From Euglena gracilis (lineage: Eukaryota), in the NCBI GenBank assembly GCA_039621445.1, contig CP154954.1, forward strand, positions 49,579,847-49,643,846: a stretch of DNA of 64,000 nt, read 5' to 3'. Positions within the stretch are counted from its first letter, which is position 1; every line of letters starts with the position of its first letter. Shown here in pieces: positions 1 through 64,000 of this stretch. The notes under the pieces were generated by a model that was given only the letters and a program-made list of their open reading frames with translations, had not been told where the DNA came from and searched no databases. The position numbers were made by a program, and so were the translations under genes.

Positions 1-936
1 TTCTGGTGGTTTTTTTTTTCCTTTTTGTTTTTCCTTTCCTTTTTCGCCCTCCCCTTTTCCCCCTTTCCTTCCCCCTTTGTCCCCTTTCTTCTTTTTCCCT
101 CAGTTTCCTTCGTTCATTTTCTTCTGTTCCTTTCCCCTTTCCCTCGGTGCCATTTTCTGTTTTTTTTTTTCATTTTCTGCTGACGGCGTCCGGGTTTCTA
201 CCGGCCTTTCCTGGGTCCACGGTTCAACCTTTTGGTTTTCGGTTTTTTCTCTGGTTCTTTTCGGGTCGGTGGGCTCGGGCGGGGGTTCTGGGGGTGTTCT
301 TTTCTTTTCCGGGGCAATTTCTTTTCTGTCTTGATTTCTGGGGTTTGGTGGTTCTGGGGTTTCATTCTGGCTGGTTCCTGTCTTCTTGTTGTCTTTCTGG
401 GTGTTTTTATGTGTCGGAATCCTTTCTGTCCGCTGTGTGGGGTTTTGGCCCCTTCCGTCGGGTTATTCAGGGGGGGGTCGGGTCGGGGGGGGTCTCCCTC
501 TCGTTTTTTTTTGTGTGGGGTTTCCAAATCTGTGTTTTCTGGTGCAAAAAATCATGCTTTCAACCCAAAAAAAAAGAAAAAAATGAATGCCGCAGAGATA
601 AAAAATGAACTTTTTTCCAAAAAAAATTGCAAAAAATTTTTCCCCCAAACCCTCCATGACGTTTTTTTAAAAAAAACATATTTTTTTTAAAGAAAAAACA
701 TGTTTTTTTTGTTTCAAAAAAAACAAGCCGTCAACCTTGCAGGCAATTGCACAAAATCTGGCCCCCCAAAACCCCAACTGGATTGCCAAGCAGAGGGGGG
801 AGGGGAGCCTTGTCTAACCGGGGTGGTGCATGCGGCACTTCAGTCGTTGCATGGGCCAATTTTTTGGCAATTTTTTCGGAGAAATGTTAAAAATGTCACC
901 TTGTTTGGACATTTTTCGGGTCCGGAAGGCAAATTT

Positions 937-1490
937 TCTGATACGAAAACTGTGTCCAGAACGCCGGTTCGGGCGTGAAGCCGTGTTCCAGAACGCCGGT
1001 TCGGGCCCCTGGGCTTTTCAGAATTATGGTTAGGAAATTTTAGCTGGACCCCTTGGGTTTTTTCAGAATTACGATTTTGGACCCTTTTCGCAAATTCCAA
1101 AATCCACTGTTCACCTGCCATGTTGCCCCTTGATCGATAACCCTTCTCAAGGGGTTTAGATGGCCTTAGATTTCAGCCCTGCTGCATGGTATTCTATTTC
1201 AGAAAATCCCCAGATTTGGCCAAATGGAAATTGTTGCACAAAATACCCCAATTTCTGGCCAAATACCCCCCAAAAAGTGCCCAGATATGATTGCCTCGTG
1301 TCTACAAACCATTTTGGACATTTTTTGGCACTTTTCATTTTCGGTCCCCAGGACGCCGTTTTCCCGCCCGAACCGGCGTTCTGGACACCGGTTCGGCGCA
1401 GAAATTTCTGCGCCGAACCGGCGTCCAGAACGCCGGTTCGGGCGTGAAGCCAGAGCCCCAATACACGGTTTCAAGGAAATACATGTTTCT
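937..1490. repeat. Dispersed repeat built from AACGCCGGTTCGGGCGTGAAGCC-type units; related copy at ~26465-27420 and its mirror ~61320-62277
   Basis: Near-identical blocks (tctgatacgaaaactgtgtccagaacgccggttcgggcgtgaagccgtgttccagaac; agatggccttagatttcagcc...ccccaatacacggtttcaa) occur at both loci. Confidence 0.8.
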
Positions 1491-1879
1491 AACAATTCAA
1501 TCTTGTTTTCGGGTCATTTTTGGTGGGTTCAAAAAATTTTGTGATCTCTTTGGCACCCGAAGGGGTCGAAGGGGGGGGGGGTAAGGGCCTTCGGCAAACG
1601 TGGTCTCCAACCCAAGTCAACCATGGGCGCCCCCCCCCCGGTTTTATGATCTGAAATGGGAAAATAAATACAAAAGATGCTCTTGCCCTCAAGTGCCATC
1701 GCGCATCAATCTTTGCAATTTCTCTTGATTGTCCTTCCGGGGACAAATTCTACAGTGGGTTGTTAAATGTTTTCTTTCTGGGGTTGTGCAATTCTGCCCA
1801 CCGGATGATTTTTCGCAGCAGAGGTTGGCAAATTTGCCACCGGTTCTTCTAAAAAAAATGCTTTTGCCGATTTGCCGAT

Positions 1880-1893
1880 TGTCTTTCCTTCAG
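1880..1893 (+). promoter_or_regulatory. Candidate spliced-leader trans-splice acceptor (pyrimidine tract + CAG) upstream of the SPFH ATG
   Basis: tgtctttccttCAG ends 25 nt before ATG 1919. A similar ...ctcgCAG ends at 17166, just before the J-protein ATG. SL trans-splicing is general in euglenozoans. Confidence 0.45.
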
Positions 1894-1918
1894 TCTTGGA
1901 CTTGTCGATCCTTTTTGT

Positions 1919-4900
1919 ATGGGCTGCGTCTATTGTGTGGAGCAGTCAGAGGTTGCTATTGTTGAATCATGGGGAAAGTACGAAGCCACACATCTCCCTG
2001 GCATTCATTGTTTAGTTCCATGCAGAGATCAAGTTGCCGGCAAATTGACTTTGAGGACACGAGAACTCCACATCAAAGTTGAAACTAAAACAGCTGACAA
2101 TGTGTTTGTGACAGTGCTCATGCTCCTTTCTTCATCCCTTGTAGTTATTTTCCCATTTTATATCAGAGCTTGAAAGAACTTTTTGAGGATTTTGCCTTTC
2201 ACTTTTTTTCCATGCAAAAATTTACCGACACTAACAGATTCTGCAGGGGCGCTGGGACATGCGAGCGAAGCGAGCGGCCCGGTGCCCCTGCTGTTAGTGT
2301 CGTTCTAAAAACCTATTTTGTGTGCCCGCACGCCTGTCTTGAATTTCATTCTACCGAACCGCCTGGATGGAAATATTGCCAAATAAGTGGTTTCCTGAAT
2401 GGAGATCCACCGACCTAAACAGATTCCGATGTCTTGGAAATCGACCAACCTTTGTTTCATTTTTCTGAATGACATTTTGTTCCATTTTGGGCATTTTTGG
2501 CAACATCTACATTTCCCCAAATTCTCGACCAATGAAACTGAAATTCCTGATTGTTAGATGATCAGGATCGTATCCGCCTGTTTCTGTTTCCACCAAAGAG
2601 TAGTAGCCTAGTAGGTCAATCTTTGTTCTTAATGGGATCCCCACCCCATTTTGCACAGCCAAAGGAAAAACCAGTGAAACCAGATTAGGGGAACCCCCTT
2701 TTCCATTTGTTTTATCGAAGCTTTGCATCGGTCACAAAGCTCAGTGGCCAGAACACAGGGTCAGTGACCTGAGGTTGTGGGTTCGAGCCCCACTGTGTGC
2801 ATTTCCATTTTTGCACTAATGTGAAATGATGTGCCTTGGGTTCAAAAACTGCATTCACAGTGGGGTTCATAATGGGCATTTTTTGAAGAAAAAAAACAAA
2901 ACAATGTATTCTTTTTAAAAAAAAAAACATCAAAAAACAAAAGGGGAATTTCATTGAAAAAAAAACTCGTCCACACTACGAAACAATGTCCTCGGGATCC
3001 TTTTTTCAACACAGCAGGTGCTTTTTGCATCTCAGCAACAAGAAACTCCAGGGATGAAGGGGCTTTCAGACTGGCCTCCCACACGAGGTTTTGCCGCTTG
3101 GCCACGAAGAACAATCTATAAAAAAAATGAAGAATCAAAATTTCGCTTTTCAACTTCACCTATTTCAACATTTACGGATTTTAGCAGGGGCACCGTTACA
3201 ATGAAACGGGTTTAAAGACAGGAGCCCGTTTCTTTGAAACAATTTTCAGAGGGGCGCCTTTACTATAAAACGGTTTTCTGAGGGGCGCCGTTTTCTTGAC
3301 AAAAACCACAAAAAAAAAACGGGAAAAAAGCGTCCGTACGGGTTACTAATCGTCGAACGTTGTTCAAGACAGGCGTGCGGGCCCTGCAAAATAGGTTTCA
3401 GAACAATCGACTGCACTAACAATTTTAGCAGGGGCGCCGGAGGCGCCAGGCCGCCCGGCGCCCCTGCTAAAACCGCTAGTGGCAGTTGATTTTTGTATAA
3501 AAACTTTTTTTCTGGGCTCGATGTCTGTCTTGAATTTCTGCTGATTTAAATGGAATTCAGGCTAAAATTGTTTAGGTCATTCCATTCAGGCGCCCGCTTA
3601 GGTCAGTCAATTTCCAAGCCGTAGAAATCTGTTGCTGGTCAGATTCGGAATTTTTAGTGAAATTTTGGACATTTTTGGAGTTTTACTTTTCTTCGAAATT
3701 TTGGGCACCATGGAGTTCAGGGAGCATTTTTAGCCTAGTCAGAGTGAATTTTTTCGGTCAGAGGGCAAAGATGACAGTTTTATTTTCTTGTCAATTCAAA
3801 GTTTTTTGTCCATTCTGACTTGCATGGCTGTCATCGCCCACATAGCTGGATGGAGATGTGTGTTCGAACTGCACCATAGTTGGCAATTTGTTTTTTTTTG
3901 GATGCTGTTTTTTTCAAAATTCAACAATGTTTTTTAAAAAACAACAAAAAATACCCATGAGGTTTTGCACAGAAAAAATTTTGAAAGCATATTTTCACTC
4001 ATTTTGGCAATTTTGGGTCATTTCTGACAAAAAAAAAAAAAAAAAAAAAGTGAAAAAAGTCATAACACAACATTGTTTTGCATTTTTGGATGGTTTTGAC
4101 CATTTTTTTGGCAGTGTTTGAATTTAGTGTCAGCGGCCCAAAAAAGGCTGAATGCCAAGATTTTCGAGGTGTTCGCTGTGAAGTGTGTAGTGTTTGGTGG
4201 CACTGGAAGTGTGTGGATCTCCGACATCCATCCAGATTTGGGTGGATGTGCGAGGGCTGTCGCAACGCTATGCAGTAGTTCGGTTTCAGTTGTGCAGTCC
4301 TGGTCGTGATTGTGTCTGGGTTATTTTTGTCACGTTTCTGTACTTACCACGTTTTCAGCTCTTTTTGAGCTCTGGGACACTAGAACCAAACCTGCGTGTG
4401 CAATTCTGCATTCACATATTCGTCATCTGTTCCATCAGTTACCAGGCAGGTACAAGTACAAGTAAACGGGCGCCCCTCTGAAAACCGTTTTAAAGAAACG
4501 GGCGCCTGCCTGTCTTGAAAACCGTTTTATTGAAACGGATGCCTGTCTTGAAAACCGTTTCATTGTAACGGCGCCCCTGCTAAGTTCCGTTAATGTCATT
4601 AAATTTTTAGGACAGGCGTCGGGCCCTGGAAATAGATTTTAATGGAGGCTGGGTGGTCAGGGGGGAGATGAATTTGAGGGGGGGTCTGGCCGGGGCGGCG
4701 CACGCGGCGCTTTTGCTACGGGCCAAATTTAGGACATTTTTTAAAAAAAATTGAAAAATAAAAAATTTCGGTAGTTTTTCAGACCGGGACAGCAGTTGTT
4801 TAATGAAATAATGTCGAAAAAATTCAGTCCAAGTTTTTTGGGGCATTTTGTGGGTCAGATTGTTTTGTGACCGCCTAGGCAGAGGGGGGGGGGATGAGGG

Positions 4901-7900
4901 GGGGTCGGGTGGGGGGGGGGCGCCACAGCATGCGTTGCGCCACGGCGCCAGGGGGGGGGGATGGCGTCCGGCAAAATGGCGCCATCTATACAAACAAGCC
5001 ATTCACCTCCAAATGTTGAGTCTCAAATCATTTTCTGAACATCCACTTAGGCGGCCGGATTTGCACTCAAGTTTTTTTTATGATTTGCGCACTTGCACTG
5101 CAGTATTCAAGCCGGTTCAGTCACCCCGTCGGCACCAGTTCCAAGTGTCGTAACAGCCGGTGTGTGCCTCTCACCTGTTTGATGTACGAGAGCACCAGTC
5201 TCACCCTCGGCCCTATTCACGTCACTCGGTAAGCAGCATGCACACCAAACCACCGGGAGTTAATGCCCTACAACACAGGGGTGTAACAGTTCATTAACTG
5301 TCTTCCGTGTGTCAGGGTACAGGGTCCCAGAAATTTCGTAAAATGGTCGAATTTGCGCAAATGAGCCCATTTCAAAGAAGAAACCCTTAAGTGCAAATCC
5401 GGCCGCCTAAGATCCAGCAAAAAATCAACCAATGTAACCAATATGGTTTTTGCATTTTCAGAACGTCGCAGGGCAAAAAAACACCCCATTCAATCAAGTG
5501 ACCACCCCAGAATGACATGAAAAATGAAAAATTAAACACAATAGTGGGGAACACAGGGGGGAACACAAACGTGTTTTTTTTACATTTTTGGATTTTGGCA
5601 AAATTTGCTTTTTCTTGGCATTTTTGGGATTTTTTTGTTGAATATCTGAAAAATATCTGATCCAAAAAATTCCTCATTTTTTGTCCGATTTTCCGCCGAC
5701 GCTTAAAATTTTGTCAAAAAATTTCCACTTTTGTAAATAATTGGCATTGCATTTTTTGTCAACAAAATGCTTATTTTTATGCAAAATGAGAAATTTTCCC
5801 CGGCGGAGCCGAAAATTCCTTTCCAATGTACATCCTGGGAGATCCTAAAGAATTTTGTATGCAATTTGCGGTTTTTTTTTGTGGGTTTTTTTGTGGTTTT
5901 TCGGTGGGTTTTTTTTGTTTTTTTTGTGTTGTTTTGCGTCGTGTTTTTTTGGGGGGTTCCATGTGTTTCCCCCCTGGTAAACAGCGTGGAAAAGATTTCA
6001 AATGAACAATGTAAGAGTGGGATCGAATGTGTAGGTGCCACTGACCTCCCTTCAATGGTTGGGTTTTGGTGCGGGTGGGTGGTGTATCACACCGAGAGGC
6101 CCCGAAACAGTTTTGAGCGGAGAGAGTGAAGCAAAGGGCTTTAGAATGGAAAGAAAGAGTGCGACACCAACCGTCACCATCATGTTCATGCAGGGTTGCT
6201 TGCATTCCTTGAATCTGTTCTGTCATATCCCCCCCCCCCGATCTTGTCCCATACCTTGGCCCACAACAGTCCCGGTGTGGGACAAGATCGGGGACAACAA
6301 GGGGGTCAACAAATTTCCTTTTGTGGACCCTTCCTTAACCCAGGCCATTGGCCGGGCATGAGACAAGATTGGGGACAAGATCAAGATCGGGGGGGGGGAT
6401 GATAATGAGGAAGGACCCCAAGATAGTTCTGTCTCAAATTAGTCCCAGACCCTCCCCCATTGTTCCTGACCTGAACTCTCAACCAGTTGACCCCCCACCC
6501 CAAATGGCCCAAATTTCATTGATTTTTCATCGAAAACCCCCCAAAAATTCAGTGCCTTTGGCGCTGGAACCCTGCCCCTCTCTGGGAAGTCAGCCGGTCC
6601 GAGTGACTAGCGAAGTCAACTGTGGGGGGGGGGGTCCAGCAGCCCCAACCCTCCCCAGTTGACAAACAAAGTCAACCGAACCGGGGGCGGTCCGAAAATG
6701 AAGTCAACCCAACTATCTACCTCCAAGGATGGCTGGAGACAAAGACCTATCAGAGGCAACTGCGCTTCCATAAGCCTGCAGTTTTCTTTCAAGACCGGAG
6801 GCGTCCAAAAAATGCAATTGGAACGAAAATTGAGAGCAGCAATTCCAAATTTAAGGCCTGTTTTTTTTGAAAGAAAGCATTTTCTTCTTTTTCAAAAATA
6901 TACGGAACATACCATCCCTGGGTATAGTATTTTGTGCATTTTTTTGCAACGTTCATGTTTCCTTTTTTTGCAAGTTTTTTTTGCAACTATGCGCAAAACC
7001 AAAAGAAACAAATGAATTTTTACATTTTTATATCTTTCAAATGTGAACTCCTGCGAAAGGAGACCAGGCAGAGGGGAGGGGTTGCAGCGCGCGCCGGGAG
7101 GTCCAGTGGGGCAGAACATGCGGTGCTTGCATTGTGGCGTGGGCCAAAATTTGGTCATTTTCTTCGGAAAAATGTTGATGTTTTGGCCATTCTTCGGGTC
7201 GGGATGGTGATTTTTCAAGGAAACATACAGGAAAAATAGTTTTAATTTTCGGGCTATTTTACGAGGGGTCAAAATTTTTTGAAACCCCCCAGCAAGGCTG
7301 GCAGTAAAAAGAATTTTTTTTTTGAAAAAAGAACACAAAAAAATCCAACAAGGGTTGGAGGAATATTCTTTTGAATGGGAATTTTGGTAGGGTTTTCCCA
7401 TCGGCCATCACATACACAGCGATTTCCAGGGGGATTTTGCCTGTGCCCAGGCTGGGCCGCCGGGCTGCCGGGACGTGCCTCCGGGTCGCCGCTGGGCAGG
7501 AGAAAAAGTCCCTTTTCAGAAAAGCCATCTTTTATGGCATTTTTTAAAATTCAAATCCCGACCCGGCTCGGCAGCTTGGGGTCGGCCTGACCTCCCAGCC
7601 TGGGCGCAGCTGGATCTGGTGGAGCATGCTGTCCTGGCTGTTGGCCTGATGGCCCAGCCCGGCCTGACTTCCTTGCATCCCACCCTAAAAGGGGCTGCTG
7701 CCGGGGGGGGGGGGGTTCCCATCCCTCCTAGTTTAGTCGTCCTCTGCCAAGGAGCTGCATATTTGAAGACCAAAAAAAATCTTCATTTTTGCTGGGCTTT
7801 TTGAAAAACTCAACATCCAGTATTGTTGAGCACCACACGTTCAGGGCAGACATTTATCAAGCCAAAACAAAATTTGTTGTTTGGGCGACTGGGACCAACA

Positions 7901-10900
7901 GACTGGATCAAAATGTGAACAGCAGTTTCAACCGAAATTGCAGCGGTGTGACGCTTGGCTTTCAGTTGTTGGGAGAGGGGGAGGGGACAGGTGGAAAACA
8001 ACAGGGCAGGGATGGGATGCAGTAGCCTGAGAAACAATATTGGTTGAAACCCATGTTCAGCAGCATTTTGCACGCAGAAATATAGGGGGTGATAGCTTCG
8101 GAACCAGTCGTACACCTGCAGTGCGGTATTGTGTCTCTTCCCTCCCCCACGTACATAACATCCCTGATACCCTCAAAACTCCCCTGGTGTATTTATGGGG
8201 AGGTCCAATAAAGGCAAAATCCCCTGGACTGGTCACCAGCGGCCTTGGACGGGTCACTGGAGGCCAAAAAAAGTGCGATTGGGAGGGAGGGTGTTACTTA
8301 ATTGGGGTGGCATTTATGTCGGGAGTGGTTCCATATCTATTAAAATATGCTGTGTGGTACAGTGTCATGTGGTGTGAGGAAGCTGGACGATGCAAACTTA
8401 AAAACAGGAGGGGCTCGTTGCTGGGTTTTGCAATGCGAGTACCCCTGGGCCAAGGTGCTGGACACCGGCCTGCGGCAGGCCTTCTATGAGCTGTCCCATC
8501 CAGGCTGAATTTTGAAGGTGAGGCCGACCCCGCTCCGGGAGGGGGGGTAATGCCTGGCTGCCAGACACTCAAAGGCCCTCCGACATCCCCCTCTGCCGGG
8601 GGTTGGACATACTCAGCCTAGTCCCATCCAGACCAGCAGCTGCACTCTTATGTCCTGAACAATGCCCACACAGGCGCTTTGGTTGGCTCTGAAGGGGGAG
8701 GGTTGCACCGGTTATTGCTTAAGGGTTCGCAGTGCCCCGGGGGGGGGGGGGGCTGAATTCAGGGGGGAGAAAATTGCACCGTGCAATTTTTGCAGTTTTG
8801 TGCAATTTTCGATTTTCCTGAAATGTGCAATTTTTGGCAATTTTGTGCAATTAATTGCACATGGCCCAGGATATTTTGTTTTGGAAAATGTCAGTTTTTG
8901 ATGCCTTTGAGAGCTTACCGGTTTTTTTTTTTTTTTTGTAACTGATGTGCGTAGTGAAAATTTCCGTTCAAAGGCTGTTTATTGTTGGTTTACTCAGTGT
9001 GCGAACCCTAACTTGAGTCCCCTGCCCAAGTGTCTTCCAACAGAAAAGGAAAAGGAAAAAGGAAGAAAAAAGGAGTTTTTTTTGGAAAACCGTGCAATAC
9101 GTTTTTTTTGGTTTTCGTGGTGCATGGTCCCTGGCATTCTTGTGAAGTCTGTCCATGCCTCTACACGTCGTCGGGTTTTCAAATTTCTCAAGGCGCAAGG
9201 TCGCCCCCTGACCCTCCCCCCCAAAGTAGGGGGCACCCGCTGGAACTCTTGCAGGGTTTTCCCCCTCAAGAAAAGGACCCTGTTACTGTGCAGGGACGCT
9301 TTTAAATGGTGGTGTGAGCATCTTTTGGAAATGAAAAATTTTTTAGCATCGGAAGTACAGCGCATGACACGTTGCGTCTTCCGCTGGATGATGAAAAAAT
9401 TCAGGATGTCCACTATGATGCTGTTCAATGGTGACATTGATGGCCGCTTTGTTTGACCGCGGCGGACTGCTGCCCAACAGGCTTCACCTGTTTTGCTGTG
9501 CCGCGCTGTCATTTTTGGATGTTCTTGACAAAGGAACAAGATGAGTCTCCAAGTAGGTGCATGTGTGCATGCTCGTTACAAGGGATCCAATGCAATCTCC
9601 AAGTATGTGCAATTTTGTGCAATTTTGTGCAATTTTGTGCACTTTTGTGCAATTTTTTTTGCACTGCAATTTTTGACCTTCCGATGTGCAATTTCTCCCC
9701 CCCCCCTGCTGAACTGCAGCTAGTCCAAATCTGCCCAGTGGGAATTCCAGTGGACTCCCCGGCGGGGGTCCGCCAGCAGGGCTAGCTAGTGGAAAGATTG
9801 AAAAAGATTGAATTTTTTTTCAAAACTTGCCAAAAATGGCCATATTTGGCCATGTTTGGGATTTTTTTTTGGAACATTTAAAACCTGATGTCCACCTCGG
9901 CACACAGCGCCGAAAATTTTTTTCCAGTCAGGGGGGACCCCCGGACACCGGCATTAAGTGAGCGTTGGTTTTGTACAGAGGGGTCCCTCCTCCCTCGGAG
10001 TAAGAGGCGGGGTCCAACCCCCCCCCCTCAGGCCCCCTCATTTTCTTCTTGCTCCAAGAAAACATCCAAGGCTGGGGTCGAGTGGAATACCAAAGCAAAT
10101 AGAAATAAGGGAACAGTGAGAGGACACATCCATTTTGATTGTGTGATCAGTTCTGAGTCGGACGTTCACAACGCTGGAGAGCCTTTGTGACCTGGTCAGG
10201 GCCCAGATCCCGAAGTACGAGCTCGACCAGCTGTTTTTGGCGAAGGATGAGATCGCCAAAACCCTGAAAACCGAGCTGGAGCATGAAATGAATCAGTTTG
10301 GCTACACGATCGTGCAGACCCTCATCACGGACATAGACCCTGCTCCGCTTTATGCTTGAAACCACAACCTCATCAGCTCATCGTCTATGCTTTGGAAATT
10401 CTGTCGGTGTGAGTTGATTTCCACCATCGTCATAAAGCGCTCGTTTAGAGAAAACAAAAGCAAACAAACGCATACGCACATATCCAACCTCCGCATGTGA
10501 CCAAGTGTGCCCGAGTCAACCTGTGCTTTTGCTGCGAAAGCGCATTAAAAAACTCCTCCAAAAGGGAAGCACTGTTTCTTTTGATTTGACTTTAACATGC
10601 CACGTTGACGTCGTGTACTGTGGCATTTTTTTTTCTTTTTCAATCTGGCAAGCGATTTCCAGAATACCAAGCATGCTTCAGAATCAGACGCAACGGTGAA
10701 GCGTGCTGGACAGGCTTCTTCAAAGCAGTCTCCTCTCCTCCAACTTAGCAACAAACTGTTACCGGCTGACAGGGATAAGATCAGACAGACCGCAGGAGAG
10801 TTCGACAGACCTGTCCTATATGGTGGCCAGATGTTTCTTTTAAAGGCTGGCGACCCGTGGGCTAAGTTACCCCCCCCCCCCCCACCAGAATGCTGTAGTT

Positions 10901-13779
10901 ACCCCATAGCACAAGGCACATTAGTTTGGTTCAAAAGGGGTGTTGTTATCATAGAGGGGGGGAAGGGGGGTTTCCAGAAAAAAAAGAAAGATGAGTTGGG
11001 GGATGGCCACAGGCCCCCTCTCCCCACCACCCAGGGTATTAAGTGAGCGTTGGTTTTGTCCAGGATGGAAGGGGTCAAACTATTGGGGTCCATATCCCCC
11101 TTTCCCCTTTCAGACCAAGGGTGAGGGGGTGTCCGGGACCGACCCAGAAACCAAAATTATTTTTCTTTGGCACTTCGTGCCGGTGAAGATGAAATTTTGA
11201 GTGTACGGTTGGCCGATACTTTTTTCAGCAAAAAAGTGCGCGAGAACGCCACTTTTGGGCCTGTTTGTCAAGGGCCGAATTATTCCGGTGCATTCCACTA
11301 AAAAATTTTTGCCCAGGGGAAGTGGGGTCCGACCCTCCCCTCCAGGGGGAGGGAGAGGGGTCCAGACCACCCCGCCTCCCCTCCTCTCTGCCACTTAAAT
11401 ACCCTGCCCCCACCGTCCGTCACCCCCCCCCCCTGTGCTGGCCCGGAGGGCATGGAATTCGAGACTGTGGTCACTGCTGCAATGTGCGAAAACGTTGTAC
11501 ACAGAACTTCCCAATTTTTTCCTGTTGCCATCTTGCCTATGTTGATTACTCTCTGGGAAACTGCAGCAAAAACAATAAAACCTTCTTTCAAATATTGTTC
11601 ACAAATTACGTGATCTGACGCTCCATGAAGACTCTTCCAGGTTACCAAAAGCCGTTATTTATAACTCATTGTTGGCCTGGATGCAAAGCAAACTTGAGTG
11701 CAAGGACTCCATAGATTGTCAAATGAAGCCTGGGGCTATGAATGACATCAACGCTGCCCAGCGATTGCGTGTCGCCTTCATACTTCCTTTCCTCTGTTCG
11801 TTGCCGAGTCGGCTACTTGAATTTTTCCAACATTTCTGAATCTTGCAGCAGTTTCCAAAATCGTTCAGTTACGACTCTGCCCTGTCTCTGTCAGTGAAAG
11901 GCAGTATGGCAACGGCTCATGACAAGGCGGAGGCGGAGAAGTTGGCAATTGTCAAAGCAGCTGAGGCGGATGCCGAGAGCAAACGGCTCTCTAAGGGAGA
12001 GGGCCAAGGGATGGCAACACTATCCTCTACATCAGCAGAATAGTGGAAGTGCAGTGGAATTGGGGCCTCTTTCCTGTTTTCCCGAACAACCCCCCCCCCC
12101 CGAAGAGCTTCCCCCGCCTACCATGATCCAAGGTGGCCACTTATTTTAAGGAAGCTTCCCATATCGTGGCCGAAGTTTATTCAAATTTGCATGATTCTGA
12201 AAAGAGTTTTACATGTTCTTTCGTATTCCCAGGAAACCGTTTTGTGCTGTTTCTTATGTTTACACTCCCCTGAACCTATGAAAAGAATTTTTAAGATTTA
12301 CAAAGTGCAAAGTTGTGTCCACAAGTCCACACTTTGTGCTGCTCTTGTATCAAAAGGTCCTCCCCCTCGTTGGGCGTTGGCCTGGCCGAGCAACGCAAGG
12401 CGATCATTATGGGCCTCCATGACTCCATTCGAATGTTCACAGCCCGACAGAGGTACCCCACAGACGTTACCCCTTCATTTACAGGACAGCTGTGTGTCCT
12501 TTGTGTTTTTCTTCGTAGTTGAGGAGATGCCTCTCCCCCACACCAACATCACGCAGTCGGAGGTGATGGAGCTGCTCCTCATGAATCAGTACTTCGACAC
12601 CCTGAAGGAGATGACCGCTTCCTCTCACGCGAAGACGATCTTTGTTCCCCACGACCCGGTCGCAGGCCGGGCCATCCCCTGGAGTTGTGTGATACCGTTG
12701 CTGGTCCGTTGCTCACTCCAAAAGGGTTGGACAGGGTGGTGCATGAACCCCCACCCCAAGGCAAAGCATCTAATTGAGAGCATGCATCCATTTGAGGGCC
12801 CCTGGGGATTGCTGGGCTTGGGTTAGAATTCGGGCTGCCTTGCTAATTCCCTCCGGGGGCTACCCCCGGGCTGTGCGGGCTGGGCTGTACCAATGGGACA
12901 ATTGCCAAAAAAAATCACTTGCAGAACACAGCTTTGAAAAGAAAATGAGCGTCTGGCGAATCCCCAAAACCCCCTGAAAACCCCTCAAAAAAACTTTTTT
13001 TTTAACCATTTTCGACCATTTCCCCATGGTTTCACGCAAAAGGGGGCTGGATGTTGGGCTGGTGGTACCCCGGAGGGAGGTGCTATGCGGCTGGACCGGG
13101 CTAAAATCGACCTCTGGGGTCTGCAAAACCTTAAAGAGCCAATGACCCATACCTTTTAATGAGGTGCCAGCACCGATGGCATTGGTAGCCCAGCAAAGAT
13201 TCATTCTTCAAATGAACTTCAGATGAAGGGCTTTTCTCTGAAATGCGAATTCCCTCCACTAAAACGACGCGCCAGAGAGAGAAACAGAAAACGGATACAG
13301 AAAACCTCGCACTGTCCCCCAAACGCCCCAGATGGCATTACAGCATTTTTCGCACCGAATATTGCTTATGCCGTATCCTGGGGTGTTTGCTGGCGATGGG
13401 CTTTTTTAGCCTTCCCAAACGAGGGCATTTTCGTTTATTTCATTTCGTCGAAAAAGTGCTCAAACACAGTCAAAATTGGTGAAATGAAATGAGCGTTTTT
13501 CTCCTTTCATGGTTTCCTTGCATATTTTTTTGACTGAAATTTCAGTCCAGCTGCATTTGGATGATTTCCTTTTGGGCTGTAGCCCGGTCAAGCCTGGCAG
13601 TCACCTGGCCTCCTCCCCGCCGTCCTCCGCTGTGCTAACTGTATTCCCCATCCTTCAATTTGCGGGAAAAACAGCCTGACACATCACACCACATGTGGTG
13701 GCTCGCCCTCGCCCAGGGCATCGGGCAGCAGATACGACAGGGTTTGCTGGAGGCTGGTCAAAGCTTTAAAATGGACTGA
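1919..13779 (+). CDS. SPFH/band-7 (stomatin/prohibitin) domain protein, HIR-like; 11 exons: 1919-2114, 5094-5114, 8453-8497, 8626-~8654, ~10186-10341, 10687-10707, 11738-11775, 11914-11991, 12372-12445, 12540-12658, 13717-13779 (840 nt, 279 aa)
   Basis: Joined exons read MGCVYCVEQSEVAIVESWGK...ETKTADNVFVTVHCSIQAEVLDTGLRQAFYELSHPDQQLHSYV(C/L)DLVRAQIPKYELDQLFLAKDEIAK...[43 protein letters not shown]...AESKRLSGVGLAEQRKAII...LLMNQYFDTLKEM...IFVPHDPGIGQQIRQGLLEAG. This is colinear over the full length with plant HIR proteins as I recall them. Junctions 1 and 4 are uncertain by a few nt. Confidence 0.92.
2730..2801 (+). pseudogene. Degenerate tRNA-like sequence (pseudo-tRNA or tRNA-derived SINE head) in SPFH intron 1
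   Basis: A-box-like AGCTCAGTGG and a T arm gtggg-TTCGAGC-cccac at tRNA spacing; acceptor and anticodon arms are imperfect. Confidence 0.55.
3175..4589. mobile_element. Non-autonomous TIR element in SPFH intron 1 carrying a PHD-finger fragment; possible TTA TSD
   Basis: TIR cggattttagcaggggcaccgttacaatgaaacgg / ccgtttcattgtaacggcgcccctgctaagttccg, flanked by tta on both sides; internal VRCEVCSVWWHWKCVDL...WMCEGC (~4171-4278). Confidence 0.75.
6227..6400. mobile_element. Small MITE-like element
   Basis: Ends atC(n)gatcttg / caagatcG(n)at are inverted repeats; internal ggacaagatc units. Confidence 0.55.
8760..9708 (+). mobile_element. hAT-family deletion derivative inside SPFH intron 4
   Basis: TIR caggggggagaaaattgcac / gtgcaatttctccccccccc(c)tg; subterminal tgtgcaattt arrays; imperfect flanking repeat gctgaatt/gctgaact; internal ORF fragment PPKVGGTRWNS contains the hAT transposase TRWNS motif. 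Confidence 0.75.
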
Positions 13780-14099
13780 ACTCTGTCCCCGACCACTGCT
13801 GTCTGGGGGCCTCCCCAGTCAGGGCGTCGCTGAAGCCAGAGAAGGGTACCAACTGCCTGCCAGAAGGCAGCCCCCGAAGCGACTACCTGGAAGGTGTCAA
13901 AGTTGATGTGGGCCAAAGTTGGACGAAAATGCACCTGGCACACATCATTGGTTGATTCCCAGTTGTTTTTTTCCTCGCAGTTTTCGAGCCTGGCTGGACC
14001 TTGGCCCCATTCCGATCGGGACAGCCAGAAATTTTTCCAGCCAGCCCGAATTTCCTTTCCTCTGAACTTCCTCTGAGCTGGATCCTTCACTGGAGGGTT

Positions 14100-14445
14100 A
14101 CCCCCTCAAATAATACCCCCTGGGGTATTTTTTTTCCGCCCGATGTCCCAGCCGAGGAGGAGGGTATTATTGACCCCAAAATTTTCGAAATTTTTCGAAG
14201 TCCCATAGGACCCAAAATAGCACCCAAACCCCCCCCTTTGGTCATCTATTTTACTTTCTCATGAAATTTAGCATTTTTGGAGGCCAGATGGTCCAGAGAA
14301 ATCGATTTATCGTCAAAGATTAATATTTTTCTACGTACATTTTCAGGTCAAAATCCGGGGTGTCGGCCCGAAATTGGGGGGGGGGGGAATTAAATCGGTC
14401 ACCGAAGTCCCGCCCCGGGGGGGGGGTATTATTTGGGGGGAGGGT
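14100..14445. mobile_element. MITE-like element downstream of the SPFH gene
   Basis: ccccctcaaataataccccc / gggggtattatttgggggg terminal inverted repeats. Confidence 0.55.
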
Positions 14446-16605
14446 TTTGTTCAAAGACGTCCTGTCCCCAGCTTTTGACCCTCCTCACTCACCCGCCCAC
14501 CATGCCCACCCTGCCAATCGCACGTGTCTTGCCCGCCTCCCCGCAATGTACAGTACCTGGCTCAGGCCTTCCCCTGCAAACCATCACCTAGGTTTAAGTT
14601 TGTGTTTCTTGCTTCCTGGGGAGTTTGAAATCAGTTTGGTTGCCCAGCCGGATTCTTAAGGTTCTCAGGGGGTTGGATGGGTGAGTTCACCCTTGTCTTG
14701 AGGGTGTCCACATTGGATGGCTGGTAAAAGATGCAAACCTTGGTTGGGTGTAGGAGAAAGTTCCCCAGGATCTCAATTATCATTGAGCTGACCCCCCCCC
14801 CTTCGCCAGCGTCTTGGTCTCGAGGCAACGTGGAACCTAGGGAAATATATGTTTCATTCTCCATCTGCTTTCTTCGAGTGAAATTATGGGGGCGGCCCTG
14901 TCACTGGCCTGTGTCTTCTTCCACTGGCCTACACCCACCCCTAAGTCACTGCTTTTGAGCAGAGGTTCTGTAACATATGCCTGGGCCTCTGAACCACGCA
15001 CCGCGCATCCGCACCTTCATTGGCGTGCCCTTTTCTTGACCCAGCGTTTTCATTTGCATTTCCATCCAAGAAAAACCCATTGCACAAGGACAGCTGAAAG
15101 TACCGAGGAATCTTATTTTATCGAGACATTGCTATTTTCTTTGGAGGCACTGGCTGCAGAAGGTTTCATCATCCCCGAGAGCCCTCTGTCGACCCCGCGA
15201 CAAAAGGATATTCCTTTGGGGATGGGCCATTGCCTAGTACCCAAAATACGGCTTGATTTGGATCAGAATGCGTTTCATTTTCTGATCACCGCTCATATTT
15301 CTCGGGCAAATGACAAGAGCAAGCCCCCCTCCCCACCCTCAACCTAGTTGGAGGAGATCTGGAACCCACTTGGCGGGATTGGCCATTTTTTTTTCCTGCG
15401 GAAGGGTTCCCCCCACCCATGCCAGTGCATGGAGACCGGGGAGTCCAATTGTGTCCAGAACGACTCCATCTCCGGAGAAAATGCCTGATCATAATTGGTG
15501 GATGATCACCAAAGCATGAGGTGATGAATTTGGCGAAGTTCCAGAGTGCTCAGTGTGGCAGCTGATGACTGTGGTTTCAGCGCGATTTGGTTGCCATACT
15601 GTTGCTTGTACAATTTATTTTGTTTATTATATTATATATATTATATGTTGTATATTAAAAGGCGCACCAAATTCAAGTCTTTCACATTAGCCAATAACGA
15701 CCAAAAAAGCCCAAAATGGCCATATTCCCCCACCAATGGGCAATTTTTGCCAACCTGGGGTCCCCTTTCCCCCTTGTCTGGCGACCCCCCCCCCCACCCA
15801 GAGGCCATCGGTTTTCAGAGAAATATTGTGCCAAATTGGCCATTTCCCCATTTTCACGCCCCAAATTGGCCATTTGGCCTGGGAAAAATTTAGCCCCCCA
15901 AAATGGGCCATTTTGGTCCAAAAGGTGCTGATTGTTCCCCCTCCCAGGTTGGCCATTGTCCAAGGCCGCCCAAGGGGTGGCCAATCTGGGGGGGGGTGAG
16001 GGTCAATTGTTTCCAGTGTTCATCTCCGACTGCGGGACAATCTGGTAAGGTTTCAGTTCGCCCTAAGGCCCCCCAAGGGGGGGGGATGGTTTGGACCCCT
16101 GGGGGGGGGTCCAAACCGTCCCCCCCCATCAGCCCATATATATGCAGGCTGGTAGTGTCCTGCCCCCCGGGGGGGGGGGCAGGATACTACCTGCGACGGT
16201 ATTGCTTGGGGTTACTGAAGGGGTTGTGTATATAGTGTGCCAAAAGTTTGTGTACCCCCTCGGGTTTTGTTGGGGGGGGGAACTCAACCCCAAGCCCCAA
16301 AGCCCATGTTACCGATGGGCTGTGGTGATGGTGTGCGCACACCCCCCAGTATTGACCACCTCGCCCCCTTGCCTGGGCTGGGGTTTGAGTGCCAAACAAA
16401 AAGGGCCACGGATTGAAAGGTTTTGCTCTTGCACAATTGGCCTCAGATTTGCACAAAGCCCTGTGTGTGGCAGAGGTTGGTGCTGCTGTGCGGCAGGTCT
16501 GTGCAAGCATTTACACCCCATCACCACAGCCCATGGGTAACATAGGCTTTGGGGTTGAGTGCGCGCCCACAAAACTCGAGGGGGTATAAAATTTTTTGGC
16601 ACACT

Positions 16606-16950
<345 letters not shown>

Positions 16951-17174
16951 AGCAGGGTCAACATCAGAATGAAAAATTGAGAAATGAAGTTAAAATATGC
17001 ACCGTGGGGACTTGAGTTCGAGAATTTTATCCAAAAAACATATGTCACAAAATAATGAACCCCTGATCCCAAAATGATATGCCCCCGGTGCATTATTTGG
17101 GGCACTGGCGTTTATTTGCAAGAAGGACAGGTAATGTGCGCATGTGTTTTCCCACGAACCTCGCAGGGGAGGCG

Positions 17175-20282
<3,108 letters not shown>

Positions 20283-21143
20283 GTGAGTGCACCCTCCTCC
20301 GCATTGACTACATCACTTCCATTTGCTGCTACACCCACCTTGCCCTTCACCTCTTCAAGCCTCAGCTACTCTGTCAGTCAGAGTTGCACATTCCATACAA
20401 CGTCATTGGAAAGGAAATTCAAAAGCCTCTGGTGTATTTTTACTTTTTTGCCCTTTTCAAAACAAAAATATTTTGGAAAATTTTAAAATATTTTTGGCTT
20501 CGGTTTAAATGAGCTGCCAGGCATGCCGGCGTTTGGATGGACAGGCATTCAAAAAAATAAATATACACTGCAGGCAAAGGAATAAAAAAAATTGGCAAGT
20601 CCCAAAACTGCCAGACCACGGAGTCCCGAACCTCTGACAAAGCAGTTAAAAGTATTGTTCGAAATTTTTGGCAAAGTGTTCAAAATTATGGCAAAAAAGT
20701 ACACAATTTTTTCAAAAATGCATTTTACAAAGTACACATTTTTTTTTTCAAAATTATGGCAAAATATCCTGGAAACTGTGAGATGTGCAAATGAGTGTTG
20801 GATTTATTCAGGGGGCCTAAGGGGAGGCCAGCCCCCCCCCCCCCCCCCCGGGCACCGCCCCCCCAATGACAAAGTCCTTGTTCAGTGCAGATTTTTGAAC
20901 ACGGTCAGCCCGACCTTTAGAGCTACCAATGGAGGTCAGGCCGCCCTCCATTTTTTTTGACACAACATCCCCCCTCCCTGCGGAAAATCCCCCCCAATCC
21001 ATTGCCGCCCGAAGGGTGGCTGGTGGTGGCTGGTGGTGGTGGCTGGAAATGCATTTTTCCAAAAAAAATTCCCCCAAAAGGCCAAATCTGTTAACAGAAA
21101 TGGTGTGCTTTTTGAAAACATTAATTTCAGAAGGTCAAGGTAC

Positions 21144-21370
21144 GGTACTTGTTCGCTGCACGACCGCCAGTGAATTATGGGGTTATTTGAAGGAGTAGGG
21201 TTAGGTGCGCACATGGCCATGTTGCGCAACATGGCCATTTTGCGCACATGGCCCTGTTGCGCAACATTGCCATGTAGCGCAACGTGGCCAATTGCGCACT
21301 ACTCCTTCAATAACCCTACAAAATCCGACTTAGAAAAATTTCACTGGCGGTCGTGCAGCGAACAAGTACC
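21144..21370. mobile_element. 227-bp MITE with 31-bp perfect TIRs and 8-bp TSD CAAGGTAC (Merlin-like ends)
   Basis: ggtacttgttcgctgcacgaccgccagtgaa / ttcactggcggtcgtgcagcgaacaagtacc; TSD at 21136-21143 and 21371-21378. Confidence 0.9.
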
Positions 21371-23012
21371 CAAGGTACATGTGTTTCTTGTTGCCGCCCG
21401 AAGGGCGGCTGGAGATATTCACAAACAACAACCCCAATTTTAAAAAAGAAGATTTTCGCCCCCTCCGACCCATGAGTTCTGGACTTGTTTGGCCGCCCGA
21501 AGGGCGGCGAGATGGTATTTGGGCTGTCTTGTGCGGAGAGAAAAAATTTGATTGGATTAATACCCTTGGTACACCCAATGGGCTTTTGTCACTGGAGGGT
21601 GGGAAGGGGGGGGTGTCGGCATCCCCCGCCAGTCACACTTAAGTTCATTCACAGAGTTGACCTGTGGGCAATGGCGTTCACCTGTGGGCAGGGTGTTTCA
21701 ACTGACACTCACAATTTTGGGACTTCTTGCCAAAATTTTTGACCATTTTCCCCATAATTTGGGGCTTTTTTTGCCAAAACGCCTGGGACCTTTCGTCAAA
21801 ATCATTGAGACCGGTGGGCAAATCTATGAGATTCCGTTGTGTAATGTGGCAATGTGTGTTTTTTTCTGATTTTGTTGCCAAAAATGGGCATTTCAAGTGG
21901 GAACTAATTTTTTCCCACTCGCTAGTGCATCCCCCCCCGTCCTGAGTCCTGTGTCCAAAACACAGTGCTCAGGACGGAGTATGCATCCAAGACACAGTTT
22001 TTTTGCTTCAGAAGTCCTCCAGTTTGTCCTCAGTCAGACGACAACAACACCATCTTGGTCGACGGCTGCGTGTGCCATTCATTGGCGTGGAAGAAGGGGG
22101 GGTACTCCCGAGATTTTGGAAAGAAAAAATGTGTGTAATTTACTCACCACATTCTTTGTGGTTTTTTTTCTTCAATTTCTCACATCAAGAACTCAACTTT
22201 TCATTGAACTTTGGGGTGTTTTTTTTGCTGTTGGACGTTGCTACCATGCCCCTCCCCCTTACTGTTCACCCCCTTACTGTTCCCATTGGGGGGACGGGAA
22301 CAGTACAGTGTCAGGGCACTTTTTGCCAGGGATTCTTGGAAGAAAGAGAGAAAAAGGGAATTTTTTGGTTGGTTTTAGTCCATCAAACTCTAAACCAACA
22401 CCAAAATGGGTGTTGTGGAGGTTCAATTTTCAAGCATGTGAACCATAAAGGCTTCATTTTGGCATTTTAGGTGGCCTTTTGGGTCTAACTTGGTTGGTTA
22501 GTTCATGGCCCATGGGAACAGCAAGGTGGGAGCTCCCCCCCCTTGCTGTTCCCATACACCCAAAAGGGATCCATAGGACGGGAACAGCAAGGGGGGTCAT
22601 GGTATTCCAAAAAAAAACAATAGTCTTTGCTCTGATTCTTGTCAAATGTCTGCCTGGTCCTCATGTGCAGTGCTGTCACCAATGCATTGCCAACAACGAG
22701 CTTTCTGCCTTCTACCAGCATTGCCACAGCACCGTCTATTCTGCCAACAGGATCAGAAGAGGGATCAGTGATCACTAGCAGGACGGTGGGGGTTGTTGCC
22801 ACATCCGAGTGCCAGACGGTAGACTGGGGGGGGGGGGCTGGGTGGTCGGCCGACTAGGCCTGGTGGTCGGCAGCTAGTCGGCGAGACGGGGGGGGGCGGG
22901 TAGTGGGTGGTCGGCCGACTGGTCGGCCGACCACCCACTCTAATGTAGTTGCGGGCCAGTTTCGCCGACTTTTAAGCCCCCCCCCTGAGAAAAAATTTTT
23001 TGTCCAAATCAC

Positions 23013-23245
23013 GGTACTTGTCTGTTATCGCACGACATACCCCCTTTTGGTTATCGCACGACGCCCTTTTTTTGGGTTAATATGGGGTTATTGAAGGAGT
23101 AGGGTTAGGTGCGCACAAGCCATGTTGCGCTACATGGCCTGTGCGCACCTAACCCTACTCCTTCAATAACCCCATAGGACTAAAAATAAGGTGTCGTGCG
23201 ATAACCAAAAGGGGGGGGTATGTCGTGCGATAACAGACAAGTACC
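23013..23245. mobile_element. 233-bp foldback MITE, same family as 21144-21370, 8-bp TSD CAAATCAC
   Basis: ggtacttgtctgttatcgcacgacatacccc / ggggtatgtcgtgcgataacagacaagtacc; TSD at 23005-23012 and 23246-23253. Confidence 0.9.
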
Positions 23246-23439
23246 CAAATCACCTCAACACCAGTCAAAACCCACCCAAATGGCTCCAGAACCCCCAATC
23301 GAGGGTGAATATGCAAAAAACTGGGGGCAAAGTGTCCATTTTGGGCCACTTTTGGCAAAAGAACACCTCTCCCCGTTGTATATAAGTCAATATAAGTCAA
23401 ATTTTGCACAAAAAGGACTTAGCCCTCCAAGTATATTGC

Positions 23440-23795
23440 CAACATAGAAGGGATTTTGTTATTTCAGGGGGGGGGGTGCGGGGGCGGAGCCCCCCCTGCC
23501 TATGCCAAAGTGAGCCACAAAAACGACTTAACCCCGGAGTATGTTGACAACATAGAAGGGATTTTGTTATTTGAGGGGGGCGGGGGGGGGGGCGGAGCCC
23601 CCCCCCTCCGCCTATGCCAAAGTGAGCCACAAAAACGACTTAACCCCGGAGTATGTTGCCAACATAGAAGGGATTTTGTTATTTGAGGGGGGGGTGCGGG
23701 GGGGGGGGGGCGGGGCCCCCCCGCCTATGCCAAAGTGAGCCACAAAACGACTTAGCCCCCGAGCATGATGCCAACACAGAAGGGATTTTGTTATC
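23440..23795. repeat. ~110-bp tandem repeat, ~3.2 copies
   Basis: caacatagaagggattttgttattt...gcctatgccaaagtgagccacaaaaacgacttaaccccggagtatgttg recurs at ~23440, ~23548, ~23660 and partially ~23772. Confidence 0.9.
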
Positions 23796-24197
23796 TGAGG
23801 CTCGGATGGGGGTGGAGGGGGGAGTTTTCAGCCTGTCGTGATGCAGAATGCTTGCATTTCTAAAGGATTTTCATGTAATCCCTGTTTCGTCATTGGTTTT
23901 TTACCCCTCCGGACCCCATCAAGGGCCCACCGACCCCCCACCGACCAAGGATTTCCATCTGAGGGTGTTCCTGTTGGTGTAAGGCACTTATTTGGACCCA
24001 TCCGGACCATTTCCGGGTGGTTTGGGCCCGCCACAGACCATTTTTATGACCACCGACTAGCCGCCGACTAGTTTGCATGCAATTTTCTTCATAAAAAGTC
24101 GGCGAGACTGGCCCGTAACTACATTAGAGTGGGTGGTCGGCTGACTAATCCGCCGACCACCCACTCCCCCCCCCCCCCCGTCTCGCCAACTAGCTGC

Positions 24198-25434
24198 GGC
24201 TCCGTGCGAATTCCTGGCCATGCTACTTCTGGAGGTCGGGCCGACCTAGGTCGGGCCGACCTTTGGCCATGGCTTATCGACCTCTGGAGGTCGGGCCGAC
24301 CAGGTCGGCCCGACCTCCAATAATCCGCCCCCTTTTTTGGAAATTTAAGCCCCCCCCCCCTCAAAAATTTGATTCTCTTATTTCAATTCGAAATGAACGT
24401 AAACCCATCGGAATGTCCTTAGAAACGTCAAAAAACGTCCCAAATTCCAAAAAATTGTGAAAAATGGCTAAATCAGGTGTGATCCATGGCCAATGACAAA
24501 AATTCCTTTGGTGTGCAATGCCCAAACCCTAACCCCACCCCTACCCCTGACCCTGACCCTGACCCTAACCCTGACCCTGACCGTAACCCTAACCCAGCTC
24601 TTTCATCCCACATTGAAAAAAAATTGAAAAACGCGAACTTAGTCGGCCTACGGCCTCCTCCGGGGGGGGCTGCCGCCCCCCCCCCCCCCCCCGGACCCCC
24701 CGCCTAAAATAACAAAATCCCCTTCTGTGTGCAAGGCAATGATGGCCAAAACAAGTATCTTCTTTGAGGCCAGAAAAATTTGTGATGTTTGTAGCCGGCT
24801 GTTCAGAAACGTGATAAATTGGCCCCTACAAGGTACCAGCTACCCCAAAGAGCCGCCCAACTAGGGTTAATACACATGGGGGGACCCTCGCTCGGCGCCT
24901 TCGGCGCCTCGCTCGGGTCCCCCCATGTTTTTAACCCTAGTTGGGCAGCTCTTTGGGTTCGCTGGGTACCTGTAGAGACCAATCTAACAACGTTGAGCGG
25001 GAAATGTTCTGCTGTTTGGATAAGAGTCGTAGCCCTAACCCTACTCCTTCAAATAACGTCAGAAATTCCTTTTTACCATAGGTTGATGCCATCAGGAATT
25101 CTTTTTGTGCTAAAATTGCGCTTTTTATGCTCCACAGGGTTTGGCCAAGGTTTTGGATGCTTTTGAAAAGGAAAACCATTGAGGTCGTTTCTATCGACCA
25201 TGTGGTCGGCCCGACCTCCAATTGGTCGGGCCGACCATATGGTCGGTAACCCAAACAGGTCGGGCCGACCAGGTCGGCCCGACCTATAGTCAAAAGTCCT
25301 TTGAAAAAGGGGGGGGGTAATGCGGTACAGTGGCCATTTCTGTCGACCTCCAGAGGTCGGTCCGACCATGGTCGGGCCGACCATAGGTCGGCCCGACCTC
25401 CAGAACTAGCATGGCCAATATTCCGCCCGGGGCC
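24198..25434. mobile_element. Mutator-like non-autonomous element (GTCGGCCCGACC family), 9-bp TSD ACTAGCTGC, inserted in the right TIR of 22808-25535
   Basis: ggctccgtgcgaattcctggccatgctacttctggaggtcgggccgacc / ggtcggcccgacctccagaactagcatggccaatattccgcccggggcc; TSD at 24189-24197 and 25435-25443. Confidence 0.88.
24526..24594 (-). repeat. Short interstitial telomere-like tract (CCCTAA/CCCTGA)
   Basis: aaccctaaccccacccctacccctgaccctgaccctgaccctaaccctga... Confidence 0.8.
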
Positions 25435-27693
25435 ACTAGCTGCCGACCAGGCCTAGTCGGCCGACCAATTGGGTGGTCGGCCGACTAGTCGGCCGACCAC
25501 CCAGGCCCCCCCCCCCCAGTCTACCGCCTAGAGCCCCACATCCGGCTGGCCCACATACAACCCCCTTTTTGACTGGTTTGCGACTGTGCCACTTTGTTCC
25601 ATGTGGGGGGACAAGAATAGTTCACTGCCAAAGCACTTTTTCATGATGTCTTTCAAACAACTCAAAGTAGCCAGAAAGAACCACTTTTGGGCTGTCCGAG
25701 TTTGGGGAAAGGAAATAGCTCGGGAACCTTGCCCCCCCCCCCCCCCCCGAGCTGGTTTATTTTGGTGTTTTTTTCAGTACCGTGACCCAGTGGTCGGTAA
25801 CAACCAATGTGGTCAGTAGAAACGACCTCCATGGTTTCCCATTTCAAAGAAGCATACAAACTCTTTGGCCAAACCTGTGGAACATACAGAGGGGCTATGT
25901 TACCATCCCCCCCCCCCATTATGTACCCCCCCCCATTATGTACCCCCTGGGGGGGAGGTACATAATGGGGGGGGGATGGTAGCTCACTGTCATAACACTT
26001 TTTCTAAAGAATTTCCCAAAAAATGCTCAAAAATCGACGTTTTTGGGACGTTTTCAAAAAGTGATATTTGGCAAATGTGCTGAAAATTGACCATTTATTG
26101 CAAACATCCAAAAAGTTGCCAAAAATGACCCCTTTTGGACTGTTCGGTCGGGTCTGGGAATGGGACCTGGGTACCCCCCCCATTGTGTACCTCCCCCCAT
26201 TGTGTACCTCCCCCCCAATTTCGGCCTCCCGGGGGGAGGTTAATGGGGGGGGGATGGTACCTACCAAACACCTTCATCAAGTTCATCAGGGTGTGTGTTT
26301 TGGCCATCCTTGCCTTGTACACACAAAGGGATTTTGTTATTTTAGGCGGGGGGGTCCCCCCCCAGGAGGCCGCAGGCCGACTAAGTTCATCATGGTGTGG
26401 GTTTTGGCAATCCTTTCTCCTTTTTTTGAATATGTGACTTTTTTTTGACAGTTTCAAGGTCAATTCTGATACGAAAACTGTGTCCAGAACGCCGGTTCGG
26501 GCGTGAAGCCGTGTTCCAGAACGCCGGTTCGGGCGGCAGCCCGAACTGGCGTTCTGGAACACGGCTTCACGCCCGAACCGGCGTTCTGGACACAGTTGTT
26601 GAAACCGTGGATTAGGGGCTCTGGCTTCATGCCCGAACCGGCGTTCAAGGAATCCAGGCCAATTTCGGCCTAAATACCCATTTTTTTTTTTTTTTTGAGC
26701 ATTTTTGGGCTCCTTTGGGCGAAGGGCCATGTCGACTGGCCGATTGAAGTTTTCACACGTCTGGTGCCATGTTACCCATCGATCGAAAGCCCTTCTCAAG
26801 GGCTTTTGGCAGATGGCCACAGGATTCAGCCATTATGCATCCAGCGCTTATTTTCAGCGATCGTGCATTCCAAAATTTGATGTCCTAATTTGTGAAATCC
26901 CACACCTCAGGTGCCATACAGCATATCAATTGAAAGCTCTCACCAAGACCTTTCATTTGGTACCCTCAGAACTCAGCTACACTGCAGAGCACTCTGAAAA
27001 TCGGCGATCGCATTTTCCGACCCTGTTTGCAAAGTCGAAATTCCTATGTTTCACCAGCCATGTTGCCCATCGATCGAAAGCTCTTCTCAAGGGCTTTCAG
27101 CAGATGGCCTTAGATTTCAGCCGTGCTGCATGGTACTCTATTTCAAAAATTCCCCAAATTTGGCCAAATGGAAATTGTTGCACAAAATACCCCCATATCT
27201 GGCCAAATACCCCCCAAAAACTGCTCAGATGTGATTACCACATGTCTACTAACCATTTTGGACACTTTTTGGCACTTTTTATTTTGGGTCCCCTGGACGC
27301 CGTCTTCCCGCCCGAACCGGCGTTCTGGAACGCCGGTTCGGCGCAAAAATTTCTGCGCCGAACCGGCGTCCAGAACGCCGGTTCGGGCGTGAAGCCAGAG
27401 CCCCAATACACGGTTTCAATGTGTTTCCGCGCATTTTGAGTCAAATTTACTGAATCAAATTTTCGGTGGGGGGGGGGGGGCTTAAATTTGGGCCAGGCGG
27501 ATGATTGGCCATGACGATTCCGGAGGTCGGGCCGTCGGCCTGACCTCCAATGCTGCATTGCCCCCCCTTTTTGAAAGTTATGCCCCCCCTCAAAATTTGA
27601 TGCTCTTAATTTGGCTGAAAATGCACGTAAACACATTGGAATGACCTCAAAACTGTCAAAAAAACGTCCCATTTTTGTAAAAAATTCAAAACC

Positions 27694-27996
27694 GTTAGGG
27701 ATACGGTTGGGGTTATGGTTAGGGTTAGGGTCAGGGTCAGGGTTAGGGTTAGGGTTAGGGATAGGGTTGGGGATAAGGCTAGGGTTAGGGATATGGTTAG
27801 GGTTGGGGATACGGTTGGGGTTAGGGTTAAGGATACGGTTTGGGTAAGGGTGAGGTATACGGTTTGGGTAAGGGATATGTTCAGGGATACGGTTAGGGTT
27901 AGGGTTGGGGTTGGGGATAGGGTCAGGGATGCGGTTAGGGTTAGGGTCAGGGTTAGGGTTAGGGTGAGGGATACAGTTAGGGTTAGGGTTAGGTTA
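27694..27996 (+). repeat. Degenerate interstitial (TTAGGG)n tract; mirror at ~60581-61046
   Basis: ttagggttagggtcagggtcagggttaggg interspersed with gatacgg variants. Confidence 0.9.
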
Positions 27997-28723
27997 AAAC
28001 CGGCGTTTGAGACGCCGGGTTCAGGACAGAACCGGCGTCCCCCCCCACGGGTTTTCCGGACGCCGGTTCTGTCCTAAAACCCGGCGTTAGGAACGCCGGT
28101 TCTGTCCAAAACCCGGCGTCCGGTTTGGGACTGTATTTTGTGTAAAAAAAAGTGTGCCAATGTGACCCCAGAAACAAAAATCTCCTTGGATGAAAGGGGA
28201 TAAAAGGCAAAAGGTTTTTTTTTCAGAATTTGCTTTGGGACGTTTTGGCTGTTCCCCCATGGGACTAAAGGGGAACGCTAGTGAACGTATTTCTAAGTGC
28301 TCCCTGGCCCGAAGGGGGTGAACGCCGGTTCTGTCCTGAACCTGGCGTCTCTAAAACGCCGCTTTAAACAGGGGGGGCGGACGCCGGTTCTGTCCTGAAC
28401 CCGGCGTCCCCGGACGCCGGTTCAGGACAGAACCGGCGTCCGCCACCCCTTTTTTGTAGTAAAGTTAGGGTTAGGGTTGGGCTTAGGGACCTCCCCCCCA
28501 TTATGTACCCCCCCCCCCGTTTCAGCCTCCCGGAGGGAGGTACATAATGGGGGGGGGGGGTGTTAAGTACATTAGGGAGCGCGCTTTGGCCATCCTTTTT
28601 CTCTTTCTTTTTGAAATATGGGACGTTTTTTGACAGTTTCAAGGTTATTCCAATGTGTTTCCGTGCATTTTTGAGTCAAATTTACTGAATCAAATTTCGG
28701 GGGGGGGACTTAAATTTCTATAT

Positions 28724-28837
28724 ACAAATTGTGGCTGAGCCCAGATTTCAGCCTGAAAACGTGTTCAGGAGTGGTCCCCCGAAGGGGGCCCCCTGAACAC
28801 GTTTTCAGGCTGAAATCTGGGCTCAGCCACAATTTGT
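28724..28837. repeat. Hairpin with ~45-bp perfect stem (mirror ~57990-58103)
   Basis: acaaattgtggctgagcccagatttcagcctgaaaacgtgttcagg ... cctgaacacgttttcaggctgaaatctgggctcagccacaatttgt, apical ccccc-GAA-ggggg. Confidence 0.9.
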
Positions 28838-28941
28838 TTAAAAACGTGTTCAGAGCCCGCCAAATGCCTGCCCTGAAATTCGTGGTCATGATTCACGCAA
28901 GGGGTCAAAAACGCGAAAATGTGAAATTCGGACCGAAAAAA

Positions 28942-29776
28942 AGATGCCCTAATGGAAAACGTGCCTTACCACAGATGCCTTAATGGAAAACGTGTCATTG
29001 CCACAGATGCCTTAATGGAAAACGTGTCATTGCCACAGATGCCCTAATGGAAAACATGGTACCCCTCCCCCCATACCTAAACGCACGGCAAACTTTGTGA
29101 GCACCGTGAAGCGTGGAAAAATCTGATGACCACCACTGGCCGTCTGTTGAAAAGAGCTTTCAATCGAGGGGTAACTTGGTACCCTAACGTTGTACGAAGC
29201 CCGAGATACGCTCCCAATCGTCGGATCGGCCAGAATCTTTGTCGAAATTTGTGGTGGTTTTGGGTGCTGCTTGGTTTAAAATGCTTAATGAACCACACAG
29301 AAACAAATTTTGTCTTCAAATCGAGGACATCTGGGGTCTAGGGAGGTACAAGAATTGTGAAATTAAGATTTCCCAGTGACCGGAAATAAGAGCACCAAGC
29401 GGCGTGGCTGAATTTGGTCGTCACCACTAGTCATCTGATGAAAAGAGACCACTAGTCGTCTGATGAAAAGAGCTTTCGATCGAGGGGTGAGTTTGTACCT
29501 GAAAAGCTTTCACAGCCAGAGATCCGCTCGCGATCGTCGATCGATTTGGCAAAATGCATTTTCGGATGATTTCGGACGACACGTGATTGCCACAGATGCC
29601 CTAATGGAAAACGTGCCATTGCCACAGATGCCCTAATGGAAAACGTGTCATTGCCACAGATGCCTTAATGGAAAACGTGTCATTGCCACAGATGCCCTAA
29701 TGGAAAACGTGTCATTGCCACAGATGCCTTAATGGAAAACGTGTCATTGCCACAGATGCCCTAATGGAAAACGTGT
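28942..29776. repeat. Two blocks (28942-29056, 29586-29776) of a 32-bp minisatellite GCCACAGATGCCYTAATGGAAAACGTGTCATT; mirrored at ~57058-57884
   Basis: Head-to-tail units with no spacers. Confidence 0.92.
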
Positions 29777-32049
29777 TCATGACCACAAATTTCAGGGCAG
29801 CCATTTGGCGGGCTGAACACGTTTTTAAAAAATTGGGGGGGAGGTCGGGCCGACCTGGTCGGCCCGACCTCCAATGGTCGATAAGCCAATACCAATGGTC
29901 GGCCCGGTCTGACCTCCGGGATCGTCATGGCCAATCATCCGCACAGAGCCTTAAATTTGAAGAAAAAAAATGGGGGTGATGCGGTTGATTGGAGGTTGGG
30001 CCGACCTGGTCGGCCCAACCCCCAATGGCTGATGTGTCATGGCCAACGGTCGATAAGCCATGGCCAATGGTGTGCCCGACCTAGGTCGGCCAGACCATGG
30101 TAGGCCCGACCTCCGGGATTGTCATAGCCAATCATCCGCACGGAGCCGGTAGATCTGTCTCTGGGGGGGGGGGTTGTGGGCCGACCTTTCAGACCAACCC
30201 ACGGTGCCTAGGGTTGCCTAGGGTCAACCCCTTGTGGGCCGACCCTAGATGACCCGACGTGACCCCCACCCCTGTACCGGTTAGTCGATCGACTAGTCGA
30301 TCGACCAGTCGATAGGGCAACTGCTAGTCGATCGACTACATGATCGAGCCAGTACCCCCTGTCCAATGTTTGGGGCCGAGCCTTGTTGCATATCCCCCCT
30401 GTCTGATGGCGTCCAAATCCCATTTGTTGCTCAACGGCTCCGTGTGGATAATTGGCTATGACGATCCCGGAGGTCGTACCGACCATGGTCAGACCGACCT
30501 AGGTCGGGCCGACCATTGGCTATGGCCTATCGACCATTGGAGGTCGGGCCGACCAGGTCGGCCCGACCTCCAATCATTTGCATTACCCCCCCTTTTTTGG
30601 AAATTTAAGCCCCCCCCCCCTCAAAATTTGATTCGGCAAATTTGACTCAAAAAGGATGGAAACACATTGGAATCACCTTGGAACTGTCAAAAAGCATCCC
30701 ATATGGAAAAAGAAAATGAAAAACGCGAACTTAGTCGGCCTATGGCCTCCTCCGGGGGGGCTGCCGCCCCCCGGACCCCCCCGCCTAAAACAACAAAATC
30801 CCCTTGTGTGTGCAAGGCAAGGATGGCCAAAACGCGCCCCCCAACAAACTCCCTTTGTGCTAACTTAGTCGGCCTACAGCCTTCTACGGTTGAGCTCCCC
30901 ACCCCCCCCGGCCCCCCCCCGCCTAAAATAACAAAATCCCCTTGTGTGTGCAAGGCAAGGATGGCCAAAACACGCCCCCCAACAAACTCCTTTTGTGTGC
31001 ACCCAAATAGGTAAAAATAGCCCATCTGTGTGTTCCACAGGGTTTGGCCAAGGGTTTTTATGCTTCTGAAATGGAAAACCATGGAATTCGTTTCTACCGA
31101 CCATATGGTCGGCCCGACCCCCAAAAGCTCGGGCCGACCATAATGGTCGGTAACAAACAGGTCGGGCCGACCATGGTCGGCCCGACCTATACCGACCTAT
31201 AGTCAAAATTCCTTTGAAAATTTTGAAAAAGGGAGGGGGGGGGTAATGCGGTTCATTGGCTAGTTGGCCCGACCTCCAGTGGTCGGGCCGACCTAGTCAA
31301 AAGAACTGTCCAATACCTAAATTGAAGCCCTTAAAATGCCCTATCTAACCTGTCCCGATTTATGGTCATTCTTGGCCACTTTGCCAAAATTTCAGGTTGA
31401 GCCTCAAAAAAAAGACCTAAAATACACTCCTGGTGCAAAGCACTGGAAAATTTTTTTGCCCCCGCAGAGGAGGGGGAGGGGGGATATGCAAGTTGCATAA
31501 TGGCATTTTTTTGCATTGTCCAAAATCTTGAAAATTTGCATTTTTTTGCATAATTTTCATTTTTTTTGAATAATGACAGATTCAAAGTGAGAATTCATTT
31601 TTTCATTTTTTTGCATATTTTCCCTTTCCGATTTTTTGGGGCATTTGTATAGGCAAATTTCTCCAGCAGACCTCTCTAGCAGAAAAAGTCCTGGGGGTGC
31701 ATTTTTTTTGCTTTTTTTTGCATTTTTTTGCATTGCATATTTTGAGGAACCTTGTGGCTCGCCGATTTAGAATGGGGGACTGGCCAGTCAATCGACTGGT
31801 CGGTGAGGGGCAAAGGAATACCCATTGTGAAACTGTGTTTGGGCCGATTTCGAGACGTAAAAAGTCTTAAATAGACAGTTGGCGCCTTTGGCGCCGCGGT
31901 CCCCACACCCGGGCTCCCCCCTGACCCTTGGCCCAGTTCTTGACATAGAGTGGGTTTGGAGGGGTATTGGCCCACATCGTTGATAAACCCATTCATGGGG
32001 GCTGACATGAAAAGCTTCATTGACATTTTTTCAGTGATTCCTCAGACTG

Positions 32050-32225
32050 GGAGTGTTGGAAGGACGATCTTTCCTGCATCCCCAACGTATCGTGGTATCA
32101 CCAGCTTCCAGAATGAGTTTTTGAGACCCACAGTTGCCGTAAAGACCCCTACTGAGGCGCAAATCCTTGATGCAGCTGATGGAAAGGTGGATTCCCGCTT
32201 TTATGGAGCATCAGTTGTAACCCGT
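32050..32225 (+). CDS. Probable exon encoding a second copy of the module seen at 20100-20230 (J-protein continuation or separate gene); mirror within 54604-54882 (-)
   Basis: ITSFQNEFLRPTVAVKTPTEAQILDAADGKVDSRFYGASV vs LTSFENEFLRPTVAAEGDLHASTLDRADGRVDNKFYGAFV: protein-level conservation with synonymous nucleotide changes. Confidence 0.7.
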
Positions 32226-35200
32226 TGAGAGGAAATTGACTGACTCTTTCTGACCCATCGATCCCATTCTGCTTTTGTACCACTATTGAGACTGTCCTTG
32301 TTGGCAACGTCCCTTCAGAATATTGGGTCTTTTTGTTGAAAAGCACGGAAGAATGTGAGTGCATTTGTGCTGGTATTACCCCCCCTTTGTCCTTGACGCG
32401 GCTGGTCTATGACCCCCCCCCCCCCCGTGTCAACCGCACTCTCCCCGGTATTTTTGCGTGTCAAGGACAAGGGGGGGGAAGGCATGAGGTCGCCCCCAGG
32501 TTGCTGAGCCAGCCTGGACATGGCAGCCCATGGTGGAAGTAGAATGGCAGGAAGCAGAAGCAGTGGTGAAAAAAAAAGTGTGACTTTCCTCCAGGTTAAA
32601 GAAGCCAAAGAAGCCTGATTCCCATCCCGGACATCCCTGGTATGCTTTTGTCAAAGTCTGTGTTTCTTAAACCAAGCTTTGGCACGCCAAAGCCTGTGTT
32701 TAGGAACACAGACTTCGACGGGAGGATGTGCAAGTTGAATAATTTGCATAATTCAAAATCTTGAGAATTTGCTTTTTTTGCATCCCCCCCCTTGTCCCTG
32801 GGCCCCGGCTTGTTGAAGGGTTTTCAGCCCAACCTTCAGCTTTTGATATCATACCCCCTTATTTTCCAGTCGGGGGTTCCGGAGGAAGGTGGGAGGGACA
32901 ATCAGACGAGGAGGGAAACATTGTGGGTATTAGCACTGTTGTGAATTCTCGCTTCAGAGATCCTTTTGGCCATTTCTCTCCTGTGGAACGGTGCCTTGCT
33001 TTCTTTCCAGCAGTCTTCATTCAATCACGATATGCACGAGCTGACCATTTTGGTGTTTGATGTTTCATATTTCACATCTCCGGCAGTAGGGGGGTGCATA
33101 TGAACTTGCCAGGGCGTCGCATAAACCGAAGGGCTATCCCCCCGGGGGTCCCTGGGCCTGCGCGACGGTGACCAGGCTGTTTTTTTTTAAGTCGGGTGCC
33201 TGGGCAGGCACTCCAAGGCACAAAAATCCAACCCGCGTAGTTAGCGCCGGCCATAAACAGACAAGAAGCCTTGTGCAACTAAGGGCATAGGGCATTCGAA
33301 AAAGAGTGCCTGGCAGGCACTCCGGCAAGACTCAAAAAAGGCTCATTTTCAAGTAAAATTGCCTTTTAAGTTCCTGGGCACAGGCTGAAATCCAACCCAC
33401 CCCGGGGGGGGAAGTGCCTGCCTTCCCACTCAAGGGCACGGGGTTGGTTTAAAAAAAAAAAAAACAGCCAGACGGCGACGGAAAGTTGGATTTTGGAGGG
33501 GGGCAAAAATGGCCCAAAAAGAGGGCAAGAATGAGTCAGGTAGGAGTTTGGGGGTCAAAAAATCAATTTTTTCGCACAATTGGCAGTGTTCTGCGCATTT
33601 TTTGCATTCCCCCCCACAAATATATTGACCATCCCCGACCTTTTGCCGCACGCTTGAGTTGTCGCTGGCGGAATGGGGAAAGGTGTCGGGGGAGCTTGCG
33701 CCAATTAATTTCAGCCATTTTCCGTCTCTTTGATTTGCGACAAAAAAAACTGACAATTTTCCCAAACGTAGCACCGACAGGACAATAAAAATTTTCGGTG
33801 CCAAGGAAAAAAGCCATTGCGCCAGACACCTTGGGCTCCGCACTTTGCCTTTGTGAGGCAATGCCCTGCTCGCCGGCGGTTTGTTGCGATTGTTTTGGGG
33901 CGCTGGGTTAGGAGCCCCTGCTCAGTGCCTTTTTCGCCGGAGTTGGCTGACTCCTAACTTTCCCTTCGAAACCAAGAAGACAGGAACAGAGTTCACAAAC
34001 GAAGAAGAGCCGAGAAAAGACGCCAATACCAATTGGCAATGGAGATTGGAATTTTTTGGCCGCGGACGTCCTGGAGCAGTGGCCTAAGCAGCTGGAGCCC
34101 TTGGGGATGCGGTCAACACGTGGAAAACGTGGCCGTTCTTCCCCCCCCCACCCCCCCCCCCACAAAATTTCACCAGCACCCACCCCCCCCCCCCCAGTGT
34201 GACGGCCACGGTCCTTAGACCACTGTGGCCAGAAGACCAAGAATATGGAAGTCAGCCCCAGCTGGTGATGGGCAAAGGAGGGGCCATGGGGGCCCAAAAT
34301 GTTTCATAATTGGACAACCAAAGCCGACGCATCAGGGGCATCTCCCCCAAAGGCGCCCAGTCGCCTATACACAAATTGGATGGGGAGATGTAATCAAGGC
34401 CAAGGTGGTCACCACTACAGGGGCCACGGGGGCCAGTTTTACAAGCAAAGCCCCTCAGGAAGGGGCAGAAAAGGTCTGTCCAACCCCCGAATTCATCTGA
34501 CACAATGCCCCCTTTCAAGGGGAAAAGGGGGGGGGCACAGCAGCCCCCACAGATTTCCAATGGGGTTTGAGGCCAAGAAAGGCCCAGGGAACCAACAGAT
34601 GGATTATGGAAGAAAATTTATACATGGAGACCTTGGAAGCCAGCAGGGTGGACCCACAGTGGCCACCAAGAAGATAAGGGACATCATCCCACAGCTGCTG
34701 GAGAAATCCCCCGGGGACCCACAGAGGCCCTCTGCCAAAAAAGGGGGGAAAGGGGACCAACAGTGGCCCTTTCACCAAAGACCCAGCCCCAGGAGGAAAA
34801 GGGACCAACAGTGGCCCTTTTGGAGGGAGGGCAGGAACTTCCTCGCGGGAGTACGATAGGATGGATCCAAAAAGTGAGCCCCCAGAATTTGCGCCGCGGT
34901 TTCTGAATGAAAGACAGGATAGAAATTGCTTCAGTTTCAAATCGGTACCGAGTTGCTTTTAGAAACTTTGGTCTTTGGCTCCCCACTGGTGGATCGGCCA
35001 AAACTTTTTGGACAGTTTTAAGCTGCGTTTGCGAAAAACCTTAGAAAGTTACCCCCAGAAGCCATTTTTTTATGTAAAAAAAGAGCGACTAGGAAGGGGC
35101 TCGCTATGCAGCCTGGGGTTTTTGGGCGGAGGGCGGTGTTTGGATTAAAAAAAAACTTCGTTTCTCCAGCCGCCTGACTTTCACAGCAGCTTGGCCCGCC

Positions 35201-35922
35201 TTACTCAATACCCACCTTGCCTTTGTGCTTCGAAACATCAGTCCCTCTTGTCCTGCTCTTGGCTTTCCGGGAAATACCGAGAGCACCTGGAAGAGCTCTT
35301 TTAGTGTCGGGAAGTTTCTGGCCGGACATTTTTTTTTGGTGTTAAAAGTATTTTTGGAGTCTGTTTTAGGTTTCCTCACATTTTTGCAAAATTAGTGGTG
35401 GCCATCTTTTTTTTAGAGTGCGCATTGGGAATTTGGGCTTTTTTGTTGAACCGGCATTTTGCGAACTTTTCAAAAATTTAAAGCAGAAAGCGAGAGATGG
35501 GTGAAATTGGCCCCCATGGCACCCACGGACCCCAAACCCAGAAGTCGCAGCATTGTTCCGCTCCGGTGCGTATGGTCCGAGGGGGTACGATGATGTGGAG
35601 TTTTTCGCATGAGTTTAAAACACAACAAAATTTAATTGTTTTGCATTCTTACCTTTTCAAGGGGAAAAAATCTCTGTGTTCCTAGCTTAAAAAAAAAAGA
35701 GTCAGAAATTGCACCTTCTAGCTTTCTGAGCTTTTTTAAGGGCCAAGCGCCGCGGGTGGGCAGGTGGCTAAAAATTATTTTTGTGAGAAAACTCCCATTT
35801 TTGAGGCAACGATGAAAAAAATGATGCACAAACACTGATCCAACTTGGATGAAGTGCAAGCGATTCAATCAATGCAATCATTCCGTACCGACAAACGTTC
35901 ACAAAGCTTAATGTACATGCTG

Positions 35923-38900
35923 TCACTGCCAACCTCGACCCTGAAATTGCTGCGGGTACGCGGTGAGGGCAACCAAGGCGGAAATGAAGATGCCTGTTGA
36001 AAGCACGGGCTCAAGAGTGCCGTGAAGAGACGAAAGGCCCCCCTCGTCCTCACAACGGTGCATATGTTTGGGTGCCGTGCCGCAACCGGTCTTTCTGGTG
36101 CTGAGACCCTCCCCCAGGCTTTGAAGCAAAGACATTATTTCTGTCTGGCAGCGTGTTGTGAAGCTGAAAGGTAATAATTATTTGGCTTGGGGGGGGGATG
36201 CGCAGCCTCCAAACGATTTGTTTCCATTGTCAGTCAAATTTCAGAGGGTCACCACCAACCGTTGGCGCGGCCACCGCCACCCTTGCGCGTTGTACAGGAA
36301 CCGGGGCAGCCAGCCGCGGAAGAGGCGGCGCACTCCCCCGCGCTGCCTGAGCCCCCGGAACGCGACGACGACCCGCTCCGCCATCCCCAGCAGGCCATAC
36401 GCCCGGGCGCGCCCGGGATAGGGCGTGTCCTACCGGGAAGGGAGGGGGAGGCGGCATCGCCAAGGTTGCATGGGAAGCCCCGACGGGAGATGCTCCGGGA
36501 GGGGCCAGGGAGAGCCAGGACCTGAAGCCATGTGCTTCGGGAGAAAATGCGTCGACATGGACAGGAAGAAAATTCGGGCATCAAAAAAAAAGGTCGGTTT
36601 CTGCAAAAAGGCAAGCATAATTGTAAAAAAGGTCGGGGTCATGTTGAAGCACGTTTAGGCCATTCTTTCTAAATTGGAAAAATATTTGCGAAATAATTAA
36701 CCCCGACCCCCCTGGCCTCCAACTGGGATTTTGGGTGCCCTATTAATTAATCAGGGGGTGGTTTGCTAATTGGGGGAGGTTTGGGGTTTTTCTTAAGAAA
36801 TTAAAAGGTTCTTTAAAAATTGATCACGGGGTCATGTGCTCCGCATTGTTGTACTTGGGGCTCATCATTTGGGGGGTTACATGGCGTTCCACTTTCTTCT
36901 GAAAACATTGTTCCACAACTCTAACTTTTTTCGATCCAGCAGCAGTCCTTTGCGCTCATTTGTCGACATAAACCCACACCTAGGAGAAGGGGGTCCCCAC
37001 CCACCCAGACTGGCATTGGACCCCAAGGACCTGAGGACCCCAAAAAACTGCGCCATCTGAGGGAGTTTCCCAAAAATTTTCTGGCGCGGGGGCTGTGGCC
37101 CCAGACCCCCCCATGGGGAGTCTTCTGAGTTGACGCGGCACTGCACACCACTTGCGCCGGCGGCTCTGTCAGCAACTCGGAGGCCACGGTGTCGGACGGC
37201 GCAGAGGGGAGGCTTGCCAGCCCCGCGCACAGCGACGCCCACGCGATGAGCTGCGCCACGATGGGCACCGGGCTGTGGACGAAGATGGGGACCGCGACAG
37301 GCGGGGCCCCACTCGCGCTGACGGAGGGGAGGGGTGGGGTTCGGGCTGGGGGCCCCGCCTGGCCCCAGTCCTCGAAGTGGTGGAAGAGGGCAGCGCTCCA
37401 CAGCAGCGTCTGCAGATCCCTGGGGCAGGCGTGGGGTTGGACTCCGGTTCGCCCGCAGGGGGTTTCCCTGCCCACTTGGGGGGTTGGCTGGGGGCATGTG
37501 CGCAAACATAATTTTTTGAAAGTTGCCATACCTGGCTCCCAAAACTTGAATACTTTTATTATGGTGTGGTTTGGTGCCTGAACCCAAAATGGAAATCAGG
37601 ACTTTGATGATGATGAGAACGGCCCAGACAAGGGGTCTCTGCATACGCGGCACACATGTGTGTTCGGGTACCAGCCAATGGTGCCTCATCAACACATTGC
37701 GGGAACGATTTTGGGCAGGCGAGGCTGAACCCCACAGCAAACCCCCCACTTGAATTGTTGAAAACTTGTTGGTCCATTTTGCACTGTGTGGCATTGCACA
37801 ATCACACAAACGGACTAATAAGCTGCACGAATGGACCCCTTGCAATTGTGCGAAGTGGATCCCCTACAATGCTGGGACCGGCCGTCACCAGGGGGAATTG
37901 TTTAAGGTGCCTGAAAAAAACTTAAAAAGTGCCTTAAATTATTTGGCCGAAATGCCTGAAAAACCTTCAAAATCCTTTAATCCTTAAAAAAAACCTTAAA
38001 AATCATTCTAAATTTTTTCGAAATTTGAGAAAAAATGAAGTCGCATGGAACATTCTCTATCCACCCAAACTCGAAAAAGTGGCAACTGCCTTTAATTTTG
38101 GACCCTGTACGATGCCGGGATGGCCTTTCCCTCCTTGGAAAATAGACGCCATAAAAATTAAAAACCTTAATTTTCTTAAGCCTTCAAAAATATAATGCTC
38201 CCTGGTCACCACCAGTTTAAAAACCTCGTCCCCGGGAGGGAAAAAAGTGGGAAAACTGTGGTGTTGAGCACGGCGACAGAAATATGGCCTAAATGCAAAA
38301 TTTGGCCACCTGAACGCTCAAACACAGCGGCCGTGAGCTGTGAGCCCTCCCCAACGCCCCGGTTTGCACTGCACAGGGGAGGGCACCGGAACGCGACGGC
38401 GAGCCAGCCCACCGCCAGCTGCCAGTTCTGGCGGCGGAACATGGTGCGGACGGCCCGCAGAGAGACGCTGCGGCTGAGGACCCCTGCCTGGCGGCGCCGG
38501 CACCACACATCTGTTTAAGGACCCCGGGGGTAGGGGGGGGGGGGCTGGGGTTTTGGGCGGGCGGTGTGGCCAGCCCCCCCCCCCCCCCGCTGGAGTGGGG
38601 GAAGGCTGGATCCTGGCTGAACTGAGCTGCGACAGGCGGGGCCGGAATCAGAGAATTGTCCAAAAAAATGACCGCCAAAACAAGCTTTGAAAAAAAATGA
38701 GCGTATGACAATCCCCAAATCCCCTCCCGAAAAAGACCAGAACACCATTTTTTGGCCATTTTCAAAACACTTTCGGCTGGAGCATCCGGGGGGGGGGGGA
38801 GGGCTCCGCCGGGGGGGCCGGGCCCAAAACGGGGCTGGAAGCAGCAGCCCCCCCCCCCCCCCGGGGGTCTGCAAAACCTTAAAGACATGTATGGCTGGCA

Positions 38901-41052
38901 CATCAGCTCGAAGGGGATGCGAAGGAAGGAGCTGATGAGCACCGCCATCGACCCTGGGGCGGGGGAGGGGAAAGGGGAAGGAGGGACCAGTCCACTCACT
39001 GGGGATGGAAAGATGCCAACCTTCCCCTCCCGGGTGAGAAGCACAATAGACACAGTGAGCCAGGAAACATATGCTGAGAAACAGCAGGATTCATTCACCA
39101 TGGGGGGGTGGCTGGTGGCGGGAGGGGGCAGGTGTAAAGTGGGGGGGGGGGTGCCCTGGACCCTGCTCGCCCTCTGAGAGGGTAGGGATCGACCCCCGGG
39201 AAAAAACCCGGCGCAAAAGCGCCAGAAATATTTTTGAAGGGCATTAATGAATGCCCAAAATTGCATTTTCAGGTGATATTTTCATATATTGCAAAAATTG
39301 GCGTCCCAACTGGCCTTAATGGGGGGTGTGGGGTAAACTTGAAAATAAATAACCCTGTTCCCTTTTGCATTTTCGGAATAGGTCTGAAATGTTCTTGCGA
39401 TGTTGGGGTCACTTGTAATCCGAAAAGATTCTTTACACAGGAAAGCCCGAAATTGGCCTTTTGACTTTCATTTGGGGAGCGGGGGGAAGGGGGGGTCTGG
39501 ATGGGGGGGCATTTCCCTTGGAAAAATGGGGCCATGCGCGTCAGTGAGGGGGGTGTGGGGGTGTGGGGGGAATTTGCTGGTGGGGACGCCAATGTTTGCA
39601 ATACTTCGATATTTTTCATCAAAATGCCAAAATAAAACAGATGATAAAAACATAAGTTTTTGGTGCAAAGCGCCGAGAAAGTAAATCTTTTGGTTCCATA
39701 GGGGGACTTGGGGTGGTCGTCACCCCGACCCTTGGGGGGGGGGATCGAACCACCCCATTCCTCTCTCCTGAACAAAATGAGCACTCACTTAATACCGGGG
39801 GGCTGGGCGAGGAGAGGCCATTGGGTGGGGGAGTGAAACTGCCCTGAGGTGGATTCTGGGCGAAACAAACTCCCGCACGGTGGATGCTGGGATGCAGGGG
39901 TTTGAGCCGCACTCGAATCAACCCGAAGGCACCGCGAGCCCGGCGAGGAAGCCCGCCGGGAAACCCACCGGGGTCGTGCCACCGGGGTCGTGCCACCGGG
40001 GGGACGGCGGGGGGGGGGCCGGGGGTGCGGACCAGCCAGCAGCGTGCCGGCCGGGTTCATCAGCTGGAAGGGGGCGGAGCTGAACGCGATGAACGCGCTC
40101 ATCCACAGCGCCCGGGCGACGCCCTCCTTGAGCACGCCCCAGCCCAGGCCGCTGTACAGCCCTGGGGGGGACAGGGGGCCGGCGGGGGGGGGGGGGCTGG
40201 TCCAGCCTGAGATGGGACCCGGCTGTGGGGGTGGCCCGGAGTGGCCCGGGAGGTGCTGGCGGCTGAGGCGGCGGCTGGGGGTGAGGGTGAGAGGGTTTGT
40301 TCCGTCCCTGGGTCCACGGTGTTCCATGTCCCGCGGAGAACCGTCCGGGAACCATTCTCCACAATTGGAGAATTTCCGGCGGGTAAGTTGTCCAAACTTA
40401 CCCACCAGACAAATCTCTTCAAAAGCACCTGCTTTGCTCTCCTGAAAAAAACACCAGACTCTAACGGAAGGGCCGATGCGGGTCGCACACTGCGTGCGGG
40501 TTTCCTTTGCTGGCAACATGAGGGGGATGCAACACGGAGCCTGGAAAATATGACTCAAAAAATGCGGGGGCAAAAAGACTAAAAATACAAAAACAACTGT
40601 GTAACAAAAACAAGTTGGAACGCTCGATTCTTAAAATGTGTAATTTGTCCGAAAATTGAAAAAAAGGGCCAAAACTTACAAAACATACTTTACGCTGGGA
40701 AAAACATTGTCCAAAAATGTAGTGCTTTCTTCGCCAAAATAATATGTCAGACAAATTCAAAAACTGACAAAATAAACACAAACCATGCCAAAAGAGCAAA
40801 TGCGGGAAAAAGTTGAAAAACGTTTGACTTGTTCTTATTTAAAAAGACGGCAGTTGTGTTCCTCGGCTGACACCTCGCCGCCACACACCGAGAACCCCCT
40901 GCGAGTTGATCCCCGGCTGCTCCAGCTGCAGCCGCGTCTTGTACGTGTCCAGCGGATGGAGCAGCACAGCGTAGGCGGAGGAGGCGAGGACGGCCACCAG
41001 CAGGTCGGGAAGGGTGTTGTACACCAGGGTGTTCACCGCCGTGGCGGCATCA
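35923..41052 (-). pseudogene. 5'-truncated inverted copy of the mitochondrial carrier gene
   Basis: Mirror of exons 44508-50930. The arm boundary at 41297 falls inside the putative upstream intron, so exon(s) in the spacer are not on this strand. The coding exons present look intact. Confidence 0.7.
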
Positions 41053-43379
41053 GGTCAGGGCTACCAGGGGTTCAACATTAGGGCAGGCCTTTGGGGGAGA
41101 GGTCCTGGGTACCCCCACCAGTGCCCCCACAAGGACCCCCCACCAGTCCGGACCCAGGGGGGGTCTGGACTGGTGGGGGGTCCGGAGCCCCCCTGTGGTC
41201 AAGCAGGGGGGGGGGATGATCTGCGGCTGATCTGCAACCTCCTGATGTCAACTGTTGGCCTGCACCAAAGGCAGGGATTCGCAATGAGGCCAGGAGGTTT
41301 AATTGTTCTCCGGCCCTTTGAAGAGCGGTTGGATGGTCACAAATTCTCAGCCTTGGAACTGAAATGTGACGAAAGCAGGTAAACCCCCAGAAATAACCCA
41401 AGTTTCTGGAACCATCTTTTTCACCTCCCCCCCCCCTGCCAGGTTATTTGGGCCATGTTGCCATGAAGGGGGTTTGCCTTAAAAATGGGGGTGCCAAATT
41501 ACCACCTTTTTGGCTTGGGGGCTTAGGGGCAAGGGCCCTCCAGGTTTTTTTGGGGGGGGGTTAATATGGGTCGAAAATTGACTGCGCAGTTCAAAATTTT
41601 GTTTTTGGAACTCATGTCGTTGCATAACTAGCTATTCTTGGGCTAGTAATTTGGCTCTTTTGGCTTTTGGGGTATTTTTTTTTGCCGTTTGGCGTCACGT
41701 CCAGCTGGGAGACCCCCAGCCCCGGAAGAGGGGGAGGGTCAGCCAGCAGCCTGTTTTCCCGCCAGCCCAAAAGCTGTTTTCCTGCCACGGAGCTGACCCG
41801 GAGGCGACGCCCGGGTGGGGTCACCCCGGGGTCACACGGGGGTCACACCCGGGTCATTTGGGGTCGGCAGCCGCCATCGCGTCGTGCATTCACCGCCGCC
41901 TGGCTCTCCGCAGCTCCCGGAGGGCCAGCGGACAGCCACGGGGGGCCAGCGCCGTCCGCCGCAGCCGCCCCACCCCCGGCGAGGCGGAGGGGCCCGACAC
42001 GGAGGCGGAAGACCAGGCCCGTGGCACTGCTCGCGTTGGATGCGTCGATTTTTCCCGGCTGTGGTGGAAAGTTGCTTTTCAAAGTCATCTTTTTTCCCAC
42101 AAGAAAACAGCCTCGAAGCAGGGGGAGATACGCAAGTTGCACAACCCAAACCAGAAACCCAAATCTTGAGAATTTGCATTTTTTGCCTGAGTTTGTGTTT
42201 TTTCATAATGAAAATTTGACAATAAGTCATATCTGTGCATTTTTGTGTATTTTGCCTTACTGGTTTTTTCCCGGGCAATCTCAGTCATGTTCCTCAACCG
42301 TCAGACAACTGGAAGTTGCATTTCTCACATTTTGGACCAATTTGACATTGACAGGAGTTGCACAATTAAATGCAAGGGCTGAAACTGGGCAAATCAACCA
42401 TGCCAAGTTCGCAAGTTTGCAACCCAGGGGAGCTCCCAAAAGGAATGTTAATGCAGCTTTTGTTTTGCATTTTTTATAGTTCTTTGCATTTTTTTGCATT
42501 TTTTTTGCATTGCATATTTTGACGGGCTTTGTTGCATAATCCCCACCTGCTCGAAGTTTACCATCCCACAACCCCTTTCTGTGACCACTGGTGTTGTGCT
42601 GCCACCCCTAACTCCCTCGCCATGTGGTCGCCATGCGGCTCTGCGTCGTTGCGTTGACGTCTTATAATTGAATTCTTCCTCGGCGTTTGTCCGCTGGGTC
42701 GGTTGTCGGGCAGAAACACCACCGCAAACCACCTGCTCGGGAAACGTATTTCACTCCTGTCCCGTTCCCGGGCGTACTGGGCCCCTACGGCCCAGCCCGG
42801 GGAAGGTCACTGAGGGGGACTCAGGAGCGGGGTTCTCGGCGGCAACCCACGGCCCGCCCCTCTCCTTCTCCCGCAGGCGAGGGAGGGCCCCGGCGCGCTG
42901 CCCGATGAGGGGTTCCCGGCGGACCTGCCCCAGCCCCAGGTGTGTCCCGGGGTGACTCAGCCGCGCCTTAAACACCCCGGGCAGGGCTGTACCCCCCCCC
43001 TGTCGCGGACACACATCCCACCCCCGTGTCACCGGCATTTTCCTGGAACAATGGTGTGTCAACGACAAGGGGGGAGGTATGGGAATCCCTGCAACCCTAT
43101 GGGTGGTGGGTGGTGGGGGGGGGGTCGACCACCCCCACCCACATTCCGGTGGTGAGGGAGGGGTTCGACCAACCCCCCCAGGCCTTCCCATATTTCTGGG
43201 CGCCGATTTTTAGGTCAAAAAATTCATTCGGCGTCGAAGGATTTTTCTTTGAGCGGGTGCCATAGTGGGTGGAGGGGGTCGACCACCCCCCACCAGGCCT
43301 TCCCGTACCGCCCTGGTCCCCGGAGGGGGTCCTTGGGATGGGGGGGCCCCCTTCGCGCACTGCCAGACCCCCAACAGGA

Positions 43380-46300
43380 AACGAACCCCCGCTGGCAGAG
43401 TGCCACCGCTCCCCCGATCAACGCCCACCCTTCGCTGCAGTTGACGGATGCGGACGGCAAAGTCGTGCCTGAGGTGTGCCTGAGGTGTGAGTGTGCGATG
43501 GCGGCTGGTATGCCTTCGGTTCCGCAGGCACACCAAGGCTGTTCAGGAACCCCCAAATCCCATCCCATGGGTGGGGGGGCCCAACCCCCACCCACCCCTT
43601 CCTCTTCCTGGAGGCGCCGACTTTTGGGTTAAAATCTGCCTTCGGCGCCAAAGTTTATTCCTTGCGATGTGCTGTGGCAGAAGGGTCAAACCCCACCTCG
43701 GGTGGGGTGGGGGGCCTCAACCCCCCACCAGGCCTTTGGGGAAGGGGGGCATGGACGCATCGGGATGCAAGTTGCATCCCCTGAAGCACCCAGCAGGCGG
43801 GGGGGGGGGGGGCACGCCTCCCTGAGAGAACGGGGTGGGCTGCTTGTCGCCGGGGGAGGGATGGGGTCGTTCCGCTGCGGCCGCCCCCCCTCCCCCCCCC
43901 CACCCCTCCCCCTGCCCAGGAACGGTCCAACTATCCGCTGTGGGCGTTTCGCAATGTGATGGGCCTCCTCGGCCTTCCCCAGGCCAGAGCCTTCCCAGCC
44001 TCCCCCTCCCATCTCTGTGGTCAGCGGGATCTCCCAAAGCGGAGGGCAGTTGGGTTCAGTCCGGGTAGCAGTCTGGTGTAAAGCCCCACAACTCGGGGGA
44101 ATGTGGTTGAGAAAAGCAATGCAGGGTTCAAGTTGTTCCCAGAATTGCGTCCCAACCCCCCAACACTGAATGCTGCTTCGACCGGGTTCATGTTCCAGTC
44201 TTCTCTTCCAGGCCCTGGTTGGTTCATGCTCGTGAGCAGCCAACTGAACCACCCACCCTCCTCCTCCTGGCCTCATTGCGAATCCCTGCCTTTGGTGCAG
44301 GCCAACAGTTGACATCAGGAGGTTGCAGATCAGCCGCAGATCATCCCCCCCCCCTGCTTGACCACAGGGGGGCTCCGGACCCCCCACCAGTCCAGACCCC
44401 CCCTGGGTCCGGACTGGTGGGGGGTCCTTGTGGGGGCACTGGTGGGGGTACCCAGGACCTCTCCCCCAAAGGCCTGCCCTAATGTTGAACCCCTGGTAGC
44501 CCTGACCTGATGCCGCCACGGCGGTGAACACCCTGGTGTACAACACCCTTCCCGACCTGCTGGTGGCCGTCCTCGCCTCCTCCGCCTACGCTGTGCTGCT
44601 CCATCCGCTGGACACGTACAAGACGCGGCTGCAGCTGGAGCAGCCGGGGATCAACTCGCAGGGGGTTCTCGGTGTGTGGCGGCGAGGTGTCAGCCGAGGA
44701 ACACAACTGCCGTCTTTTTAAATAAGAACAAGTCAAACGTTTTTCAACTTTTTCCCGCATTTGCTCTTTTGGCATGGTTTGTGTTTATTTTGTCAGTTTT
44801 TGAATTTGTCTGACATATTATTTTGGCGAAGAAAGCACTACATTTTTGGACAATGTTTTTCCCAGCGTAAAGTATGTTTTGTAAGTTTTGGCCCTTTTTT
44901 TCAATTTTCGGACAAATTACACATTTTAAGAATCGAGCGTTCCAACTTGTTTTTGTTACACAGTTGTTTTTGTATTTTTAGTCTTTTTGCCCCCGCATTT
45001 TTTGAGTCATATTTTCCAGGCTCCGTGTTGCATCCCCCTCATGTTGCCAGCAAAGGAAACCCGCACGCAGTGTGCGACCCGCATCGGCCCTTCCGTTAGA
45101 GTCTGGTGTTTTTTTCAGGAGAGCAAAGCAGGTGCTTTTGAAGAGATTTGTCTGGTGGGTAAGTTTGGACAACTTACCCGCCGGAAATTCTCCAATTGTG
45201 GAGAATGGTTCCCGGACGGTTCTCCGCGGGACATGGAACACCGTGGACCCAGGGACGGAACAAACCCTCTCACCCTCACCCCCAGCCGCCGCCTCAGCCG
45301 CCAGCACCTCCCGGGCCACTCCGGGCCACCCCCACAGCCGGGTCCCATCTCAGGCTGGACCACCCCCCCCCCCCCCCGCCGGCCCCCTGTCCCCCCCAGG
45401 GCTGTACAGCGGCCTGGGCTGGGGCGTGCTCAAGGAGGGCGTCGCCCGGGCGCTGTGGATGAGCGCGTTCATCGCGTTCAGCTCCGCCCCCTTCCAGCTG
45501 ATGAACCCGGCCGGCACGCTGCTGGCTGGTCCGCACCCCCGGCCCCCCCCCGCCGTCCCCCCGGTGGCACGACCCCGGTGGCACGACCCCGGTGGGTTTC
45601 CCGGCGGGCTTCCTCGCCGGGCTCGCGGTGCCTTCGGGTTGATTCGAGTGCGGCTCAAACCCCTGCATCCCAGCATCCACCGTGCGGGAGTTTGTTTCGC
45701 CCAGAATCCACCTCAGGGCAGTTTCACTCCCCCACCCAATGGCCTCTCCTCGCCCAGCCCCCCGGTATTAAGTGAGTGCTCATTTTGTTCAGGAGAGAGG
45801 AATGGGGTGGTTCGATCACCCCCCCCCTAGGGTTGGGGGTGAGGACCACCCAGGGACCCCCTGTGGAACCAAAAGGTTTTCTTTCTCGGCGCTTTGCACC
45901 AAAAACTTATGTTTTTATCATCTGTTTTATTTTGGCATTTTGATGAAAAATATCGAAGTATTGCAAACATTGGCGTCCCCACCAGCAAATTCCCCCCACA
46001 CCCCCACACCCCCCTCACTGACGCGCATGGCCCCATTTTTCCAAGGGAAATGCCCCCCCATCCAGACCCCCCCTTCCCCCCGCCCCCCAAATGAAAGTCA
46101 AAAGGCCGATTTCGGGCTTTCCTGTGTAAAGAATCTTTTCGGATTACAAGTGACCCCAACATCGCAAGAACATTTCAGACCTATTCCGAAAATGCAAAAG
46201 GGAACAGGGTTATTTATTTTCAAGTTTACCCCACACCCCCCATTAAGGCCAGTTGGGACGCCAATTTTTGCAATATATGAAAATATCACCTGAAAATGCA

Positions 46301-49004
46301 ATTTTGGGCATTCATTAATGCCCTTCAAAAATATTTCTGGCGCTTTTGCGCCGGGTTTTTTCCCGGGGGTCGATCCCTACCCTCTCAGAGGGCGAGCAGG
46401 GTCCAGGGCACCCCCCCCCACTTTACACCTGCCCCCTCCCGCCACCAGCCACCCCCCCATGGTGAATGAATCCTGCTGTTTCTCAGCATATGTTTCCTGG
46501 CTCACTGTGTCTATTGTGCTTCTCACCCGGGAGGGGAAGGTTGGCATCTTTCCATCCCCAGTGAGTGGACTGGTCCCTCCTTCCCCTTTCCCCTCCCCCG
46601 CCCCAGGGTCGATGGCGGTGCTCATCAGCTCCTTCCTTCGCATCCCCTTCGAGCTGATGTGCCAGCCATACATGTCTTTAAGGTTTTGCAGACCCCCGGG
46701 GGGGGGGGGGCTGCTGCTTCCAGCCCCGATTTTGGCCCAGCCCCACCGCCGCAGCCCTCCCCCCCCCCCCGGATGCTCCAGCCGAAAGTGTTTTGAAAAT
46801 GGCCAAAAAATGGTGTTCTGGTCTTTTTCGGGAGGGGATTTGGGGATTGTCATACGCTCATTTTTTTTCAAAGCTTGTTTTGGCGGTCATTTTTTTGGAC
46901 AATTCTCTGATTCCGGCCCCGCCTGTCGCAGCTCAGTTCAGCCAGGATCCAGCCTTCCCCCACTCCAGCGGGGGGGGGGGGGGCTGGCCAGCCAGCCCGC
47001 CCAAATCTCCAGCCCCCCCCCCTACCCCCGGGGTCCTTAAACAGATGTGTGGTGCCGGCGCCGCCAGGCAGGGGTCCTCAGCCGCAGCGTCTCTCTGCGG
47101 GCCGTCCGCACCATGTTCCGCCGCCAGAACTGGCAGCTGGCGGTGGGCTGGCTCGCCGTCGCGTTCCGGTGCCCTCCCCTGTGCAGTGCAAACCGGGGCG
47201 TTGGGGAGGGCTCACAGCTCACGGCCGCTGTGTTTGAGCGTTCAGGTGGCCAAATTTTGCATTTAGGCCATATTTCTGTCGCCGTGCTCAACACCACAGT
47301 TTTCCCACTTTTTTCCCTCCCGGGGACGAGGTTTTTAAACTGGTGGTGACCAGGGAGCATTATATTTTTGAAGGCTTAAGAAAATTAAGGTTTTTAATTT
47401 TTATGGCGTCTATTTTCCAAGGAGGGAAAGGCCATCCCGGCATCGTACAGGGTCCAAAATTAAAGGCAGTTGCCACTTTTTCGAGTTTGGGTGGATAGAG
47501 AATGTTCCATGCGACTTCATTTTTTCTCAAATTTCGAAAAAATTTAGAATGATTTTTAAGGTTTTTTTTAAGGATTAAAGGATTTTGAAGGTTTTTCAGG
47601 CATTTCGGCCAAATAATTTAAGGCACTTTTTAAGTTTTTTTCAGGCACCTTAAACAATTCCCCCTGGTGACGGCCGGTCCCAGCATTGTAGGGGATCCAC
47701 TTCGCACAATTGCAAGGGGTCCATTCGTGCAGCTTATTAGTCCGTTTGTGTGATTGTGCAATGCCACACAGTGCAAAATGGACCAACAAGTTTTCAACAA
47801 TTCAAGTGGGGGGTTTGCTGTGGGGTTCAGCCTCGCCTGCCCAAAATCGTTCCCGCAATGTGTTGATGAGGCACCATTGGCTGGTACCCGAACACACATG
47901 TGTGCCGCGTATGCAGAGACCCCTTGTCTGGGCCGTTCTCATCATCATCAAAGTCCTGATTTCCATTTTGGGTTCAGGCACCAAACCACACCATAATAAA
48001 AGTATTCAAGTTTTGGGAGCCAGGTATGGCAACTTTCAAAAAATTATGTTTGCGCACATGCCCCCAGCCAACCCCCCAAGTGGGCAGGGAAACCCCCTGC
48101 GGGCGAACCGGAGTCCAACCCCACGCCTGCCCCAGGGATCTGCAGACGCTGCTGTGGAGCGCTGCCCTCTTCCACCACTTCGAGGACTGGGGCCAGGCGG
48201 GGCCCCCAGCCCGAACCCCACCCCTCCCCTCCGTCAGCGCGAGTGGGGCCCCGCCTGTCGCGGTCCCCATCTTCGTCCACAGCCCGGTGCCCATCGTGGC
48301 GCAGCTCATCGCGTGGGCGTCGCTGTGCGCGGGGCTGGCAAGCCTCCCCTCTGCGCCGTCCGACACCGTGGCCTCCGAGTTGCTGACAGAGCCGCCGGCG
48401 CAAGTGGTGTGCAGTGCCGCGTCAACTCAGAAGACTCCCCATGGGGGGGTCTGGGGCCACAGCCCCCGCGCCAGAAAATTTTTGGGAAACTCCCTCAGAT
48501 GGCGCAGTTTTTTGGGGTCCTCAGGTCCTTGGGGTCCAATGCCAGTCTGGGTGGGTGGGGACCCCCTTCTCCTAGGTGTGGGTTTATGTCGACAAATGAG
48601 CGCAAAGGACTGCTGCTGGATCGAAAAAAGTTAGAGTTGTGGAACAATGTTTTCAGAAGAAAGTGGAACGCCATGTAACCCCCCAAATGATGAGCCCCAA
48701 GTACAACAATGCGGAGCACATGACCCCGTGATCAATTTTTAAAGAACCTTTTAATTTCTTAAGAAAAACCCCAAACCTCCCCCAATTAGCAAACCACCCC
48801 CTGATTAATTAATAGGGCACCCAAAATCCCAGTTGGAGGCCAGGGGGGTCGGGGTTAATTATTTCGCAAATATTTTTCCAATTTAGAAAGAATGGCCTAA
48901 ACGTGCTTCAACATGACCCCGACCTTTTTTACAATTATGCTTGCCTTTTTGCAGAAACCGACCTTTTTTTTGACCCATTCCATTGACCCATTCCATTGAC
49001 TTTT

Positions 49005-49035
<31 letters not shown>

Positions 49036-50930
49036 CATGTTTGTGCTTGTTGGTGCCTGTGTGCCTGTATGTGTTCATCTGTATGTCCATGTGTGAGGTG
49101 TGGCGTAAACTCTCAGGGAGTCAAACTCCCCCCCAAATATAAGAAACCCGTTTCTTATATTTGGGTGTCGGCCCAAAGGGTTTCTTATATTTGGGGGTTT
49201 CTTATGTTTGGGTGTCGACGGCAGGCCCCAAGGATGGAACTTTTTCTTCTTTCGTTCCCTTCGTGTAATTAATTACCTGTGACCGCCGTGTGTAGAATTT
49301 TCTTCATGTCTGACGGCGCCTCTTCCGAGGCCCTGGAAAGTGTTTATGCTGAATCGGTTCATTCCATCCGTCCAGAAGAAAGTGCCAGTGGTATTCCTGA
49401 ATCTGGGAGTGATGTCGTTGAAAAAAAGATTCGCAAGAAATATAACGTGAATTTCAAATTCAAAGTTATCCATGCAGCCAGTATAAGCACCATTGGGCAA
49501 GCATCTAAGCAAAGTGGGATTCCAAAAGGGATGATCAATATTTGAGAGGTTTCTTATATATGGATTAGCATCCAACAGCCCAGGGGTTTCTTATATTCGC
49601 GGGTTTCTTATATTTGGGAGTCGGCTGAAAATTGACCCAAAGGGTTTCTTATATTTGGGGGTTTCTTGAGCGAGGGGCTTCTTATGTTTGGGGGGGGGGG
49701 GTATATTCAGGGGCTTCTTATATTCAGTGGGTAGGCAAAGTTACGCAAACACATGTGCCACGAGCATGTGAACCTCCATTGGAACTTGTTCAATTGCATT
49801 CACCATGAAAACTCCTTTTGAGCTGACCTGGGTGAATGTCGGCAGCAGAAAAGTCATTTTTGATGTTTTGTTTGGAAGGTTTTTTTGTTGTGTTTGTGTT
49901 TGTGTTTTGTTTCTCAAAAAATTGAAGGAGAATATTTTGTAGAAAAATTATTATTCCTTATTTCGCAGTTTAAACCCACAATGGGAACAAAGATTACGAC
50001 GAACAAAATACAGCCTTGCAACGAATATCTCTGAAAAAATAATGCAGGTGTATTTTTGATGGAAATGATTTTGTTGAGATTTGGGCTTGCAGTTTCCCCC
50101 CAAATTTAAAAAAAATGGAAAAGTGATTAGTTCCAGTGTTGTTGTTTTTTTGCATAGGCACCGATTCTTCATCCAGTAAATTTAGTTGGGAAATTTCGAA
50201 ATTTGGACGAGGGTGGACGGAGCCAATGCGCCAGGCATTCTGCCTTGTGCATCGCAGGTGTCGGAAATTTGATGCCCGAATTTTCTTCCTGTCCATGTCG
50301 ACGCATTTTCTCCCGAAGCACATGGCTTCAGGTCCTGGCTCTCCCTGGCCCCTCCCGGAGCATCTCCCGTCGGGGCTTCCCATGCAACCTTGGCGATGCC
50401 GCCTCCCCCTCCCTTCCCGGTAGGACACGCCCTATCCCGGGCGCGCCCGGGCGTATGGCCTGCTGGGGATGGCGGAGCGGGTCGTCGTCGCGTTCCGGGG
50501 GCTCAGGCAGCGCGGGGGAGTGCGCCGCCTCTTCCGCGGCTGGCTGCCCCGGTTCCTGTACAACGCGCAAGGGTGGCGGTGGCCGCGCCAACGGTTGGTG
50601 GTGACCCTCTGAAATTTGACTGACAATGGAAACAAATCGTTTGGAGGCTGCGCATCCCCCCCCCAAGCCAAATAATTATTACCTTTCAGCTTCACAACAC
50701 GCTGCCAGACAGAAATAATGTCTTTGCTTCAAAGCCTGGGGGAGGGTCTCAGCACCAGAAAGACCGGTTGCGGCACGGCACCCAAACATATGCACCGTTG
50801 TGAGGACGAGGGGGGCCTTTCGTCTCTTCACGGCACTCTTGAGCCCGTGCTTTCAACAGGCATCTTCATTTCCGCCTTGGTTGCCCTCACCGCGTACCCG
50901 CAGCAATTTCAGGGTCGAGGTTGGCAGTGA
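43380..50930 (+). CDS. Mitochondrial carrier family (SLC25/MCF) protein; exons ~43380-43469 (putative), 44508-44686, 45400-45528, 46607-46663, 47057-47168, 48136-~48403, 50424-50564, 50847-50930; start codon not located, further 5' exons probably in the spacer
   Basis: Carrier signature HPLDTYKTRLQ...GVWRRGLYSGLG; repeat 2 IPFELMCRRRQ; repeat 3 APSDTVASEL...RGGVRRLFRGWLPRFLYNVLSTGIF. Four GT-AG introns (44687-45399, 45529-46606, 47169-48135, ~48404-50423) and two clear stem-type introns. Confidence 0.85.
48974..50272. mobile_element. ~1.3-kb insertion present only in the right arm, with 5-bp duplication TTTGA
   Basis: Left-arm empty site at ~36575-36595 reads (rc) acctttttttttgatgcccgaa; the right arm has tttga at 48969-48973 and 50268-50272; insert begins with (CCCATTCCATTGA)2. 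Confidence 0.8.
49103..49746 (+). mobile_element. pogo/Tigger-like deletion derivative nested in the right-arm insertion
   Basis: Subterminal GGGTTTCTTATATT arrays in inverted arrangement; ends gcgtaa/ttacgc; truncated ORF 49279-49545 ends RKKYNVNFKFKVIHAASISTIGQASKQSGIPKGMI, resembling the N-terminal HTH (Brinker/psq-type) of pogo transposases. Confidence 0.6.
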
Positions 50931-53900
50931 CAGCATGTACATTAAGCTTTGTGAACGTTTGTCGGTACGGAATGATTGCATTGATTGAATCGCTTGCACT
51001 TCATCCAAGTTGGATCAGTGTTTGTGCATCATTTTTTTCATCGTTGCCTCAAAAATGGGAGTTTTCTCACAAAAATAATTTTTAGCCACCTGCCCACCCG
51101 CGGCGCTTGGCCCTTAAAAAAGCTCAGAAAGCTAGAAGGTGCAATTTCTGACTCTTTTTTTTTTAAGCTAGGAACACAGAGATTTTTTCCCCTTGAAAAG
51201 GTAAGAATGCAAAACAATTAAATTTTGTTGTGTTTTAAACTCATGCGAAAAACTCCACATCATCGTACCCCCTCGGACCATACGCACCGGAGCGGAACAA
51301 TGCTGCGACTTCTGGGTTTGGGGTCCGTGGGTTCCATGGGGGCCAATTTCACCCATCTCTCGCTTTCTGCTTTAAATTTTTGAAAAGTTCGCAAAATGCC
51401 GGTTCAACAAAAAAGCCCAAATTCCCAATGCGCACTCTAAAAAAAAGATGGCCACCACTAATTTTGCAAAAATGTGAGGAAACCTAAAACAGACTCCAAA
51501 AATACTTTTAACACCAAAAAAAATGTCCGGCCAGAAACTTCCCGACACTAAAAGAGCTCTTCCAGGTGCTCTCGGTATTTCCCGGAAAGCCAAGAGCAGG
51601 ACAAGAGGGACTGATGTTTCGAAGCACAAAGGCAAGGTGGGTATTGAGTAAGGAGGGCCAAGCGGCTGGAGAAACGAAGTTTTTTTTTAATCCAAACACC
51701 GCCCTCCGCCCAAAAACCCCAGGCTGCATAGCGAGCCCCTTCCTAGTCGCTCTTTTTTTACATAAAAAAATGGCTTCTGGGGGTAACTTTCTAAGGTTTT
51801 TCGCAAACGCAGCTTAAAACTGTCCAAAAAGTTTTGGCCGATCCACCAGTGGGGAGCCAAAGACCAAAGTTTCTAAAAGCAACTCGGTACCGATTTGAAA
51901 CTGAAGCAATTTCTATCCTGTCTTTCATTCAGAAACCGCGGCGCAAATTCTGGGGGCTCACTTTTTGGATCCATCCTATCGTACTCCCGCGAGGAAGTTC
52001 CTGCCCTCCCTCCAAAAGGGCCACTGTTGGTCCCTTTTCCTCCTGGGGCTGGGTCTTTGGTGAAAGGGCCACTGTTGGTCCCCTTTCCCCCCTTTTTTGG
52101 CAGAGGGCCTCTGTGGGTCCCCGGGGGATTTCTCCAGCAGCTGTGGGATGATGTCCCTTATCTTCTTGGTGGCCACTGTGGGTCCACCCTGCTGGCTTCC
52201 AAGGTCTCCATGTATAAATTTTCTTCCATAATCCATCTGTTGGTTCCCTGGGCCTTTCTTGGCCTCAAACCCCATTGGAAATCTGTGGGGGCTGCTGTGC
52301 CCCCCCCTTTTCCCCTTGAAAGGGGGCATTGTGTCAGATGAATTCGGGGGTTGGACAGACCTTTTCTGCCCCTTCCTGAGGGGCTTTGCTTGTAAAACTG
52401 GCCCCCGTGGCCCCTGTAGTGGTGACCACCTTGGCCTTGATTACATCTCCCCATCCAATTTGTGTATAGGCGACTGGGCGCCTTTGGGGGAGATGCCCCT
52501 GATGCGTCGGCTTTGGTTGTCCAATTATGAAACATTTTGGGCCCCCATGGCCCCTCCTTTGCCCATCAAGGGCTGGGGCTGACTTCCATCTTCTTGGTCT
52601 TCTGGCCACAGTGGTCTAAGGACCGTGGCCGTCACTGGGGGGGGGGGGGGGGGGCTGGGAAAATTTATGGGGTGGGGGTCTGGGGGGGAAGAACGGCCAC
52701 GTTTTCCACGTGTTGACCGCATCCCCAAGGGCTCCAGCTGCTGAGGCCACTGCTCCAGGACGTCCGCGGCCAAAAAATTCCAATCTCCATTGCCAATTGG
52801 TATTGGCGTCTTTTCTCGGCTCTTCTTCGTTTGTGAACTCTGTTCCTGTCTTCTTGGTTTCGAAGGGAAAGTTAGGAGTCAGCCAACTCCGGCGAAAAAG
52901 GCACTGAGCAGGGGCTCCTAACCCAGCGCCCCAAAACAATCGCAACAAACCGCCGGCGAGCAGGGCATTGCCTCACAAAGGCAAAGTGCGGAGCCCAAGG
53001 TGTCTGGCGCAATGGCTTTTTTTCCTTGGCACCGAAAATTTTTATTGTCCTGTCGGTGCTACGTTTGGGAAACATTGTCAGTTTTTTTTGTCGCAAATCA
53101 AAGAGACGGAAAATAGCTGAAATTAATTGGCGCAAGCTCCCCCGACACCTTTCCCCATTCCGCCAGCGACAACTCAAGCGTGCGGCAAAAGGTCGGGGAT
53201 GGTCAATATATTTGTGGGGGGGAATGCAAAAAATGCGCAGAACACTGCCAATTGTGCGAAAAAATTGATTTTTTGACCCCCAAACTCCTACCTGACTCAT
53301 TCTTGCCCTCTTTTTGGGCCATTTTTGCCCCCCTCCAAAATCCAACTTTCCGTCGCCGTCTGGCTGTTTTTTTTTTTTAAACCAACCCCGTGCCCTTGAG
53401 TGGGAAGGCAGGCACTACCCCCCCCGGGGGGGTTGGATTTCAGCCTGTGCCCAGGAACTTAAAAGGCAATTTTACTTGAAAATGAGCCTTTTTTGAGTCT
53501 TGCCGGAGTGCCTGCCAGGCACTCTTTTTCGAATGCCCTATGCCCTTAGTTGCACAAGGCTTCTTGTCTGTTTATGGCCGGCGCTAACTACGCGGGTTGG
53601 ATTTTTGTGCCTTGGAGTGCCTGCCCAGGCACCCGACTTAAAAAAAAACAGCCTGGTCACCGTCGCGCCGGCCCAGGGACCCCCCGGGGGGATAGCCCTT
53701 CGGTTTATGCGACGCCCTGGCAAGTTCATATGCACCCCCCTACTGCCGGAGATGTGAAATATGAAACATCAAACACCAAAATGGTCAGCTCGTGCATATC
53801 GTGATTGAATGAAGACTGCTGGAAAGAAAGCAAGGCACCGTTCCACAGGAGAGAAATGGCCAAAAGGATCTCTGAAGCGAGAATTCACAACAGTGCTAAT

Positions 53901-56900
53901 ACCCACAATGTTTCCCTCCTCGTCTGATTGTCCCTCCCACCTTCCTCCGGAACCCCCGACTGGAAAATAAGGGGGTATGATATCAAAAGCTGAAGGTTGG
54001 GCTGAAAACCCTTCAACAAGCCGGGGCCCAGGGACAAGGGGGGGGATGCAAAAAAAGCAAATTCTCAAGATTTTGAATTATGCAAATTATTCAACTTGCA
54101 CATCCTCCCGTCGAAGTCTGTGTTCCTAAACACAGGCTTTGGCGTGCCAAAGCTTGGTTTAAGAAACACAGACTTTGACAAAAGCATACCAGGGATGTCC
54201 GGGATGGGAATCAGGCTTCTTTGGCTTCTTTAACCTGGAGGAAAGTCACACTTTTTTTTTCACCACTGCTTCTGCTTCCTGCCATTCTACTTCCACCATG
54301 GGCTGCCATGTCCAGGCTGGCTCAGCAACCTGGGGGCGACCTCATGCCTTCCCCCCCCTTGTCCTTGACACGCAAAAATACCGGGGAGAGTGCGGTTGAC
54401 ACGGGGGGGGGGGGGGGGGGCATAGACCAGCCGCGTCAAGGACAAAGGGGGGGTAATACCAGCACAAATGCACTCACATTCTTCCGTGCTTTTCAACAAA
54501 AAGACCCAATATTCTGAAGGGACGTTGCCAACAAGGACAGTCTCAATAGTGGTACAAAAGCAGAATGGGATCGATGGGTCAGAAAGAGTCAGTCAATTTC
54601 CTCTCAACGGGTTACAACTGATGCTCCATAAAAGCGGGAATCCACCTTTCCATCAGCTGCATCAAGGATTTGCGCCTCAGTAGGGGTCTTTACGGCAACT
54701 GTGGGTCTCAAAAACTCATTCTGGAAGCTGGTGATACCACGATACGTTGGGGATGCAGGAAAGATCGTCCTTCCAACACTCCCAGTCTGAGGAATCACTG
54801 AAAAAATGTCAATGAAGCTTTTCATGTCAGCCCCCATGAATGGGTTTATCAACGATGTGGGCCAATACCCCTCCAAACCCACTCTATGTCAAGAACTGGG
54901 CCAAGGGTCAGGGGGGAGCCCGGGTGTGGGGACCGCGGCGCCAAAGGCGCCAACTGTCTATTTAAGACTTTTTACGTCTCGAAATCGGCCCAAACACAGT
55001 TTCACAATGGGTATTCCTTTGCCCCTCACCGACCAGTCGATTGACTGGCCAGTCCCCCATTCTAAATCGGCGAGCCACAAGGTTCCTCAAAATATGCAAT
55101 GCAAAAAAATGCAAAAAAATGCAAAAAAAATGCACCCCCAGGACTTTTTCTGCTAGAGAGGTCTGCTGGAGAAATTTGCCTATACAAATGCCCCAAAAAA
55201 TCGGAAAGGGAAAATATGCAAAAAAATGAAAAAATGAATTCTCACTTTGAATCTGTCATTATTCAAAAAAAATGAAAATTATGCAAAAAAATGCAAATTT
55301 TCAAGATTTTGGACAATGCAAAAAAATGCCATTATGCAACTTGCATATCCCCCCTCCCCCTCCTCTGCGGGGGCAAAAAAATTTTCCAGTGCTTTGCACC
55401 AGGAGTGTATTTTAGGTCTTTTTTTTGAGGCTCAACCTGAAATTTTGGCAAAGTGGCCAAGAATGACCATAAATCGGGACAGGTTAGATAGGGCATTTTA
55501 AGGGCTTCAATTTAGGTATTGGACAGTTCTTTTGACTAGGTCGGCCCGACCACTGGAGGTCGGGCCAACTAGCCAATGAACCGCATTACCCCCCCCCTCC
55601 CTTTTTCAAAATTTTCAAAGGAATTTTGACTATAGGTCGGTATAGGTCGGGCCGACCATGGTCGGCCCGACCTGTTTGTTACCGACCATTATGGTCGGCC
55701 CGACCATTTGGAGGTCGGGCCGACCATATGGTCGGCAGAAACGACCTCCATGGTTTTTCCATTTCAGAAGCATAAAAACCCTTGGCCAAACCCTGTGGAA
55801 CATACAGATGGGCTATTTACCTACCTGGGTGCACACAAAAGGAGTTTGTTGGGGGGCGTGTTTTGGCCATCCTTGCCTTGCACACACAAGGGGATTTTGT
55901 TATTTTAGGCGGGGGGGGTCCGGGGGGGGGAGGGCAGCCCCCCCGGAGGAGGCTGTAGGCCGACTAAGTTAGCACAAAGGGAGTTTGTTGGGGGGCGCGT
56001 TTTGGCCATCCTTGCCTTGCACACACAAGGGGATTTTGTTGTTTTAGGCGGGGGTCCGGGGGGCGGCAGCCCCCCCGGAGGAGGCCGTAGGCCGACTAAG
56101 TTCGCGTTTTTCATTTTCTTTTTCCATATGGGATGCTTTTTGACAGTTCCAAGGTGATTCCAATGTGTTTCCATCCTTTTTGAGTCAAATTTGCCGAATC
56201 AAATTTTGAGGGGGGGGGGGGGGTTTAAATTTCCAAAAAAGGGGGGGTAATGCAAATGATTGGAGGTCGGGCCGACCTGGTCGGCCCGACCTCCAATGGT
56301 CGATAGGCCATAGCCAATGGTCGGCCCGACCTAGGTCGGTCTGACCATGGTCGGTACGACCTCCGGGATCGTCATAGCCAATTATCCACACGGAGCCGTT
56401 GAGCAACAAATGGGATTTGGACGCCATCAGACAGGGGGGATATGCAACAAGGCTCGGCCCCAAACATTGGACAGGGGGTACTGGCTCGATCATGTAGTCG
56501 ATCGACTAGCAGTTGCCCTATCGACTGGTCGATCGACTAGTCGATCGACTAACCGGTTCAGGGGTGGGGGTCACGTCGGGTCATCTAGGGTCGGCCCACA
56601 AGGGGTTGACCCTAGGCAACCCTAGGCACCGTGGGTTGGTCTGAAAGGTCGGCCCACAACCCCCCCCCCCAGAGACAGATCTACCGGCTCCGTGCGGATG
56701 ATTGGCTATGACAATCCCGGAGGTCGGGCCTACCATGGTCTGGCCGACCTAGGTCGGGCACACCATTGGCCATGGCTTATCGACCGTTGGCCATGACACA
56801 TCAGCCATTGGGGGTTGGGCCGACCAGGTCGGCCCAACCTCCAATCAACCGCATCACCCCCATTTTTTTTCTTCAAATTTAAGGCTCTGTGCGGATGATT

Positions 56901-58940
56901 GGCCATGACGATCCCGGAGGTCAGACCGGGCCGGCCATTGGTATTGGCTTATCGACCATTGGAGGTCGGGCCGACCAGGTCGGCCCGACCTCCCCCCCAA
57001 TTTTTTAAAAACGTGTTCAGCCCGCCAAATGGCTGCCCTGAAATTTGTGGTCATGAACACGTTTTCCATTAGGGCATCTGTGGCAATGACACGTTTTCCA
57101 TTAAGGCATCTGTGGCAATGACACGTTTTCCATTAGGGCATCTGTGGCAATGACACGTTTTCCATTAAGGCATCTGTGGCAATGACACGTTTTCCATTAG
57201 GGCATCTGTGGCAATGGCACGTTTTCCATTAGGGCATCTGTGGCAATCACGCGTCGTCCGAAATCATCCGAAAATGCACAAATCGATCGACGATCGCGAG
57301 CGGATCTCTGGCTGTGAAAGCTTTTCAGGTACAAACTCACCCCTCGATCGAAAGCTCTTTTCATCAGACGACTAGTGGTCTCTTTTCATCAGATGACTAG
57401 TGGTGACGACCAAATTCAGCCACGCCGCTTGGTGCTCTTATTTCCGGTCACTGGGAAATCTTAATTTCACAATTCTTGTACCTCCCTAGACCCCAGATGT
57501 CCTCGATTTGAAGACAAAATTTGTTTCTGTGTGGTTCATTAAGCATTTTAAACCAAGCAGCACCCAAAACCACCACAAATTTCGACAAAGATTCTGGCCG
57601 ATCCGACGATTGGGAGCGTATCTCGGGCTTCGTACAACGTTAGGGTACCAAGTTACCCCTCGATTGAAAGCTCTTTTCAACAGACGGCCAGTGGTGGTCA
57701 TCAGATTTTTCCACGCTTCACGGTGCTCACAAAGTTTGCCGTGCGTTTAGGTATGGGGGGAGGGGTACCATGTTTTCCATTAGGGCATCTGTGGCAATGA
57801 CACGTTTTCCATTAAGGCATCTGTGGCAATGACACGTTTTCCATTAAGGCATCTGTGGTAAGGCACGTTTTCCATTAGGGCATCTTTTTTTCGGTCCGAA
57901 TTTCACATTTTCGCGTTTTTGACCCCTTGCGTGAATCATGACCACGAATTTCAGGGCAGGCATTTGGCGGGCTCTGAACACGTTTTTAAACAAATTGTGG
58001 CTGAGCCCAGATTTCAGCCTGAAAACGTGTTCAGGGGGCCCCCTTCGGGGGACCACTCCTGAACACGTTTTCAGGCTGAAATCTGGGCTCAGCCACAATT
58101 TGTGTTTAGAAATTTAAGTCCCCCCCCGAAATTTGATTCAGTAAATATAACTCAAAAATGCACGGAAACACATTGGAATAACCTTGAAACTGTCAAAAAA
58201 CATCCCATATTTCAAAAAAAAAAAGAAAAAGGATGGCCAAAGCGCGCTCCCTAATGTACTTACCATCCCCCCCCCCCATTATGTACCCCCCCCCGGGAGG
58301 CTGAAACGGGGGGGGGGGGGGGTACATAATGGGGGGGAGGTCCCTAAGCCCATCCCTAATCCTTACTGTACTACAAAAAAGGGGTGGCGGACGCCGGTTC
58401 TGTCCTGAACCCGGCGTCCGGGGACGCCGGGTTCAGGACAGAACCGGCGTCCGCCCCCCCTGTTTAAAGCGGCGTTTTAGAGACGCCAGGTTCAGGACCG
58501 AACCGGCGTTCACCTCCTTCTGGCCAGGGAGCAGCACTTAGAAATACGTTCACTAGCGTTCCCCTTTAGTCCCATGGGGGAACAGCCAAAACGTCCCAAA
58601 GCAAATTCTGAAAAAAAAACCAGAGGATTCAAACATAAAATCTCTGAAACTCTAAAAAAGCCATGGGGGTTCCAGCCGTATTCCCCAACCGTATTTCTGA
58701 CAGAAAAAAACCCAGCCAAAATTTCCCAACCGTGATAATAAACCCAGCGAGGTCCAACCACAGTTTCCCCTGTCTGAAACAACCCAGGGGCTCCAGCCAA
58801 CATTTACCAGCCGCAATTCTGAAAAACGCACGGGGGGTTCCAGCCAGCATTTAACAACCGTATTTCTAAAAACCCCAGGGGGGTCCAGCCAACATTTCCC
58901 AACCGTAATTCTAAGAAAAAACCCAGGGGTGGGCAGTCAA

Positions 58941-60069
58941 GGCCCCGGGCGGATGATTGGCTATGACGATCCTGGAGGTCGTACCGACCATGGTCGGCCC
59001 GACCATTGGTCGGCCCGACCATGGTCGGGCCGACCTAGGTCGGGCCGACCACTGGAGGTCGGGCCGACTAGCCAATGAACCGCATTACCCCCCCCCCCGT
59101 TTTCAAAATTTTCAAAGGAATTTTGACTATAGGTCGGTAAAGGTCGGGCCGACCATGGTCGGCCCGACCTGTTTGTTACCGACCATTATGGTCGGCCCGA
59201 CCATTTGGAGGGCGGGCCGACCATATGGTCGGCAGAAACGACCTCCATGGTTTTCCATTTCAGAAGCATAAAAACCCTTGGCCAAACCCTGCGGAACATA
59301 CAGATGGGCTATTTTACCTACCTGGGTGCACACAAAAGGAGTTTGTTGGGGGGCGCGTTTCGGCCATCCTTGCCATGCACACACAAGGGGATTTTGTTAT
59401 CTTAGCAGGGGGGGTCCGGGGGGGGGGGGCGGCAGCCCCCCCCCCCCCACACCGGAGGAGTCCGTAGGCTGACTAAGTTAACACAAAGGGAGTTTGTTGG
59501 GGGGTGCGTTTTGGCCATCCTTGTCTTGCACACACAAGGGGATTTTGTTATCTTAGCGGGGGGGGTCCGGGGGGGGCGGCAGCCCCCCCCCGGAGGAGGC
59601 CGTAGGCCGACTAAGTTAGCACAAAGGGAGTTTGTTGGGGGGCGCGTTTTTTGGCCATCCTTGCCTTGCACACACAAGGGGATTTTGTTATCTTAGCGGG
59701 GGGGGTCCGGGGGGGGGATTCTCCCCCCTCCGGAGTAAGCCGAAGGCCAACTAGGTTAGCACAAAGGGGGTCCGGGGGGCGCGTTTTTCATTTTTTTTCC
59801 ATATGGGATGTTTTTTGACAGTTTATAGGTGATTCCAATGTGTTTCCATCCTTTTTGAGTCAAATTTGCCGAACCAAATTTTGAGGGGGGGGGGCTTAAA
59901 TTTCCAAAAAAGGGGGGGGTAATGCGGTTGATTGGAGGTCGGGCCGACCTGGTCGGCCCGACCTCCAATGGTCGATAGGCCATAGCCAATGGTCGGCCCG
60001 ACCTAGGTCGGCCCGACCATGGTCGGTACGACCTCCGGGATCGTCATAGCCAATCATCCGCACGGAGCC
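58941..60069. mobile_element. 1129-bp Mutator-like non-autonomous element with ~55-bp TIRs and 9-bp TSD GGCAGTCAA (GTCGGCCCGACC family)
   Basis: ggccccgggcggatgattggctatgacgatcctggaggtcgtaccgaccatgg / ccatggtcggtacgacctccgggatcgtcatagccaatcatccgcacggagcc; TSD at 58932-58940 and 60070-60078; truncated relatives at ~29840-30148 and 30436-31297. Confidence 0.9.
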
Positions 60070-60628
60070 GGCAGTCAACATTAAACCGAATTTTTGAAAT
60101 AACCCAGGGCGGGTCCAGCCAAAATTTCCCTGCCGTATGTCTGAAAAAACCCAGGGGGGGTCCACCCAAAACTCCCAACCGTACTTCTGAAAAAATCCAG
60201 TGGGGTCCAACCAAAATTTCTGTAATGTGTCTCCTTGCCGGCAATATGTTTTGCCCTGTAATCAGTGCAGCTGTAGCAACCTGTATGCCTAGCAATCCTC
60301 CCCCCAACCTCAGAAACTGCAAAACGCTTGCCGTCAGTCATCCATGATATTTTGCACTCAGCAATTGTGCCTTTTATCCCCTTTCATCCAAGGAGATTTT
60401 TGTTTCTGGGGTCACATTGGCACACTTTTTTTTACACAAAATACAGTCCCAAACCGGACGCCGGGTTTTGGACAGAACCGGCGTTCCTAACGCCGGGTTT
60501 TAGGACAGAACCGGCGTCCGGAAAACCCGTGGGGGGGGACGCCGGTTCTGTCCTGAACCCGGCGTCTCAAACGCCGGTTTTAACCTAACCCTAACCCTAA
60601 CTGTATCCCTAAGCACCTATGAACTGAT

Positions 60629-60773
60629 TGTGGCGTGACTGGGGCGTGACTGTGGCGTGACTGTGGCGTGACTGTGGTGTGACTGGGGCGTGACTGGGGC
60701 GTGACTGTGGTGTGACTGGGGCGTGACTGGGCGTGACTGGGGCGTGACTGGGGCGTGACTGTGGTGTGACTGG
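60629..60773. repeat. 11-bp minisatellite (GGCGTGACTG[G/T])n within the telomere-like tract, right arm only
   Basis: ~13 units; absent from the mirror position at ~27965. Confidence 0.9.
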
Positions 60774-63700
60774 CACCCTAACCCTAACCCTGACCCTAAC
60801 CCTAACCGCATCCCTGACCCTATCCCCAACCCCAACCCTAACCCTAACCGTATCCCTGAACATATCCCTTACCCAAACCGTATACCTCACCCTTACCCAA
60901 ACCGTATCCTTAACCCTAACCCCAACCGTATCCCCAACCCTAACCATATCCCTAACCCTAGCCTTATCCCCAACCCTATCCCTAACCCTAACCCTAACCC
61001 TGACCCTGACCCTAACCCTAACCATAACCCCAACCGTATCCCTAACGGTTTTGAATTTTTTACAAAAATGGGACGTTTTTTTGACAGTTTTGAGGTCATT
61101 CCAATGTGTTTACGTGCATTTTCAGCCAAATTAAGAGCATCAAATTTTGAGGGGGGGCATAACTTTCAAAAAGGGGGGGCAATGCAGCATTGGAGGTCAG
61201 GCCGACGGCCCGACCTCCGGAATCGTCATGGCCAATCATCCGCCTGGCCCAAATTTAAGCCCCCCCCCCCCACCGAAAATTTGATTCAGTAAATTTGACT
61301 CAAAATGCGCGGAAACACATTGAAACCGTGTATTGGGGCTCTGGCTTCACGCCCGAACCGGCGTTCTGGACGCCGGTTCGGCGCAGAAATTTTTGCGCCG
61401 AACCGGCGTTCCAGAACGCCGGTTCGGGCGGGAAGACGACGGCGTCCAGGGGACCCAAAATAAAAAGTGCCAAAAAGTGTCCAAAATGGTTAGTAGACAT
61501 GTGGTAATCACATCTGAGCAGTTTTTGGGGGGTATTTGGCCAGATATGGGGGTATTTTGTGCAACAATTTCCATTTGGCCAAATTTGGGGAATTTTTGAA
61601 ATAGAGTACCATGCAGCACGGCTGAAATCTAAGGCCATCTGCTGAAAGCCCTTGAGAAGAGCTTTCGATCGATGGGCAACATGGCTGGTGAAACATAGGA
61701 ATTTCGACTTTGCAAACAGGGTCGGAAAATGCGATCGCCGATTTTCAGAGTGCTCTGCAGTGTAGCTGAGTTCTGAGGGTACCAAATGAAAGGTCTTGGT
61801 GAGAGCTTTCAATTGATATGCTGTATGGCACCTGAGGTGTGGGATTTCACAAATTAGGACATCAAATTTTGGAATGCACGATCGCTGAAAATAAGCGCTG
61901 GATGCATAATGGCTGAATCCTGTGGCCATCTGCCAAAAGCCCTTGAGAAGGGCTTTCGATCGATGGGTAACATGGCACCAGACGTGTGAAAACTTCAATC
62001 GGCCAGTCGACATGGCCCTTCGCCCAAAGGAGCCCAAAAATGCTCCAAAATGTTCGAAAAATGGGTATTTAGGCCGAAATTGGCCTGGATTCCTTGAACG
62101 CCGGTTCGGGCGTGAAGCCAGAGCCCCTAATCCACGGTTTCAACAACTGTGTCCAGAACGCCGGTTCGGGCGTGAAGCCGTGTTCCAGAACGCCAGTTCG
62201 GGCTGCTGCCCGAACCGGCGTTCTGGAACACGGCTTCACGCCCGAACCGGCGTTCTGGACACAGTTTTCGTATCAGAATTGACCTTGAAACTGTCAAAAA
62301 AAAGTCACATATTCAAAAAAAGGAGAAAGGATTGCCAAAACCCACACCATGATGAACTTAGTCGGCCTGCGGCCTCCTGGGGGGGGACCCCCCCCTAAAA
62401 TAACAAAATCCCTTTGTGTGTACAAGGCAAGGATGGCCAAAACACACACCCTGATGAACTTGATGAAGGTGTTTGGTAGGTACCATCCCCCCCCCATTAA
62501 CCTCCCCCCGGGAGGCCGAAATTGGGGGGGAGGTACACAATGGGGGGAGGTACACAATGGGGGGGGTACCCAGGTCCCATTCCCAGACCCGACCGAACAG
62601 TCCAAAAGGGGTCATTTTTGGCAACTTTTTGGATGTTTGCAATAAATGGTCAATTTTCAGCACATTTGCCAAATATCACTTTTTGAAAACGTCCCAAAAA
62701 CGTCGATTTTTGAGCATTTTTTGGGAAATTCTTTAGAAAAAGTGTTATGACAGTGAGCTACCATCCCCCCCCCATTATGTACCCCCCAGGGGGTACATAA
62801 TGGGGGGGGGTACATAATGGGGGGGGGGATGGTAACATAGCCCCTCTGTATGTTCCACAGGTTTGGCCAAAGAGTTTGTATGCTTCTTTGAAATGGGAAA
62901 CCATGGAGGTCGTTTCTACTGACCACATTGGTTGTTACCGACCACTGGGTCACGGTACTGAAAAAAACACCAAAATAAACCAGCTCGGGGGGGGGGGGGG
63001 GGCAAGGTTCCCGAGCTATTTCCTTTCCCCAAACTCGGACAGCCCAAAAGTGGTTCTTTCTGGCTACTTTGAGTTGTTTGAAAGACATCATGAAAAAGTG
63101 CTTTGGCAGTGAACTATTCTTGTCCCCCCACATGGAACAAAGTGGCACAGTCGCAAACCAGTCAAAAAGGGGGTTGTATGTGGGCCAGCCGGATGTGGGG
63201 CTCTAGGCGGTAGACTGGGGGGGGGGGTCCTGGGTGGTCGGCCGACTAGTCGGCCGACCACCCAATTGGTCGGCCGACTAGGCCTGGTCGGCAGCTAGTG
63301 GCCCCGGGCGGAATATTGGCCATGCTAGTTCTGGAGGTCGGGCCGACCTATGGTCGGCCCGACCATGGTCGGACCGACCTCTGGAGGTCGACAGAAATGG
63401 CCACTGTACCGCATTACCCCCCCCCTTTTTCAAAGGACTTTTGACTATAGGTCGGGCCGACCTGGTCGGGCCGACCTGTTTGGGTTACCGACCATATGGT
63501 CGGCCCGACCAATTGGAGGTCGGGCCGACCACATGGTCGATAGAAACGACCTCAATGGTTTTCCTTTTCAAAAGCATCCAAAACCTTGGCCAAACCCTGT
63601 GGAGCATAAAAAGCGCAATTTTAGCACAAAAAGAATTCCTGATGGCATCAACCTATGGTAAAAAGGAATTTCTGACGTTATTTGAAGGAGTAGGGTTAGG

Positions 63701-64000
63701 GTTACGACTCTTATCCAAACAGCAGAACATTTCCCGCTCAACGTTGTTAGATTGGTCTCTACAGGTACCCAGCGAACCCAAAGAGCCGCCCAACTAGGGT
63801 TAAAAACATGGGGGGACCCGAGCGAGGCGCCAAAGGCGCCGAGCGAGGGTCCCCCCATGTGTATTAACCCTAGTTGGGCGGCTCTTTGGGGTAGCTGGTA
63901 CCTTGTAGGGGCCAATTTATCACGTTTCTGAACAGCCGGCTACAAACATCACAAATTTTTCTGGCCTCAAAGAAGATACTTGTTTTGGCCATCATTGCCT

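Follow-up and report, generated by a model that had tools for sequence, protein, structure and literature searches.

Terminal pairing at a largely shared register in nonconventional introns of a Euglena gracilis SPFH gene

Ten introns in an SPFH gene of Euglena gracilis and one in a neighboring DnaJ-domain gene are probably ordinary euglenid nonconventional introns, of a non-spliceosomal type that would be excised by nuclease and ligase-type enzymes. The genes lie in a window of 64,000 nucleotides (contig CP154954.1), to which all positions refer. Among all protein-compatible placements of these 11 anchored introns, no GT-AG border was found, which agrees with the initial annotation, made from the sequence alone, that had called the introns nonconventional. 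Its claim that the triplets at +4..+6 and -8..-6 change in sequence and keep their complementarity also held, since 29 of 33 triplet positions were paired, against a mean of 17.3 (maximum 25) after swapping of the 3' arms among the introns (5000 swaps).

The host gene was modeled by homology. It matched Pfam PF01145 (Band_7) with 35.2 bits in exon 1 and 32.9 bits in exon 5 (cut-off 23.6), and the spliced product of 283 amino acids aligned without gaps to the protein P0002, with 243 of 283 residues identical. The gene and its exons are as follows.

SPFH gene, 1919..13779, + strand: 11 exons and 10 introns; homology-based model; euglenid membrane-scaffold gene.
Exon 1, 1919..2116, + strand: ATG at 1919, N-terminus beginning MGC; Pfam Band_7 positions 3-62 (E 1.6e-8); tblastn to P0001 and P0002.
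Exon 2, 6170..6188, + strand: 19-nt microexon, coding for TVTIMF plus the first base of the K codon; top 7-mer, matching the paralogs.
Exon 3, 8453..8497, + strand: tblastn and exon model.
Exon 4, 8626..8663, + strand: tblastn.
Exon 5, 10195..10341, + strand: Pfam Band_7 positions 99-147 (E 8.2e-8); 98% identical to P0001.
Exon 6, 10687..10707, + strand: 21-nt microexon (DATVKRA); tblastn and exon model.
Exon 7, 11738..11775, + strand: tblastn.
Exon 8, 11914..11991, + strand: tblastn.
Exon 9, 12372..12445, + strand: tblastn.
Exon 10, 12540..12664, + strand: tblastn.
Exon 11, 13711..13779, + strand: stop codon included; tblastn, exon model and spliced-product alignment.

A comparison with transcript-derived proteins gave four matches among 18 candidates for exon 1 (the best at 85%) and eight among 51 for exon 5 (the best at 98%); the exact SPFH product was absent among those reached by the exon 1 and exon 5 queries and among members of the two closest clusters. 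Metagenome contigs contained no match to an exact 32-nt word of the SPFH exons, and the exon 1 peptide found 52 loci there, all at 67% identity or less and none a close relative.

To locate exon 2, all 5029 stop-free 7-mers lying between exons 1 and 3 were scanned. The segment TVTIMF(M) at 6170 ranked first with a score of 28, the region near 5091 came second with a score of 20, and an exon at 6170..6188 gives TVTIMFK, the same as in the paralogs. The 7-mer scan and this paralog identity show that the intron placed at 5115-8452 in the initial annotation was wrong, and that intron 2 runs from 6189 to 8452. A microexon near 5089-5114, considered in the frames TCTAVFK and HCSIQAE, was dropped in favor of the site at 6170 given by the scan; in register pairing these two models ranked only about 360 and 396 among 9965 combinations. 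Seven of the ten introns listed initially were confirmed by protein homology that made no use of pairing: six (8498-8625, 10342-10686, 10708-11737, 11776-11913, 11992-12371 and 12446-12539) by the gap-free alignment to P0002, and 17283-17517 by the restored HPD motif of the DnaJ domain. The triplets of all seven are as first written. The list had missed the intron at 8664..10194, and an end of the last intron at 13710 is more likely than the listed 13716, judging from its pairing rank and fully paired triplet.

The junctions were placed by protein homology, so that 2 to 12 placements remained per intron; register 2 denotes intron position +k opposite -(k+2). The 11 anchored introns, SPFH introns 1-10 (I1-I10) and the DnaJ-gene intron (J1), are as follows.

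Intron 1 (I1), 2117..6169, + strand: 4053 nt; a slide by -1 is synonymous; triplet paired at two of three positions.
Intron 2 (I2), 6189..8452, + strand: 2264 nt; three equivalent placements, from 6187..8450 to 6189..8452.
Intron 3 (I3), 8498..8625, + strand: 128 nt; CAG/CTA; whole-intron fold pairs +5..+11 with -7..-13.
Intron 4 (I4), 8664..10194, + strand: 1531 nt; CAC/GTG; two placements; 15 bp at register 2, -19.1 kcal/mol, also in the whole-intron fold.
Intron 5 (I5), 10342..10686, + strand: 345 nt; CCG/CAG (C-A mismatch); distal stem of 8 bp at +10..+17, the only part kept in the fold.
Intron 6 (I6), 10708..11737, + strand: 1030 nt; CAG/CTG; stem CAGGCTTC/GAAGCCTG; agrees with the published code.
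Intron 7 (I7), 11776..11913, + strand: 138 nt; CAT/ATG; fold pairs +3..+9 and +11..+16 with the 3' end.
Intron 8 (I8), 11992..12371, + strand: 380 nt; GGG/CCC; cannot slide at the mRNA level.
Intron 9 (I9), 12446..12539, + strand: 94 nt; AGA/TCT; duplex of -13.7 kcal/mol at register 2; terminal helix missing from the whole-intron minimum-energy fold.
Intron 10 (I10), 12665..13710, + strand: 1046 nt; CGG/TCG; duplex of -20.9 kcal/mol; helix missing from the whole-intron fold.
J1, intron of the neighboring DnaJ-domain gene, 17283..17517, + strand: CAT/ATG; 19-bp duplex, -24.1 kcal/mol, reaching +1.

The end pairing exceeded both of its controls, random pseudo-introns and arm-swapped sets, a check that had been named beforehand. 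The strongest end-to-end duplex could take register 2 in 9 of 11 introns, while sets of random pseudo-introns averaged 2.06 and never exceeded 7 (2000 trials). End duplexes ranged from -10.3 to -24.1 kcal/mol, seven of them at -18 or lower, compared with a mean of -8.9 kcal/mol for random pseudo-introns, 4.65% of which reached -18. The triplet was fully paired in 7/11 introns over the protein-compatible placements, where about 2.05 would be expected after allowing for the 2 to 12 placements per intron (Poisson-binomial P = 8.3e-4; 8e-4 with random 3' arms, 50000 trials). From +3 to +12, 87 of 110 positions were paired, as against an arm-swapped mean of 53.8 and maximum of 68. Positions +1 and +2 were paired in 6/11 and 2/11 introns, and these, like all exon positions, stood at background; an earlier scan, run on an intron set that was later corrected, had likewise given exon-exon pairing diagonals of about 0.4 or less, except one at 0.49. 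The helix begins at +3/+4, leaving about 3 unpaired nucleotides on the 5' side and 5 on the 3' side, and does not extend into the exons.

Minimum-energy folds of ten whole anchored introns (I1 left out) kept the register-2 terminal helix in seven cases, namely I3, I4, I5 (distal part only), I6, I7, I8 and J1. In the fold of I2 the helix was kept at register 3, and in those of I9 and I10 it was lost. In the fold of I8 (z -2.14), the unpaired ends measured 2 nt on the 5' side and 4 nt on the 3' side, and J1 was the sole intron whose fold paired +1. The single register claimed initially for all introns therefore describes most of them, with I2 off by one nucleotide and I1 weak and mixed. The 16-bp terminal stem of I2 (-22.8 kcal/mol), which carries CAG/CTG at its base and is also present in the whole-intron fold, lies at register 3, or at register 1 after sliding, and never at register 2, so that its spacers are 2/5 or 3/4 nt and not 3/5. 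The end duplex of I1 is weak (-12.9 kcal/mol) and mixes registers 4, 3 and 1 (2, 1 and -1 after the -1 slide). The same intron also holds a tRNA-like element and a decoy site near 5091-5120. On the whole, the initial observation was partly confirmed and its interpretation partly supported.

J1 interrupts the invariant HPD motif of the DnaJ domain: the match to Pfam DnaJ positions 1-30 stops at 17282, and the joined reading is AHPDRGGD. Two further proposed introns, 46664-47056 and 50565-50846, have end duplexes of -20.5 and -20.2 kcal/mol at register 2, and no protein family was found to anchor either one in a Pfam search of the 150 longest stop-free segments of the window. The genes around 46664 and 50565 are without family assignment because that search, which covered 150 of 450 segments of at least 75 amino acids, gave nothing beyond the DnaJ match and a weak match to Zip. 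A duplicated copy of 46664-47056 provides no covariation information, as the stems are identical.

In tRNA and archaeal bulge-helix-bulge introns, a splicing endonuclease cuts and an RtcB-type ligase joins. Like them, the introns here would have their sites defined by RNA structure rather than sequence, with an excised intron that can circularize; unlike them, they have no exon-side helix at either cut and no paired 3-nt bulges around a 4-bp helix, and exon positions -8..0 on the same diagonal paired at the arm-swapped background. In Ire1/RtcB splicing of HAC1/XBP1 mRNA, Ire1 cuts within the loops of two separate hairpins. Removal of an mRNA intron by a nuclease and a ligase instead of the spliceosome would be common to both, whereas here a single long-range helix has both cuts at its open base. 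RNase III-type cleavage is staggered and leaves a 2-nt 3' overhang, which equals the geometry of +1 opposite -3. The stem with a 2-nt 3' overhang that the initial annotation had inferred was not borne out, however, because pairing of +1 and +2 is at chance level and the overhang is a matter of geometry and not of the helix; neither +1 and +2 nor the exon flanks are paired, which places the cuts outside double-stranded RNA. The analogies with tRNA splicing and Ire1 were drawn by Milanowski 2014 (PMC3935182), who proposed an endonuclease of either kind followed by a ligase.

Removal by a divergent or auxiliary spliceosome, with the helix merely joining the intron ends, as in non-canonical introns of some other eukaryotes, appears quite unlikely for the introns described here. 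The end rule of U2-type spliceosomal introns did not hold for them, as 10/11 had no GT/GC-AG placement at all; the one GC-AG placement compatible with the protein is in I3, where an 11-nt direct repeat creates 12 equivalent placements. I3 and I10 do each offer a GC-AG alternative in which a C-rich tract ends in CAG, and the question was left undecided in Gao 2024 and in a 2024 review (PMC11282704). I10 is the least certain junction, since there is a length-conserving GC-AG alternative, 12671..13716, which would give a different mRNA. The placement 12665..13710 ranked top among 1146 in-frame start/end pairs, with 9/10 pairs and the length of the paralogs kept, and it is the only one of three pairs tied at 9 that has a fully paired triplet. 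According to Nomura 2025 (PMC12501133), splicing of such introns requires exact helix-measured spacer lengths, unlike spliceosomal recognition. The same 2024 review, citing a 2021 J Mol Biol paper, reports excised introns as full-length circles and not lariats; Gumińska 2018 makes no mention of circles. Members of the euglenid class would also be expected to leave the transcript later than its conventional introns.

Direct repeats were present at 7/11 junctions, 11 nt long in I3, and the terminal inverted repeats together with these short border repeats resemble transposon-derived introns (introners, MITE-like). A difference is that introners elsewhere depend mostly on the spliceosome for their removal, at GT-AG or near-canonical sites. 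That the pairing is just a fingerprint of a founding MITE-like transposon, with terminal inverted repeats and target-site duplication and no role at the splice sites, was raised by Milanowski 2016 (PMC4770533) as a possibility; we regard it as highly improbable. Unrelated intron sequences here have the same offset, and the window has no further copies of the intron ends beyond the two within its inverted duplication. Moreover, synthetic 50-nt introns built from the rules alone were spliced, and removal of the pairing abolished function (Nomura 2025, PMC12501133), so that published mutagenesis has already largely refuted the transposon explanation.

The assignment to euglenid nonconventional introns is supported by the non-GT-AG borders, the terminal helix with pairing of +4..+6 to -8..-6, the unpaired spacers of 3 and 5 nt, the slidable junctions due to direct repeats, and the lengths of 94 to 4053 nt. 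A purine starts the downstream exon in 11/11 introns and a pyrimidine closes the upstream exon in 9/11, the same preference as in the 55 introns of Milanowski 2016 (PMC4770533). The positions also match the consensus of Gao 2024, CCAGG at +3..+7 and CCTG at -9..-6. What the initial annotation had inferred, a fixed register with complementarity in place of sequence, is already in print (2014 and 2016), and a genetic test followed in 2025. Milanowski 2016 (PMC4770533) described complementarity, rather than sequence, as maintained at +4..+6/-8..-6, compensatory changes between homologous introns, and pairs other than CAG/CTG in 22/55 introns. Nomura 2025 (PMC12501133) tested spacer lengths and compensation genetically, found that splicing needs pairing adjoining the motif as well as spacers measuring 3 and 5-6 nt, and identified additional sequence constraints.

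These constraints bear on how far the triplet sequence itself is read. If a sequence code dominated, with C-D-G and C-H'-G required at fixed spacers as set out by Nomura 2025 (PMC12501133), the non-consensus triplets here would belong to introns that are misplaced, poorly spliced or rescued by unusually long stems. We consider this unlikely, although in that study single substitutions in CAG or CTG abolished splicing, and among the compensated second-position variants tested CTG-CAG alone was still spliced. The initial claim that the register, and not CAG, defines the sites is accordingly sustained by complementary non-CAG triplets and weakened by these mutants and by the C at +4 in 8/11 and G at -6 in 8/11 introns; the absence of the exact SPFH product among the transcript-derived proteins likewise favors a sequence code. 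Against such a code, the triplets of six anchored introns are fully complementary without being C-N-G at precisely the published spacing (CAC/GTG, CAT/ATG twice, GGG/CCC, AGA/TCT and CGG/TCG), and each of these introns is followed by a purine-initial exon. The strict signature, N3-CDG ... CH'G-N5-6 | R, fits I6 alone (1/11), and I2 fits only with N4 or N2. In E. agilis, the signature covers 61.2% of nonconventional introns and leaves out 38.8% (Nomura 2025, PMC12501133), and for this reason it does not define the intron class. The departures seen here fall within this reported variation and that of the 22/55 introns lacking CAG/CTG.

The sequences show that each intron carries terminal inverted repeats, which pair in the pre-mRNA into a helix. 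Its base lies within the intron, about 3 nt from the 5' junction and about 5 nt from the 3' junction. Usually C(+4)-G(-6) is the closing pair; the two pairs that follow vary freely and stay complementary, and a purine forms the first base of the downstream exon. In light of the published mutagenesis, the splice sites are probably fixed by how far they lie from the helix base, along with a preferred, non-obligatory CAG/CTG-like sequence. Excision would most likely be by an endonuclease and an RNA ligase, and there is about an even chance that the ligase also closes the excised intron into the full-length circle. Our literature search found no paper joining Euglena nonconventional introns with RtcB.

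It is possible, and we propose it tentatively, that N3-CDG/CH'G-N5-6 is just the commonest case of a geometric rule, by which it is enough that any helix base stands 3 nt away from the 5' cut and 5 nt away from the 3' cut, with a tolerance of one. The six introns with the complementary triplets named above (6/11) match this geometric reading. The Results of Nomura 2025 (PMC12501133) contain no compensated double mutants for the outer C-G and G-C pairs. The contribution of the locus is modest: a corrected SPFH gene model including the 19-nt microexon, natural introns outside the strict signature that would be suited to the existing knock-in assay, and in I2 one natural intron with 3/4 or 2/5 spacers. 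Any constraint on what the machinery excising euglenid nonconventional introns recognizes is useful. If the geometric rule is true, the approximately 39% of Euglena nonconventional introns that lie off the code would share the register and would be compensated at all three triplet positions, including the outer C-G and G-C pairs.

The window is euglenid nuclear DNA. Its + strand encodes an SPFH/Band 7 protein at 1919-13779; within that gene, exon 1 (35.2 bits) and exon 5 (32.9 bits) separately pass the Pfam cut-off of 23.6 bits. The closest proteins in a large protein collection were two paralogs, P0001 and P0002, with identities of 98% and 94% to exon 5 and of 82% and 85% to exon 1; one member of P0001's cluster bears a euglenid label. 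The exact product of the gene was not found in searches of the protein collection, among the cluster members or in metagenome contigs. All intron junctions in this gene and its DnaJ neighbor are based on protein homology. Nine of the 11 coding pieces were placed directly by tblastn with both paralogs, leaving TVTIMFK (7 residues between exons 1 and 3) and a DATVKRA microexon, which was located at 10687-10707 by reading the sequence and confirmed by the gap-free model. The alignment of the 283-residue spliced product with P0002 is gap-free and has 243 identities.

Exons of the SPFH gene, with the basis of placement
1919-2116, +, exon 1, homology model
6170-6188, +, exon 2, 7-mer scan and homology model
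8453-8497, +, exon 3, homology model
8626-8663, +, exon 4, homology model
10195-10341, +, exon 5, homology model
10687-10707, +, exon 6, sequence reading and gap-free model
11738-11775, +, exon 7, homology model
11914-11991, +, exon 8, homology model
12372-12445, +, exon 9, homology model
12540-12664, +, exon 10, homology model
13711-13779, +, exon 11, homology model

Exon 2 was identified by scoring each of the 5029 7-mers free of stop codons in 2117-8452; among these, TVTIMF(M) at 6170 was clearly the top match (score 28) and the region at 5091 was the runner-up (score 20). Joined to 8453, 6170..6188 yields TVTIMFK, the same peptide as in the paralogs. The initial annotation had read 5115-8452 as an intron, which is contradicted by these scores, position 5115 lying inside intron 1. 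A TVTIMFK piece near 5094-5114, considered in two frames, came only about 360th and 396th when the 9965 combinations that conserve length were ranked by register pairing. The source of the error is a decoy at 5091-5120 within intron 1, where TCTAVFK, which ranks second in similarity to the peptide of the paralogs' microexon and may be a decayed duplicate microexon, is followed by CAG; this CAG (5118) complements by coincidence the CTG at 8445, which is part of intron 2. Intron 1 also contains an inverted-orientation repeat (3168-3298 / 4459-4596, 80% over 138 nt) and a tRNA-like element at 2730-2801 (+), scoring 31.5 bits against the Rfam tRNA gathering score of 29, which may be a tRNA-derived repeat or pseudogene; ARAGORN called no tRNA anywhere in the window.

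The neighboring DnaJ-domain gene (17193-17598, +) has its HPD motif split by a nonconventional intron. The Pfam J-domain match ends at profile position 30, base 17282, and joining across 17283-17517 restores the invariant motif; this predicted intron is anchored independently. Long microsatellites occur at 16607-16946 (CACA, 85 copies), 18093-18246 (GT, 77 copies), 18921-19077 (GT, 78 copies) and 19195-19353 (GTGC, 40 copies).

For each of these 11 introns, the two junctions were shifted together in all ways that preserve the protein sequence, which gave 2, 3, 12, 2, 4, 6, 3, 2, 4 and 3 placements in SPFH introns 1 to 10 and another 3 in the DnaJ intron. Because of direct repeats, seven of the 11 can also slide at the mRNA level; the 12 equivalent placements of intron 3 arise from a flanking 11-nt direct repeat, GTCCCATCCAG (window 8493-8631). 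As initially claimed, the introns are nonconventional: none of the protein-compatible placements has GT-AG ends. A single one, in intron 3, has GC-AG ends and a C-rich tract whose last bases are CAG; this intron may belong to the "intermediate" type. For intron 10, a GC-AG alternative (12671..13716) also keeps the protein length, and its junction is the least certain of all. The SPFH intron ends have no repeats elsewhere in the window; introns 4 and 6 have a 29-nt segment in common (9950-9978 / 11035-11063, 93%), and a TGTGCAATTT tandem array lies at 9606-9656 within the SPFH introns.

End pairing was assessed by predicting duplexes, without bias, between the 24-nt segments at the two ends of each intron. 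The main register was 2 (position +k opposite -(k+2)) in introns 3 to 10 and the DnaJ intron, that is, in 9/11, compared with a mean of 2.06 and never more than 7 in 2000 trials of random window pseudo-introns given equal sliding freedom; random pairs without such freedom had main register 2 in 5.3%. The proposal of one shared register held for these nine introns; introns 1 and 2 departed from it. Intron 2 forms a strong duplex of 16 bp (-22.8 kcal/mol) whose base is CAG/CTG, in register 3, or 1 after a slide, leaving 2/5 or 3/4 unpaired nt (5'/3' spacers) outside the helix; register 2 would disrupt the reading frame. The intron 1 duplex is weak (-12.9 kcal/mol) and of mixed register.

Triplets at +4..+6 / -8..-6 and pairs formed
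SPFH intron 1, CAT/GCG, 2/3
SPFH intron 2, off register, not applicable
SPFH intron 3, CAG/CTA, 2/3
SPFH intron 4, CAC/GTG, 3/3
SPFH intron 5, CCG/CAG, 2/3
SPFH intron 6, CAG/CTG, 3/3
SPFH intron 7, CAT/ATG, 3/3
SPFH intron 8, GGG/CCC, 3/3
SPFH intron 9, AGA/TCT, 3/3
SPFH intron 10, CGG/TCG, 3/3
DnaJ intron, CAT/ATG, 3/3

The triplet was fully paired in 7/11 introns versus about 2.05 expected with sliding (analytical P = 8.3e-4; P = 8e-4 from random 3' arms). Fully paired triplets also rose with sliding at registers 0 (4/11) and 4 (6/11), so the duplex test discriminates better than the triplet test taken by itself. When 3' arms were exchanged between introns, triplet pairs dropped from 29/33 to 17.3 (maximum 25 in 5000) and pairs over +3..+12 from 87/110 to 53.8 (maximum 68), which shows that each intron has its own complementarity and that a shared consensus does not account for it. 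The most varied pair, +6/-8, was formed in 11/11 introns through G-C, C-G, U-A, A-U or G-U. The triplets vary yet stay complementary, as the initial annotation had noticed.

Pairing at +1 (6/11), at +2 (2/11) and at exon positions on the same diagonal was at background, +3 was paired in 7/11, and the helix base is separated from the 5' junction by about 3 unpaired nt and from the 3' junction by about 5. The suggested "stem plus 2-nt 3' overhang" therefore states an offset, not a structure. Bulge-helix-bulge introns and the RNase III model need exon-side pairing, which here is background, and for this reason neither model accommodates these introns. Whole-intron folds covered SPFH introns 2 to 10 and the DnaJ intron, intron 1 being too long; only the DnaJ intron paired from +1. 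The minimum-energy fold contained the register-2 terminal helix in introns 3, 4, 6, 7, 8 and the DnaJ intron, only a distal stem in intron 5, and the register-3 helix in intron 2; introns 9 and 10 lacked a terminal helix, their arms pairing with other partners. Independently, and unused by the initial annotation, the first base of the downstream exon was a purine in 11/11 and the last base of the upstream exon a pyrimidine in 9/11, in agreement with the published data on 55 euglenid nonconventional introns (PMC4770533).

A large inverted duplication (33829-41297 versus 44263-53000) may be a genuine palindrome or may stem from misassembly: 44263-48971 matches 41297-36584 (99.3% over 4717 nt) and 50268-53000 matches 36585-33829 (98.7%), the right arm being about 1.3 kb longer (extra 48972-50267). 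Two putative introns listed initially, 46664-47056 and 50565-50846, each recur in the left arm, where the copies have the same stems.

Milanowski 2014 gives CA at +4, +5 with complementary TG at -7, -6 as the most conserved feature, and suggests that a nuclease resembling Ire1 or the tRNA-splicing endonucleases acts first and a ligase second (PMC3935182). Milanowski 2016 found +5, +6/-8, -7 paired in all 55 introns, +4/-6 unpaired once, CAG/CTG in 33/55 and numerous compensatory changes between homologous introns (PMC4770533); genome-wide E. gracilis logos show CCAGG at +3..+7 and CCTG at -9..-6 (Gao 2024, PMC11170887). According to Nomura 2025 (PMC12501133), a 5' spacer of 3 nt is obligatory, the 3' spacer is 5 nt, 6 being tolerated and 4 tolerated poorly, pairing adjoining the motif is required, and splicing is lost when CAG or CTG carries a single change. 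CGG-CCG, CGG-CTG and CTG-CAG were functional, other compensated second-position pairs were not, and the Results describe compensation at the second position only; synthetic introns following these rules are spliced, and the signature fits 61.2% of nonconventional introns. Full-length circles of excised nonconventional introns are described in a 2024 review citing a 2021 paper (PMC11282704). The observation, the inference that register rather than CAG defines the splice sites, and the proposed circle test are thus all already published. The initial observation stands in part, one listed intron being wrong and one missed; its interpretation is partly supported and adds little new.

The helix base, spacers and purine are seen directly at this locus, and the requirement for spacers and pairing comes from published genetics. 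An enzyme would measure from the helix base, cut both strands within the unpaired spacers and then ligate the exons; the same ligase would also close the intron into a circle, in the manner of tRNA introns. We give this nuclease-ligase step an even chance; spliceosome-assisted removal of these introns is a possible alternative. With its published spacers, the strict signature of 2025 occurs in 1/11 introns (intron 6), and intron 2 would fit only with a 4-nt 3' spacer. Fully complementary triplets outside the signature were present in 6/11, which suggests, from a small sample of natural intron sequences, that the outer triplet pairs may also be open to compensation, a point that the 2025 supplementary datasets may already cover. 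These six introns could be used directly as substrates in the knock-in assay already described.

Follow-up and report, generated by a model that had tools for sequence, protein, structure and literature searches.

We found that the 393-nt intron of a mitochondrial-carrier gene of Euglena gracilis is probably a copy of a MITE-like, small non-autonomous DNA transposon, which was inserted into an exon with duplication of 8 bp of the target and is spliced out nonconventionally. The analysis was performed on a stretch of 64,000 nt, hereafter called the window. The copy in the carrier gene is designated copy A, and a second, diverged copy of the same unit, copy C, lies antisense in the last intron of an SPFH/Band-7 gene. 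The positions of all of the features are listed in Table 1.

The carrier gene was compared with the transcript-derived protein P0001 (EG_transcript_10036), which reads PFELMC|RRRQAG across the intron. Because P0001 joins PFELMC to RRRQAG, the 393 nt are absent from the mRNA. The upstream exon is 100% identical to P0001, and all other exon blocks of the gene are identical apart from one residue. An in-frame TAA is present inside the intron at 47038-47040. The position of the intron is slidable, with six exact solutions from 46659-47051 to 46664-47056, each of 393 nt, and the exact splice sites would lie within this range. The ends in the successive registers are GT..TG, TG..GG, GC..GT, CC..TG, CA..GC and AG..CC. 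Borders of the GT/GC-AG or AT-AC type were found in none of the six compatible registers, and it is therefore a true nonconventional intron, as a reading of the letters without database searches (the sequence-only reading) had already proposed.

In the register 46664-47056, CA is located at +4,+5 and TG at -7,-6, the junctions are C|A and C|G (Y|R), and the first downstream exon base is a purine. These are the positions described as the most conserved ones of nonconventional introns in the sections covered of Milanowski et al. (PMC3935182) and Guminska et al. (PMC6221363). According to the part covered of Nomura et al. (2025, PMC12501133), the spacers have been defined genetically, with lengths of 3 nt and 5-6 nt, and the strict code N3-CDG/CH'G-N5-6|R describes 61.2% of the nonconventional introns of E. 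agilis. None of the six registers of the carrier intron carries this code on both sides. The best one has CAT/GTG with the correct 3/5 spacers and the purine, and departs from the code because the third motif pair is U.G, not G-C.

A raw RNA run, a DNA set and two contig sets that are probably RNA were mapped on 43000-62999. The joint from 46663 to 47057 was not among the 15 joints listed (there were 592 further ones), and the RNA depth on the carrier gene, 0.2-3 per strand, is too low to confirm or deny it. As an internal control, the joint from 53827 to 54533 was present in three RNA runs but absent from the DNA run, and it has CA/TG at the same offsets.

Table 1. Positions of the carrier intron, its element, the related copies and their host genes in the window
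Feature	Positions	Strand	Basis or remark
Nonconventional intron, 393 nt (copy A)	46664-47056	+	mitochondrial-carrier gene, Euglena gracilis
Upstream carrier exon (...GSMAVLISSFLRIPFELMC)	46607-46663	+	P0001
Downstream carrier exon (RRRQAGVLS...AVAFR)	47057-47168	+	P0001
Element proper, 385 bp TIR to TIR, non-coding	46667-47051	+	TIR ends; copy C homology up to 47051
Outer element ends CATACATG... (5') / ...ATGTGTG (3')			
5' terminal inverted repeat CATACATGTCTTTAAGG	46667-46683	+	14/17 vs reverse complement of 47035-47051
3' terminal inverted repeat, reverse complement CACACATCTGTTTAAGG	47035-47051	+	inverted-repeat comparison
Left 8-bp direct repeat GTGCCAGC, TSD-like	46659-46666	+	last 3 nt intronic
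Right 8-bp direct repeat GTGCCGGC	47052-47059	+	first 5 nt intronic
Subterminal 22-mer TCTTTAAGGTTTTGCAGACCCC	46675-46696	+	exact in copies A, B and C
Central T-rich core, internal block with the highest conservation between A and C	46854-46905	+	alignments
Copy B, 96% identical to A, identical flanks	38499-38896	-	left arm of large inverted duplication
Copy C, 61% identity to A	12781-13146	-	antisense, inside last SPFH intron
Possible third, partial 5' terminus (TTAAGGGTTCGCAG..CCCC + G-run + GCTG)	8719-8751	+	inside SPFH nonconventional intron 8664-10194; weak
Last SPFH/Band-7 intron, host of copy C	12659-13716	+	best model GT..AG, 1058 nt, predicted

The two ends of the carrier intron form inverted-repeat arms of 18 nt (46666-46683 and 47035-47052) with 83% complementarity, and 14 of the 17 positions agree when only the TIRs are compared. 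The extended TIR recognized in the sequence-only reading is thus present, and so are the GTGCC(A/G)GC flanks, in which GTGCCAGC and GTGCCGGC match at 7 of 8 positions. A match of at least 7/8 in that register occurs in 0.11% of 254,027 pseudo-introns from the 64-kb window. The repeat variant kept in the mRNA is the right copy, in which CGG encodes Arg. With its 393 nt, the intron is exactly 8 nt longer than the element, which measures 385 bp from TIR to TIR. Both arms of the element contain G/C homopolymer hairpins. In the predicted minimum-free-energy fold, 46665-46673 pairs with 47045-47053, and the exon flanks 46659-46663 pair with 47057-47061; the centroid structure has the same terminal and exon-flank pairing. 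Such pairing would bring the two junctions of the intron together. The fold of the whole element is not more stable than those of shuffled sequences (z -1.25; an equally stable fold in 13 of 100 shuffles).

The 22-mer TCTTTAAGGTTTTGCAGACCCC was found at 46675-46696 (+), 13116-13137 (-) and 38864-38885 (-). The exact reverse complementarity of the first two sites, pointed out previously, was reproduced, and the three matches obtained at up to 3 mismatches compare with 0 in 100 dinucleotide shuffles. The similarity extends far beyond the 22-mer. Using copy A alone as the nhmmer query, positions 12-388 of 393 matched 13137-12781 with an E value of 2.5e-21. The local alignment of copies A and C scored 83, a value far from the 32 that 500 shuffles reached at most, and the score was still 83 (shuffle maximum 32) once the first 40 nt were removed. 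At the 3' side, the homology stops at 47051, the last base ahead of the right 8-bp repeat, and at the 5' side, it begins 8 nt inside the proposed element end. The flanks of the two copies share no similarity. No terminal inverted repeat was found in copy C, and neither an outer TIR nor a TSD can be recognised there. The exons of the SPFH gene were mapped by the homologues P0002 and P0003, and the claim that the same unit, of ~0.37 kb, is a passenger in the last intron of this gene held with end-to-end homology. The sequence-only reading had overlooked both the homology outside the 22-mer and copy B with its inverted duplication.

Copy B resides in a 19.6-kb inverted duplication, in which 24734-41297 is the inverted duplicate of 64000-44263, and is therefore not an independent insertion. 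The independent copies in the window are only two, A and C, and the only independent one coincident with an intron is A. When 12 introns were compared with the window, an independent end-to-end homologue was obtained for the carrier intron only. The partial terminus at 8719-8751 matched at 29/33 positions in blastn without low-complexity filtering (E 3e-6). The pattern describing it was written post hoc, and a 3' end belonging to it was not found. Candidate copies at 33496-33606 and 53226-53334 (profile E 0.005) and at 21102-20988 were rejected as too weak.

Searches for coding capacity and for more distant relatives were negative. The frame-1 translation of the element matched no Pfam family, and protein searches with two element frames gave 627 candidates, none with an E value of 0.01 or below, and 0 of 1.84 billion representatives. 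In the search for a transposase, the region 1-44300 has 63 ORFs of at least 130 aa, and the 37 of them that were compared with Pfam gave no match at E ≤0.001. In a scan of 121 ORFs between 8.9 and 16.5 kb, only Band_7 exceeded the Pfam cut-off, with CAP_Gly and YxzE remaining below it. The window contains no longer element with the same ends, and these ends are confined to copies A, B and C. The Rfam search with copy A yielded only sub-threshold look-alikes of G/C hairpins (20-28 bits vs gathering thresholds of 70-105), and that with copy C yielded nothing. The 22-mer and the core pattern had 0 matches in public metagenome contigs, and the 22-mer had 0 in prokaryote genome contigs. A match of the core pattern in a Dokdonia MAG was rejected as due to chance, with similarity of only ~24 nt beside a T-run. 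The DNA depth was also considered as a measure of copy number. The bin 46335-47001 has a summed depth of 3276, as compared with ~70-110 for single-copy contigs; this evidence was rejected because neighbouring G/C-rich bins are equally high (45001-45667: 3102). A G-run also precedes the 42 loose ends located behind 46710.

These observations would be explained as follows. A 385-bp element with imperfect 17-bp TIRs beginning CA...TG would have inserted into the carrier exon and duplicated 8 bp of the target (GTGCCGGC). In the pre-mRNA, pairing of the TIRs would juxtapose the two junctions, and the nonconventional splicing system would cut ~3 nt upstream and ~5 nt downstream of the TIR stem. The excised piece would then consist of the element and one equivalent of the target duplication (3+5 = 8), and the original reading frame would be restored. 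Copy C would be an older second copy, antisense in the SPFH intron, and its ends may have decayed because nothing selects for them at that site. We infer transposition as the origin of the carrier intron. A MITE-like, transposon-derived nonconventional intron is a credible description of it, and a wider family of copies is plausible.

Other origins were weighed against the same evidence. It is unlikely that the mobile unit is smaller, namely a TTAA-bounded inner part (~46682-47036) nested in an older, very short hairpin intron, whose outer stem CCATACATG/ATGTGTGG and GTGCC repeats existed beforehand. TTAA is found at both inner ends in copy A, and TTAA/TCAA in copy C, the 5' homology with copy C is unambiguous from 46675 only, the 34 nt left without the inner part would still form a hairpin, and the carrier gene also has a 72-nt nonconventional intron. 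However, the 3' homology with copy C runs past the TTAA to 47051 (9 of 16 flanking positions by manual count), the 7/8 repeat of 8 bp abuts the outer TIR and not the inner ends, and the TTAA-adjacent sequences form no good TIR together. We consider it quite unlikely that a staggered double-strand break in the exon was filled with captured repetitive DNA without any transposase, so that the 8-nt repeat would come from fill-in of the overhangs. Milanowski et al. (2016, PMC4770533), in the part covered here, proposed this route for a gapC intron of E. agilis with 8-nt repeats, and the absence of a transposase from the scanned ORFs mentioned above agrees with it. A captured filler is expected to have arbitrary ends, whereas a 17-bp imperfect inverted repeat is present here, and the 3' limit of the element coincides with the limit of homology to copy C.

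Two further routes, neither of them involving a transposon, are very unlikely: full-length circles are released from nonconventional introns according to the parts covered of PMC11282704 and PMC12501133, and reverse splicing of such a circle followed by reverse transcription could be imagined, but copy C has the antisense orientation in its host gene and reverse splicing makes no target duplication; a local duplication could also have left copies A and C as relics, since large duplications occur in this region and the distance between the two copies is only 34 kb, but they share no flanking similarity, and 61% identity over a unit-length homology is unlike part of a larger duplicated block. 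The location of copy C in a different gene, antisense and within an intron, fits insertion at the DNA level rather than RNA reverse splicing.

A broader proposal can be tentatively made. Most euglenid nonconventional introns might be DNA transposon insertions with 8-bp target duplications (hAT/P/Merlin-like MITEs, whose ends would be the CAG...CTG motif), removed by a machinery that measures from the TIR stem, 3 nt on its upstream side and 5 nt on its downstream side. The proposed reason for measuring 3 and 5 nt is that their sum of 8 removes the element and exactly one duplication in either orientation. The carrier intron (385 + 8 nt, 7/8) fits this arithmetic, and so do the young gapC intron of E. 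agilis with its 8-nt repeats and the published spacers of 3 and 5 nt; no mention of the arithmetic was found in the covered parts of the literature searched. Four of the ten script-solved introns of the carrier gene are nonconventional, and GT-AG introns coexist with them. In five other nonconventional introns, the residual 8-bp repeat scored 2, 4, 4, 4 and 4 of 8, and eight conventional introns scored 2-5 of 8 in the same register. Since conventional introns reach these values, the lower repeat scores are uninformative, and 7/8 in copy A is a single case. If the proposal were true, the published "splicing code" would be the imprint left by a single transposon superfamily, and the splicing machinery would serve to erase these insertions from RNA, as a system either of the host or derived from a transposon.

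The carrier locus provides a concrete test case for the mobile-element origin of nonconventional introns, with a whole intron consisting of a TIR-bounded unit plus 8 nt, a flanking duplication and a homologue outside exons. A complete assembly would make the hypothesis a matter of counting, by the number of copies, the number co-extensive with introns and the 8-bp duplications. The carrier element also lends itself as a substrate to the existing knock-in assay of splicing. If 3+5 = 8 is general, the splicing code would be tied to the mechanism of transposition.

Superfamilies with an 8-bp TSD include hAT, P and Merlin, and the terminal consensus of hAT is YARNG. The carrier element resembles these superfamilies and their MITEs in the 8-bp TSD-like repeat and in the short imperfect TIRs beginning CA, but its termini CATAC/CACAC do not fit the YARNG of hAT. 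In the introner mechanism, reportedly described by Huff and colleagues in 2016, an exon-inserted TIR/TSD element is removed together with one TSD equivalent. For introners and MITE-derived introns of Micromonas, Aureococcus, dinoflagellates and Fritillaria, the covered part of a review (PMC11282704) describes TIR/TSD elements excised from RNA with one TSD equivalent and restoration of the frame. Introners are removed by the spliceosome, with splice sites derived partly from the element or TSD, whereas the carrier intron would take a nonconventional route guided by TIR pairing. In addition, introners have hundreds to thousands of near-identical copies, whereas two diverged copies of the carrier element are documented in the 64-kb window. 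The carrier intron may work like an introner, yet it is not filed as one, in view of its non-spliceosomal borders and one intron-coincident copy.

Among euglenid introns, the derivation of introns of the nonconventional kind from transposons resembling MITEs, also in diplonemids, has been a hypothesis since 2013 (PMC6221363, in the part covered), and the motifs are already labelled TIR and the repeats TSD in the covered part of PMC11282704. The recently gained nonconventional intron 4 in gapC of E. agilis ACOI 323 has eight-nucleotide direct repeats like the carrier intron, but belongs to another species and gene; its authors read the repeats as a sign of break repair, and related copies of it are not reported in the parts covered of that paper (PMC4770533). 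The carrier intron shares the lack of GT-AG, the paired ends, the CA and TG positions, the Y|R junctions, the slidable direct repeats and the presence of GT-AG introns in its gene with euglenid nonconventional introns in general (Tessier/Canaday; Milanowski 2014, 2016; Nomura et al. 2025). It differs from them in the U.G third pair in place of G-C and, as far as the covered parts of this literature go, in having an identifiable homologous copy elsewhere.

The splice of copy A, the 393-nt intron at 46664-47056, was read from a transcript-derived protein. Among the ORFs around the intron, the exon-sized ORF 44506-44721 matched Pfam Mito_carr (E 1.5e-4), and a protein search with this exon gave the single protein P0001 (eukprot:EG_transcript_10036, 463 aa). 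The twelve tblastn blocks of P0001 on the + strand span 41.9-50.9 kb; nearly every block is 100% identical to the window, with a single Asp/Asn difference. This identity assigns the window to the nuclear DNA of Euglena gracilis or of a strain almost identical to it. Across the junction P0001 reads ...SFLRIPFELMC RRRQAGVLS...; the coding sequence of the first part ends at 46663, and that of the second begins at 47057. An exact-translation script found six compatible intron positions, from 46659-47051 to 46664-47056, each of 393 nt, because GTGCC is present on both sides. The mRNA retains CGG (Arg), the right-hand repeat variant, and the junction therefore lies within GTGCC. As P0001 joins both exons exactly and none of the six registers has GT/GC-AG or AT-AC ends, copy A is a real nonconventional intron, as the sequence-only reading had stated.

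With the intron placed at 46664-47056, the two borders read C|A and C|G, the downstream exon begins with a purine, and CA is at +4,+5 and TG at -7,-6. These offsets and junction positions are the most conserved in nonconventional introns, according to PMC3935182 (Fig. 3 legend) and passages of PMC6221363. In the predicted RNA fold, 46665-46673 forms a stem with 47045-47053, and this pairing continues into the exon flanks, where 46659-46663 pairs with 47057-47061, which would bring the junctions together; the folding energy of the whole element is ordinary (z -1.25). The code that Nomura et al. defined genetically, 5'-N3CDG/CH'GN5-6|R, occurs in 61.2% of the nonconventional introns of E. agilis according to their paper (PMC12501133). 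None of the six registers of copy A has it in its strict form, as U.G stands at the third pair (CAT/GTG).

The script solved ten introns of the carrier gene, four nonconventional and six GT/GC-AG; an eleventh was judged by eye. Retention of the 72-nt nonconventional intron would add residues rather than truncate the protein, since it is in frame (24 codons) with no stop codon. Over the carrier gene, RNA coverage was too low for the joint of copy A to be listed. Another nonconventional intron of the window was verified by RNA: three RNA data sets (raw reads, with 42 reads, and two contig sets) show its joint 53827->54533, which the DNA set lacks; its CA and TG have the same offsets as those of copy A.

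Features of the window
Feature	Position	Remarks
Copy A	46664-47056 (+)	TIR-to-TIR unit 46667-47051
Copy B	38499-38896 (-)	96% identical to the intron
Copy C	12781-13146 (-)	antisense to the SPFH gene
22-mer	46675-46696 (+); 13116-13137 (-); 38864-38885 (-)	
Arms of inverted duplication	24734-41297; 64000-44263	about 99% identity; about 19.6 kb per arm
Duplication spacer	41298-44262	2.97 kb
Right-arm segment	48972-50267	1296 bp; absent from left arm (36584/36585); inside GT-AG intron 48407-50423
Eleventh carrier intron	47169-48135	GT..AG ends
72-nt carrier intron	48191-48262	nonconventional; textbook CAG/CTG motif; 12-nt near-perfect stem
705-nt intron	53828-54532	nonconventional; ends AA..AC; CA at +4,+5, TG at -7,-6
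SPFH/Band_7 exon	10147-10356 (+)	E 1.6e-8
Last SPFH intron	12659-13716	GT..AG; best junction model, by homology only
SPFH intron with nonconventional features	8664-10194	CAC at +4..+6, GTG at -8..-6; 9-nt stem matching 8/9
Doubtful third 5' end	8719-8751	
Weak core matches	33496-33606; 53226-53334	profile E 0.005; mirrored in both arms
Dispersed repeat, ~400 bp	1080-1474; 27019-27419; 61320-61723	89% identity; unrelated to intron element; one copy upstream of SPFH gene, one per arm
Tandem and inverted repeat blocks	16600-16950, 18070-18300, 18920-19360	many staggered self-matches, 75-97% identity

The sequence-only reading had also described a recurring 22-mer, an extended TIR and flanking GTGCC(A/G)GC repeats, and all three were recovered. 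The 22-mer, in the 5' subterminal part of the intron, recurs as an exact reverse complement in the 13-kb region, and 100 shuffles searched with up to 3 mismatches gave zero matches. The inverted ends have arms of 18 nt (46666-46683/47035-47052), 83% complementary. The flanks, GTGCCAGC and GTGCCGGC, are identical at 7/8 positions; a match of at least 7/8 in the same register was found in 0.11% of 254,027 pseudo-introns (300-700 nt) drawn from the window. Copy A consists of a 385-bp TIR-to-TIR unit (TIR 14/17) plus exactly 8 nt, with the flanks as an 8-bp repeat.

With the intron as query, blastn on the 13-kb region matched the 22-mer only, and nhmmer aligned positions 12-388 of 393 to 13137-12781 (E 2.5e-21), so that the similarity extends beyond the 22-mer. 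The local alignment of copies A and C scored 83 (maximum 32 in 500 dinucleotide shuffles), and still 83 without the first 40 nt, where the 22-mer lies. The identity is 61% (207/339 aligned columns), with three conserved blocks: the 5' subterminal 22-mer, the 3' end and, between them, a T-rich core (46854-46905). On the 3' side the homology runs to 47051, directly before the right-hand repeat; on the 5' side it begins at 46675, 8 nt into the TIR. As an alternative reading, an inner element bounded by TTAA could be nested within an older mini-hairpin intron, which we consider unlikely.

Copy B, unnoticed in the sequence-only reading, has identical flanks as well. Self-comparison placed it in the inverted duplication, whose arms share these flanks, and it is therefore no independent insertion; the independent copies documented in the window are two only, A and C. 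The differences between A and B are concentrated in the G/C-rich subterminal part (46697-46760 vs 38800-38866), and between the arms the element reaches 96% identity, where the arm segment containing it reaches about 99.3%. Sequencing errors in homopolymers or genuine divergence may account for this. DNA read depth is confounded by G/C runs.

With P0002 and P0003, the SPFH homologues, nine exon blocks were mapped on the + strand between 1919 and 13776; the penultimate ends at 12664 and the last starts at 13720. In the best junction model, copy C accordingly lies as a passenger in the last SPFH intron, as proposed earlier, with exons placed by homologues. Its outer inverted repeat is gone except for TTTAAGG/CCTCAAA, and no flanking repeat was recognisable around it. 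In another SPFH intron (8664-10194), a sequence like the element's 5' end, followed by a G-run, lies ~55 nt inside and is the doubtful third 5' end. The weak core matches may be due to chance or to a strongly degraded relative. Neither the scans of metagenome and prokaryote contigs nor the two protein-space searches for the element gave anything useful, and no transposase or longer element with these ends was found in the window.

The 385 bp plus 8 nt with an 8-bp flanking repeat is credibly what a small non-autonomous DNA transposon and the duplication of its target would look like. Splicing would take out the element and one duplication equivalent, restoring the frame; the conserved register would remove 3 nt of the left repeat copy and 5 nt of the right. 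Of the two spacers defined by mutation (PMC12501133), one measures 3 nt and the other 5 (to 6) nt, and 3 + 5 is the same 8 as the duplication length. Eight-nucleotide direct repeats are also reported at a recently gained nonconventional intron of E. agilis gapC, and were interpreted by Milanowski et al. 2016 (PMC4770533) as a trace of break repair; for copy A, a break whose repair captured repeat DNA seems slightly less probable still than nesting. RNA-mediated copying or local duplication is very improbable, and the antisense passenger copy C argues for DNA-level insertion over reverse splicing. For the transposon insertion, intact ends in the exon copy and decayed ends in the intron copy would be expected under selection for splicing. 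The earlier proposal of an intron-generating transposon family therefore stands in part: copy A, a real nonconventional intron, has a credible transposon anatomy and one independent relative. Among the 12 introns compared with the window, it alone has an independent end-to-end homologue.

The carrier 5' exons (41.9-44.0 kb) lie in the duplication spacer, so the complete gene continues in the right arm only. The right boundary of the duplication lies within an independent DNA contig (44212-44684, 0 differences). The 1296-bp difference marks the arms as distinct DNA copies; TTTGA is common to its two junctions as a 5-nt microhomology, a TIR is absent, and it resembles a deletion or insertion of the microhomology type.

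A MITE origin of these introns was an explicit hypothesis in 2013 (PMC3935182), restated in PMC6221363, PMC11170887, PMC11282704, PMC12621601 and PMC12501133, and a 2024 review already uses TIR for the motifs and TSD-like for the repeats at the junctions. In passages of these papers and in full-text searches, we found neither a dispersed repeat copy to which a nonconventional intron had been matched, nor the 3+5 = 8 relation, nor a superfamily assignment. With its non-spliceosomal borders and no set of near-identical intron copies, copy A falls outside the definition of introners, although its locus may work as theirs do.
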